Source: a virus (lineage: Duplodnaviria; Caudoviricetes). From it: a stretch of DNA of 64,000 bases. The number at the start of each line of letters is the position of its first letter. The stretch's first letter is position 1. Position numbers and translations under genes: made by a program. Shown piece by piece: positions 1 through 64,000 of this stretch. Below the pieces are notes generated by a model. That model saw nothing but the letters and a program-made list of their open reading frames with translations, had not been told where the DNA came from and searched no databases. The stretch is taken from IMG/VR virus record IMGVR_UViG_3300012983_000033, positions 32,001 through 96,000 of that record, one strand, 5' to 3'.

Positions 1-1277
1 AGTGCTGCAGTCATTAAGTCAGTAGCATCTGCATATTCAAGACCAGCAATACGCGCCATCTTCATTGTTTCGGTACCAACTTCCATTACTTGATCGTTAT
101 CAAGACCTTGTTGATAGAATAATGTCATTGTTTCATAGGCACCAAGTGTTGTTGCACCAAGTTCTTTGGCCATATTTGTATATTCAGGAAGTTTATCCCA
201 CATATCGCCAATACTAAAATCGGTAACAACGGCAGTTTCTGTCATTGCTGCGTCAAGTTCTTTAACAGATTCAAAAGCAGATTGGATTGCTCTTCTAAAT
301 AATAGAACACTATTAGTTAAACTAAAGAAATCCTAAACGCGATGTTTAATTTGCTCCATTTGTCCATTAAATGAATACATATCTTGAGCACTATTGCTAA
401 TAGCATCGCCAAACTATTCAGCATGATTCTTAGCTCCACTTAAAGCGTTTCCGACATCATCGAAGCTCTGTTCCATTTTATTAACTTGAATATTTTCTAA
501 TCGTCCAATGCGTTCACTAAGTTCGTTTATTTCTGTATTTATTTTTCCAATATCGGTATCTCCCATCTAATCAAAGCCTTTTCTTGCTTCAATCGCCGCA
601 ACGGCAACTTTCTTCATGTTTTCAGGCATACCTTTTAATTTTTTTTCAATATCCTTTAAATTACCGTTATTCCAAGCATCCTAAAAACTTTTAGCTGCAG
701 TTTTTGCTTCTTTTTCTCCCCTAGCAAAATTAGCTAATCCCGCAACAATACCATTTAAATCTTCACGAGCGCTATCTAAATTTAAATGTGTAAAAGATTC
801 TTGAAGACTCTTTGCTGCGCCACTTTTAGATAAAGAAGTAATTTGTTCAATCTACTCCTTTAATTTCCTAAAAGAGTCAGTTTCAACTTTTCCGCTTAGT
901 TGTTGTTTTAAGTCCTATAACTCCTTTTTTGCCTGTTTGATTTCGTCAGTATTGAAATCAACATTCATCATCAAACTTTCATCTTTAAACGATGAATAAA
1001 GATTCTATAATGTGTTGTAAAGATTATTAATATTTTTCTTTGATTTTTCAAATCCAGTCACATCACTTTTTGTTTTAAAACCAGATTGCATCAAAGTTTG
1101 AACTTTTGTTATTTCTGCTTCTAATCCTTTAAAAGTCTTTTCAAACTGTTCCTCTAGTCCTGTAGGCATCTTAAAATTCTTCAAAGTATTTTGTATTGCT
1201 TTTGCATTACTTTGAACATCAGATATATCCATACCAACTTGGACCGTAGCTTTTATAATTGTTTCTTTACTACTCAT
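1..1277 (-). CDS. Tape measure protein, N-terminal part (runs off the window); TAG read as Gln
   Basis: One frame with no TAA/TGA and 7 in-frame TAG (cta at 1005, 915, 852, 681, 567, 414, 333). The distal part reads ...AFESVKELDAAMTETAVVTDFSIGDMWDKLPEYTNMAKELGATTLGAYETMTLFYQQGL..., typical of a tape-measure domain. It follows the tail tube genes. Confidence 0.88.
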
Positions 1278-1304
1278 ATATCCTTTTTCGCCTCCTAAAT
1301 AAAA

Positions 1305-1338
1305 AATCGACATTAATTACTTAAAATTAATGTCGATT
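1305..1338. terminator. Intrinsic terminator-like hairpin
   Basis: Inverted repeat AATCGACATTAATT / AATTAATGTCGATT between two genes, with an adjacent A/T run. Confidence 0.6.
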
Positions 1339-1344
1339 CAAAAC

Positions 1345-2130
1345 TTAAAAATCACTATCTATATCATCTTCGAGGAAAAGAATTTCCATAACCTTAGAAT
1401 CTCCTCTCGACCCAACTGGACATCCAATCGCCTTAAATGTACCCATCTGCGGCGGTGCGTTCTCACCCAGTCTCATAGACAAATCGGACATTAATTTTAA
1501 TTGTGGAATTTTAATAATTCCAGTTCTTGTGTGTCCAGTTACATCGTCTTTTACTCTCGTTCTTGCTTCGAGCGAGAGGTATCCTTTTACTAATTCTTGA
1601 CCTATAATTAATTCTGATACAGTTGATGTATAAATAAAATTATAATCACAAATTAGTTCCTCGTAAGCACTATTATTTACAGTTATCTCCTTATCTTTTA
1701 TTACAATACGATTTGAGGGAATTCGTTCACCTTTTGTATTATATATAAAAGGAGAAGAATACGGTAAATTCTTTAGCTCAAATTTTCCATTTTCATCTGT
1801 CTCAACTTTTTCGCGCGCAGTCAGTTCAATCGTTTTCCCCGATTTTATGAGGTTGGCGCCAGTCAAAACAGCGAACTGTTCTTTTGAGAAGATACCTTGT
1901 GAGAAGATGAAATCAATTTCTTTTGTTGTTTTCCATATAACATGCGGGCGGTTATCAAATCCACCATTTGCAGAAGCTATTTTTTGGATTTCTTGAAAGT
2001 TCGCAAGTTGAATTTTATCAAAAGCCGCGATGATTTCTCCTTCTTCAAAGTCTTTTCCATTTATTCTCATAGGATAAGTAGTTTTTAAGAAGACAGAGTA
2101 TAGTTCTTTCATGCCGAATTCATTACTCAT
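1345..2130 (-). CDS. Tail tube-like protein (paralog of 2196..3089)
   Basis: Shares motifs with the adjacent gene: FGMKE/YGIKE, ANGG..N/ARGG..N, W...K.I, DVTG....IP..K..S. Confidence 0.6.
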   Translation of the reverse strand: MSNEFGMKELYSVFLKTTYPMRINGKDFEEGEIIAAFDKIQLANFQEIQKIASANGGFDNRPHVIWKTTKEIDFIFSQGIFSKEQFAVLTGANLIKSGKTIELTAREKVETDENGKFELKNLPYSSPFIYNTKGERIPSNRIVIKDKEITVNNSAYEELICDYNFIYTSTVSELIIGQELVKGYLSLEARTRVKDDVTGHTRTGIIKIPQLKLMSDLSMRLGENAPPQMGTFKAIGCPVGSRGDSKVMEILFLEDDIDSDF

Positions 2131-2153
2131 TTCCTTTTACCTCCAAAATAAAG

Positions 2154-2186
2154 AAAAGGTGGATAGACCAGCCATCCACCTTTTTT
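2154..2186 (-). terminator. Intrinsic terminator
   Basis: AAAAGGTGGAT...ATCCACCTTTT hairpin with U tracts, just after the tail tube gene. Confidence 0.7.
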
Positions 2187-2195
2187 ATTTAATTA

Positions 2196-3089
2196 TTAGT
2201 CATCTAAAATAACTGCACCTGAAACAGGATCATTACCTGTAAGGTCATACTGAACAAGTTTCATCATATCGCCACTTTCTGGACGAAGAACAGTGAGATT
2301 CATGTTAAATACTGAAGGATCTCCTTCTGCTTCAAGTGTGATTGTATTTTCTGATGTAACTTTTGCTTTTGGAATAATAAACTGGAAGAATTGGTCGTCA
2401 CCAGTAACATCTGAACGAGCATATGTATCACCAGTTACATAGTATGTACCAGGGAATGAATCTGCAGAAACAACAATTTCTCTTGTGATAGCTGTAGCAA
2501 GATAAGTAATAAATACTTTTTCACCTGCTTCGCCCTTGAAACTTGCAACATTATTACTTGTAACTGTAGTTTCTGTTGTGCCATCTTCAGAAGTAATTTT
2601 TGTTATTAAAAGTTTAGAATTTGCTAATGAAACTGAATCGTTTGGAAGTGTTTCATTTGTGTTTGTCAAATGAACTTTTTTTCTTTCTGAACCAGTAACC
2701 TTACCGGTCGCATCTTTTACAGCAACGTCTGCCATAATATATTTAGGAAGAGCGCCATTTGCATCAAGTCTAGCCATAACTGTTCTTTGAATCTGATCAG
2801 CAGCATTTTTATTAACTGTACCATCACCAAACATAATAGCAAGAGATTTTGCACTGAAGAGAGCGTCTTCAAGAGTTACTGTAATATCCTTACCATAGTC
2901 CCAAGTGATAAGTTTTGGATTACCTTTACCACCGCGAGCATCAGATTGTTCAGCTGTCTGTTCAATTGTTGAAACTTTAAGAGTATCAAGATAAAGAACT
3001 GGCTTGCCTGCTTCACCCTGCTCAGTGATTTCATAGAAAGTTACGTCAGCAACTTCCTTAATACCATATCTGTCAAGAATACTTGCCAT
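2196..3089 (-). CDS. Major tail (tube) protein
   Basis: 297 aa, GGAGG RBS, positioned between neck genes and tape measure, followed by a terminator, beta-rich composition. Confidence 0.7.
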   Translation of the reverse strand: MASILDRYGIKEVADVTFYEITEQGEAGKPVLYLDTLKVSTIEQTAEQSDARGGKGNPKLITWDYGKDITVTLEDALFSAKSLAIMFGDGTVNKNAADQIQRTVMARLDANGALPKYIMADVAVKDATGKVTGSERKKVHLTNTNETLPNDSVSLANSKLLITKITSEDGTTETTVTSNNVASFKGEAGEKVFITYLATAITREIVVSADSFPGTYYVTGDTYARSDVTGDDQFFQFIIPKAKVTSENTITLEAEGDPSVFNMNLTVLRPESGDMMKLVQYDLTGNDPVSGAVILDD

Positions 3090-3112
3090 ATTAAATATCC
3101 TCCTTTAATAAG

Positions 3113-3862
3113 TTATTTTTCTTGTAATTTATTCATCCAATATTGGGGCTTCACTTTTTTAGCATCAGCACCCGCTATTAAACTACGAATATCAATATCA
3201 TATCGTTCCTTTTGTTGGAACTTAGACATTATTTTTGTCATGGACGCATAACTCATTTCTCTAATATTAAGAGGATTTATACCTATGCCCATACAACAAA
3301 TTGAGGTCAAACTATCTTCAAGAGTAATTCCACCACCTTGCTTGGCTTTCACTCTATCACGATAGCGCGCTTTTGCTTTCATTTTTCTCACTCGAATATT
3401 CTTCTCAATTTTATCTTCTTTTTTCTATTCATCTCCCAAGCAACTTCGGATTATATTTTGAAAAGCAAAATAATTATTTTCATCAATAATTGGTAATTCA
3501 GAAATTTCTGTCAAACTTAACAAAGTTTCCACATCACCAATAATAATCATTTTCTCTTCAACATCCACACTCGCTTTCTTATGAGTAAAATATTCAATTG
3601 CCTACTCAACAAGTTTTTTATATCCCTTGTCTTTCTTACAGCAATCAATCAAATTCTCATAAGGAGTTGGAATTGTGACGTTCGGGTCGATCTCTTGGTC
3701 ATTAAAAATAGCATCCTCAAGATCTTCTTGAGTCATTGTAAGAATCATACGATACTTCTAAAAATCTTTTAAACCAAGCACATCACCAACCGATGGAGGA
3801 TATACTTCACATAATCCTTCAAAGTCTACTGGAAGACCAAGAAAAACTTTTGCATCAATCAT
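3113..3862 (-). CDS. Virion morphogenesis protein (TAG-recoded, about 249 aa)
   Basis: ORF 3113..3391 extends through TAG at 3425, 3602 and 3758 to ATG 3862 (MIDAKVFLGLP...), overlapping the previous stop. Confidence 0.75.
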
Positions 3863-4346
3863 AAGTTATTAAATGAAACTCCTGTTCATAGGCAGAAATT
3901 TCTTCAGTAAGAAAGTTTAAAGCAAAATCGCCGCCAGTCATCTTACCGAGCCCATTGATTGTTTTTCCATTTAGAGATTTTTGAACTTCACCCATAATTG
4001 CAAAAGGTCGTAGATTATCATCCTTGATGATCCACTATGTAAGCGGAACAAAGCTTTCAATATTAATATTAATATTTTTAAACTCTGTATTACTACTATC
4101 GGTTGAACCTCTACCTACCTTTATAACAAGAACTGAATGAGCGGTTTCTTTCGGTCCGACGCGTGGAACGATTTTTATAAGTTTTTCATAAATCTCTTTT
4201 TTAATTTGTTCTTGAGTCAAATCGGGTTGAGAATACGGATCTTTATCCGTGTAATAAAGCAATTTTAAAAGGTTTTGATTAGTAAAAAGTCTTGTCATAA
4301 TCTTTTGAAGATTTATTCCAATCTCTTCGCAATTGCGTACACCCAT
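3855..4346 (-). CDS. Neck/tail-completion protein (TAG-recoded)
   Basis: Reads through TAG 4035 (VPLT-Q-WIIKDDNLRPF) to TGA at 3855, abutting both neighbours. Confidence 0.7.
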
Positions 4347-5071
4347 TATTCAGCACCTCCATTAATCCAGAAGAAATCTTCTGCATCTGATTCAGTAGTT
4401 TGAACTGGATCTGGAGACTCATCTCTTAGATAAACAGGGTCAACAGTAACATACTCAACACCCGGAGTAGACTAAATATCATAGCCAGTGACTCTATATG
4501 CTTCTTTCAGCTTTCCTTCACCAACCGTTAGATAATCGTCTTTTCGAATATTTTCATTAGTGGGCATTACAAAAAAACTCATTTTTAAAGCCTCAGTATA
4601 TAATGCATCACTACGACTGCGCGAGCGCAATTCATCTTTAAGCATATTGTCCTCTTGACCATACATATAAGCAAAAGAGCTTTGTGTATTGCCGTCTCTG
4701 TCTTTCCATTTGATATAATGAGTCATTTTTAACATTATATATTTATTATAACCGCTCGCTTGTATCTCCTCTAACCAATAAACCATCCAAGGCACTTTAT
4801 CACCTTTACTATTCGGAATTAAAAGAGTAGTTCCGCTTGGTAAATCAGTTGCGCGTCTTGTTAAAAGATAGGCGAGCGTTTCAGTTTCGTCTTGTTTATA
4901 ACGCTCGAAGCTTGCGGGAATTGTTTCATAACCGTATTCAATATCAACGCGACTAGTTGTTTTGAGTAAATAATGCTCAAACTCAGCTTCGCGCTAATTC
5001 TGAACTCTACTATTATAATCCATACCATAGCGATTTAATCGCTTTAAGTAAATGTCCTGATAATATCCCAT
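4346..5071 (-). CDS. Head closure/neck protein (TAG-recoded)
   Basis: ATG 5071 (MGYYQDIYLKRLNRYG), TAG at 4994 and 4472, TAA at 4346 overlapping the next ATG. Confidence 0.7.
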
Positions 5072-5082
5072 GGCCGCACACC

Positions 5083-5340
5083 TCACTTTAAAAGGTTCAT
5101 ACAATCAAAAATTGTTGTGCGGAAGTATTCGTATTTTAAATAACGAAGACTTGATAATTTATAATATAGAATATAATAGTTAATTGTTTTTTCTTCATCA
5201 GAATATCCTAAAAGTTCAATTAGAATGGAATCAAGAAACTTCTCCCATTCACGCCCCTTTTCAAACTCACAAAGAAGTCCAAACATTTTGCTTTTTAACT
5301 TATTGTTATATGCTTCTTGCATTGCAGGTACTTTTTCCAT
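5083..5340 (-). CDS. Hypothetical virion-module protein
   Basis: 85 aa ORF tightly packed in the operon with an RBS. Confidence 0.7.
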   Translation of the reverse strand: MEKVPAMQEAYNNKLKSKMFGLLCEFEKGREWEKFLDSILIELLGYSDEEKTINYYILYYKLSSLRYLKYEYFRTTIFDCMNLLK

Positions 5341-5342
5341 TA

Positions 5343-5768
5343 CTAATCACCTGCCAGTTTTCCATAATTAAAGGGCTTATTATCAATAGAACGATAATAA
5401 ATAGATTCAATTCGCTTTGCCTCTCTTTTCTCGAATTCAAGCGAATCATAAAGCTTATCGAGCATATTAGCCATTGAGAAATCTCTTTCCTCATAAAGAG
5501 GTTTAATATTTTCCCAAGTTAAAATTGAGCGATTAAGCCATTCGCATTTCATATATCGTGCAAGAATTTGAATTTCAGTATTATTCAACTCTCCTACAAA
5601 GTTATCACCATCAATTGTTAAATCAACTCTTGGAAAACGGAACTGCGGCATCGCTGTAGCAAGAATTGCGCGCAAATCCTATTCAACTTCATAGTCAGTC
5701 CATAATTGCCATTCATCTTCAAGCATTGTCGCAAGAAATGCGTCAAATACTTTCTGAAGCGGAGTCAT
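5343..5768 (-). CDS. Head-tail adaptor-like protein (TAG-recoded)
   Basis: ATG 5768 with GGAGG RBS (MTPLQKVFDAFL), TAG at 5679, located downstream of the capsid genes. Confidence 0.65.
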
Positions 5769-5786
5769 TAAAATTCCTCCTTATCA

Positions 5787-6248
5787 TTATTCTTCTTTTG
5801 CTGCTTTATTGAGTTTAATTGCCTCAATAATATCAATATTAGTAACTTCTTTTAAGAAGGTAGCTTTATCAAAATTACCAATCTCGTTATCAATTGCAAA
5901 ATACACAAGATCAAGAATTTGTTGTTCATTCAATTTCTTACAAGTTTCCTTTAAATCATGAAGGGGCGCAATTGTAAGAAGGCGTTTCTTTTGATTGTCA
6001 TCAAGAATAAAGACTTCTTCTTCAAAGCCAAGTTCAATTCTTGCTTCTTTATCTTCAATAGTAAGAATCCCCAACTTAAACATTTCCTCAGCGCCATCGT
6101 TATATATACTCTGTGCCAAAACATCAAAAGGAATTGGTTTTATCGCACCCTTTTTTTCAAAAGTTCTTGTGAAGCCAAGATCGGGAAGATGAAAAACAAC
6201 AGTAGCGTTTGAATTGCTTTTGACCATAACTTTTTTATTCATATCCAT
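5787..6248 (-). CDS. Hypothetical protein after major capsid
   Basis: 153 aa ORF with GGAG RBS. Confidence 0.75.
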   Translation of the reverse strand: MDMNKKVMVKSNSNATVVFHLPDLGFTRTFEKKGAIKPIPFDVLAQSIYNDGAEEMFKLGILTIEDKEARIELGFEEEVFILDDNQKKRLLTIAPLHDLKETCKKLNEQQILDLVYFAIDNEIGNFDKATFLKEVTNIDIIEAIKLNKAAKEE

Positions 6249-6283
6249 AATGATACTCTCCTTTTATCTCGTAGATTTTAGTA

Positions 6284-6312
6284 AGAGGGGAGGAAGTCCT
6301 TCCTCCCCTCGT
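6284..6312 (-). terminator. Intrinsic terminator after the capsid gene
   Basis: GAGGGGAGGAAG / CTTCCTCCCCTC GC-rich hairpin. Confidence 0.7.
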
Positions 6313-6325
6313 TTTATATCAAATA

Positions 6326-7426
6326 TTATTCTTCAATACCGAGTTCTTCGTTAGCGAAAACGCCTTGGAAGTGACCCTGAGTATTTGTGATTTTGCGGTT
6401 TCTATAGATACCCCAGTTATGAGTTGAGAGGATAGCTGCACCAAGTTTTTTGTAAACATGCATTTCCATAGAACCATCTGTATTTGTCCAGTCACGAACT
6501 TGTGTTTTACCTTCAAATACGATTTTAACAACTTTCTCACCATTTGTTGGAAGAACGAAAGCGTACTGAGGATTAAGCCAAGTTTTTTCGTGTGTATCGT
6601 CTGTATAAGACTGACGAAGCTGAACAATTGGTGTACCGCGGAACATTGTGATGAAACCTGTGTTGCGGATATCATCAATGTCCTGTGGATGGTAGATACC
6701 TGCATAAGCAGCTGTACCAGGAACAACAGCAACTGAAGTTTCCATTTCAGCAACGAATTCAGGTGTAGCGAAGATTACTGCGCCATTACCATATGATTTA
6801 ACGATTGTGATAAGACTCTGCATTGATTTAGCTTCGAATTCTGTAGCATCAATGAAAGTTTTTGAACGATTTACTGTACCTGTACCAGCAGCGATACCAC
6901 TGTTGAAAGATGAAATAAGTGCTTTCTGAACTTCGTAGTAAACAGCGTCAAGCATTGCTTCATTTACAATGTCCATATATTCAGCGATTGTTTCAGCACC
7001 ATCGAGCATTCTTTCGAAGTCGATGCGAACTGCACCACCGATTGCGTGTGCACTTACTGTGAATTCTTCAGCATCAAGACGGAATGTTTCGTAGAGACCT
7101 GAAAGACCAACTTGTGTAACAAATTTCTTTGCACGGTTTCTACCAAGTTTTCTCTTAAATACTGCTTTCTGACCCTGACCTACTGTCTGGATTTCAGCAA
7201 ACATGCCAAGTTCAGCAATTGTTTTAGCAGGAACAACTTCGTCGATTGTTGTAATCATAAGATCATAAAGATCATAACGGTTTTTCATAAATGTGATGTA
7301 GTCTGAGCAAACCTTACCAAGTTCTTCTCTGAAAGCATCGTTTACATTTTCAGAAGAGAAATTTGTAGGAGCTGTACCCTTTGCTGAATGAAGAGCAAGA
7401 GCTTTTAAATTTTTAAAATCAGCCAT
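6326..7426 (-). CDS. Major capsid protein
   Basis: 366 aa, strong RBS, follows the scaffold and decoration genes, followed by a terminator. Confidence 0.8.
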   Translation of the reverse strand: MADFKNLKALALHSAKGTAPTNFSSENVNDAFREELGKVCSDYITFMKNRYDLYDLMITTIDEVVPAKTIAELGMFAEIQTVGQGQKAVFKRKLGRNRAKKFVTQVGLSGLYETFRLDAEEFTVSAHAIGGAVRIDFERMLDGAETIAEYMDIVNEAMLDAVYYEVQKALISSFNSGIAAGTGTVNRSKTFIDATEFEAKSMQSLITIVKSYGNGAVIFATPEFVAEMETSVAVVPGTAAYAGIYHPQDIDDIRNTGFITMFRGTPIVQLRQSYTDDTHEKTWLNPQYAFVLPTNGEKVVKIVFEGKTQVRDWTNTDGSMEMHVYKKLGAAILSTHNWGIYRNRKITNTQGHFQGVFANEELGIEE

Positions 7427-7445
7427 TTCTATTTACCTCCTCTGA

Positions 7446-8015
7446 TTAACCTCTGATAGCTTCGAGCTTAACGCCGAACTGACCATCAGGCATAGTATAA
7501 ACTTCAATTACACGAAGAACTGGACCGAACTCAGGAATAGTTGCTGTGAGTTTTTCATAGCCAAGTTCGCAAGCACCAGCGTAAACAGGTTTTGTAGCGA
7601 AATTTTCGAGAGCTTCCATAAGTGCTTCTTCTGTTGCGAATTCTTCTGTATCATAGCATACACAGTTTGTTGTGTATTTGTCACCTGCTGAAAGGTAACC
7701 AAGACGAGGATAGAAATCATTTACGCTGTTAAGTCTGAATGTCTTAAGAGCATATTCTCTCTCATCATACATATGTTCTGTGCTGTAGTTAAGAGCATAA
7801 ATGTCGCCTTCGGCTGGTTCTGCCTTATCTACGCAACGATTTGCGCCGTCAACTTTGAGGAGCATACCGTTTTCTAAATATCTGTCGTCTCCTGTAGCAC
7901 CTGTGAAAGTAGTACCAGCTTTATGCTGAGCAACTACTCTACCTGTACGAGGGAAGGCAACGAGATTTAACTCTAACTGGCCATAGCCATCTTTAGTGAT
8001 TTTCTGTAGAGCCAT
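7446..8015 (-). CDS. Capsid decoration/minor head protein
   Basis: About 190 aa between scaffold and capsid; GYGQLELN and LENGMLL motifs. Confidence 0.6.
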   Translation of the reverse strand: MALQKITKDGYGQLELNLVAFPRTGRVVAQHKAGTTFTGATGDDRYLENGMLLKVDGANRCVDKAEPAEGDIYALNYSTEHMYDEREYALKTFRLNSVNDFYPRLGYLSAGDKYTTNCVCYDTEEFATEEALMEALENFATKPVYAGACELGYEKLTATIPEFGPVLRVIEVYTMPDGQFGVKLEAIRG

Positions 8016-8036
8016 AATCAAAAACCTCCAATAAAA

Positions 8037-9431
8037 TTAATTTTTCTTGTATTTGCTCAGAAGAGCTTCTAAACTACCTTCTTCATACTCATCTGACTTA
8101 GGAATAAAGCCATTATGTGGTTCCTGAGCAGAGAAGATGGAAGGATCGTGAGCAACCAATTCAAGAGCAAGCTCTTTCTCTAAGTCGCTAATTGTGAACT
8201 CACCAAGTCTTGCGCGATATTCTTCGATTTTTTCTTCATCGAGACGAAGAGCATACTTATCAACGATAGCTGTTTTCTCCTTTTTTTCAACGCCTGATTT
8301 AAATGTATTGAGTTCTTCAACTGTTGCGTTGAGTCCTTCAATTGTACCGTTAAGTTCTTCAATCTGTGCTTGAGCTTCTGAAGCTTGAGTTGAGAAAGTA
8401 TCTCTTTCTGTAGTTAAAGTAGAGATTGTTTCTTCATTCTCTGCAAGTTTCTGCTCAAAACCAGAAATTTGTTCATCAGCTTTTAAGCCCTTTTCTACAG
8501 TATCCTGCATATTTTCATAAGTACCACCGTTAAGAGCCTGAACAGCCATAAGAGTGTTGTACTCTGTTTCTGTTACATCAACGATAAAAGCATCAACTAC
8601 ATCTCCAAGAGAAACTGTATCATCTTCATTCTTTGTGTAGTAAGCTCTTGAATATTTGTTTGTTTCATAGTTCCAAACAAGTGCATATTCATCGTAGATT
8701 TCGCAGATAGAGCAATCGATAGTCCAATTTCCTTCTTCGTTGAAATTAGGGTTTAAAGCACTAAAAAGTAAGTTGTGCTTCTGTCCATCTGACAACTTAA
8801 AATTAAGTGTAGGCATATCTTCTTGTCCTCCTTCATTAACTTGATAATTTTCTATTTTTTTGATTGCTTCCATTAAAGAATCATATAGTTCAAAGAAGGC
8901 AGCACCCTCAAAGCACGGCTCTACGGTGTCTCCAAGTACTTGGAGTCCCATAAAACATCCTTCTTCAAAAACAAAATATTTTGTACCATTGCGCATTTCA
9001 AAGTAACCTTTGATTGATGGCGGATAAAGTTCCATTGATTGAGATTTACCAATAATTTCAGTGGCTTCTTCATAGATAGCTGTGAATAAGAAAACATTAC
9101 AACAAGCATATTCTCTTAAAACACCATCTTCATCTAAATGAAATTCCCAAGCAAAATCCATTTTTGCTTCATCTGGAACAATACCATAAATGCGCCCGTC
9201 CGTTGGTTTGTCGTGTTTTCCGTAATCTTCTCCATCATATATGCCCTTAACAGGAGTATATGGAAGAGTTGCAATAAGTTTTTCTGCAAACTCCTCTGTT
9301 ATGAACGAAGCGTTACGATTTTCATATTTATAAAAGATACGACAACGACCCATAGAAAGTACATCATTATACTTTTTCAAATCGCCATAAATAACGACTG
9401 AAAACTTTGATAAAAATTCATTACCATCCAT
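8037..9431 (-). CDS. Prohead protease/scaffold protein
   Basis: N-terminal protease-like domain (H in YGKHD, SQSMEL, LG..VEPCFEGA) plus an acidic coiled-coil C-terminus; lies between portal and capsid. Confidence 0.75.
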   Translation of the reverse strand: MDGNEFLSKFSVVIYGDLKKYNDVLSMGRCRIFYKYENRNASFITEEFAEKLIATLPYTPVKGIYDGEDYGKHDKPTDGRIYGIVPDEAKMDFAWEFHLDEDGVLREYACCNVFLFTAIYEEATEIIGKSQSMELYPPSIKGYFEMRNGTKYFVFEEGCFMGLQVLGDTVEPCFEGAAFFELYDSLMEAIKKIENYQVNEGGQEDMPTLNFKLSDGQKHNLLFSALNPNFNEEGNWTIDCSICEIYDEYALVWNYETNKYSRAYYTKNEDDTVSLGDVVDAFIVDVTETEYNTLMAVQALNGGTYENMQDTVEKGLKADEQISGFEQKLAENEETISTLTTERDTFSTQASEAQAQIEELNGTIEGLNATVEELNTFKSGVEKKEKTAIVDKYALRLDEEKIEEYRARLGEFTISDLEKELALELVAHDPSIFSAQEPHNGFIPKSDEYEEGSLEALLSKYKKN

Positions 9432-10930
9432 TATGCTATTGACCCTCCTTTATCTAAAGATTCTTCCTTAGCTAAAGTAGTTTCTGCCTTTTCACTTTGC
9501 TCTTTTGCGGTACGGCCGCCGCCTTGTGCGGTTGGATCTTCGGCACCTTGGGTAAATGCTGACTAAAGAGGAATTAATAATTCAGAAAGTTCAAGAACAT
9601 CATTCTCTAATTCCTTAATATTAACTATATCTCTTTGTGATAAATCCATAGCTATCGCAGGAAGTATAAAACTAAATCCAGCATTAGCAAGTTTAAGAGC
9701 ATTGTCTGTATACTTAAAAGCATTATGATGTGTAATAGGAAGAATTGTATATTTAAAATTTACTTTTTTATTAGAAAAAAGCATATTTATGATTTCCGTA
9801 ACGAAAATCGAATATTTATAAATCAGGTTTTGCATAAAAGTCATATCGTTTGTGATAGAAGTATCTACAGCAGAACTGCTGTTCGCTTTAAATATCTAAT
9901 CACTAACACCTGTTTTATAATAAACATTACTTGCCATTTTTTCAATGGTATTTGTGGTAGCTTCAGATTTTGTGTTAGATGATACAACATCAACGTCCGC
10001 ATAAGTTGTAAGAACGCTAACGTTCTTATTGTGCTTCATCATCCCTGAAGTACCCTTATGAATTTCCTCTGCTTCAGGTGGTTCAAATAAAAGTTCACCA
10101 GTTGAAGTTAAATGAGGAATTTTCTGCACAATAATCTTTTTAATCTCTTCTGCTTCACGATCTAACTCATTAGCAATAGCCATATCATAATAAATCGTAG
10201 CAGGGATTATATCTAAAAACGCTGGTCTTCCATCTAAGAAAGAGAAATAAACACTAATGTTTGATGGCACAAAGAACCAAGACTTTCCACCTTTCTCAAA
10301 TTCTTTATAAGCTTTCGCAAAACACTTTGGAAAACTTTTGAGAACCGATTTACGCTCGTCTTCAGATATGGAGTTAAAATAAGTTAAATCAAATTCTATA
10401 ATGTCTTTTCCATTCAAATCTTTGTAGCGAGAAGCACAATATTTTGAGGGTAATTCAATTAAATGGAATTCCTTTGTATTTGCTTCTCCAACTACACCAA
10501 AGTAAGCACCATTAACTAAAGCTTGAACACTCATTTCACCAAAAAGTTTGGCTAAATTCATATTCTCAACATAGTCAATACCTTGCTTATATCTTTTCTT
10601 TACAGAGGAATCTGATAAAGAAGAGCCGAAAGTTGTGTTTGGAATAAGAAGACCTGCATACTTATATAAATAAGCATAGTGCATAATAATCTTCTTATAG
10701 AACCCATCTCTTGCAAAAAAGGTTCTTGACAAAATTCTCTTTTCCTCAAGGCTACCATCATTCACGATATGTTCGATTTCAGACATAGTATAATTCTTCA
10801 ATCGTTCAACTCCGTGGCGAGTGCTATCCTTTAAAAGATTTCCTAATGTAATAGACACCATATTTGAATAACTTTTTTGAAAATCCGCAAGAGAAAAATT
10901 GTGTAACTTTCTTTGTTGTGTAGTTTCCAA
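9431..10930 (-). CDS. Portal protein (TAG-recoded)
   Basis: ORFs 9896..10930 and 9563..9844 are one frame joined at TAG 9896 and 9563 (IPL-Q-SAFTQ); TAA at 9431 overlaps the next ATG; directly follows terminase. Confidence 0.8.
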
Positions 10931-12736
10931 TTAAAACCCTCCCGAGAAAAAAGTTAATCGTCTGGTGGCGCCATTTGCGAAACGACGAGCTTTCTTTGTA
11001 TTGGCTTCTTCAAGTTCTTTAATTCGCCATAATCCATAAGAGAAAGCAGAATACTTATCCTTAGGGAAGCGCGCATTAATTTGCTCAAGAGTAATATCTG
11101 AAGAAGAGGTTGTTTTCTTCAAACGAAGATTAGCCATTTCCTCAAAAAGTTTTGTTGTCATTTCGTGTGGCATTAAGCGTTTTATTCTTTGCTCTGATGA
11201 CATTCTTTGACCTTTCTTTGTAGAAAGAAGCATAGTTTTAGCTTCCTATTCTTTTACTAAGAATCTAACCAATCCACTGTTGAGTCGAGAGAATGCGTTA
11301 CCATGAATTTTAGAGTTGAGAGCAGAGTTAGCTTTAATTCCATAAAGAATACGAATACTATCTTTTGGCTATACTTTTTTATAAACATCATCATTGGTAA
11401 AACCATACGCGGGAAGAATTTCTCCGTTTTCATCAGTATGTACGCGAATCATTTCATCTGCAAGTCCAACACCAAGACCGTTAGTATCTATAACAACTTC
11501 TCTTGGATTGAACGAGCGGATAATTTTCTTTAACTCAATTGCTTGTTGCAAGAAAGTTTTATGAGCCGAGTCTCTACCGAGCACGTATAAATTAACCAAA
11601 GTGCAATAATATTTGCCACTGAGAACGTTGATACGGAACACGCAGCAAACAGTTTGGTCATGTATTCGTCCAACGTCTACTGATAATAAGTAGAATTGTT
11701 CAGAACCTGCTCTACTAATTGCGTGCGTTTCTGGATTTTTAATTTTTCGATGCTTTTGCATCTTATCAAAATTAAACCAAGCCTCATCGCTCGCGCCAGA
11801 CCATAAACTCATATACTCGCGCGCAAAAGAGTCTTCATTAAACGATGGAGACATTTTTAGTTTATTGATGAAGTTTTTATCAAGAAGTCCATGTAAGATT
11901 GGAACTCGATAGTCACAACCAAAACAAAATGAGTTTTTAGGATCGATAATTGAGTTTTCAAAAACGTCAATTAATTTCTCATATGCAAACGAAGTCTTAA
12001 CGCCCGCAGATGTCATACATATTTGTTGTTGGTTTGGTTCTTTTTCATTAACTGTATTATCTGGGAGACGACGTGAAACGTTCATCAGAGGAAGCACAAC
12101 TTCGTTCAGTGGTTTTTCTTCGTGGTCACGAATCTCGTCTATTAGTCCACCGTGTCTACGTCCACCACGTTGTGAGTCGAGCGCACCAACAACGTCAAAT
12201 ATACTACCATTTCTAAATTTAAGGGTAACATAGTCTTTACCAAAATTACCCGGCATATCCATAATATCTCCACCAAGCACTTCTTTTCTAAGAAGAGGCC
12301 AGTGATTATAAATTTCCGCAATCTTTTCTTTTGCGATTTGAGCTGACTGGTTTTTATTCGGGGCGCAAATAAAGCGCTTGGTGCCCGGCATAAATACACA
12401 CTGGAGCATCATCGCAAGAATTGTTAAGAATGATTTTGAGAACGCACGGGGCGCAGTACCATAAACTTCGCGGTAGCGCATAATCGCACGTAAAGTAATT
12501 CTCTGATAAAAGAATAACGAAAAGTCATCATCTGACGGCTTAATTAAATCCAAAAAGATGTCAGGATAGGCAGAGAAAATTGAGAACATCTCGCATAAAT
12601 GATCGTAATTCTTAATAAGATAATCTTCTGTAAGAGCAACACCTTTCTCAATTTCTGTGCCGTCGCGCATACCTACAAGTATATTGTTCGTAATATCTGT
12701 AATAATGGATAAATCAATGAGCTTTTTCTTAGCCAT
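10931..12736 (-). CDS. terL: Terminase large subunit (TAG-recoded)
   Basis: Walker A-like APRAFSKS, RGGRRHGGLIDE (Walker B), nuclease motifs LSVDVGR, VIDTNGLG and KDKYSA. Two ORF fragments join at TAG 11369 and 11246. Confidence 0.92.
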
Positions 12737-13724
12737 TATTATCACCGTCCAAGTCAAGCTCAAACTCTTCACCCATCATTAACTTTTCAAAACCTTCGTG
12801 TTCATATAAATCAATATTTTCATCATAATCAATTCCAACACCATAAATATTTTCAGTGGCGTCAACGTGTTTTAAAGCTTCAATACGTCTTGTGATTTCA
12901 TCACCAATACCACTTTCATTTGTATATAAGCGCTGAACAAAATTCTAATAATTTTTAAGTGTCTCATCAACGACATCTCTTGTGACGTTATCATAGAATT
13001 TGTTATGCCAACCTCTTTTTTCGCACCATTTAATAACTTCACCGAAGCTATCAAAGTCATTAATATTCTTAACATTCTTTGGAGTAAACTCTGCTATCTT
13101 AACGAGTTTATCATACGAAGTCAAAAGCTTATCGTAATCAGAACCTTCTCGAATTCTACTATCAATCTCAAGCGAGATCTTACATATCTTCAAAGCTTGG
13201 TCAGTCTGAAGCGCGCCATTAATATTCTGGGTAGTAGTAAGACCGTTAAAAAGATTCTCAAGATATATCATATCTTCATTATCATATCCCGGTCCCCATT
13301 TCTATACCATCTTACGCTTTCTGTCTTCATCAAGCAAAGGAAGTTCTGCTTCAATCATATCACTATCTTCAAGAGCTTTAAACTCTTTATAATAGTCCGC
13401 CCATCCAAGACCTTCAAAATCTTCACTTAAGAAAACACGCGCATATGCTGGAAAAGCACCCTGCGCATTCATTTCTTTTATTCTTGTCCATTCTTTTGGC
13501 ACAAAAGGAATATCGGCATACTAACAAAGTTTATCGACCGCATCCCACTCATTATCATAATTATCAATAAATTCCTAAATACAGTCATTACACCACGGCA
13601 AATATCCGTTATAAAAAGGAGAGGTAGTGGGACTAAAGTTTTCCTCTCCAAACCGGCCGCCGCACTTTGTACATTGCTTTGTGACAAAGGTTTGATTAGT
13701 TTTTATTTTTGGCTAAAGTCCCAT
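12729..13724 (-). CDS. Zn-finger protein upstream of terL, possible terminase small subunit (TAG-recoded)
   Basis: MGL-Q-PKIK...CTKC...WCNDC; TAG at 13713, 13575, 13521, 13302, 12945; TAA at 12729 overlaps the terL start. Confidence 0.65.
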
Positions 13725-13728
13725 TTAA

Positions 13729-13971
13729 TCACTTCCCTTTAACAGTTTTCTTCATAACATCAAGTATATCTACTCTAACTGCTGGTTTAAGTTGAATAAA
13801 TTTGTCATACATCTCTGAGAAAACTTCTTCAAAATCTCTGGTTTTTTCAATATCATTATCTTCCGTAAAAGGAACACAAAGCATTTGAGCAATACCAATA
13901 AACTCAATTAATGTCATTTTAGATAAATATTTAACAAAGCGTTTTATTTCTTTATGTGTAGCTTGTTCCAT
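13729..13971 (-). CDS. Hypothetical protein
   Basis: 80 aa ORF with GGAGG RBS. Confidence 0.7.
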   Translation of the reverse strand: MEQATHKEIKRFVKYLSKMTLIEFIGIAQMLCVPFTEDNDIEKTRDFEEVFSEMYDKFIQLKPAVRVDILDVMKKTVKGK

Positions 13972-13986
13972 TTTAAAAATCCTCCT

Positions 13987-15333
13987 TTAAGATTTCTTGC
14001 GCTCACGGTCTGCTTTATCACAACATTTGCAACGATTAGTAAAACCGTCTTTTGCGCGACTTTTTCTAACAAAATTATAAGGGTCTCTTAAGAGGAGACG
14101 GCGGCAAGTATTACATTCCTTAAACTCCTCTGGGAAAAATAAATTCTCACAAACTCTTAAATGATATTTCGCTGCTTCAACTATAGCGGGAATAATTTTC
14201 TGGCGGAATATAGTTGAAATATAATTAACAGTATATGATTTGCCATACTTAGAGTTTATGGCGGCCGCAATCTACTAATTTTGATTACCCTTAATCTTAA
14301 AGTCAAGAATTTCTCTTTGGACTTCATTAAGTTCGGCAATCTCAACATAATACCATAGTGTGCTAAGGAAATTAGCAGTAGATCTATTTAGCGTTTCACG
14401 GTCGGCCGCATCTTCTAAGTCAGAAATCTATAAGAAAGCATTATAGATATGCTCTACCTCAAAAAAGTCAAAATAGTTAGATTCTGGGCGTTCTCTATGC
14501 GACCAAATTAGTCTAGAGAGTTGTTCAAGCTCTTTCTCGGAAAAATTCTTTGGTACAACCTCTGTAAGGGGCTTAAATAGTTTTTCTGAAACGAACCCCG
14601 GGGTTTTTATGCCTAAGGGAAAAACGGGAATATCTGCATCGAGAACTGGCTCAAAGTCTTTTGGATTTTGAGGGAAGCGACCTTGGCTGGAGTCGCGCAT
14701 TAGTAGGTTAGAGTATGAATCTTTGAATTGATATTGCTGTTGGCGCAATTCTACGAGAAGATGGCGCAATTTGAGATAGTGGTATTGTGATAGTTTTTCG
14801 GCTTTTGCTTTTAGAAGAAATTGATCTTCTTCTGTAAAACGTTGGAGAAGTTCTTCTCGTGGAGGATTTTTACGTTTATTGTGCGCGAGGTCATAAAAAT
14901 TGATGATGAGGTCGGTTTCGTCGATTTGACGGAAGAGAGCTTCGAGTTCGGGTAGAAGTGAAACGTCGATTTGCGCGCGGGCCTCATCTCGAGAGAAAAC
15001 GGTACGGGGAATTTTTGTACGAACTTCGCCCGGCCGCATAATTGTGTTTTCATCGAAGGTAGGGGATTCAATTAGTGCGTCGAGAGATTCGACATTTTCA
15101 GAGTTTGACCATAGTTTCGATTTAGTATCTATCTCAAACTCTTTTCGTTGTACGGCGTTTTTGCCGTCGTCTCTATTTTTACCCCATAGTATATAGTTTG
15201 ATATAGTTTCTAATTCTTCTTTAGAGGGAGGGGTAGTAACGAATTGTTGTTGTGTTAGGTAGTTATTGACGAAGTCTGCGCGCTCGTCAATAAATTCGAG
15301 GGAAAAATCAAGTTTTAGTCTATTATAAGCCAT
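13987..15333 (-). CDS. Sigma-factor-like/HTH regulator with C-terminal Zn finger (TAG-recoded)
   Basis: Reads through TAG 14428, 14275 and 14272. LNEVQREILDFKIKGNQN-QQ-IAAAINSKYGKSYTVNYIS resembles a sigma region-4 HTH; C-terminal CNTC...CKCC. Confidence 0.6.
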
Positions 15334-15353
15334 ATTAGTAGGCCTCCATATTA

Positions 15354-15382
15354 TAAGTAGAGTAGTAAGAAGAGAAGTAAAC
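15354..15382 (-). promoter_or_regulatory. Putative phage-specific (late) promoter, GTTTA-N18-TACTTA
   Basis: The same TACTTA element with an 18-nt spacer recurs at 51710, 55969 and 60714. Confidence 0.45.
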
Positions 15383-15458
15383 AAAGGGTTAGTAAAAAGT
15401 TTTAGATGTGGATTAAGGTCTTTACTTACCTGTTTACTTTTTCGTTCTTCCTATTAAA

Positions 15459-15487
15459 AGTATACTAAAATTTTAGTAGTGTGTCAA
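15459..15487 (-). promoter_or_regulatory. Sigma-A promoter for the regulator/morphogenesis operon
   Basis: TTGACA-17-TATACT on the minus strand. Confidence 0.7.
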
Positions 15488-15893
15488 ATTTTTTTATCGG
15501 AAATTAACGGGGAGGGAATAGTTGGCGGGTCCCATTTTGAAAAATTCATTTCGTGGGGAATTGTTTTCAGGGGATTACGATTTAAAACAGAACATTTATT
15601 CAGTTTTCTAAATTACTCCCCCGTACATTTGTTCGGTAAATGTCAATAATAATAAAATTTTCTGAAATCGGTTGCAGTCGCAAAATATTGCGAAATTTGC
15701 CCATTAAATTAATTTTCTATTTCAAGCGGTTAAATTATACCATAAAAACAAAAATGCGTTTATGGGCGTATTTTCGCAACATTTCGGAAATAAAAAAATT
15801 TTTAAAAAAATCAAAAAAATTTTAAAAAAAGTATTGACAATATAATTTTATTGTGATATACTTGTATCAAGATAAAGAAAGGCGGTCATCAAT

Positions 15894-16298
15894 ATGACAT
15901 CAACACAATTCAAAGCAATTCAGACAACAGAAAACTATAACAACGGACAAAAGGCAGAGCAGATCGCCCGCTTTAATATGACGGGTGAATTTTGCAAGGC
16001 AGACAACAAAAAAGCAACAGAGTGCGGCGACTGTATGGGCTATCAAATCAAATCTGCAAGAGCCACAATCTGCAAGGGTACAGACATCGCAGCCCACATC
16101 GAAAGCGACGCAGCAATCGGTTACATCTACATCACAAAAGAGCTTGTAGCCTACACAATGAGCAAAGCCGAATATCTTGAGTTTGCAACACTGTTCGCAA
16201 CGCTCACAAGAGAGAGCACCAAGAACGGCGGAGCCGAAAAGATGAGATTCAAAAGCGAAAGTAAGACACTTCTTGAGTGGCTCAGAGCAAGAGCCTGA
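15894..16298 (+). CDS. Hypothetical protein, PD-(D/E)xK-like (GD...YQIK)
   Basis: Promoter and RBS; motif NG..AE...GDCMGYQIKS. Confidence 0.65.
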   Translation: MTSTQFKAIQTTENYNNGQKAEQIARFNMTGEFCKADNKKATECGDCMGYQIKSARATICKGTDIAAHIESDAAIGYIYITKELVAYTMSKAEYLEFATLFATLTRESTKNGGAEKMRFKSESKTLLEWLRARA

Positions 16299-16350
16299 GC
16301 CACTCCCACAAACCACAACAACAATAACAATACAAAAGGAGATAATTAAA

Positions 16351-16533
16351 ATGGATAAATTTGAAAAGGTAATGTTCACAATCACAGCAGTAATAATCGC
16401 AGGTATAATTGCTTTAGCAATATGGGCTTGCGTAGAGTGTGCAGGCACTGATGTAGATACAACACTCACAAACACAAACACAATCATCACAAGTACAAAT
16501 GCGATAATCAATACGGTTAGAACAGTGTTCTAA
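16351..16533 (+). CDS. Small membrane protein
   Basis: AGGAG RBS and one hydrophobic helix. Confidence 0.6.
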   Translation: MDKFEKVMFTITAVIIAGIIALAIWACVECAGTDVDTTLTNTNTIITSTNAIINTVRTVF

Positions 16534-16797
16534 CCGTAAACCTTTATTATTAAAACGAACATTTGTTCACTCATATAAACGAACATTTGTTCACTTCATC
16601 TTGCCCGGGCGACCCGCTTTAGCGAGTTAAAGCGTTAAAGCATAAGGAAGCCCCGCTTTCACGCTTTAAAGCGTTAAAGTGTCAAGTACCACAATGAGCA
16701 AAGTCCCATTAGTTGGACTATGTATATATGATGTATTGTATATTAGGTGTAAGTATGTTATACTATGTATGTAATCAAGAGAGATTGAAAGGAAGTA

Positions 16798-17256
16798 ATG
16801 ATAATGACAAAAGCAATATACTTTGATATGGATGGCACAATCGCAGACTTATATGCAGTTAATGATTGGTTGCCTATGTTAAGAGCCTATGACCCTAAAC
16901 CCTATGCACAGGCAAAACCACTTGTAAATATGCAAGTGTTAGCAAGGTTGTTAAACAGATTGAAAGCAAATGGTTATCACATTGGTATTATCAGTTGGTT
17001 ATCAAAAGAGAGTACAACAGAGTATGACAATGCAGTAACAAAAGCAAAGATTGAATGGCTTAACAAACATCTTAAAAGCGTTGAATGGGATGAAGTCAAC
17101 ATAGTTGCTTATGGTACACCAAAACAGAACATCGTCACTTATAACAATGGTATCTTGTTTGATGATGAACTTAATAATCGAGTTAATTGGGTAGGTACTG
17201 CATACGATGTTGATAACATCATTGAAGTATTAAAAGGGGTATTACATACAATGTAA
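16798..17256 (+). CDS. HAD-family phosphatase (5'(3')-deoxyribonucleotidase-like)
   Basis: YFDMDGTIAD motif I and LFDD motif IV. Confidence 0.8.
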   Translation: MIMTKAIYFDMDGTIADLYAVNDWLPMLRAYDPKPYAQAKPLVNMQVLARLLNRLKANGYHIGIISWLSKESTTEYDNAVTKAKIEWLNKHLKSVEWDEVNIVAYGTPKQNIVTYNNGILFDDELNNRVNWVGTAYDVDNIIEVLKGVLHTM

Positions 17257-17378
17257 TATCCCTATTGCCCTACAAGGGCGGGCGGTGATGAAACACGCGG
17301 GTCAGTTGTAATTATAATGATAAAAAGACTTGACAAAAAGATATATATATGATATAATATATATGTAATAAGAAAGGG

Positions 17379-17585
17379 GTGTTATATATGACAGAACTTG
17401 AAAAAATGATTGATGTACTTGAAAAAAGTGGATATAGAAGAAACAATGGCTATTTTGTGCAATATGGTATTGAAAGAGATACTCTCACAATTTATAAGGA
17501 AGTTAGGGTAGATTGGTATTCTACTGAAACAATTGAAACAAATTTTGAGTATAACAAAATGGGTGAATTAGTTGAAATTTGGTAA
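17379..17585 (+). CDS. Hypothetical protein
   Basis: Promoter at 17330 and RBS. Confidence 0.65.
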   Translation: MLYMTELEKMIDVLEKSGYRRNNGYFVQYGIERDTLTIYKEVRVDWYSTETIETNFEYNKMGELVEIW

Positions 17586-18624
17586 AGGGTGAAAAATATG
17601 GAAAAATATCAGAAAATCAATAATCAAATTCATAAAGTAAATTATAAAATTTTTAAAAAGGCAAATGAAATCTATTACGGAAATTTTCCGAAATTTTTCA
17701 AAAATTTTCTTTTAAAGAAATATTGCAAAAAGATGAAAATTTCTGTTGATGATTTTATGATGTGGGAAAAATTTTGTTGAATTTTTCCCAAAAATCTGCC
17801 CGCTTTAGCACTTTAAAGCGTTAAAGTGCTCGGGCAGAAAATACCGAACATTTGTTCGGTTGCGTTAAAAAATTTTTTTACATTTTTTCTAAAAAAAGTA
17901 TTGACAAAATAAAATTTATGTGTTATAATAATATCAAGATAAAGATAAAAAAGGAGATAAAAAATTATGAAAAAAATTCTTAAAGTGATAATTCTTCTTG
18001 TGGCAATTGTTGGAACTTTTTGGTACACTATGGATAATTTGCACATTACAGTAAACACAGAAGAAAAGGGTGCAATGGTGGAATGTTTTGGTCAAGTGTG
18101 GTATCACGAAGTAGAAATAATTTAAAAAATTTCTACAAAAGGTATTGACAAGTCGGACAATATATGATATAATAATTACAGAAAGAAACGAAAGGAAGAT
18201 AAAAATGTTTACAGTAGAAGTTAGAAAAGATTGGCACTCAGATTGGGAACTTTGGGGAACTTATTCAACACGAAATGAAGCAAACGAAATGGCAATAATT
18301 GCTCTTGAAGAAAATGTTGATGTTTTCGTTGAAGAAATTAAATAAAAAATTTCTTCAACTTTTTTCCAAAAAACTATTGACAAATGCCCGCTTTTATGAT
18401 ATAATAGTATCAAGATAAAGGAAAGGAAATGATAAATATGACACTTACAAGAAACGAAAAACACTATCTCACAGAAATGCAGATTGATTGGGTTGAAAGA
18501 TTTGGAAGAACTCCCACAAAAGAAGAAATGGAAAATGCAATAAAAAATTTAAGAAAAAGGGGTTGACAAACAACTCTTTTTATGGTATAATAATTACAGA
18601 AAGAAACGAAAGGGGTCAATTAAA

Positions 18625-18807
18625 ATGACAGAAAAAAGACAGAAATTACTTGATAGAATAATCCGTATTTATGGTTACGAACACGAAATCACAATTGATT
18701 TTGCAAAGATGTGTGAAAACTATCCTAACGGAGAAAATTGTGAAAAGGCACTTGAAACACTCGTAAAAATCCACGAAAGTAGACCTTACACAGAAGACGA
18801 TGAATAA
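18625..18807 (+). CDS. Hypothetical protein
   Basis: Own promoter and RBS. Confidence 0.65.
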   Translation: MTEKRQKLLDRIIRIYGYEHEITIDFAKMCENYPNGENCEKALETLVKIHESRPYTEDDE

Positions 18808-19071
18808 TCGTCTTTTATTTTTACGAACAAACCGAACATTTGTTCGGTCTGCCCGGGCGAGCACTTTAGCGGTTTAAAGTGCTAAAGTTTAAATGCGGTC
18901 GCTCTTCCACAATACCATTATATCACAATATAGTCAAATAGTCAATAGTCAAAATGCACAAATATTTTTTCTTTTATTTGTGCAACTTTTTTTGAAAAAA
19001 AGGGTTGACAAGTCCGTCAATATATGGTATACTATATATGTAATCAAGAGAAACGAAAGGACTTGAAGAAA

Positions 19072-19554
19072 ATGACAAAAGACTTCGCAAAGGCAAATCT
19101 CATCAACAGATATACAAAGGGTGCATACACAGACAACTATATTTTCGGCTTTGTTCGTGACGGTTTTGTGTGGGCTTGTATGGTAGAAAATGCAGACAAT
19201 ATCATCAGTGAAGTCAGTTTTGCAGAAAAGCGTTCAAAAAATGGTTGGGTACTTCGTTACAGACCAACAAAGACAATGCAAGACATCATCATAGCAAATG
19301 CAAAAGAAATCAAAGTTTTATATTCAACTTCTGTAATGGAAAGCGAAAAAGAAAATCACAAGAAAAATCGTGGTTATATGTTTGAAGATATCTGCACAGA
19401 AGTTTGGAAAGGCACACAGACAGAAGAAAATCTTGACTTCACAAAAGGTGGTGACATCATAATAAATGGTGTACACTATCAAGCAAAATTCGGTTGTTCA
19501 AAAGGTGCGGCGACTTTCTCAAGTGAAAAAACATTGTTAAATCTTGGCTTATAA
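19072..19554 (+). CDS. Hypothetical protein, PD-(D/E)xK-like (GGD...YQAK)
   Basis: Promoter at 19004; motif NRG..FE...GGDIII...YQAKF. Confidence 0.65.
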   Translation: MTKDFAKANLINRYTKGAYTDNYIFGFVRDGFVWACMVENADNIISEVSFAEKRSKNGWVLRYRPTKTMQDIIIANAKEIKVLYSTSVMESEKENHKKNRGYMFEDICTEVWKGTQTEENLDFTKGGDIIINGVHYQAKFGCSKGAATFSSEKTLLNLGL

Positions 19555-20009
19555 GTCAAGATTTAACGGAAAGGATTCGATATGTATAATACTGAAATGT
19601 ATATGAATATATATAAGAAATTCGGAAAGGATTCCGAACAATTGAAGCGATTCAAAAAGTACCTTGCCATTTATATGAATAAACCCCACGTAATGGAACG
19701 CATTTATAAAGCCATTATGAAAGAAACTTCATCGCTTTAATGCGGTAAAGTGTGCCCGGGTGCAACCGAACATTTGTTCGATGCCCGGGCGGATGAAACG
19801 CCAGGCACCGTTGTAGAATTGAAAAAAGTTTTTAAAAAGGGTTGACATTTTTATCATTATGTGGTATAATAATAATGTCAAGAGGAGATGGAAACAGTCT
19901 CCAAGCAGTAATGGGTTGAGCCTCTGCGGTGAGTAGTCAGACGAAAATCTTTAAAAAAAATTCAAAAAACCTCTTGACAAATAGCACGAGATGTGCTATA
20001 ATATAAATG

Positions 20010-20185
20010 TAAGGAAGAGAGTTGGCAGACCGAAGAGGTTGCCCACGAGAGCAAGTAAGACCAACTCGCCAAAGACTTCCTACCGCAAGGTATGTAGGTT
20101 TGCGGTATAGAAATGTGAACCAGTGCCCAAAGGCTGAAATAATTTGGGATGATGCCTACTATAAAGCCACTAACTGCCTTTCTTT
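20010..20185 (+). ncRNA. Putative structured small RNA
   Basis: Promoter at 19974 with no credible RBS/ORF; nested stems AGGAAG/CTTCCT, GAGTTGG/CCAACTC, TACCGCAA/TTGCGGTA, CCCAAA/TTTGGG. Confidence 0.55.
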
Positions 20186-21060
20186 AATATTCATTTTTTA
20201 TTTCCTTTTGAGAACGAGCTTGAGCTATACGCTCAGGCTCGCGCTCGTCTGCGCCCGGGCGGCCGCAGCATTGTGCACAAAAATTTCGCATAAGTTTGTG
20301 CATTTTGCATATTGACTTTTATATTATTATTTGATATACTATATATAGAAAGCGAGGGGTCAAAATGGAATGGTTTGAAAAACTTTTCTTTACACTCATA
20401 TTCATTAACTCAATTATGTGCTTGTGTGGTTTAGGATATGCGATTTTTTTATTTTGTGTAAATTATTTTTAAAAAAGACTTGACAAACTTTTAAAAGTAT
20501 GATATAATATATATGTAATAAAGATAAACGAGGTAACGAAAATGCTTGAAAAAAATAAAGAAAAAGAAAAAAGAAGAAATCGTGATACTTGGGTTGGTTA
20601 CTTCCCACGAGTAACAAAAGACAAAAAGAAATATTCACGAAAAGAAAAACATAAAGGAAAGGAAAATTACTGATATGGAATTTATGAAAATCGCAACTGC
20701 AATTATCGTTGGTATTTATATTTTACTTGATTGGCTTTTCACTATATCAAAAAACTTTGAAGATTTTTCACGAAAAGATTATCTCAAATGTTTTATTGAG
20801 CCTTTTTGTTTAATAGGCATAGTTTTAATTGCTATGGAATTATGGGGGTAATAAAATGAAAAATGAAATTATACAAAGATTTGCAGATAATGGATATAAT
20901 CCCATTCACTTGTTTGGTAATTGGTATTTAATCAGACATAAAAGCAAAAACTATTGTAAAATAAGTTATTATAAATTAAGAAAATTTTAAAAAAACTCTT
21001 GACAAAATATCAAAACTATGATATAATAAATACATAAAAAAAAGAAAGGAATTGATATTT

Positions 21061-21327
21061 ATGTCACTCGTTGTTAACTCAAAAGACACAATAGAAAACA
21101 AAACACATCTTTTCGGAGATTATATGGCTTTCCTCGATGATGATGGCGATTTTTGGCTTATTGATGAAGAAGATGAGTATGTTACTCGCTTAACTGACAG
21201 GGGTTGTATTTGTCAAAACACTTCTGAATATGACACTATCGAAGATTTTTTACGCGTAAGTTTTGGTTGTAAACTTGTAAAAGTTTTCAACAAAGTTGAA
21301 GATTTTAAAATCGTTATTGAATGTTAA
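21061..21327 (+). CDS. Small acidic protein
   Basis: Promoter at 20999, RBS, followed by a TGTAAAGG/CCTTTACA hairpin. Confidence 0.7.
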   Translation: MSLVVNSKDTIENKTHLFGDYMAFLDDDGDFWLIDEEDEYVTRLTDRGCICQNTSEYDTIEDFLRVSFGCKLVKVFNKVEDFKIVIEC

Positions 21328-21488
21328 AACTGTAAAGGCGAAAGCCTTTACAGCGCCCGGGCGTTTTCGTCAATGTATACAAAAATTTATTCATATTGTG
21401 GAAAATTTTTTACTTGACAAAACTAATATTATATAGTATAATATATATGTAATCAAGAGAAAATATGAAATTCAAAGGAGAAAAAATT

Positions 21489-21914
21489 ATGAAAAAAATC
21501 GAAATCTTTATCAATGGTCATCTTTATCAGGGAAATTATGATATTCTTAAAGACGCACTTGACAAACTTGAAAAATATCGCAAGACTTCTTTTCTTTCAA
21601 AACCTTTTATTGCTTCAGAAGTTGAAGTTAATGGTTCAACTTTGGGAAGTCTTTGCAGAATGGGACTTATCACAAAAGTTGGTGAAAGAAAAGTATGGTG
21701 TCAGATAAACGAAGATACTATGAAATTGCAGTCAGTCAATGAATATCTTATAGTCAGAGATATTGACTATTTTAAAACAGAAGTTAATAAATGGGTTGCT
21801 CGTCACTATACAGATAGAATTGCTTGTCTTAAACATAACATCAGGATAGCAAACGAAGAAATGCAGAAAGTTCTTCTTGAAATAGCAGAAATGGGAATAG
21901 AAATGGGGATCTAA
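21489..21914 (+). CDS. Hypothetical protein (possible winged helix)
   Basis: Promoter at 21414, GGAG RBS; STLGSLCRMGLITKV. Confidence 0.65.
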   Translation: MKKIEIFINGHLYQGNYDILKDALDKLEKYRKTSFLSKPFIASEVEVNGSTLGSLCRMGLITKVGERKVWCQINEDTMKLQSVNEYLIVRDIDYFKTEVNKWVARHYTDRIACLKHNIRIANEEMQKVLLEIAEMGIEMGI

Positions 21915-22054
21915 TCCCCATTTTTTCTTATATAGAAACGAACATTTGTTCGCGCCCGGGCCGCGGCAATTTGCACAAAAGTTTTTTGAAATTGGGGAAA
22001 ATTTTCGTCATTTTGACGATTGACTTTTCATTAAAATTTTGATATAATAATATT

Positions 22055-22120
22055 GTTCTTGAGAGGGGAATGAGTTCCTAAAAGGTGAGCAGTAAGCAAG
22101 CCTTTGTTCTCTCAAGAAAA
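22055..22120 (+). ncRNA. Putative small RNA (multi-stem hairpin)
   Basis: Promoter at 22020 with no ORF; TTCTTGAGAG/CTCTCAAGAA closing stem enclosing two short stems. Confidence 0.45.
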
Positions 22121-22356
22121 AAATAAAAAAACTTTAAAAAAAACTCTTGACAAAAATAAAAATCTATGATATAATATATATGTAGTTGAGAGAGAAAGAG
22201 AAAAAATCAAACGAAAAAAAAATTAAAAAAAAGTTTGAAAAAACTCTTGACAAATAACACAAAATGTGTTATAATATATATGTAATCAAGAGAGAACACT
22301 CTCTATGAAATAAAAATAGGGTGATGACCAACATCAACGATAGAAAGGAAAAAATT

Positions 22357-22731
22357 ATGACAAAAATGACACAGAGAGAATTTCTTATGGAAGTTAAGAA
22401 AGCAAACATCAGTGACGCACTTAACGAAAAAGCAGATGAACTCATCGCAGGTCTTGACAAGAGAAATGCACAGAAGTCTGCAACACAGACAAAAACACAG
22501 AAAGAGAACGAAGTTCTCAAAGCAGAAATGCTTAATAAACTCGAAAAAGGCAAGGGTTATCTTGCAGTCGAAATCGCAAGTGTAATGGGCTTTTCAACAT
22601 CAAAGGCTTCTGCACTCGCAAAGCAGTTGGTTGACAGTGGCAAAGCAACTGTTTGTGATGTAAAAGTAAAGGGTAAAGGTATGCAGAAATGCTACACACT
22701 CACTCTTGCAACTGATGAAGTTGCAGAGTGA
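22357..22731 (+). CDS. Winged-HTH protein (paralog of 29470..29811)
   Basis: MTQREFL...A.EIA...STSKASALAKQLVDSG...KVKGK. Confidence 0.7.
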   Translation: MTKMTQREFLMEVKKANISDALNEKADELIAGLDKRNAQKSATQTKTQKENEVLKAEMLNKLEKGKGYLAVEIASVMGFSTSKASALAKQLVDSGKATVCDVKVKGKGMQKCYTLTLATDEVAE

Positions 22732-22941
22732 TGCCCTAAAAATTGAAGTGAAGTAGGGTGGCAATAGTCACCCTATTTTTTAACTTTAGCACTTTAACAC
22801 TTTAAAGCGGTGAAGCGCCCGGGCCGCGTGAAACACGAGGGTCAGTTGTGGTTTAAAAAATTTTTTATAAAAAAGACTTGACAAATTCAAAAATTTCTGC
22901 TATAATATATATGTAATCAAGAGAAGAAAGGAAATGATGAA

Positions 22942-23406
22942 ATGAATTTGATTATCTCTTTTATCGTACTGAATATTATCAATGTTGTTATTCAGACAGT
23001 AAAATCTATTGCTACAATTAAATGTGGTAAGTTGGTCGCAGCGATAGTAAATGCAGTCGCTTATGGTTTATACACAGTAGTAGTTGTGTATATGGTTTGT
23101 GAACTTCCTTTGTGGTTTAAAGTTCTTGTAATTGCAGTCGCTAATCTCATAGGTGTTTATGTGGTTAAGTGGGTTGAAGAAAAAAATCGCAAAGACAAGT
23201 TATGGAAAGTTGAAGCAACAGTAAAAGATGTTGCTTGTTACGAAGAACTTACAGAAATGGGAATTTCTTGTAATTGTCTTTACATTACAAATGGTGGTTA
23301 TATTGTAAACTGTTTTTGTCCAACACAAAAAGAAAGTGCAATAGTCAAGAAAGTTCTTGATTCTTATAATGCAAAATATTTTGTAACTGAAAGTAAAACA
23401 TTATAA
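22942..23406 (+). CDS. Membrane protein (DUF5698-like)
   Basis: Three hydrophobic segments followed by a soluble C-terminal domain. Confidence 0.55.
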   Translation: MNLIISFIVLNIINVVIQTVKSIATIKCGKLVAAIVNAVAYGLYTVVVVYMVCELPLWFKVLVIAVANLIGVYVVKWVEEKNRKDKLWKVEATVKDVACYEELTEMGISCNCLYITNGGYIVNCFCPTQKESAIVKKVLDSYNAKYFVTESKTL

Positions 23407-23423
23407 TAAAGGAGAGTAAAAAA

Positions 23424-23708
23424 ATGAAAATTATTGACACAAATGACGCAAACAAGGTAAGAGTTGAAAGTATTCCTGAAGGAGTTGCTTTCAGACACGA
23501 AGGAAAATACTTTTTAAAAACAGCAAATGTTTTTACCTATGCAGATGTTGACGATTATCTTGATGAATATACTCATCTTCGTAATGTTGACGAACTCGAA
23601 GAATATACTGATTATTACAACGCTTTAATTCTTTCAGTTGGTGGTTTTTGTTACATAAACGAAGATACACTTGTTGAGCCACTTCATACAGAACTTCACA
23701 TTGTGTAA
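23424..23708 (+). CDS. Small acidic protein, repeated paralog family
   Basis: Similar to 26402, 27853 and 28463. Confidence 0.7.
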   Translation: MKIIDTNDANKVRVESIPEGVAFRHEGKYFLKTANVFTYADVDDYLDEYTHLRNVDELEEYTDYYNALILSVGGFCYINEDTLVEPLHTELHIV

Positions 23709-23874
23709 AGGGATTTCCCTTTACACTTTTTTTATACGAACATTTGTTCGCGGGCGCGCCCGGGCACGTTGTGCATGTTGCACAAAAATTCTGCCGAAAT
23801 GTGGAAAATCTTTTACTTGACAAAATTGTATTTATGGTGTATAATATATATGTAATAAGAAAGGAGTGTTGCTA

Positions 23875-24246
23875 ATGGCAAAGTCACAGAAGGTCTTGAA
23901 TGACGAAATCAAGTCACTTTACTTCACTAAAGTAAAAGAAATGCTTGAAGGTCTTGGCGAAGATGTTATTCAGGTCAAATCAAATGAGATCGCTTTTCCT
24001 GTGGTTGATAGCGAAGGCAACGAAAAATCTGTTGTAATCGTTATAAAAGTTCCCACTGGTGCTAATAAGGGAACAGAGCCTTATGATCCTTACGCAATGG
24101 GCGAAGAATTTCAGTTGAAGGAAAAACTGAAAAAAGAAAAAGCCGAAAAAATGGCGAAGGCAAAAGCCGAAAAAATCGCAAAGGATAATGCAAGGCGAGA
24201 AAAAGAAAAAGAAATAAAAGCCAAGCGAGAAGGTGTAAAGGTGTAA
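23875..24246 (+). CDS. Lys/Glu-tailed protein (near-duplicate of 25836..26219)
   Basis: MAKSQK.LNDEIK...KSNEIAFP..DSEGNEKSVVIVIKVPTGANKGTEPYDPY is shared. Confidence 0.8.
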   Translation: MAKSQKVLNDEIKSLYFTKVKEMLEGLGEDVIQVKSNEIAFPVVDSEGNEKSVVIVIKVPTGANKGTEPYDPYAMGEEFQLKEKLKKEKAEKMAKAKAEKIAKDNARREKEKEIKAKREGVKV

Positions 24247-24419
24247 GCCTTTACACTTTTTTTATCTTTCCCGCTTTAGCACTTTAAAGTGCGAAAGCGT
24301 ACCCGGGCGCGCCATCAAAATGCACAATAATATATAGTAAACTTTGTGCAATATTACATATTGACTTTTTATGTATAATAGTGTATAATAAATACATCAA
24401 ATGAAACGAGGTTATAAAA

Positions 24420-25064
24420 ATGATTGAAAAATTTATTGTGCTTGACACAGAAACAACAAACGATATTGAATGCCCCATTGTATATGATATTGGTTTTGCA
24501 GTAATTGACAAGAGTGGATTTGTCTATGAAAAATTTTCTTTTGTGGTTGCAGATGTTTTTCTTAATGAAGAACTTATGTCAAGTGCTTATTTTATTGAAA
24601 AAATTCCTATGTATTGGGAACAGATAAAAAAAGGTGAAAGAGTTTTAAAAAGACTTTACAACATAAGAAAAGTTATAATTGAAATAATGATGAAATATAA
24701 TACAAAAATTGTAATTGCACACAATGCACGATTTGATTATATTTCAACTGCGACCACTCAAAGATATTTGACAAAATCAAAATACAGATACTTTTTCCCC
24801 TATGGCACAGAATTTTGGGATACTTTAAAAATGTCTAAAGAAGTTTTTAAAGATGACGAAGATTATTGTGCATTTTGCACAGAAAACGATTATCTCACAA
24901 AGAATAATTCAGTAAAATTGACTGCTGAAATTCTGTATAGATATTTAACAAATGATAATTCTTTTATCGAAAGTCACACAGGTCTTGAAGATGTGCTAAT
25001 TGAAAAAGAAATTTTTGTTGAATGTGTACGAAGAAATCCAAATATCAATGGCAAACTTTGGTGA
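24420..25064 (+). CDS. DEDDh 3'-5' exonuclease (DnaQ-like)
   Basis: VLDTET, AHNARFD, DTL and HTGLED motifs. Confidence 0.85.
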   Translation: MIEKFIVLDTETTNDIECPIVYDIGFAVIDKSGFVYEKFSFVVADVFLNEELMSSAYFIEKIPMYWEQIKKGERVLKRLYNIRKVIIEIMMKYNTKIVIAHNARFDYISTATTQRYLTKSKYRYFFPYGTEFWDTLKMSKEVFKDDEDYCAFCTENDYLTKNNSVKLTAEILYRYLTNDNSFIESHTGLEDVLIEKEIFVECVRRNPNINGKLW

Positions 25065-25201
25065 GTTTGCCCATTGACTTTTGGCCGGGCATTCGTCAAT
25101 ATGCACAAAGGGACGACCGCAAGTTTGGTGATTTTGACGATTGACAAAAGTATGATTATGGTGTATAATAATATTGTAATAAAGAGAAAGGAACTAACGA
25201 T

Positions 25202-25555
25202 ATGGAAAGAATTACTAAAAAAGTTTTAAAAGAAGAAGAATTTTTTGTAGCAAGAGATGGCAAGGAATTTGAAGATGAGGGAGAATGCCTTGACTATGAA
25301 AATGAATTAAACATCAAATCCATTGAAGCATACGATGAAGATTTCAACAGAATAGACTTTGACAGTGCAACATATGTTGTTATTCATTCTGATGAAGAAC
25401 TAAACCTCATTTGTGAAGTGTGTGATTACAATGGTTGGACTTCAGATGGTCTTTGTGAAAATGGTCTTTACAGATATAATAGTTCTTGGAGAGATGACAG
25501 ATGGGAAAAAGTCAAAATCCCTTATTTCCTTAAAGACTTTGTTGAGTTCATCTAA
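25202..25555 (+). CDS. Hypothetical protein (paralog of 56041..56439)
   Basis: DGKEF.D....L.YE motif. Confidence 0.7.
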   Translation: MERITKKVLKEEEFFVARDGKEFEDEGECLDYENELNIKSIEAYDEDFNRIDFDSATYVVIHSDEELNLICEVCDYNGWTSDGLCENGLYRYNSSWRDDRWEKVKIPYFLKDFVEFI

Positions 25556-25835
25556 GGGTGTAAAGGCGTAAGCCTTTACGTGCCCGGGCGCGGCACTTTA
25601 GCACATTAAAGTATTAAAGCGAACATTTGTTTTGTTAATATAAACAAAAATTTGTCTTAGTAAAATTTATTTTTTTAAATTTTTAAACTTGACAAAATTT
25701 AAAATTTTTGATATAATATATATAGAAAAGTTAAGAAAAAACAAAATAAAAAAATAAAAAACTTTTTGAAAACCTATTGACAAAAGCAATTAAATGTGCT
25801 ATAATATGTATGTAAACGAAAGGAGATTTGATAAT

Positions 25836-26219
25836 ATGGCTAAATCACAGAAAATTCTTAATGATGAAATCAAAGCAAACTACTTTGAAAAAATTTGGGG
25901 TTTCCTTGAAGAACTTGGTGAAGATGTCATCAAAGTAAAATCAAACGAAATTGCGTTTCCAATCTGCGACAGTGAGGGTAACGAAAAATCAGTAGTCATT
26001 GTCATTAAAGTACCCACAGGTGCAAACAAAGGCACTGAACCCTATGACCCCTATGATATGGGTGAGGAATACGAACTCAAAGAAAAAGCAAAAAGGGAAA
26101 AGGCAGAAAAACAAGCCAAAGCCAAAGCAGAAAAGATTGCCAAAGATAAAGCAAGACGCGAAAAAGAAAAGGCAATCAAAGAAAAACGCGAAAGTCGAAA
26201 TGAGGTGAGTGGTGAGTAA
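25836..26219 (+). CDS. Lys/Glu-tailed protein (near-duplicate of 23875..24246)
   Basis: See the paralog; promoter at 25777. Confidence 0.8.
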   Translation: MAKSQKILNDEIKANYFEKIWGFLEELGEDVIKVKSNEIAFPICDSEGNEKSVVIVIKVPTGANKGTEPYDPYDMGEEYELKEKAKREKAEKQAKAKAEKIAKDKARREKEKAIKEKRESRNEVSGE

Positions 26220-26401
26220 TCACCACTCAAACACTCCCACACTTTAACAGTTTAAAGCGTAGCGCTTTAGTGCGCGAAAGCGCGCCCGGCGTTCGTCATT
26301 CTATACAAATCAACCGCCGCATCTTTGTGCATTTTAACTGTTGACAAACTTACTAATCTATGTTATAATATATACATCAGATGAAGAAAGGAAATGATAA
26401 T

Positions 26402-26671
26402 ATGAAAGTAAATAAACCCACTATTAAAGGCGAAAAATTTTACAGAATGTGTATAGGTTCAACCTTTTTCGTAGGTGACGCAATTTATATGCGATTGGGT
26501 TATAACGAATGTCAGTATATAGAATGTACTGAATGTTCAACAATGAATGACATTGAAGAAACAGGTTACTACGCAGTAAATCTTGAAACAGGCGAAGTAA
26601 GACAGTTTGAACCAGACGACTGTTTTGAAATGTGTAATTGTGAAGTAACAATCGTGGATGTAAAGGTGTAA
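26402..26671 (+). CDS. Small protein with CxxC insert, repeated paralog family
   Basis: G.TF...DAIYMRL...CTEC...YAVNLETG...F. Confidence 0.7.
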   Translation: MKVNKPTIKGEKFYRMCIGSTFFVGDAIYMRLGYNECQYIECTECSTMNDIEETGYYAVNLETGEVRQFEPDDCFEMCNCEVTIVDVKV

Positions 26672-26953
26672 ACCTTTACACTCCCGGGCGTTCGTCAGAA
26701 TGCACAAAAATTTAATGTATTTTTCTATGTATTTTTACTTGACAAAATAACAAAAATAGTGTATAATAATATTGTAATCAAGAGAAACGAAAGGAGTTTT
26801 GAAAATGGATAGACAGTTATTAGTTGAATGTCCCATACAAGACCCAAGTTGTCCTTATTGGGATTGGAAAACCCATAAATGCACAATGCCTTTATCAGGT
26901 TTACATCCCATAGATGAATGTGATGATTATTATGCAGAAGTGGGTGATGAAGA

Positions 26954-27136
26954 ATGACAAGAGAACTTGCAAACAAAGCAAGTCTTGCTTTGCAGGGTGT
27001 TGACGATTTTCGTATGTTCATAGATGAAATTGAAATACTTATTGATGAATGTGAAGTCTTTGACTTTCGTGATAAGTTAATGAATTTTCTTGATAAAGAA
27101 CTTGAACGCAGAGAAGAAATTTTAAAAAATTTATAA
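26954..27136 (+). CDS. Hypothetical protein
   Basis: 60 aa ORF in a transcription unit. Confidence 0.6.
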   Translation: MTRELANKASLALQGVDDFRMFIDEIEILIDECEVFDFRDKLMNFLDKELERREEILKNL

Positions 27137-27204
27137 AAAACACTTGACAAACAATGAAAAGTGTGATATAATATATATGTAATAAAGAAAAGGAGATGCT
27201 AATT

Positions 27205-27471
27205 ATGTCAAGAACTTATTATTGCCCTAAAGAAAGACTTGTGTTTGTATCAGAGGAAGATACAAGAAACTTTTTCTTCGAAGAACAGGTTTACACTTCT
27301 ATGGAATACGAAGGTGATTTTGAAGATTTTCTGTCTGATAAATACACAAGAGCAGATATTTTCAGAATGACAGATGAAGAAAAAGCAGAAGTTCTCGCAG
27401 ATTACCACGAAGTGCTTTTTGAACAGTGGTGTGATGAAGAACTCGAAAGTTGCGACATCTACGCAGATTAA
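27205..27471 (+). CDS. Small acidic protein
   Basis: Promoter at 27144, GGAG RBS, terminal hairpin. Confidence 0.7.
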   Translation: MSRTYYCPKERLVFVSEEDTRNFFFEEQVYTSMEYEGDFEDFLSDKYTRADIFRMTDEEKAEVLADYHEVLFEQWCDEELESCDIYAD

Positions 27472-27852
27472 ACGAAAAGGTGTAAAGGGATACCCCTTTA
27501 CACCGCCCGGGCATTCGTCATATTGACTAAAATTATGCGGTCGCCGCATTGTAAGTTTGGTTAATATGACGATTGACTTTTCTTTTATTATGGTGTATAA
27601 TAGTATTGTAATCAAGAGAAACGAGGTAAAGAATTATGTTATCTGTTGAAAATGTAAGTTATGACTTAATGTTAATCTCACTTGCAAAACAATTGGGTGC
27701 AGAAGTCGCAGTGGAGTTTGCAGAATTTGTTGTTGCTTCTGGTGACCATTTCGCAATTCAAAAAAAATATGAAGAAATTTTAAAAAACCACTTGACAAAC
27801 ACATAAAACTATGCTATAATATATATGTAATCAAACGAAAGGACTTGATAAT

Positions 27853-28152
27853 ATGGCACTTAATATCAACATTGAAAAAAAGACAGAAGATGTCACTTAT
27901 TTTGGTGATATTCGCAGAGGGGAGTTCTTCCTTTTAGGTGGCAAGGTTTTTGTGAAACTTGAAGAATTTTTTATCACAGACGAAATCATAACAGAACTTG
28001 AATACCAACACGATTTGCAACACGAGTATGACATCGACTCTAACAGGTATAATTGTTGGTTGGTTGGTAGTGAATGTGATTATCGCTATTTTAATAACAC
28101 TACAATAGTTGAAAGAGTTAATATTGATATGAATGTGAGGTATGCAGAATGA
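27853..28152 (+). CDS. Small acidic protein, repeated paralog family
   Basis: FGDIRRGEFF...VFVKL. Confidence 0.7.
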   Translation: MALNINIEKKTEDVTYFGDIRRGEFFLLGGKVFVKLEEFFITDEIITELEYQHDLQHEYDIDSNRYNCWLVGSECDYRYFNNTTIVERVNIDMNVRYAE

Positions 28153-28466
28153 GAGCAACAGGAATTGTAAGAAGAATTGATGATTTGGGAAGAGTTGTAA
28201 TCCCTAAAGAAATTCGCAGAGAAATGAGAATAAGAGAGGGCGATCCTCTTGAAATCTTTGTTGACAAACGAAATAATCTTGTTTGTTTTCAGAGATACGA
28301 TGTTGAAGAAAACTTCATAGAAGAACTGAAAAGAATTTCTGATTCAATTTCAGAACATTATTGTTATAGTGACAACAAAGAAAATGTTCAGATTATTAAA
28401 ATGGCAATCGAAGAAATTAAAAATCAGTTTATCGCAATAAAAGAAAGAGAGGAAAACGAAATATGA
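28149..28466 (+). CDS. AbrB/SpoVT-family DNA-binding protein
   Basis: MRATGIVRRIDDLGRVVIPKEIRR.MRIREGDPLEIFVD is the canonical AbrB/SpoVT N-terminus. Confidence 0.92.
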   Translation: MRATGIVRRIDDLGRVVIPKEIRREMRIREGDPLEIFVDKRNNLVCFQRYDVEENFIEELKRISDSISEHYCYSDNKENVQIIKMAIEEIKNQFIAIKEREENEI

Positions 28467-28717
28467 AAATTCAGAGAAAAAGAAAAGAAAAAGTTTTATT
28501 AAGAGATCTTTCTTTTGGTGATGTATTTGAATATAAAGATTATTTCTATATGGTCATCAACTTTGCAGAAATCGTCGACTGTTCAATATGTGGTGAAGAA
28601 CTTGATGTAAATCACTGTTATAATATTGCTTGTGTTGACTTGCAGGAAGGCGATGTTTATAATTTTAATGGTTGTGATGAAGTATACAAAGTTAATGGCA
28701 AGTTCATAGAAGATTAA
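28463..28717 (+). CDS. Small protein with CxxC insert, repeated paralog family
   Basis: DLSFGDVF...YMVI...CSIC...ACVDLQEG...F. Confidence 0.7.
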   Translation: MKIQRKRKEKVLLRDLSFGDVFEYKDYFYMVINFAEIVDCSICGEELDVNHCYNIACVDLQEGDVYNFNGCDEVYKVNGKFIED

Positions 28718-28992
28718 GAAGTCGAAAGACTTCTTTTTTCTTATATCAAAACGAACAAATGTTCGCGCGTGCCCGGGTAAATTGCCCGGGCGTTTTTGTA
28801 GTATTGCCCGGGCCGAAAAAGTCAAATTCTATCCCATTATATTATATCATATCCACGCTGTAAAGTCAATAGGTAAAAAAAATTTTTTGCTTTAGCGAGT
28901 TAAAGTAGTAAAGCGAACATTTGTTCGTCAAGTGGCGTCCCCTCGTCAAATTTTGCCCTACCTGTGGCGCGTGTCAAATTTTAATTCTGATC

Positions 28993-29106
28993 AAGCTGCG
29001 ATCGAGCTGCGTTTCAGCTGGAGCTGCAAGCTGCGCCCGGTGTCAAATTTTATGGCAGCTGCGTCGAGCTGCAAATTTTTATTATAGTAATACAGCTGCA
29101 GCTGTG
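28993..29106. repeat. Cluster of AGCTG(C) and GTCAAATTT short repeats
   Basis: About nine AGCTG copies within roughly 115 bp; GTCAAATT at about 28820, 28945, 28973 and 29042. Confidence 0.7.
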
Positions 29107-29469
29107 AAAATTTGAAATTAAAATAAAAATATGTTATATATAACATAAATTAAAAGAAAAATCAAATTTTAGTCGCAATCAGTTGTATATATGAAATACC
29201 GAGGCCGCGCAGAATTTGAAAATATTATAAAATAGGTATATAATTATTATAGAAAGTGAGAGAGAAATATATAGAATATAGCAACAGTCACTCTACTTAT
29301 CAGTCGTTAATTGATAAGAAATAGAGATACGAAACTTGAAAAAAGTTCAAAAATGCTATATAATATATATAGAAAGTAAGAGATAAAGTAAATAAAACTT
29401 ACTGCTCCCTTACTTCTGAAACTAATAAAAAATTTTTGGGTGGCGACCGACGCTGAAAGGAAATGTATT

Positions 29470-29811
29470 ATGACAAAGAGAGAATTTCTTACACAGGTAA
29501 TCGCAGAAACAGCAAACGCAGAAATCAAAGCATTTGCAGAAAAGGAAATCGAAAAGCTCGATGCAGAACTTGCTAAGGCAGCAGAAAAGAGAGCTGCTAA
29601 GAAAGCAGAAAATGCTCCCCTCGTTGAAGCTCTTCAGGCAATCCTTACAGAGGAACCTATGACAGCATCTCAGATTGCAGAACAGGTAGAAGGCATCAAT
29701 AACGCTTCTAAAGCAACAGTTATCGCTAAGATTCTTGTTGAATCAGGCGTGGCTTCTGTAACAGAAGTTAAGGTTAAGGGCAGAGCAGTAAAAGGCTACT
29801 TCAAAGCCTAA
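29470..29811 (+). CDS. Winged-HTH protein (paralog of 22357..22731)
   Basis: MTKREFL...MTASQIA...SKATVIAKILVESG...KVKG. Confidence 0.75.
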   Translation: MTKREFLTQVIAETANAEIKAFAEKEIEKLDAELAKAAEKRAAKKAENAPLVEALQAILTEEPMTASQIAEQVEGINNASKATVIAKILVESGVASVTEVKVKGRAVKGYFKA

Positions 29812-29840
29812 TCGCTAAACAAATAAGTAAGTAAGTAAGC

Positions 29841-29890
29841 TAAGGGACTATCCAAAAGGATAGTTCCTTTTCTTTTTATTTTTTTTTGCT
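29841..29890 (+). terminator. Intrinsic terminator ending the plus-strand block
   Basis: AAGGGACTATCC/GGATAGTTCCTT hairpin followed by a long T tract. Confidence 0.7.
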
Positions 29891-30547
29891 TAAAATTTGA
29901 CAAGCATTTTTTTATTTTAAAATTTGATTTGTCGATGTGTTGCGGGCTGGCAACTTTTACCGTTTATCAACCCTTTTTCCATATCATTTTCCATACGCAA
30001 GCACCGTTTTCCACGTGGTTTTTACCGTTTTTCCATACTGTATGGTTCTGATCCACCCGTTTAGTTTACTGTCTGAGCTGCTCTTACGTAGAGTCCCTTT
30101 GGGGAGTCGCTTAGCGGAACCCTTTGGGTAGCCCTTTGGGTAGGAGCGTAGTCGAAGCTTCGAAGCGCCAAGCGACGCTCCGTACAACGGTTTTTTTCGC
30201 ACAAGAAAAGTTAGCCCCCAACGCACATCGACTTTTAATATCCCCTTATCCCCTATCCCCCTATTTTTCGCTTAGCTCCTTTTAATATCCCCTCCTTATA
30301 GATTGGCTGATAAGCCCCTCCAATGGGCTTCGCCCAAAGGAGAGGATTTTATTTTTCTGCTAAGCACCTGCTTAGTAAGGCGCGGCCGTCCCCTTTTCGA
30401 AGCAAAACCATAAGTAAAAAAATAGGAGAAGGGTTATCCCCTCCTCCCGTAGTTTTATCGTAGGTTTATTGTGAGCTCGAGCTAGACCCCTTTTTGCTAA
30501 GCCCTTTGCTTAAAGGCGCTCAGGGCGCTGTCATCTTCCTATCGTTT

Positions 30548-30607
30548 CTATACTTATAAGTATACTTATAAGTATACTTATATATATACTTATAAATATA
30601 CTTATAT
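30548..30607. repeat. Tandem 12-bp palindromic repeat TATACTTATAAG
   Basis: About five consecutive units (three-unit perfect core) in the non-coding convergence region. Confidence 0.8.
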
Positions 30608-30839
30608 ATTTTCTTAATACATTTATATGTAGAAAAGTTTTTCTTTCTCTCTATTTTTTTCGGAAAATTTCTAAAAAATTTTTTTCGTAGTGAGATGCGG
30701 CCGTGATGATTTCTACAAAAAATTTTTGGAAAATTTTATGGGTCGCCGCATATTACTGCGTTTTTTTTGGAAAATTTTTTGCTTACGAGGTGCGGCTGGT
30801 CATAAATTTCCAGAAAAAAAATTGGTAAGCCGTAATGGC

Positions 30840-31118
30840 TTACCAACTTATCTCGACTTCTGTTTGAGTATACTTGGGCGTATGACTTACCGCAAAACCA
30901 AGCTCATTAAAGTATTCAGTGGCAACTGTTAAATATTCATCTTTTATATTAAATGAAATATTATGATAGCCTCGACTTGCTCTATTGACAATTTTTTCAG
31001 AAATTTTTTCTCTCTCAACAAAGTCAACAAGTTCCTTCATTCGCTTATCTTTTGCTTCCTGCACTATTTTTCTTGCTCTTTCCGCATTTATCATATTATT
31101 CTTCTCCTCAATCTCCAT
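30840..31118 (-). CDS. Hypothetical protein
   Basis: 92 aa ORF, last gene of the minus-strand block. Confidence 0.65.
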   Translation of the reverse strand: MEIEEKNNMINAERARKIVQEAKDKRMKELVDFVEREKISEKIVNRASRGYHNISFNIKDEYLTVATEYFNELGFAVSHTPKYTQTEVEISW

Positions 31119-31148
31119 AACAAAATATTACCACAAAAGCAAAAAGCA

Positions 31149-31763
31149 TTACCCACAACAGTGACACTTGCTTTCACCTCTCTTGACGAAATGAGGGCAA
31201 ACCTCTCCAATGCCTATTGTATCACAACGACAAGTGTAATCATTTCCATCGTGACCGCAACAATGAGTGCTCTGATCACAAGTCTCACATTTACGACCAA
31301 GATGATAACAACCCTCACCATAAGCACAAAGATTACAAAGCACCGGACTCTTTTTACCGTCAAGAATAATCTGGTCTTTAATACTAAGTTCATTTGTCAT
31401 TGTTCTCTGACAATGAGGACAATATCCTAAAACCTCTGCGTCAAAATTAATATGTCCACATTCGCTACACATAATTTCTCCGTCTATGTACTTCCAGTAA
31501 GCAGAATTATCCTCAAGTTTACCAAGTCTTTCATCTTCGATATACTGCTGTTCAATATAGTCCTCAAGAAATTCAATCAGCGGCACACGCACCTCGTTCA
31601 TAGCACCAACTGAACCATCCTTTAGCAGAGCCAACATTGTTTCAACACTCATCGACTCGCACCATTCAATTGCTTCCACTTCTTCCTCAAATCTTTCAAT
31701 GTCCTCATACATCTTCTGGAGTGCATCTATTGCTGCACTCATTGTTTCTTTCAACTTCTCCAT
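31149..31763 (-). CDS. Cys-rich Zn-ribbon protein
   Basis: CSECG...YCPHC plus a Cys/His-rich tail. Confidence 0.6.
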   Translation of the reverse strand: MEKLKETMSAAIDALQKMYEDIERFEEEVEAIEWCESMSVETMLALLKDGSVGAMNEVRVPLIEFLEDYIEQQYIEDERLGKLEDNSAYWKYIDGEIMCSECGHINFDAEVLGYCPHCQRTMTNELSIKDQIILDGKKSPVLCNLCAYGEGCYHLGRKCETCDQSTHCCGHDGNDYTCRCDTIGIGEVCPHFVKRGESKCHCCG

Positions 31764-32568
31764 ATCCTAACTCCTTTTTCACTGCAATTTTCATAATATT
31801 ATATTGAACTTCATCAAGCAACTCTTCCATTTCTGGGTTTGCTTTATTTTCAACCTTTTCCAAAAAATTTTTTGCCTTTTCATCAATATTACTTATACTG
31901 CGGTCAGCAAGAAATCTTGTTTCTTCTAATGAATGACAACCCCGTTTCACATTCACAAGATATTCACCCCTCAATGGAATCATACACTCTTCATATGGTA
32001 CTCCCGCAATATAACGAGAGATAAAATCCTCAATACGAAGTAAGTGATGAAGCTGCTTAGGGTCATAACCATATTTATTAATCATATGCATACGCTTTGG
32101 ATAATGATGCTCCATTGCGTGATATTTTTCTTTTGCAACACCCTGCATTGCTTTGATTGCCTGATATGGATTCATATGGGCAATCTCTTCTCGAGCATCA
32201 ACAAGCTTCTTCCATTCACCAAAATATTCCTCATTGATAAGACAATATTTTGTGAAAAGAATTTCAAGAAAGTTTAAGTTCTGTTTGCGGAAAGTTTGCA
32301 TATATAAGCGAACATCCTTAAAATCAATATGTTCATCATTTGCTCGGAAGTGAGTTGTGCTTATAGGTTGTTTGTTCATCGCTATTTTATAGAATGAAGG
32401 AACAACAATTAACTTTGTGTCGATGTCGGATTCTTCATAGTCGAGACCGTAGTTGCCACTACCCTGATTAAAGATACCTACAATTTCATCTTGTAAGAAA
32501 TATTGATAAGACTCTTCAAGATGTTCATTGACTTTATCCATAATCCATTCATCACTATGAAAGTTCAT
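31705..32568 (-). CDS. Nucleotidyltransferase (Pol-beta superfamily)
   Basis: QGSGNYGLDYEESDIDTK (GS...DxD), LEILF, YDPKQLHHLLR. Confidence 0.8.
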   Translation of the reverse strand: MNFHSDEWIMDKVNEHLEESYQYFLQDEIVGIFNQGSGNYGLDYEESDIDTKLIVVPSFYKIAMNKQPISTTHFRANDEHIDFKDVRLYMQTFRKQNLNFLEILFTKYCLINEEYFGEWKKLVDAREEIAHMNPYQAIKAMQGVAKEKYHAMEHHYPKRMHMINKYGYDPKQLHHLLRIEDFISRYIAGVPYEECMIPLRGEYLVNVKRGCHSLEETRFLADRSISNIDEKAKNFLEKVENKANPEMEELLDEVQYNIMKIAVKKELGYGEVERNNECSNRCTPEDV

Positions 32569-32959
32569 CTGTATCCTCCTTTAGCTTAACATATAATCTG
32601 TAACCTGTACCGTACCATCCATTATCATATCCCTCATAGGAAACGCAGTTAATGCGGCGGTCCTCAGCGAACACAAAGATATGATATCTGCCGTCGTCTG
32701 ATTCGTCTTCAGTAAGACACTCAACATTTGTGATAACATTATCACACTCATTCAGTTCAAAAATATCATACCAACCATGGCCGCAGCCACCACAACCTTC
32801 GTTGCCAATAGTTATAAATTCCACTCCGTTATCAAGAATGAATCTGGCTTCCATATCATCAACTTGTATTACTTTAACTATCTTATGAAAAAGTAATAGT
32901 TCTTTTACCTTATCATTAAAATCGCGGTCATCAGAATGACCAATATATTTTTTATCCAT
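32552..32959 (-). CDS. Hypothetical protein
   Basis: NEGCGGC and DNGWYGTGY motifs; ends TAG-TGA. Confidence 0.7.
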
Positions 32960-32970
32960 TAATATCCTCC

Positions 32971-33294
32971 TTATTGATAATCTTCGTCGATGTCATCAGG
33001 ACCAGATGCTTCTTCTACCCAATAATTAAGCCAGCTTTCTCGCTGTCCGTAGTAGACATCCCAACAATCATCTTCAGAAGCATTGCTATCAAGACCGAAG
33101 TCTTGCATATCTCCCATAATATCTCCGATATCAGGAATACCGTGATAACCCTCAAAAGACTCGTAGTCATCTATTGCCTCAATACGAGCCTCGGTCATAG
33201 CATCTTCTTCAGTTTTATACTCATAAGGACCTACACAATAAGTGCCGCCGCCCACAGAGTTAATATATAATCTATACCATTTACTCATTTGCAC
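32971..33294 (-). CDS. Acidic hypothetical protein
   Basis: 107 aa ORF in an operon. Confidence 0.65.
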   Translation of the reverse strand: MQMSKWYRLYINSVGGGTYCVGPYEYKTEEDAMTEARIEAIDDYESFEGYHGIPDIGDIMGDMQDFGLDSNASEDDCWDVYYGQRESWLNYWVEEASGPDDIDEDYQ

Positions 33295-34256
33295 TTTTCC
33301 TTTCTTTTAAAGTTTTCACAACGATCGCCCGTATGTATTGAAAGACAATAACAAGTAACTTCTTTAATGGGGCTATCAGAGTATGATTTTAAAACATACA
33401 TATCACAATTTAAACAATTACTATGTCTACAAACTTCATATTTACATTTTTGACAAAGTTCTTCTCTTTTAATTGGATATACTTTTATCTTTCGCTTCAT
33501 TTCGACTCTCCTTACTGCGAAGACGCTGACATTTTCTTCGCCAATTTCGATTTGACTTTTCAAGTCGTTTGTTTTCTTGAAGTAAGCTCCAAGCAAGTTC
33601 GATTAAATCAATTTCAGTCACTGCAACTTCTCTATTGCGTATAAGAATAAGCATTTCTTCAACATCTTTACACATATTCTTTACCCTCAATTTCTGCCTT
33701 AAGTTTCTCTAAAATTCTTTCAACCCCTGCTTTATCTGTATTAAAATATTGGATTTTATTTGTTTCAACTGCCCAACACAAAAGGTCATAAAGAAGTTCA
33801 ACTTCACTCTTTTCAAAAGGCAACATTATACTATGCATTATCATTTTCCTCCGCTTCCACAATTTCGTTAATAGAATCTTCACATTCTTCAATCATAATT
33901 TTCAGACAATCTGGGCAATAAACTCCAAAGGAGTTTGATGAAACATAAGGATGAACCTTACCACAAAAATCACAATCCATATTTTTAAAAACTGCCATTA
34001 CTCATCCTCCTCATCTTCAGCACCGACTTTTTCGTATCCGCAAATTTCAAACACACTCTGATATTCTTCAAGTTCTTCAAAACATTTTTCTCTTTCTGCA
34101 AATTCTTTGGGTGTTTGGGGATTTGGAAAAGCATCCACGATTAAGTTAATACATTTGTTTCGTGCAAGATACTCTGATGAATAGAAATAATCGTTGCAAT
34201 TCCAGTCCCAAACTCTCCATATTTCATCTCTACCCATAATATCCTCTCCTTTTGTA

Positions 34257-34604
34257 TTAGAACTGACGCTGAATAAGAAGAAAACGAGGTTCAGGAATTT
34301 CATCACGATTGGGAAAAAGTTCCTTATAAATTTCCATAAGACCTTCTTTTGTGTCTTTTACTATTTTACCCATAGCATAATCAGTGATATCAAGAATATC
34401 ATCTGTTTCATAACATTCAACACCGAGAACAAGAGGACTTTCAAATTCCCAGCTGTGGTAATAGAAACCCTGACCATAATGCTCACCAATATACCAGTCA
34501 TCATCAATAAATTTTTCGACCGCTTCTTCATTAGCATTAAATAAAATATCGTTATCCTCGATAATAAAACCGTAATAAATTGATGCAAGATTTTCTATAC
34601 TCAT
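34257..34604 (-). CDS. Hypothetical protein
   Basis: RBS, operon packing. Confidence 0.65.
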   Translation of the reverse strand: MSIENLASIYYGFIIEDNDILFNANEEAVEKFIDDDWYIGEHYGQGFYYHSWEFESPLVLGVECYETDDILDITDYAMGKIVKDTKEGLMEIYKELFPNRDEIPEPRFLLIQRQF

Positions 34605-34624
34605 AATATCATTTCCTTTCTATA

Positions 34625-34957
34625 TTAATCCTCGTCGTATTCAATATCAATAAGTTCAAAACTCTCTTTCCAATCAAAACCTTTCTGGCAGTGAGGACAG
34701 TAACCACTCGCAAGAAAGATTACTTTGTCTTCATCGCAATCCTTGTGTTCAAAAATATTATAATCAAGTTCGTGACCACATTTAGGACATACTGCCCAAT
34801 ATTCTTTGGGTTTCTTCTCTTCTTTCTGAACAAGTTTTTCAAGAACGGCTTCTGCAAGACCAATTTCTTCAAACTCAGCCTCAGCCTCACTACCATAGTA
34901 TTGATAAAGCGAATCAAGTGCTCCGTTGATTATATCCATAGCTTCTCTTACTTTCAT
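34625..34957 (-). CDS. Zn-ribbon protein
   Basis: CPKCG...CPHC. Confidence 0.65.
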   Translation of the reverse strand: MKVREAMDIINGALDSLYQYYGSEAEAEFEEIGLAEAVLEKLVQKEEKKPKEYWAVCPKCGHELDYNIFEHKDCDEDKVIFLASGYCPHCQKGFDWKESFELIDIEYDED

Positions 34958-34958
34958 A

Positions 34959-35249
34959 TTATAACTTCCTTTCTATTTTATCAAAAAATTTTTTCTTCTA
35001 TTCAGCCTTATATAATCTGGAAAATAGTTCAATTTCTTTTCCACAAACTGGACATTTAATATAGAAAACAGATACCCATTCCTTACTAAAATCAATCTCT
35101 CGTTCAGGACCAATATAACAAAATCTTTTGTATGTTTTTTCTGGGTCACAAAAAACTTTTTCATATATATCACTATGTGTGTATCCAAGCAATGAATTAC
35201 AAGAAGGGCAAGTATATTTTCGCATATCTCCATATTTAAGAACTTCCAT
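34959..35249 (-). CDS. Zn-ribbon protein (probable TAG readthrough at 34998)
   Basis: CPSC...CPVCG; readthrough ends at TAA 34959, adjacent to the next ATG. Confidence 0.6.
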
Positions 35250-35296
35250 ATTAAAACTCCTTTTTAAAAATTATTTTTTTCCTACTTTCTATAATA

Positions 35297-35325
35297 ATTA
35301 TATCAAAATTTTTAAGAAAAATCAA
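35297..35325 (-). promoter_or_regulatory. Sigma-A-type promoter of the TTGATT/TTGAAA class (representative)
   Basis: TTGATT-17-TATAAT followed by TATTATAGAAAG. Similar elements occur near 38655, 40890, 44240, 46495, 49435, 50080, 54045, 57055, 58900 and 62520. Confidence 0.7.
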
Positions 35326-35386
35326 ATCACTATCATATAAATAACACTACGGCCGCACCCTTTACACAGAAGGATGCGGCCGTCTA

Positions 35387-36160
35387 TTATTCCCAACCAT
35401 AAATTTTTTGGAATGAATAAGGCTGCGGGAGTGTCATCTGTTTAAAGCGATTAGCCTTATGTTTTGTCTTAATAAGTTCAATTACCTTTTCACTGTCGCA
35501 CTTACCAGTCCTGATATAAGTATCTAACTGTTCATAAGTAAAACCAAATCTATCCTCATCCGTCTGACCACAGAGTCCGTCAGAAGGAGTTTTGTGTGTA
35601 AGGAAATGCGGCAATCCAAGAGCATCACCGATGGCTACAACCTCGCTCGCTGTATAATTGGCGAGAGGTGCGAAATCACCAATATTATCACCCCAACGGG
35701 TTGAATAACCGATATATGATTCAGAAAGATTATCTGTGCAGACCACTCGACCTCCAATTGACTGGGATACAAAGTAAAGAACCGTCATACGAATACGGGG
35801 AGGTAAATTGATTATTGCCTGCTCAGAAGGCTGAAAGGCTCTTCCTGCTGTGGCAGCAACTTCTAAACCAAGAGCCGACACAACGGACTCTATATTTACT
35901 ACATATCGATCAATGTCAAGATAATTACAAACATTAAAAGAATCCTTAATATCTTTTTGTTCACCATTCGGCATTAAAACTCCTACTACTCTATCTTTAC
36001 CAAGAGCTTCTACGCACAAAGCTGCGGCGACCGTGGAATCCTTACCACCGCTAATGCCAATAACAGCATTGCAATCTTTCCCGTTCTCTTCAAACCAATC
36101 TCGTATCCACTGTACGATACGGTCTTTATGTTCTACTGCATTAAAATCTTCTCTTACCAT
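35387..36160 (-). CDS. nadE: NH3-dependent NAD+ synthetase
   Basis: GISGGKDS PP-loop, N...RIRM, GYSTRWGD, PSDGL, TDED.FG.TY. Confidence 0.92.
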   Translation of the reverse strand: MVREDFNAVEHKDRIVQWIRDWFEENGKDCNAVIGISGGKDSTVAAALCVEALGKDRVVGVLMPNGEQKDIKDSFNVCNYLDIDRYVVNIESVVSALGLEVAATAGRAFQPSEQAIINLPPRIRMTVLYFVSQSIGGRVVCTDNLSESYIGYSTRWGDNIGDFAPLANYTASEVVAIGDALGLPHFLTHKTPSDGLCGQTDEDRFGFTYEQLDTYIRTGKCDSEKVIELIKTKHKANRFKQMTLPQPYSFQKIYGWE

Positions 36161-36337
36161 ATATATTTAGTTACCTCCCAATCTTCTAAAAAATCTTCAA
36201 GACTTGAATATGAACAGGATTTTGTTTCCCAAGTAATCTTTAATAATCCAAGTTTTATTTCTGATGTGATGGTGTAGAGTTCATCGGTATGAAGTCCCAT
36301 TGAACCATTTTCACCAATATATCTTGCTACGATTTTC

Positions 36338-36700
36338 TTATCCATTTTCAGTCTTTTCCCTTATAATATAAATCTTACCGTCTTGATCAACAATCTCATA
36401 TTCTTCAAAAAATTCATTCATTTGGACTTCATCGGATATTATGACTTTATATTGGGTTTCATATGTTTTGGGAATTTCAAAAACGGCACCCATCATTGCT
36501 CCTGTCAAACCGCCCGCAACCACTACAATTACTGCAGCAAATATTGCAACAGCGTCCCAGCCTACATCATGTAAGGCTATGATAGAAATAATAATTCCTA
36601 TCACCCCTACTACTGCAAATGCGATCCAAAACGCCTTCCAGTTAAATATAGCTTCAGCTACTACTTCTGCCTGTGATAAAACTTCAATTCCTTTAAGCAT
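36338..36700 (-). CDS. Two-TM membrane protein (paralog of 47135..47470)
   Basis: Two hydrophobic helices; QY.V.I.D...Y..VD..GK. Confidence 0.7.
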   Translation of the reverse strand: MLKGIEVLSQAEVVAEAIFNWKAFWIAFAVVGVIGIIISIIALHDVGWDAVAIFAAVIVVVAGGLTGAMMGAVFEIPKTYETQYKVIISDEVQMNEFFEEYEIVDQDGKIYIIREKTENG

Positions 36701-37254
36701 TAGTAAATATTCACTCCTTTACTTACCAACTTTTTATATGCTTCACTTAAAATATGGTCATACCCATCTTTATCGCCTCTAACAACACCACAATCAATAC
36801 GATGATAATCAAGCATATGAAGAATTTCCTCTGCAAGAGCATCACTCTCTGCTTCGGTCTGACTGCGGCCCTTCGGATTATATACTTTACCTCGTTTAAT
36901 AAAGAAGTTTATGTTGTCATATGTATTAAAAACATTTAAGATAACCTCATTAAAGGGTTGTCCAAGTGCGGGATTTGTATTGTAGATAATAGCAAGAGGA
37001 AGCGGACTATCTGTGATAATAACATCAACATCATCGCGGCATCTTGCAAGTCGATAAGACTGTTTACCAAACACATATTCCTGACAACTTAAGGCAAGTG
37101 TATTACCTTCCCAAGTTTTATCCTTCGCAAACTCTGTAACGAGCTCGGCGTTTATGCCACACTGTTTGAGTTCTGAAAAGATGTATGCGGCACCTGTGCT
37201 TTTACCAGCACCCGGCGCTCCAAATAGATTTATTACAAGCGGTACTTTATTCAT
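36700..37254 (-). CDS. P-loop kinase/ATPase, NadR/AAA_28-like
   Basis: GAPGAGKST, VTEFAK, ITDSPL, GRSQTE.E. Confidence 0.75.
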   Translation of the reverse strand: MNKVPLVINLFGAPGAGKSTGAAYIFSELKQCGINAELVTEFAKDKTWEGNTLALSCQEYVFGKQSYRLARCRDDVDVIITDSPLPLAIIYNTNPALGQPFNEVILNVFNTYDNINFFIKRGKVYNPKGRSQTEAESDALAEEILHMLDYHRIDCGVVRGDKDGYDHILSEAYKKLVSKGVNIY

Positions 37255-39946
37255 ATTATCCTCCTTACTTTAAAGCTCCAATTACGACTGCGATTATATC
37301 TAATATTGTAGTTGCACCATAAAAGGCTGCCCAACCCCATTTCTTTTCAGCAAGACAGTGAATGGTTTCATTTAAGAAAAAGCCTATAAAAACCAGATAA
37401 AACATTTCTAACATATGTTGTTCTCCTTATCCTATCGATATACTTACTGTTGCAATTTCATCAGTTCTTACAAAAATATTTTTTGTGTGCATTCTATCGC
37501 CAAGGCTTATGAACTGATTATCGCCACTTTTTAAATAATCTTTTGCAAGATCATATGAATTATCATAATCATTTTTATCATAACCCTCAATCTTTTCTCC
37601 CGATTTAAGGATTATTTCAAATTTCCACCAATATTTTCTTTCGTGTTCATCTTTACTCGTCAATAACATATTTATTCACATACTCCTTATAATCTTCATT
37701 CTCAAGTTGCCATTGTCCTTCAAAAACAATTTTAATCGGCTTTGGTGCTGGAATTAGTATTGGTATTAAAGGCTTATTACCAGCCACATATATCGAATCC
37801 TCACCTTCAAATGGTTTTATCTATGCAGAATCAACACTAAAAAGTTTTTCACACATATTTTTATTCCTCCCTCGATGGCATCTCAAGATAGTTATATAGT
37901 TTTTCAATACCGTCTGGTGTATCAACTCTAATAACTTTTCCTTCATCCGAACTACTTCTTCGAAGTTTAATAGCAAACACAGTATTATCGCGGGAGTCCC
38001 AAGTCGCCTCAATATACTTATAAGGGATACGATTTCTTTTACAAGTATTATACATATTTGGACCCCAAGCATTATTTTCACTTACAAAATTGAGAAACTC
38101 TGCAAACTGTTCTGGTGTCATTATTCTTCCTCCAATGCCTTTCTTAATAATCTTCTAAGATCAAGCGAATATCCATTCTCAAGCCAAGCATCTTTTAATA
38201 GATTCCAATTATCTGGTTGTTCAAAGAATGAGGCAATCTGGTCGATTATTTCTTCTTCTGCATCAGGGATTTCAGAAATATGTTTATAAGGTAACAGCAC
38301 AAACTTTACTGTATCAGTTACTGAACCAACCTTTGCCTCTGCTTCAGCTACATAGTTTGGAAGTTTATCAACATTTATATATCGACCCATATCAAAACTC
38401 CTTCCACTCATTGAGCTTTTTCTGTATCTGTTCATACTGCATAAAAGCGATATCAACTCTATCATAATAATTCTCTTCGCCGCCGATATTAAGCGACTCA
38501 ACAAGTCTTATAACAACTTCTTCCTTATTCGGTGCGGGCGGTGATGATTTCTGAACACCCGTGCCGCGATTTGGAGGGGCAGTTTTACTTTCTTCAGTTG
38601 GTTGCCAAGTATTCATCATATATATAATTCTCTCCTTTATCTATCTTATATAAATATTATATCAAAAATTTAATAATTTTGCAAATAATTTAAGCCATAG
38701 TATTATTACTATGGCGTCTTATTATTCAATGTTTACAATATTATTTGTATAATAGGTTGTAGATGCAACAGGAGTTCTACAATGTGTTCCTTCCATAGAA
38801 GTGCCAGTCACAAACATTGGCTGGGTTGCTGTGCCAATTGAGGCTAAAGCCTTTTCCATTCGTTGGATTGCTTTCTCACAATCTCTCTCCTGACCAGAAG
38901 AATGGCTATCCCAATAACACTTTTCAACTGGATCGTAACTTGTACAAAAATCACATTTTGTCATATTATCACCTTCTTTTTAGTGAGTATAATTCCATAA
39001 TATTGTTGCAAAAAATACAGCAATTATCCAGAATGTGCTACCAATAAAATAATGGTTTTTATCAAAAGCACAAACTGTGATAATACCGAATATTACAGTC
39101 ATCAATAAGAGAATAAAAACCATCAATTTTCTATTCCCTCTCTTGACTTCATCTGTTCATATGAAATTGCTTTATTCCTAACAAGTTTAGGAATAGAACA
39201 CTCAGGAATCTGAATAAATGAACCACAACAAGGACATATTACACCATAATCGGTTTGTAATTCAGAAGAAAAAATAAGTTCTTTCCACATACGATAGCAA
39301 ATATCACTTTCATCAATACTAAGCACTGCACCACAATAATCAGATTCTTCTCCCCAATAACCGGTTTTATTTTTATATTGTTTACAAATTATTTCTGCTT
39401 CATATGTATCAGGCTTTTTTATAATTTTCATTATACATCACTTCCCCACAATTTATCTTCAAATTCTCCTGCGAACCAAAGGCGATAAATATTATGACCC
39501 TGCCGCAGTTCACGATTCGTTAAATCTTTGAGTAACTTCCATTCCCCTCTTTTATTGCGAAGATATATTTCAAATGTGTCTCCATTCCACGCAAATTTAT
39601 CAGCATTTAAGAGAATAATTAAATCGTTTGTATATATTGATACATTCCCAACAAAGGACTGTTGAAGATATTGTGCTTGATTAAAGCAATAACTTGCCCC
39701 TTTCGTGGCATCTACCCAAAACGCCCTACTCGGTGCAGTATCGTGAGTGAGTATACCATCTTCAAAATAAACTTTCATTTAATTCCTCCTGTTTCATTCT
39801 CTCATAAAGTATCTTCATACTAATTCCACGACATCTTACTTGATTTGGGCAAATTATACAAACAGAGGTAATGGTAGTAAGTTTATTTGTTTCTAACAGA
39901 CACGCTCGCAGCTCTTCATCTGTGGCGTCTATATTCGTTGTAAACA

Positions 39947-40255
39947 TTAAACTTCCCTCCAACCATTTTTCTGTATAATTGCTCTCATATTCGCCACACC
40001 GACAGAATTCATACTATGAATTCTGATTGGATAGTTGCGGCCGGTCTCTTCGAGCCAGTCAAGAAGTTTTATATAGTCGCCGCCATACTGAGCATATTCA
40101 CCAGCATCGTGGTCTATGTCAATGAGTTCAATTGTATAACAATATTGAATGTGTGGATCTATTAAAAAACGCTTAGCCTCATTAACACTTTTACACCAAA
40201 TATATCCCTCAGGTGCGGGTCTTACATCGTCAATCCAAAGCTTCAATTTCTTCAC
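39947..40255 (-). CDS. Cyclic-phosphate-processing receiver-like domain protein
   Basis: LWIDDVR.AP.GY.W, DIDHD, IHSMNSVG..NM. Confidence 0.7.
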   Translation of the reverse strand: MKKLKLWIDDVRPAPEGYIWCKSVNEAKRFLIDPHIQYCYTIELIDIDHDAGEYAQYGGDYIKLLDWLEETGRNYPIRIHSMNSVGVANMRAIIQKNGWREV

Positions 40256-40403
40256 TTCCTATCATAACTAATTCACCAGATATATGGAGGTAATAATAGC
40301 TATATCCCTCATCTGCATAAGCAAAACTTGCTCCATTCTCATAAAGTTCTTCTATCGTTACTTCTCGAGCATACATTTTTTAACTCCTTTTCTACTTTAT
40401 ATA

Positions 40404-40838
40404 TTACCAAGTCATATCAAATGCTTCGATTTCTGAAGTGTCGAAAACAAAATCTTCTTCGTCTTCGCCTCCACAAAAAATAATATCATCAAAATTAAGA
40501 CGGAAGCCTATCGATTCAGAAGTAAGTTCCGCATTAATAAGTTTCATATTTCGTCTTTCAAGAAACTCTTTTAAAAACTGAGGAGAAGGATTATCAACCT
40601 TATTAAGACGACCGTTTTCACCATAAAACATATAAATTGTTTTCCAACGCATTGAATAGCAATTCTTACCTATATCATTGGTATAGCAATAACCTTCAGC
40701 ATCAACGCCGCAAAGGCACATATTATTTTCTTCTACTGATAATTCACTTGCATCCGCAGTTTCATCACCAAACCAAAGGGCATCAATAAGAAGAGTTTCT
40801 ACATTGTCTGAAGTTGAACCGTTAATATATGCTTTCAT
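40404..40838 (-). CDS. Acidic hypothetical protein
   Basis: Own promoter and RBS. Confidence 0.65.
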   Translation of the reverse strand: MKAYINGSTSDNVETLLIDALWFGDETADASELSVEENNMCLCGVDAEGYCYTNDIGKNCYSMRWKTIYMFYGENGRLNKVDNPSPQFLKEFLERRNMKLINAELTSESIGFRLNFDDIIFCGGEDEEDFVFDTSEIEAFDMTW

Positions 40839-41196
40839 ATAATCATTCCCTTTCTAAATTTATATACTTTTCTTACTTTCTATAATAATTATAACATTAT
40901 TTTATAAAAAAGTCAAAAAGAGACTTATTGCTAAGTCTCTTCATCAAGTGGACATAATCAATTTATTTTCTTGAAAACTACGGTAAGATAATGTCTATCT
41001 GTAGAGTAACTGAAAGCTCGAACCTCATGGGTGGCAGAAATGATTTCTTCGTTGTACTTTTCTGCCCACTCATTAGCTTCATAAACTACTTCACTGCTAC
41101 TATCACCCGAAAATATTTTAATATAAGTATTCATACTCACACCTCAATTGTATTGATACGACCGCCAAATGATTTTGCCATAATAATCTTCCTTTC

Positions 41197-41694
41197 TTAT
41201 CCTTTATCGCACTCACAAACAAGCACAACAGTATCTGTAAAATGTTTTTCCATTAAACCGAGAACCTTTTCCCAGTCACCACCGCCACGAGCACATCCAA
41301 ACTTATATGGAAATGCGAGAACGGGAGAGGAAATTGGGAAAAATTCCTTACAAAAGAAATTAATTGTAGCGAAGCATTTTTCCAAAGCATCATAGTCAGT
41401 ATAACACTTTCCGTCATATCCATAGTCTAACTGTCCATAGATATTCAAAACACCCAAAAAGTCGTTTTCATTTCGTGCTTCCCACGGAGATTTAAGTTTT
41501 ATAAATTGTGTACATCCAAGCAAGTCTTCTGGTGAGCGACTTTCGCACCAATTCATATATTCACTATATACAATAGGAAATCGTTTCTTAACTTGCTTTG
41601 CAACGCCGCTGCCCATTACTCCCTGACAATTTACTTGATGACAGAGAATATCAGCACCACTTTCAAATATATCACACTTTTTGTGTACTATCAT
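41197..41694 (-). CDS. Macro-domain (ADP-ribose binding/hydrolase) protein
   Basis: DIF...HQVNCQGVMGSGVA...FPYKFGCARGGGDW. Confidence 0.88.
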   Translation of the reverse strand: MIVHKKCDIFESGADILCHQVNCQGVMGSGVAKQVKKRFPIVYSEYMNWCESRSPEDLLGCTQFIKLKSPWEARNENDFLGVLNIYGQLDYGYDGKCYTDYDALEKCFATINFFCKEFFPISSPVLAFPYKFGCARGGGDWEKVLGLMEKHFTDTVVLVCECDKG

Positions 41695-42151
41695 CTGCTT
41701 TAGCCTCCTTTTGCAATCTCGCCCTTATTGATGTTAAACGAGAGCAGAATTCAGAACGAGTTAAAACCGTCTCGGTAATTTTAGTTTTTCCAATTGAGTG
41801 AGTGAGAACTGCCGTTCCAGTAGCAAGTAACGCTTTCTGGAACGAAGTGTTCTGCGCGAGGGCATCAAATGCTCTGTCAAGCAATAACTGATATTCAACA
41901 CTATCTCTCTTAAAGGACTGACCCTGCCAGTGTAAGGTCTGTGTCCTCCACCATTTCTTTTTCTTTCCCTTAAACTTCGCCGCCTTGCCCACTAAAAGAC
42001 AAACTGTCTTCTGCATCTCGGGGTCTTGGAATTTTAAACTCTGCAAGAACCCTTCCATTGAATTGCATTGGACTCCGTCAATAATGAAGGGATGCGGCGA
42101 GAAGTTAGATAATGCTGCGGCAGGGAAACCGCATCCTGAACCTATATCCAT
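41672..42151 (-). CDS. NADAR-like protein (T4 30.3-like)
   Basis: LSNFSPHPF..DG....SMEGFLQSLKF...KALLATG. Confidence 0.75.
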   Translation of the reverse strand: MDIGSGCGFPAAALSNFSPHPFIIDGVQCNSMEGFLQSLKFQDPEMQKTVCLLVGKAAKFKGKKKKWWRTQTLHWQGQSFKRDSVEYQLLLDRAFDALAQNTSFQKALLATGTAVLTHSIGKTKITETVLTRSEFCSRLTSIRARLQKEAKADDSTQKV

Positions 42152-43641
42152 TAAAATTCTCCTTTGTGTAATCTATTACGAATTGTCTGTAAGTTTTCTT
42201 CTATAAGCATTTCGCTATCCTTAAAGATAGGGCGAAGAAGATTGTTTTTATTATTACAAGCTTCTTCCCAAGTATATTCATCAGCATAACCAAGTTCAAA
42301 ATGACAGCCATTCCAGTCCATAACCGCACAATGTGCTACAACACAACAGCCTTTCTGTGATTTCTTGAAGCCGCCGTCTTTGGGGTCTTTAAAGATAAGA
42401 TAAGGCTTACCATTAATCTCACAGTAAGTAGCCTTAATACAAGAGCTGAATGTATCACGAGTGAAGGGTTTGAGGATACCGTCCTCTTCGACACACTGGA
42501 ATGAGAATGAACCAACACCAAGTGCTACATTTGAACAAGCAAAGCCGTTTCTTTCAAGAATACTATAAATTTCACGACAACGCTGAATTGTGATACTGTC
42601 ACCGTAGATAGCCTTTACGTGAGGGTCAAGAACTCTATAGCCCTTTGAGTTGATTGTACCGCCAAAGATATCCCAAAGCTTGAAGACTGTCTGAGTAACA
42701 ACCTCAACACAATCTCCTGAGTCGCCGCGAACGAGGAAGCAACCTTCGTGTTCAAGAATTTCTTTCTTGAGTTTGGGGAGAATATTGTCTACAACATTCC
42801 AATAATCATAACTATCACAAACACAAGAGAAAGATCTTGTGGGATAAATTTCAGTAAGAAGGCGTCTGATAAGAGTTTCTTCATCACCATCAACCGCATA
42901 ATTTGAACACATTACTGCGTGCTCTGTTGAGGGTGAACCAAAAGCAACTGGTTCTCTTGTACAGTCGCAATTATAATACTGTTCAAGATAGGGAATTGTA
43001 GGAACAGTTGCTGTATTAAGGAATGAAAGACACCAACCGGCACCAGCTTTTACAGCAGACTGAAGACACTCTTCACCGCGGAAGTCGAAGGCACCAAGTG
43101 CTCTTGCTCTTGAAACACTATCATCACAAGTCTTATCGTAAAACTCATTAACAATCTGACGGTAAGTATGTCCTACTGTTGCGGCGAGCATCGGATGCCA
43201 CATCTCTGCAGAAATAAGGCTTTCAAGTGCCTGCGGCAGCCACGCAAAATCGGGATGTGTATTTGTGATTGCGAACATCGGCACGTGCATTGGAACAAGA
43301 GTGCCTTCGGGAAGAGCACGAATTTCAATAGGAAGATAACCGACTCTCCAAAGCTGTTTGATTTTTTCAATGCCATAAGCACCCTTACCGAGTGCCGCAT
43401 CCATAATGCGTTCATACTGTGTAATCACTTCAAGAAAATCTCTCTTAAAGAAGTTGTCATTAAAGTAATCAATAAGATATTCTTTACAAAAACTCTGAAT
43501 ACCAAACATAACAACTTCATCCCACATCTTAACACGACTCATACGAGGTGTAAAATAGGAAACTGATTTTGTAATGCCCTTCGGGAGCATCTCTGCGTGA
43601 ACTGCTTTATAAAAGTCAATAAGTAACATAGGATTTGTCAT
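42151..43641 (-). CDS. Nicotinamide/nicotinate phosphoribosyltransferase (Nampt family)
   Basis: IDFYK..H, FDFRG, STEH, CDSYD, RGDSGD, YGDSI, RDTF..C.KAT, KKSQKG. Confidence 0.9.
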   Translation of the reverse strand: MTNPMLLIDFYKAVHAEMLPKGITKSVSYFTPRMSRVKMWDEVVMFGIQSFCKEYLIDYFNDNFFKRDFLEVITQYERIMDAALGKGAYGIEKIKQLWRVGYLPIEIRALPEGTLVPMHVPMFAITNTHPDFAWLPQALESLISAEMWHPMLAATVGHTYRQIVNEFYDKTCDDSVSRARALGAFDFRGEECLQSAVKAGAGWCLSFLNTATVPTIPYLEQYYNCDCTREPVAFGSPSTEHAVMCSNYAVDGDEETLIRRLLTEIYPTRSFSCVCDSYDYWNVVDNILPKLKKEILEHEGCFLVRGDSGDCVEVVTQTVFKLWDIFGGTINSKGYRVLDPHVKAIYGDSITIQRCREIYSILERNGFACSNVALGVGSFSFQCVEEDGILKPFTRDTFSSCIKATYCEINGKPYLIFKDPKDGGFKKSQKGCCVVAHCAVMDWNGCHFELGYADEYTWEEACNNKNNLLRPIFKDSEMLIEENLQTIRNRLHKGEF

Positions 43642-43642
43642 A

Positions 43643-44206
43643 TTAGTTAGCCTCCTTGAGATATTTAATAATTTCATTTCTGTGCATAAATACAAAGTTT
43701 GGAACGAGATTAAGAAGCACTCCTTCTTTAAGAGTTGGTTCAAGAAGGGCTTTTCTTACCATAGTTGCACTGATATTCTCAAATCTATCAAGAAATTTGA
43801 AACGCAGACACCAACGGTCATCTGTATCAAACCAACTGAGCATAATCTGAGGATTATCACTATAATAAATTGTCATATCTGGGTCGTGAGTATAACTGAG
43901 CATCTTCATAAAAAGATATCGACCCCACGCATATGAATTATCTGCCTCATCAGTTAAATCATTAAGCGGATGGATATGAACTCTGTGAAGTTCTTCTGAA
44001 CTTAATACTTCGTGAAGTGCGCCCTGAATAAGCATCATACGAAATTCAATCGGTAATGGATTTCGCTTTGTACCACACTTATCAGCACTACCAACAAAGA
44101 TATGCAAATCTCCGCAGTATTTACGAGCGTCATCGAGAGCTTTCTTTACCATACTTAAATGTCCATTATGAAAGGGCTGTGCCCTAAAAAGAATTACACC
44201 AGTCAT
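43643..44206 (-). CDS. NMN/NaMN adenylyltransferase (NadM-like)
   Basis: RAQPFHNGH (HxGH), VGSA, RNPL, ISATMVR. Confidence 0.88.
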   Translation of the reverse strand: MTGVILFRAQPFHNGHLSMVKKALDDARKYCGDLHIFVGSADKCGTKRNPLPIEFRMMLIQGALHEVLSSEELHRVHIHPLNDLTDEADNSYAWGRYLFMKMLSYTHDPDMTIYYSDNPQIMLSWFDTDDRWCLRFKFLDRFENISATMVRKALLEPTLKEGVLLNLVPNFVFMHRNEIIKYLKEAN

Positions 44207-44305
44207 ATTATTTTCCTTTCTTTTCTAACTTTCTATATATATTATAACAAAAATTTGAAAAAAAATCAAATAACCCTCTATTTAAGTAGAGGGTTATATC
44301 TTTAA

Positions 44306-44560
44306 TTATTCATTAACTAAGTGACAGTTAAAAGAACTTACGAGCCAAACTTTTCCTTCGGTATCTGTGATCTGAAGCTGTTCTCCGTCATAATCACGCC
44401 ACTTAGCAATTTTAATGGTCTTTGAAGTGCCGTCAAACATATCAATAATAGCTGTATCATATTCATAGTTGAGGTCTACAATTTGTTTATTAAATCCACA
44501 TCCTGTGAAAAGACAAGCAATAATCAATACACCGAGTATGATAGCAATAATTTTCTTCAT
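44306..44560 (-). CDS. Lipoprotein
   Basis: Signal peptide with lipobox LFTGC. Confidence 0.7.
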   Translation of the reverse strand: MKKIIAIILGVLIIACLFTGCGFNKQIVDLNYEYDTAIIDMFDGTSKTIKIAKWRDYDGEQLQITDTEGKVWLVSSFNCHLVNE

Positions 44561-44572
44561 TTTTATTTCTCC

Positions 44573-45043
44573 TTATTTCATCAATTCATTGAGGACTTTC
44601 TGTGCAATTTTCATATCGCAATTGTAAGTTTTAAGAATTGGCATTACGGTCTTCATAATCTTACCCTTATTTTGCATAGTAACAGGTATTTCATTTTTAA
44701 ATAAAATTTTATCAATGAGATTAGTAATTTTCGTTTCGTCAGTAATCAACTGGGGAGCATACTCATTTACAACTGTCATATTATACTGATATTCTGCCTT
44801 ACGTGTTGCATACTGTTCCGTATCAGGGCAGGTATCAATCATTTCCTGAACTGTTTTCTTGTACTTTGTCAAGACTTCATTTACAAGTGCGTCAGTAATT
44901 TCAACTCGTGTCTTACCTGAGGTTGAAGCCTTATCAATTGCCGCTACAATGTCTGCCAACACAGAGCGGCGGGCTTTATTACCACTTTTAAGTGATTCAT
45001 TCATATCATTTTTTATTTTTTCATATATCGTCATTATAATCAT
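44573..45043 (-). CDS. GatB/YqeY-domain protein
   Basis: IYEKIKNDM...K......EY.PQL...GKIMK.VM pattern. Confidence 0.7.
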   Translation of the reverse strand: MIIMTIYEKIKNDMNESLKSGNKARRSVLADIVAAIDKASTSGKTRVEITDALVNEVLTKYKKTVQEMIDTCPDTEQYATRKAEYQYNMTVVNEYAPQLITDETKITNLIDKILFKNEIPVTMQNKGKIMKTVMPILKTYNCDMKIAQKVLNELMK

Positions 45044-45051
45044 ATCCTTTC

Positions 45052-45867
45052 TTATATATTTTCAACAAAAGAAACAAACTCTGTTTCTATATCACGTGGA
45101 AAGATTGATTTTGTAGTGAAGACGTGTTCAACAAGACCGCTATTGGGAAGGTCTCCTTTAAGCATAGTAGCTTCACAATGTGTTACATAAAGATATACAT
45201 TCTTCGCGCCCGCTTCCTTGAGAGCCTTGGCTGTATAATAAAATGTGCCGCCGCGTGAACAAATATCGTCAACAATAAGTACGTGTTTTCCAGCTACGAG
45301 TTCTTTATTCATAAGCTCGAGACCTTTAATTTTACCTGTTTCCCAATCTCTTTTCTTAATGCCAAAAGCATAGGGAACACCAAGTGATTCAGAATAGCGT
45401 TTCATCGCACCCTCATCGGGGAAACAAACAATAACACTCTCATCTGAAAGGTCTGTAAGAAATTCATAAATAGTTTTTGCATTGTTGTGTGCGGGGTCGA
45501 TAGGATGATAATTGTGAATAAGAGCCGCCGCAACATTACTATGCACATCATCACAGAATACAAGTTTAAAATTAAGTGAATTTAAAACTTCTGTAAAGTA
45601 TTTAAGAGTAAATACATCTTCGGAATTTTTTACTCTATCCATTCTTGCGTGAGGACAATAAGGCATATAAAGAACCATATCCATATTTTCAAAATGTTTG
45701 CGAAGACAAATCAGAGTAAAAAGTTCAGCATCGTTTTCATAAAACCATTCGATAAGCGTAATCTGGTTATCATCAAGGCTATCATAAACTCCCTGTTCAA
45801 TTTTCATCATAAGAGTATTATCAGGAAAATGTCCCTGTTCAATTTCAATACCGTTAAACTTAATCAT
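45052..45867 (-). CDS. Ribose-phosphate pyrophosphokinase-like (Prs/Adps family)
   Basis: FPD, MPYCPHARMDR, DVHS, FPDEGA.KR, IVDDICSRGGT, YVTH. Confidence 0.88.
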   Translation of the reverse strand: MIKFNGIEIEQGHFPDNTLMMKIEQGVYDSLDDNQITLIEWFYENDAELFTLICLRKHFENMDMVLYMPYCPHARMDRVKNSEDVFTLKYFTEVLNSLNFKLVFCDDVHSNVAAALIHNYHPIDPAHNNAKTIYEFLTDLSDESVIVCFPDEGAMKRYSESLGVPYAFGIKKRDWETGKIKGLELMNKELVAGKHVLIVDDICSRGGTFYYTAKALKEAGAKNVYLYVTHCEATMLKGDLPNSGLVEHVFTTKSIFPRDIETEFVSFVENI

Positions 45868-45878
45868 AAAATCTCTCC

Positions 45879-46463
45879 TTAATCTTCGTTAATCACATTT
45901 ATCTGGCACATCTTCATTGCGGCGAGTGCATTTTTGTGAGATTCAGGTGTTACACCGGCACAGCAACTTGCATCAACTGTAATAAGAAGCTCTGGGCAAT
46001 ATGCCTTGAGAAGCATTGCATTTGAGATAACGCAAATATCTGTACATACACCCATAAGAATTACTTCGTCAATATCAATATGGGGGTTATCATTAACCAA
46101 ACCGCGAATTGTATTTGCAAGTTCGAGTGAACCAAAAGTGGGTTTAAGAACTCTACCCTTGCGAATATCGCGAGTTGAATAACTAAGGAAATTGCTACCA
46201 TAATCAGTATAGCTTGAAATTTGCTTATTAATACTCCAACCCGCAGTTCCTTCGATACAGTGCATAACGGGAAGATTTTTTCCTTCCTGAGTTTCAAGAT
46301 AATTAGACTGATGAGTGTCTTTGGTGAAGAAAAGAACTGTTTTTCCGTCATCAAGTTCGTGAAGTCTATCAACCATTACAGGAACAATCGCCTGAGCTTC
46401 TGGTGAACCAAGAGGACCGTCAATAAAGTCATTCTGCATATCAACTACTACAACAATTTTCAT
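45879..46463 (-). CDS. pncA: Nicotinamidase (isochorismatase family)
   Basis: VDMQNDF..G.L, DTH, HC..GT.GW, K.TFGS, GVCTDICV. Confidence 0.82.
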   Translation of the reverse strand: MKIVVVVDMQNDFIDGPLGSPEAQAIVPVMVDRLHELDDGKTVLFFTKDTHQSNYLETQEGKNLPVMHCIEGTAGWSINKQISSYTDYGSNFLSYSTRDIRKGRVLKPTFGSLELANTIRGLVNDNPHIDIDEVILMGVCTDICVISNAMLLKAYCPELLITVDASCCAGVTPESHKNALAAMKMCQINVINED

Positions 46464-47134
46464 ATATAAAATCTCCTTTATTTATTTTCTATAATAATTA
46501 TATAAAAAATTTGAGGAAAAAGCAAATTAACTTTTGCCTTTTCCTCTTTACTTATCTATCTTTTACTTCGAAGTATGCGGCGAGACCAACTCCAGCTAAA
46601 ACAATAATTCCTATATAGGCTAAACCAATCCAAATAGAAAGTTGCATTAAATGTGCGCCAAATACTGCCATAAAGAATATCGCGCCCGCACATATAAAGA
46701 CAAAAAGGGTTCTCAATATCATAAGAATGAATTCTCTTAACCAATCTTTAAACATTATTTATCTCCTCTCCATTTCTCTTTTATATCTTCAAGGTAATCA
46801 GAAATGATAAACCAATTATCGTAAATTGTATATATAAGCGTCCCTAAAGGTATTGCCAAAACGATGATTAAAATAGTTATTGCGACCCATTTTAAAAATG
46901 TGAACAGCATAATCCATAAAAGCGTAAGCACAGAAAGTGCGAGTAAGCCGCCTATGATTATAAGCACTATGAGACAGACATTAAACATTCTTTCAAGCCA
47001 TTCTTCAAACATTGTTTACTTCCTTTCTTAATCCATTACAATAGATACCATCTTGAGGATAATAATGAGCCAATAGGCAACCCAAAACCAAGCTGGCGCA
47101 TCAACAACATACGCTAAAAGTCCCATTAATATTA

Positions 47135-47470
47135 TCATTTATCTGTCTCCTTATCTTTTAAAGTCCAAACTTTTCCGTTTGCGTCTACTACATCATATTT
47201 TTCATATATTTCAACAAAAGGTGTATCATCATCAATTAAGACAGTATATTGATATCTGCCCGTTTCTACTGAAGGAGCACCCCAAATAATTCCAATAAAA
47301 ACAAGAAGACAAATGACTGCAGAAAAACCACCAATTGGAACCCAAATTGACCACTTATCGGCACTTAACATTATACCAAAACCTATTGCACCAATAATTG
47401 CGATTACAATTGCGGCTATCTTATAACTTTGAGCTATTTCCATAATTGGCTCTTGATATAATATTTCCAT
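47135..47470 (-). CDS. Two-TM membrane protein (paralog of 36338..36700)
   Basis: See the paralog. Confidence 0.65.
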   Translation of the reverse strand: MEILYQEPIMEIAQSYKIAAIVIAIIGAIGFGIMLSADKWSIWVPIGGFSAVICLLVFIGIIWGAPSVETGRYQYTVLIDDDTPFVEIYEKYDVVDANGKVWTLKDKETDK

Positions 47471-47946
47471 TACTCTATCTCCTTTAAGTCTTCTTTTTCT
47501 ATCCAATAGGAATTTTTCCAATATGGGCAACGCATCTGCTGAATAAGATGCAAACAAAGCGTCATATAATCTTCAACTTGTTGTTCTGTCGGTTCTGCTT
47601 CGGGATCTTCATAATTATAATCATCCCACTGAATACTCTGAAGGGTATCGCATACTGTGCAAGAACCATAACCTACTTCTGTTATCATGTAATCGCCGCC
47701 AGACGGCTGATATCCGCGTCTGTGGAAGAGAAATAGCAGCGTGCCCTGATAATCACCGTGATCAACCTCAATAATCTCGGTTTCATCCCACAGTTCATAA
47801 GAATTTTCGCTATCATTAAGAACATACTTAATAATCATTTCAACCAAATTCTCATAATCCCAGAAATGATGACCTTTAGAAGTTGCAATTTTTTGTTTAA
47901 GAACTTCTTTATTCTTATCCCATTTATCTATACAATACTTATTCAT
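47470..47946 (-). CDS. Hypothetical protein
   Basis: DHGDYQGT and YGSCTVCD motifs. Confidence 0.7.
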   Translation of the reverse strand: MNKYCIDKWDKNKEVLKQKIATSKGHHFWDYENLVEMIIKYVLNDSENSYELWDETEIIEVDHGDYQGTLLFLFHRRGYQPSGGDYMITEVGYGSCTVCDTLQSIQWDDYNYEDPEAEPTEQQVEDYMTLCLHLIQQMRCPYWKNSYWIEKEDLKEIE

Positions 47947-48464
47947 TATTCTGCCTCCTGAAATCTTCCCTCTTCATCAATAATGAAGTTGGTTGCATTA
48001 ACATATCCACCGTCATAGAAAAGCATATCTTCCTTAATATAGGCTCCGTTAAGGTCAAAATCCATATTCTCTTTTACAGAGAGAAGAAAACGCAATGCCG
48101 CTTCTTCAGTATCGAATTCAAGAGCATAACCCTCATTAGTTAATGGAAGATCGTCATAATACTTATTATAAATGTGAAATTTAAAATCAGGCAAAAGAGA
48201 ATCACTTTCTTCTTCACAATTTTCAGTTACTTCTTCATTCGCACACTCTTCTTCGTCATATGGATCTATAACATCGCTATAAAAACCACAAACATCCGTA
48301 ACACTATCATATTCAGCGAGTTCAAGCAAACACTCAGCCATTTCATCACGATCATCTACCATTGTGTCTACGATAATATCTATACAGCGTCTGCGTGCTT
48401 TTTCTTTTGTTGAGAAAAACTCGTATTCGTCATCTCTGGTCCAAACTACCCAAATTTCTTTCAT
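47946..48464 (-). CDS. Acidic hypothetical protein
   Basis: Operon packing. Confidence 0.65.
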   Translation of the reverse strand: MKEIWVVWTRDDEYEFFSTKEKARRRCIDIIVDTMVDDRDEMAECLLELAEYDSVTDVCGFYSDVIDPYDEEECANEEVTENCEEESDSLLPDFKFHIYNKYYDDLPLTNEGYALEFDTEEAALRFLLSVKENMDFDLNGAYIKEDMLFYDGGYVNATNFIIDEEGRFQEAE

Positions 48465-48465
48465 A

Positions 48466-48807
48466 TTACATTACCTCCCACTGTTCAAGAAAAGTTTCAA
48501 GTCCGCCTGCCTCGGTTACAAATGCTATCATAATTGCACCAGTTGTATAACTGGCATTATCAAAGGTTTCAATAGAGTCAATCTGATATAATGATACTAT
48601 ATCACGATATTCTTCAATAGTTTCCTCAAGTGCCGCCGCAAGTTCCACCTCTTCTTCTTTATCTTCATCATAAAGATAAGGAGAAAGATAGCCACCCCAA
48701 GAGAAGCGATCAAATACTTTATAAATATCAATTCTTAAATTCATAAGTCTTTTTTCAGCAGGAGAAATTACTCTTTCTTCTGAAGTGTTATCAAGTGAAT
48801 ACATCAT
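48466..48807 (-). CDS. Hypothetical protein
   Basis: GGAG RBS. Confidence 0.65.
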   Translation of the reverse strand: MMYSLDNTSEERVISPAEKRLMNLRIDIYKVFDRFSWGGYLSPYLYDEDKEEEVELAAALEETIEEYRDIVSLYQIDSIETFDNASYTTGAIMIAFVTEAGGLETFLEQWEVM

Positions 48808-50113
48808 ATCTTTTCTCCTTTACCAACTTACATCAACAAGAATATGTTCATATGGATAATCTTCGGGAATTGTTGAATCAAGAAAACTTATAACAGCCAA
48901 TTGTTCAGGGGTGCTATAGTCTGCAAGAGCGTTGCCGTCACGGAACCACAGACACTTATAGCAATCATTCATATAATCGCCTTCCCAAAATACTCTTGCA
49001 AGATTTTTAATCTCAACATCGCTATGCTGATTAACAAGACTTGCAAGATAGCCTGCTTCAATAACAAAAGGAGTATCGAAAGAAAAAGTTGACTGTCCAC
49101 CTTTTGCTGAATAATAATGTACATTAAACATAAAAATATCTTCCTTTCTTATCTCATAACTCTTAAGCCAATGACGGGTCCGATCCAAAGAATAAGGGCA
49201 CTTACTGTACTTGCAAAGAAGCATTTGATAACAGTTTTTCCTACCATTAATGCCGTGAGTGTACCTGCGTCAAAAGCCTTGCACGCATCAATAATCGGTC
49301 CGATGAACATTTCCCAGATTCCTACATAGGCGGCCGCGACAAAACTTCCCACGATAATAATACCGCCAATTATAAGTTTTATTGTGTCTTTTGCTTTCAT
49401 TAATAATTACACCTCTCTTAACTTTCTATAAATATTATATCAAAATTTTGGAATTTTTTCAAATAATAAAAAGAGGAGTTACAAGTGTAACTCCTCAATG
49501 TATTAGAATGTATCAACTTCAAATTTTGTTTTTACTTCGTGTTCTTCAATATAGAAGAAACACTCGACATAACCATCAAGCATTGACTGAAGGTCAAAAG
49601 TAAGTCTATCAAAATTAAGTTCTTCACCACTCTGTTTTTCCTGCTTCAATTCAGCGATATAGGCATCAATCATATGACGCTGTGCTTCTGCTTTTGAGGT
49701 ATATATACCAACAACATCATAGCCGTCTCCATCGAAACAAACATAGACTTTCTGATTTTCATTTTCGTGATAATTGCATGTGTAAGTATTCATTCTTCAT
49801 TCTCCCTTTCTTTTTTTTAAACAGCAATATAATCATTAAAAGGAATCCAATCGTGTTCCTCAAATTTAATATCGTTTTCTTCTGCCATTTCAATCACATC
49901 TACGATGTTAAAGACACCACCGCAACAAGAACATATGATGACATCATTATAAGCGATACCATAAATTCTTTCGATGTTTTCGTATTCATCTGCGTCAAGA
50001 AAACTAACCATAGTAGGTTCGCTGTAATAAGATTTGATTTTCATTAGACATCAATTCCTCTCTTTTTTATCTTACATATATATTATATATGATTTTTATG
50101 ATTTTTTCAAATT

Positions 50114-51679
50114 TTATTTTGCAATTTTGAAATTATATGATGAAGTTAAAACAACATTATTAGCAATTTCACCAATGGTCTTATCACGATCGCCGCTATT
50201 ATATGCCTAAACAATGTTTTCTTTTGTTGAATATTTTATATTAATGCGTTTTGGCTCATTTACCTAAATATAATAATATATATTTTCTAAAATTTGTGAA
50301 GCTAAAACGAAGGTTTTTCCTGCAACAAAAAATAAAGAGTTTTTGTCGATATTTTGTAGCTCAGACATGTCATCTACTGCTAAATACATAAGACTACTTG
50401 CAAAAGCACTAAAAGCCTATTCTATTTGTGGAATCATATTTAATAAATTTTTTCTACGAGAAAGAAAGCTGTTCATTTGTGGTGTAGGATTATATTTCGC
50501 ACCAGATACAGCGGTTCCTTTTGATGAAATATAATATGGAACGTTAAAACCTAAACTACCATAAAAATTAGTAAGAATTTCTTTAACCTCTGTATTAGGC
50601 AATGTATTGAGCACTGTTTCTAAAGAGGCATTTGCAAAATAAGAAGAAAAATTTGAGTCAATATCTAATGCTGTATTTTTTACCTAAATACCAAAATTAT
50701 TTAATAATATATCTCTGTGAGGCTTTGCTTTGTCTTCTCCAACATGAAGTCCACCGAGCCAACGAATACTTTTTCCAATCTCTTCTATTCCAAGAAACTG
50801 TGCTAAATAATACATAGCTTTTATTTCTCCTAATAAACCAGTAATATCATGCTGATTATATCCTACAAAAAACGCAGTGGGATCTGCAACCAAAATATGA
50901 CCAATTATCTTTTTTATGTATGGGTCGCCTCCACAAACTTTGATTATTTCTTGGGCAACTCTAGAATTCATTTTTTGTAATTCTTTTTTATCTATATTTC
51001 GTGCCTCTGAAGGAGTTAAAAAATTTGTCTCTTCCTGCCAACTAAAATGAGCGTTTGCGTCCTACCCATTTTCTGAAACAGATAAAGTAAAAGCCTATGG
51101 TTTTATTTTTTGCTCTTTTGAAGCTTTTTTGTTGTAACTTTTTATTGCTTTATTTAAGGCTATTTTTTGTGCCTTAGATAATTCAGAAATTTTAAAAAAA
51201 CTTTTTCCATTAGAACTTTTCTATATTTTTGAAGCAGAGAATCTTATTTGTTTATTTCCTCCATGAAACTAATTAAGAACAATATTCATTACTTTTCCAT
51301 AGTCTACAACATCCATTTCTTTACAAGCATCCAATACTTCATCTTCTAAAAGGGCAGTAAAACTACTTACATCATAGCCTTTCATCTATTCATATCCTAT
51401 AAAGGCTTGTTTTAAGGCAGAGCCGGACAATGGACAAACCGCTTTTTCATATTGTTTTATTTTTTCATTTAATTCTTGTATTGAACCGACTTTTAATCTT
51501 GCTAAAATATTTTTTTCAATATTCTCGGCTCTTTTGATATCTTGTAGTATCTTCTAAATCCCCACTTGTTTTAAATTACTTAGCGTGGTTATCTTCTCTT
51601 GGCTTGAAAAAGATTGGGTAATATCATAATATCCAGTTAAACTCATTAAGTTAGTTGGAGACTATATTATTGCACTCAT
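50114..51679 (-). CDS. About 521 aa protein hidden by 11 TAG codons; PD-(D/E)xK-like motif
   Basis: GGAGG RBS and ATG 51679; TAG at 51662, 51554, 51386, 51269, 51221, 51095, 51062, 50684, 50417, 50264, 50207; TAA at 50114; GLLGE...HRDILLNNFGI-Q-VKN. Confidence 0.8.
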
Positions 51680-51745
51680 TATCCCACCTCCATAAATTTC
51701 TTCTTATAATAAGTAAAAAAAAGAGTGGAAAACTCCACTCTTTCG

Positions 51746-52111
51746 TTATTCAAGTTCAGTTGTCTTTATATAAGATGTTGCAATATTACCACTTTTTATT
51801 TCAACATATCTTTCAGTAGCAATTTCAACTTTTACCTGCCTCATATCACTCTCAAATCGTACTTCTGCGGCGTACCAATAATTATTCTCTTGACATTCTG
51901 TCAAACCTTCCTCCCAATAGATCGCAAATAATCTTTCGCCGCCGTCCGTAGGAATTGATATAATACTTGTCGCGGATCTTGTCCAACGATGATTTTCATC
52001 AAATTCTTCTACGATAATTCTATTATTGCATAAAACTTCCCTCAACATAAATTCAGGAATATACTCATTATTATCATAAAGTCCAAGAAATTCGGTATTA
52101 TAATCTCTCAT
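51746..52111 (-). CDS. Hypothetical protein
   Basis: HRW...YWEEGLTECQEN. Confidence 0.65.
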   Translation of the reverse strand: MRDYNTEFLGLYDNNEYIPEFMLREVLCNNRIIVEEFDENHRWTRSATSIISIPTDGGERLFAIYWEEGLTECQENNYWYAAEVRFESDMRQVKVEIATERYVEIKSGNIATSYIKTTELE

Positions 52112-52112
52112 A

Positions 52113-52856
52113 TTAACCTCTACATCCAACAAATTTTATTTCAGTACAGTCGTCATAAATTTCAATAATATCATCATATATAAACCGCACATTTTCATTA
52201 TATAAAGTTAAATTTAAATCGTGATGATAGTGACCAGTAATCCACATTTTAAAGTCTATATTATAAAATAAATCTTCAAGAAGTTCACCTGAAGGAGTGG
52301 CTTCAAAAGTATGGAATACCTGTTTTACTACGGTATTTGGAAGGGAATGAGAGATGATATAGTCGATACTATTGCCGACAGTAGCAAGATTGCGATTTGC
52401 ATTTTCAATATCAGAAGGAAGAATTGTTTCCTGCGGCCACCAGCTCACATTCTCTGTACGCCATTCTTTGTCGTGGCTATCTGCTCCGCCCATACAAAGG
52501 ATTTTTAAGTCATCAAATTTCAAAATTTCACCACGAAGAATATGGTATACAGAATCAGAAATTTGATGTGCTTTTGCACCACAAAATTCTGTGATAGGAT
52601 ATGCATTAAGGCGAAGATGATTTTCGTGATTCCCGTCAATAAAAACTGTTGTCCACGGCGCAACTTCATCAAGCCATTTTAAATACCATTTTTCTTCACC
52701 GTCAGGCTCATTTGACCAAATAAAGCCAAAGTCACCTGCAATAATCAGTATATCGGACTTGTTAAACGCATTTTTAAACTTTCTGCGAAAGTCTACGAGT
52801 TTATCAAAGTCAATAGTACCGTGAGTATCGCCAGTAACTAATATCTTACTCATCAT
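52113..52856 (-). CDS. Calcineurin-like metallophosphoesterase
   Basis: GDTHG, AGDFG, DGNHE, SH, GHYH. Confidence 0.88.
   Translation of the reverse strand: MMSKILVTGDTHGTIDFDKLVDFRRKFKNAFNKSDILIIAGDFGFIWSNEPDGEEKWYLKWLDEVAPWTTVFIDGNHENHLRLNAYPITEFCGAKAHQISDSVYHILRGEILKFDDLKILCMGGADSHDKEWRTENVSWWPQETILPSDIENANRNLATVGNSIDYIISHSLPNTVVKQVFHTFEATPSGELLEDLFYNIDFKMWITGHYHHDLNLTLYNENVRFIYDDIIEIYDDCTEIKFVGCRG

Positions 52857-64000: not shown

Follow-up and report, generated by a model that had tools for sequence, protein, structure and literature searches.

A stretch of about 13 kb in the window, the 64,000-nucleotide piece of phage DNA analysed here, is built from small promoter-led units, and a palindromic octamer made of G and C alone, GCCCGGGC, recurs at their junctions. 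The locus raises the question of what this octamer is for. The original prediction regarded the region as a shufflable array reminiscent of integron cassettes, with the octamer as a recombination core or as a protein-binding or injection signal. Our best explanation, to which as a whole we give a probability of about one half, is that the region (15.8-28.9 kb) is an early, or 'host-takeover', block transcribed by the host RNA polymerase, that its genes turn over in the manner of the PeSL (promoter-early stem-loop) cassettes of T4-type phages, and that the octamer is a recognition site for a protein.

The phage and its early-gene array

The source is a large uncultured gut or rumen phage, a virulent siphophage of about 140 kb, whose complete genome is 139,671 bp long (139.7 kb; completeness rating 100%). 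Its structural genes are SPbeta-like and its closest cultured relatives are 140-kb Enterococcus phages. TAG is a sense codon in the late genes, which require TAG readthrough. The array (15834..28813, plus strand) comprises about 33 small genes, listed with the help of Shine-Dalgarno sites, two or three non-coding units and 27 strong sigma-A-type promoters; its repeats were grouped as families D1-D20. The array genes are small ORFans together with nucleotidase, exonuclease, AbrB-type and winged-helix-type proteins, and they end in TAA (24) or TGA (9), never in TAG. The early character of the block is suggested by these stop codons and the small-ORFan cargo, by a strand switch (the GC skew turns positive at about 14-30 kb of the window), by the position at 17330-27820 of 21 of the 24 perfect TTGACA-N17-TATAAT promoters that the genome contains, by the SPbeta Yon families that adjoin the array, and by a comparable array in Enterococcus phage EF1.

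Most of the cargo is shared only with a 95%-identical relative, L019. The exceptions, all on the plus strand, include a HAD-type 5'(3')-deoxyribonucleotidase-like gene (16798..17256; NT5C at 9e-5, below the Pfam cut-off, and phrog_2643 at 1e-10), which is conserved in the clade and present in nearly all related loci, and a DnaQ/DEDD-exonuclease-like gene (24420..25064; phrog_20187 at 5e-37, phrog_192 at 4e-6). The latter was the conserved anchor with which relatives were fetched, and has homologues in 15 viral and 80 metagenome loci. An AbrB/MazE-type DNA-binding protein is encoded at 28149..28466 (PF04014, 4e-11). The duplicated cargo noticed earlier is real: 23944-24239 and 25905-26200 are 72% identical. 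They lie in the genes 23875..24246 (repeat D8, Lys/Glu-rich tail) and 25836..26219, the second copy being recognized from the repeat family; the first copy has no Pfam match, and its Atlas matches are all viral hypothetical clusters. Two promoter-led units at 19842..20250 (plus strand) are small-RNA candidates: they contain no credible ORF and, barring one doubtful TTG frame, none led by a Shine-Dalgarno site, and they have no Rfam match.

The shared leader, the TGTAAAGG..CCTTTACA hairpins and the CTTTAGC/TTAAAGC boxes of the repeating grammar were recovered as repeat families. The six hairpins, identified by family D17 and the terminator scan, lie on the plus strand within 21331..27504 and start at 21331, 23704, 24234, 25559, 26659 and 27481. 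Eight GAACATTTGTTC palindromes within 16557..28926 (starts 16557, 16581, 17846, 18834, 19768, 21940, 23738 and 28915), listed together with GAACAAATGTTC at 28753, match CGAAC-N4-GTTCG, which we take to be the LexA-box pattern of Firmicutes; palindromes of the GAACATTTGTTC type are absent from the rest of the genome. Beyond the last octamer, a conserved promoter on the minus strand (TTGACT-17-TATAAT, 28841..28869) faces the terminal octamer hairpin, and its CCCATTATAT..TATATCA signature also closes the arrays of L004 and L129. The array end is adjoined by a non-coding block of GTCAAATTT and (C/G)AGCTGC repeats (28930..29110), a candidate origin or genome end; similar blocks are present in L013 and L004.

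A palindrome confined to the array

Exact GCCCGGGC occurs 12 times between 16603 and 28813, and these are all of its copies in the genome. Shuffled versions of the window contain 0.11 copies on average and never reached 12, and the octamer is the most over-represented 8-mer genome-wide under an order-3 Markov model. Six one-mismatch copies (17828, 19754, 24301, 25083, 26682 and 28771) and a 7-nt deletion form near 26283 complete the roughly 19 copies or variants counted originally. All 18 exact and one-mismatch sites are intergenic. The motif is not equally frequent elsewhere: it is restricted to the array in this genome and nearly so in the relative G001, which has 27 copies, 26 of them within the array and one at the opposite contig end.

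The first exact copy (16603..16610) has two CGAACATTTGTTC boxes before it and CTTTAGC boxes behind it. It is followed by the one-mismatch copy GCTCGGGC (17828..17835), in whose place L019 has exact GCCCGGGC, by an exact copy at 18851..18858, and by a compound inverted repeat of GCCCGGGT and GCCCGGGC around a CGAACATTTGTTCG box (19754..19790) with a -35 box 51 nt downstream. Further exact copies are found 51 nt upstream of a -35 box at 20253..20260, 21355..21362 (2 nt past a TGTAAAGG hairpin) and 23758..23765, 53 nt upstream at 22817..22824, and behind a CGAACATTTGTTCG box at 21954..21961. The variants ACCCGGGC (24301..24308), GGCCGGGC (25083..25090) and TCCCGGGC (26682..26689) precede their -35 boxes by 52, 50 and 49 nt, respectively. 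The last of these, like the exact copies at 25582..25589 and 27505..27512, lies immediately past a TGTAAAGG hairpin. The distance to the -35 box is 49-53 nt at nine promoters of the window, one-mismatch variants counted. The predicted triple cluster (28769..28813) also exists, as GCCCGGGT, GCCCGGGC and GCCCGGGC at 28771, 28784 and 28806. The terminator scan shows an 11-bp stem between its first two copies with a T run behind it, a terminator-like hairpin with which the array closes.

The octamer was also proposed to bound the expression units. This holds at some junctions, but for 13 of the 27 strong promoters the 110 nt upstream contain nothing octamer-like, and several consecutive promoter-gene units at 17901-18807 carry no octamer. 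A role as a general operator of early promoters is therefore impossible.

Where the cassettes are exchanged

The view of a modular, fast-changing early region was borne out by its ORFan cargo and by the comparison with L019, which shows, relative to the window, six deletions or replacements of gene size over 13 kb. A 418-bp deletion is bounded by a pair of identical 28-bp -10/leader repeats, another by a pair of -35 boxes, and gene swaps span from a start codon to the next UP tract. Over 11 pairs of close relatives, 104 rearrangement ends were counted. Promoter and leader zones contain 46 of them against 19% expected (P ~5e-9), whereas eight are within 12 nt of an octamer against 3.4% expected (2.3-fold, P ~0.03). 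The palindrome is not the usual recombination place of the cassettes. An integron-like core is also disfavoured by the promoter that each unit has of its own, by the unit-specific hairpin sequences and by the lack of a recombinase, which was noticed for the window and extends to the rest of the genome: neither Phage_integrase nor Resolvase, the tyrosine and serine recombinases, was matched in the complete genome.

Each cassette consists of a hairpin or terminator, interchangeable boxes, an AT-rich UP-like tract, consensus -35 and -10 boxes, a shared leader and a ribosome-binding site, and such regulatory cassettes flank mostly ORFan genes. The breakpoints suggest how the array may change. Recombination between repeats of 30-100 bp would delete, duplicate or swap the intervening genes, and would be the cause of the quick turnover of the cargo. 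Exchange mostly in promoter and leader would amount to the PeSL mechanism of T4-type phages, for which no site-specific recombinase would be needed.

Alternatively, the octamer could itself be a recombination site, either a site-specific crossover core or a target that the restriction-endonuclease-like protein of the array nicks or breaks, driving cassette exchange or recombination-dependent replication. A few rearrangements have their joint at the octamer. In L005 and L030, different inserts of 0.7-1.1 kb stand exactly where L004 has its octamer, with GTCCGGGT and GTCCGGGC on either side, a 3.6-kb insert in L051 ends on an octamer of L049, and one downstream module is found behind differing upstream modules. 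The excess of ends near octamers, and the conserved catalytic-type residues of the PD-(D/E)XK protein that the arrays encode, point the same way. However, 92% of the ends are off the octamer, the best-resolved events are in promoter/leader repeats, and microhomology would bring some junctions to any conserved 8-10-mer in the spacers. An integrase or resolvase is absent from a genome rated complete. An endonuclease with 12-27 cutting sites in its own early region would call for a protection mechanism, and none is visible; neither of the two methyltransferase families searched, C5 (PF00145) and N4/N6 (PF01555), was matched. We consider a recombination site unlikely.

A proposed recognition site and its candidate reader

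The same grammar is found across a whole clade of uncultured TAG-recoded phages, with 290 distinct octamer contexts. The octamer is preceded by Y in 255 and followed by R at +8 in 253 of these (Y-GCCCGGGC-R), and its flanks are thus symmetric. A hairpin ends 0-5 nt upstream in 119 of the 290 contexts, compared with 7 of 279 controls, and folding found no consistent RNA pairing of the octamer itself. In G001 the octamer is 21-25 nt from the -35 box, in L048/L070 about 31 and 61 nt; over the clade the distance ranges from 10 to 65 nt, and six copies are inside -35/-10 spacers. The sequence is unchanged in arrays of about 33-35% G+C (the window genome and L004) to about 45% (G001). The copy number among relatives varies from 0 to 33, the complete genomes G003 and G005 having none. 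Close relatives bear degenerate octamers and 1-nt slippage in the C/G runs, and single sites are therefore under no strict constraint.

A protein-binding signal fits these data best. The octamer is one box of the grammar, the most conserved one, and would be recognized as duplex DNA with two-fold symmetry. It lies where the end of one transcription unit meets the next control region, and in some relatives inside the promoter spacer, and might serve a phage early protein as an operator or boundary site for the control or insulation of early transcription.

A purely physical effect is the likeliest of the alternatives, but still improbable. The octamer would then act as a rigid GC clamp bordering very AT-rich, very strong promoters on their upstream side, limiting DNA opening or curvature, and a terminator stem when doubled. 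Its placement between hairpin and UP-like tract agrees with this, as do the degenerate copies that suffice in relatives and the two adjoining copies that form the region's strongest terminator-like hairpin (28769-28793). A clamp, however, would not require one exact sequence with symmetric flanks over such a range of G+C content, and the slot is not filled by other GC-rich strings; one apparent case, GGCGCGCC of L004, is only the place where two slipped octamers meet. A lone octamer does not fold consistently, and copies in promoter spacers are better explained by an operator.

The octamer could also be a functionless relic of an ancestral cassette joint, spread by duplication and homogenized as the repeats undergo gene conversion. 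It is clear that the cassettes multiply and are exchanged, and both the variable copy number and the slippage variants would be expected of a relic. Yet the octamer and its symmetric flanks are kept while the surrounding sequence differs, they persist across arrays that share almost no cargo and are some 10 points apart in G+C, and each phage has its typical fixed spacings. We find a relic quite improbable.

The CCCGGG core is a classical restriction site, and 16 of its 18 occurrences in the genome are in the array block. A host factor might read the octamer as a regulator site, or the octamer might be a decoy or sink for a CCCGGG restriction/modification enzyme, or a pause signal for stepwise DNA injection. 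Boxes of the presumed host LexA pattern adjoin the octamer. The array may enter the cell first, as the ends of the L019 contig coincide with the array ends and the takeover genes of phage SPO1 are in a 13.2-kb terminal repeat (PMC10531801). On the other hand, CCCGGG outside the array occurs twice against about 3-4 times expected from base composition, and so gives no sign of restriction avoidance, and nothing links the motif with genome ends. Of the alternatives, a host or defence role is the least probable.

If a phage protein recognizes the octamer, the best candidate is the product of the first array gene (15894..16298, plus strand), a restriction-endonuclease-like PD-(D/E)XK protein of 134 residues. 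The family alignment (A1) has an invariant E..D..(S/Q/E)-x-K, and a neighbour cluster in the Atlas carries PF25941 (PDDEXK_16). The AF2 model of the G001 homologue (pLDDT 89.9) has HhaI (Z 6.8), NhoI (5.6), I-Ssp6803I (5.2), HinP1I (4.7) and MspI (4.5) as its best PDB neighbours, all modest scores. The predicted fold and the motif thus agree with those of small restriction enzymes whose sites are 4-bp GC palindromes. The protein is proposed as the reader because its family largely co-occurs with the motif, a co-occurrence that is confounded throughout by shared ancestry. The family profile matches three of three complete octamer-bearing genomes and, one marginal match aside, none of two complete octamer-free genomes and 22 octamer-free loci. 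Arrays in which a protein search located members contain 3-18 octamers, and the promoter of the gene itself holds an octamer in its spacer in two independent phages. L133/L134 are a counter-example: their family member is 57-63% identical to those of octamer phages, but their 17.8 kb contain no GCCCGGGC, and a different palindrome, TTGTTTAAACAA, takes similar positions. The family was also not found in the available sequence of four octamer-rich partial loci (L048, L070, L042 and L073). Winged-helix paralogues are an alternative. The gene at 22357..22731 (plus strand), a paralogue of 29470-29811, encodes a small winged-helix-like protein whose homologues match HTH_24 weakly; its family occurs in all 25 octamer-bearing loci and in 15 of the 16 octamer-free ones. 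The AbrB/MazE-type protein was rejected as a general reader, being missing from the full octamer arrays of L127, L129 and L131.

Comparison with known systems

The candidate reader shares its predicted core fold and E..D..(Q/S/E)-x-K motif with HhaI, HinP1I and MspI, which read GCGC or CCGG; the Q-x-K form of the window protein is presumably the HinP1I type. However, the family is half their size (134-170 residues), has no detectable sequence similarity to them and no partner methyltransferase, and its putative sites are in the phage's own DNA. Likeness to integron cassettes (attC/IntI) is limited to small exchangeable genes, hairpin-forming sites and a short conserved core; the array has no integrase, its cassettes have their own promoters and unrelated hairpins, and its junctions are mostly off the core.

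The phage itself resembles the phAss-1 group of TAG-recoded gut siphophages of about 136 kb (PMC10607447), whose description does not mention promoters, palindromes or early genes, and Enterococcus phages EF1, EF5, H1 and VRE9 (PMC10607447; MF001358). Points of likeness are a similar genome size, the giant tape-measure gene and an exonuclease homologue (26-38% identity) and, for phAss-1, TAG recoding. EF1 also has an array of near-consensus promoters before small hypothetical genes, but no octamer in 24.6 kb around the exonuclease homologue, one mismatch allowed.

The cassette layout of promoter and terminator repeats has precedents in T4-type and SPO1 phages. The host-takeover module of Bacillus phage SPO1 comprises 24 genes in a 13,185-bp terminal redundancy (PMC10531801). 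Both are blocks of about 13 kb in large virulent phages of Firmicutes, with some two dozen small early genes, most of them unique, that the host sigma-A polymerase transcribes as many short operons. Placement in a terminal repeat is a feature of the SPO1 module, and megablast against phage records gave no sequence relationship. To our knowledge, no GCCCGGGC-type junction motif has been reported for SPO1.

The PeSL cassettes are known from the T4-type phages phi1/RB49, PST and nt-1 (PMC2839356, PMC4122927). As in the array, strong host-type promoters with an AT-rich upstream tract are joined to stem-loops and clustered in hyperplastic regions before ORFans, and indels or replacements between close relatives terminate in these repeats. 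In the distant relatives L012 and L016-L018 and in EF1 the hairpin even overlaps the -35 box, which is also the case in PeSLs. The window phage, however, is an SPbeta-like siphophage with Gram-positive-style promoters and ribosome-binding sites and TAG recoding, and its array is contiguous over 13 kb, whereas PeSL regions are scattered. The array also has several interchangeable operator-like boxes and, outside the stem-loop, an exactly conserved palindrome with symmetric flanks. It is this conserved GC-only palindrome at the cassette junctions that the array adds to the known kind.

The phage genome and its early-gene array

The phage genome is a single contig of 139,671 bp with a G+C content of 34.6%, and the window represents its bases 32001-96000. 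The contig ends overlap by 65 bp, which indicates a circular assembly, and completeness is rated at 100%. The nearest named relatives are the 140-kb Enterococcus phages EF1, H1 and VRE9, plus phAss-1. Two giant late frames of 3,297 and 3,578 codons contain 57 and 23 TAGs, respectively, and a tRNA with the anticodon CTA (window 63354-63443, minus strand) is part of a cluster of 13 tRNAs. The late genes require TAG readthrough, and the giant frames are open only in this way; the frame ending at window 1316 is an example of a TAG-dependent late frame. None of the 33 genes of the array uses TAG as a stop.

The array (window 15834-28813, plus strand) is the sole long plus-strand block between two minus-strand regions, and the structural genes adjoining it match SPbeta Yon families. 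Its cargo consists mostly of ORFans: most of the genes have homologs only in L019, a closely related locus, and Pfam and PHROGs are silent for most. The exceptions are deoxyribonucleotidase-like and DEDD-exonuclease-like genes, an AbrB/MazE-type gene (28149-28466) and two winged-helix-like paralogs (22357-22731 and 29470-29811). The array had no megablast match among 50,697 phage records. The gene content has the profile of an early takeover region that is read by the host polymerase.

Perfect TTGACA-N17-TATAAT promoters are concentrated in the array, which holds 21 of the 24 such sites in the genome. Together with six near-perfect ones they constitute its strong promoters, as predicted from sequence, and have A/T tracts upstream. 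Nearly all genes or gene pairs are preceded by a consensus promoter of their own. The original prediction described a repeating grammar of regulatory elements, and this was recovered by repeat analysis. The repeats comprise 19 copies of a promoter-plus-leader element of 55-90 bp, four copies of a 100-bp module that unites octamer, operator and promoter, the six TGTAAAGG..CCTTTACA hairpins, the CTTTAGC/TTAAAGC boxes and the duplicated gene (23875/25836). There are 35 terminator-like sites, compared to 6.6 in shuffled sequences. Hairpins are found upstream of most unit promoters, and many have no U tract.

Promoter-led units at window 19842-20250 and 22020-22320 contain no credible ORF and are possible small RNA genes. 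An Rfam search of window 13-32 kb returned two chance microRNA matches only. In the array of G001, a relative with a 172-kb genome, a tRNA-like sequence recognized by eye (L001 3905-3990) lies directly behind a consensus early promoter.

L019 covers exactly the array (window 15570-30038), and the coincidence of its contig ends with the array ends is no more than a hint that the array may be a long direct terminal repeat. The 112.9-kb contig of another relative, G006, starts and finishes on an octamer, and many related contigs break within the array. Such breaks are as compatible with a long terminal repeat as with assembly breaks at repeats. Just past the array, at window 28930-29110, there is a non-coding block of GTCAAATTT and (C/G)AGCTGC repeats, which is conserved in relatives (L013 3800-3960, L004 from 11690) and may serve as a replication origin or mark an end of the genome.

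The octamer at the unit junctions

The octamer GCCCGGGC occurs 12 times in the whole genome, whereas dinucleotide shuffles give 0.11, and no other 8-mer in the genome is as over-represented under an order-3 Markov model. All 12 copies lie within the array, at window 16603-28813; equal frequency elsewhere in the genome would have counted against the original prediction, and the motif is confined to the array. Six copies with one mismatch are found in the same stretch, and all 18 sites are intergenic.

About 100 related loci, many of which carry JGI (Ga…) accessions, were gathered from viral and metagenome collections by one pattern search and two protein-anchored searches. Among 290 distinct contexts, the octamer is preceded by a pyrimidine (T or C at position -1) in 255 and followed by a purine (G or A at position +8) in 253. 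Such symmetric flanks suggest that the octamer is recognized as duplex DNA by something with two-fold symmetry. A hairpin ends 0-5 nt before the octamer in 119 of the 290 contexts, compared to 7 of 279 controls. The possibility that the octamer itself lies within an RNA hairpin was rejected: folding of the contexts gives no consistent pairing, so that the octamer is not part of a common RNA structure. Two adjacent copies are able to form a hairpin. The predicted triple cluster at 28771-28813 is real and closes the array, and its first two copies pair in an 11-bp stem that is followed by a T run.

Near-consensus minus-strand promoters at window 28841-28869 and 18917-18945 point leftwards at an octamer. 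The first of them (28841-28869), which lies where the array ends, faces the octamer hairpin, is conserved in the related loci L004 and L129, and may produce a short antisense RNA.

The distance from the octamer to the next -35 box is characteristic of each phage. It is 49-53 nt for nine promoters of the window (variants with one mismatch counted) and 21-25 nt for those of G001, while the loci L048 and L070 have distances of about 31 and 61 nt. Single sites can decay or slip by one C/G between close relatives. The octamer is best read as a protein recognition site, placed where the end of one unit meets the control region of the next. It does not bound every unit, as had been proposed, because 13 of the 27 strong promoters have no octamer within 110 nt upstream. 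Since half of the window promoters are without it, the octamer is not a general operator of all early promoters. A literature search for the octamer returned primers and unrelated uses only.

Two other sequences were considered as junction motifs and rejected. GGCGCGCC is merely two slipped octamer copies side by side. GCGGCCGC, the second over-represented all-GC palindrome, has 9 copies in the genome studied here, 25 in G001, and 9 and 14 in the complete relatives G003 and G005, respectively, and exceeds the order-3 Markov expectation by a factor of about 10-16 in the window genome, G001 and G005. Unlike GCCCGGGC, it is scattered genome-wide (window copies at 14261, 20259 and 49330, others outside), lies mostly in coding regions and is present also in relatives that lack GCCCGGGC.

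Eight copies of a further palindrome, GAACATTTGTTC, are all in the array (window 16557-28926), usually just upstream of the octamer and not over the promoter. It fits CGAAC-N4-GTTCG, the pattern of the Firmicutes LexA (SOS) box, and is a candidate LexA site by consensus. Related boxes, cgaacatatgttc, are present in the loci L014 and L005.

The octamer is present in relatives as well. G001, the array of which has a G+C content of 45%, contains 27 octamers, 26 of them in a 19-kb array and one at the other contig end. The loci L129 and L131 have 18 octamers in 9 kb, each as CGCCCGGGCG behind a hairpin. No octamer was found in G003, G005 or any more distant locus. The terminator hairpin overlaps the -35 box in these octamer-free relatives, and a dense array of promoters that lacks the octamer is also found in EF1, a cultured Enterococcus phage. 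In the octamer-free locus L133, 11 copies of the palindrome (AC)TTGTTTAAACAA(GT) are positioned behind terminators (L133 4959-17479).

Gene exchange and candidate octamer readers

The 13.7-kb L019 contig is about 95% identical to window 15570-30038, from which it differs by six gene-sized changes, and the array is thus a shufflable modular region, as had been predicted. One gene is replaced from its start codon to 4 nt past the octamer at 16603. A 418-bp deletion has occurred between two identical 28-bp -10/leader repeats, and a pair of -35 boxes delimits another deletion. Two genes have been swapped over stretches that begin at the start codon or leader and reach the next UP tract, and a 94-codon gene has been lost, this loss ending at a TGTAAAGG hairpin.

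In 11 close pairs, 46 of 104 rearrangement ends fall in promoter zones, compared to 19% for random positions (P about 5e-9). Only 8 of the 104 ends are within 12 nt of an octamer-like site, where random positions give 3.4% (P about 0.03, with ends that are not independent of each other). Exact joins at the octamer do occur: L005 and L030 carry different inserts exactly at an octamer of L004, and one event between L049 and L051 also joins at an octamer. The proposal that breakpoints map to the octamer therefore holds for a few events, but the ends are chiefly in promoter and leader repeats. A recombinase elsewhere in the genome had also been considered; neither tyrosine (PF00589) nor serine (PF00239) recombinases had a match in the complete genome. 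Exchange appears to use the whole repeated regulatory cassette, chiefly promoter and leader. L004 also contains a 618-bp insert (4198-4816) with an ORF that by eye resembles a homing endonuclease; L005 and L030 lack this insert, which has no relation to the octamers.

The first gene of the array (15894-16298, plus strand) encodes a predicted restriction-endonuclease-like protein, which is a tentative and rather doubtful candidate for the protein that reads the octamer. Its family is small and unannotated, with 39 clusters among 5.8 billion proteins. Residues E20, D44 and K55 do not vary among 15 sequences and form the pattern E..D..(S/Q/E)-x-K, with S, Q or E in the middle position. The structure model of the family, made on the G001 homolog, has a pLDDT of 89.9. 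Its neighbors are almost all PD-(D/E)XK nucleases, at Z-scores of at most 6.8 and Foldseek E-values of at least 0.045: HhaI (Z 6.8), NhoI (5.6), I-Ssp6803I (5.2), HinP1I (4.7) and MspI (4.5), followed by PvuII, Hjc, DpnI and MutH. The neighboring cluster by protein language model (Atlas) carries PDDEXK_16. The family profile found nothing significant among PDB sequences and Pfam, and a tblastn search of the protein against the phage records gave no match.

The family profile matches all three complete octamer-bearing genomes and, bar one marginal match, nothing in the two complete octamer-free genomes and 22 octamer-free loci; this co-occurrence is confounded by ancestry. Family members found by protein search are located in arrays with 3-18 octamers, and in G001 and L055 the restriction-like gene's own promoter has the octamer in its spacer. 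A counter-example is provided by L133 and L134, the member of which is 57-63% identical to those of the octamer phages, yet there is no GCCCGGGC. Several octamer-rich partial loci have no family member in the available sequence. Upstream of the restriction-like gene of L133 there are three TGTGGATAA repeats (L133 7195-7325), which have the DnaA-box pattern.

The near-universal winged-helix paralogs are an alternative candidate for the reader. Two other proteins were rejected. The AbrB-like protein (28149-28466) is common to the window genome, G001 and G006 and absent from G003 and G005, but octamer-rich loci lack it, as do the full arrays L127, L129 and L131, and it was rejected as a general reader. 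The duplicated family (23875/25836) is absent from the loci that are richest in octamers. No DNA methyltransferases (PF00145, PF01555) were found.

The boldest reading of the octamer, and an unlikely one, is that the protein of 15894-16298 is a miniature restriction-type endonuclease and that the phage has put its target, GCCCGGGC, at the borders of its early cassettes. Controlled nicking or cutting would then either switch the early region off or leave ends prone to recombination and so drive the exchange of cassettes among co-infecting phages, a nuclease-driven shuffling that needs no recombinase.

Relationship to known systems

In large phages, the anti-host and anti-defence genes that evolve fastest are kept in the early takeover regions. 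Only for T4-type phages is it understood how these regions keep working under constant reshuffling. The array follows the cassette logic of the T4-type phages in an unrelated group of TAG-recoded phages of Firmicutes from gut and rumen, for which no report of culture was found. Should the octamer serve a global early-gene regulator as its operator, it would offer a handle on the timing program of this group; should it be the target of the restriction-like protein, it would represent a new way of organizing gene exchange. Either way, it is a cheap sequence marker of early regions in metagenomic phage contigs.

The array had been likened to integron cassettes, with the octamer as a recombination core. 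Integrons have an IntI-type tyrosine recombinase, whereas this phage genome has none. Integron cassettes are promoterless and under a common promoter, whereas the array units have their own promoters. The attC sites are related imperfect hairpins with conserved core sites, whereas the array hairpins vary from unit to unit. The analogy fails on every defining feature tested and, with junctions mostly elsewhere than at the octamer, the proposed core is rejected.

The array resembles the promoter-early stem-loop (PeSL) cassettes of T4-type phages. Both have strong sigma-70/sigma-A consensus promoters, sequence-predicted in the array, with an AT-rich upstream tract, both are concentrated in hypervariable regions beside ORFans, and in both, close relatives differ by indels and replacements that have their ends in the cassettes. 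Exchange via repeated regulatory cassettes has been described for PeSLs (Arbiol et al., PMC2839356). The PeSL hairpin lies over the -35 box, as it does in the octamer-free relatives. Like the SPO1 host-takeover module, the array groups small early genes under host-type promoters. That module, whose 24 genes occupy a terminal repeat of 13,185 bp (PMC10531801), is comparable to the array in size and content.

The array thus represents a known design in a new lineage, with PeSL-type early cassettes and an SPO1-type takeover block. The octamer is real and conserved, and this exact, symmetric, junction-bound GC palindrome, explained by no described system, is the feature that has been added to that design.
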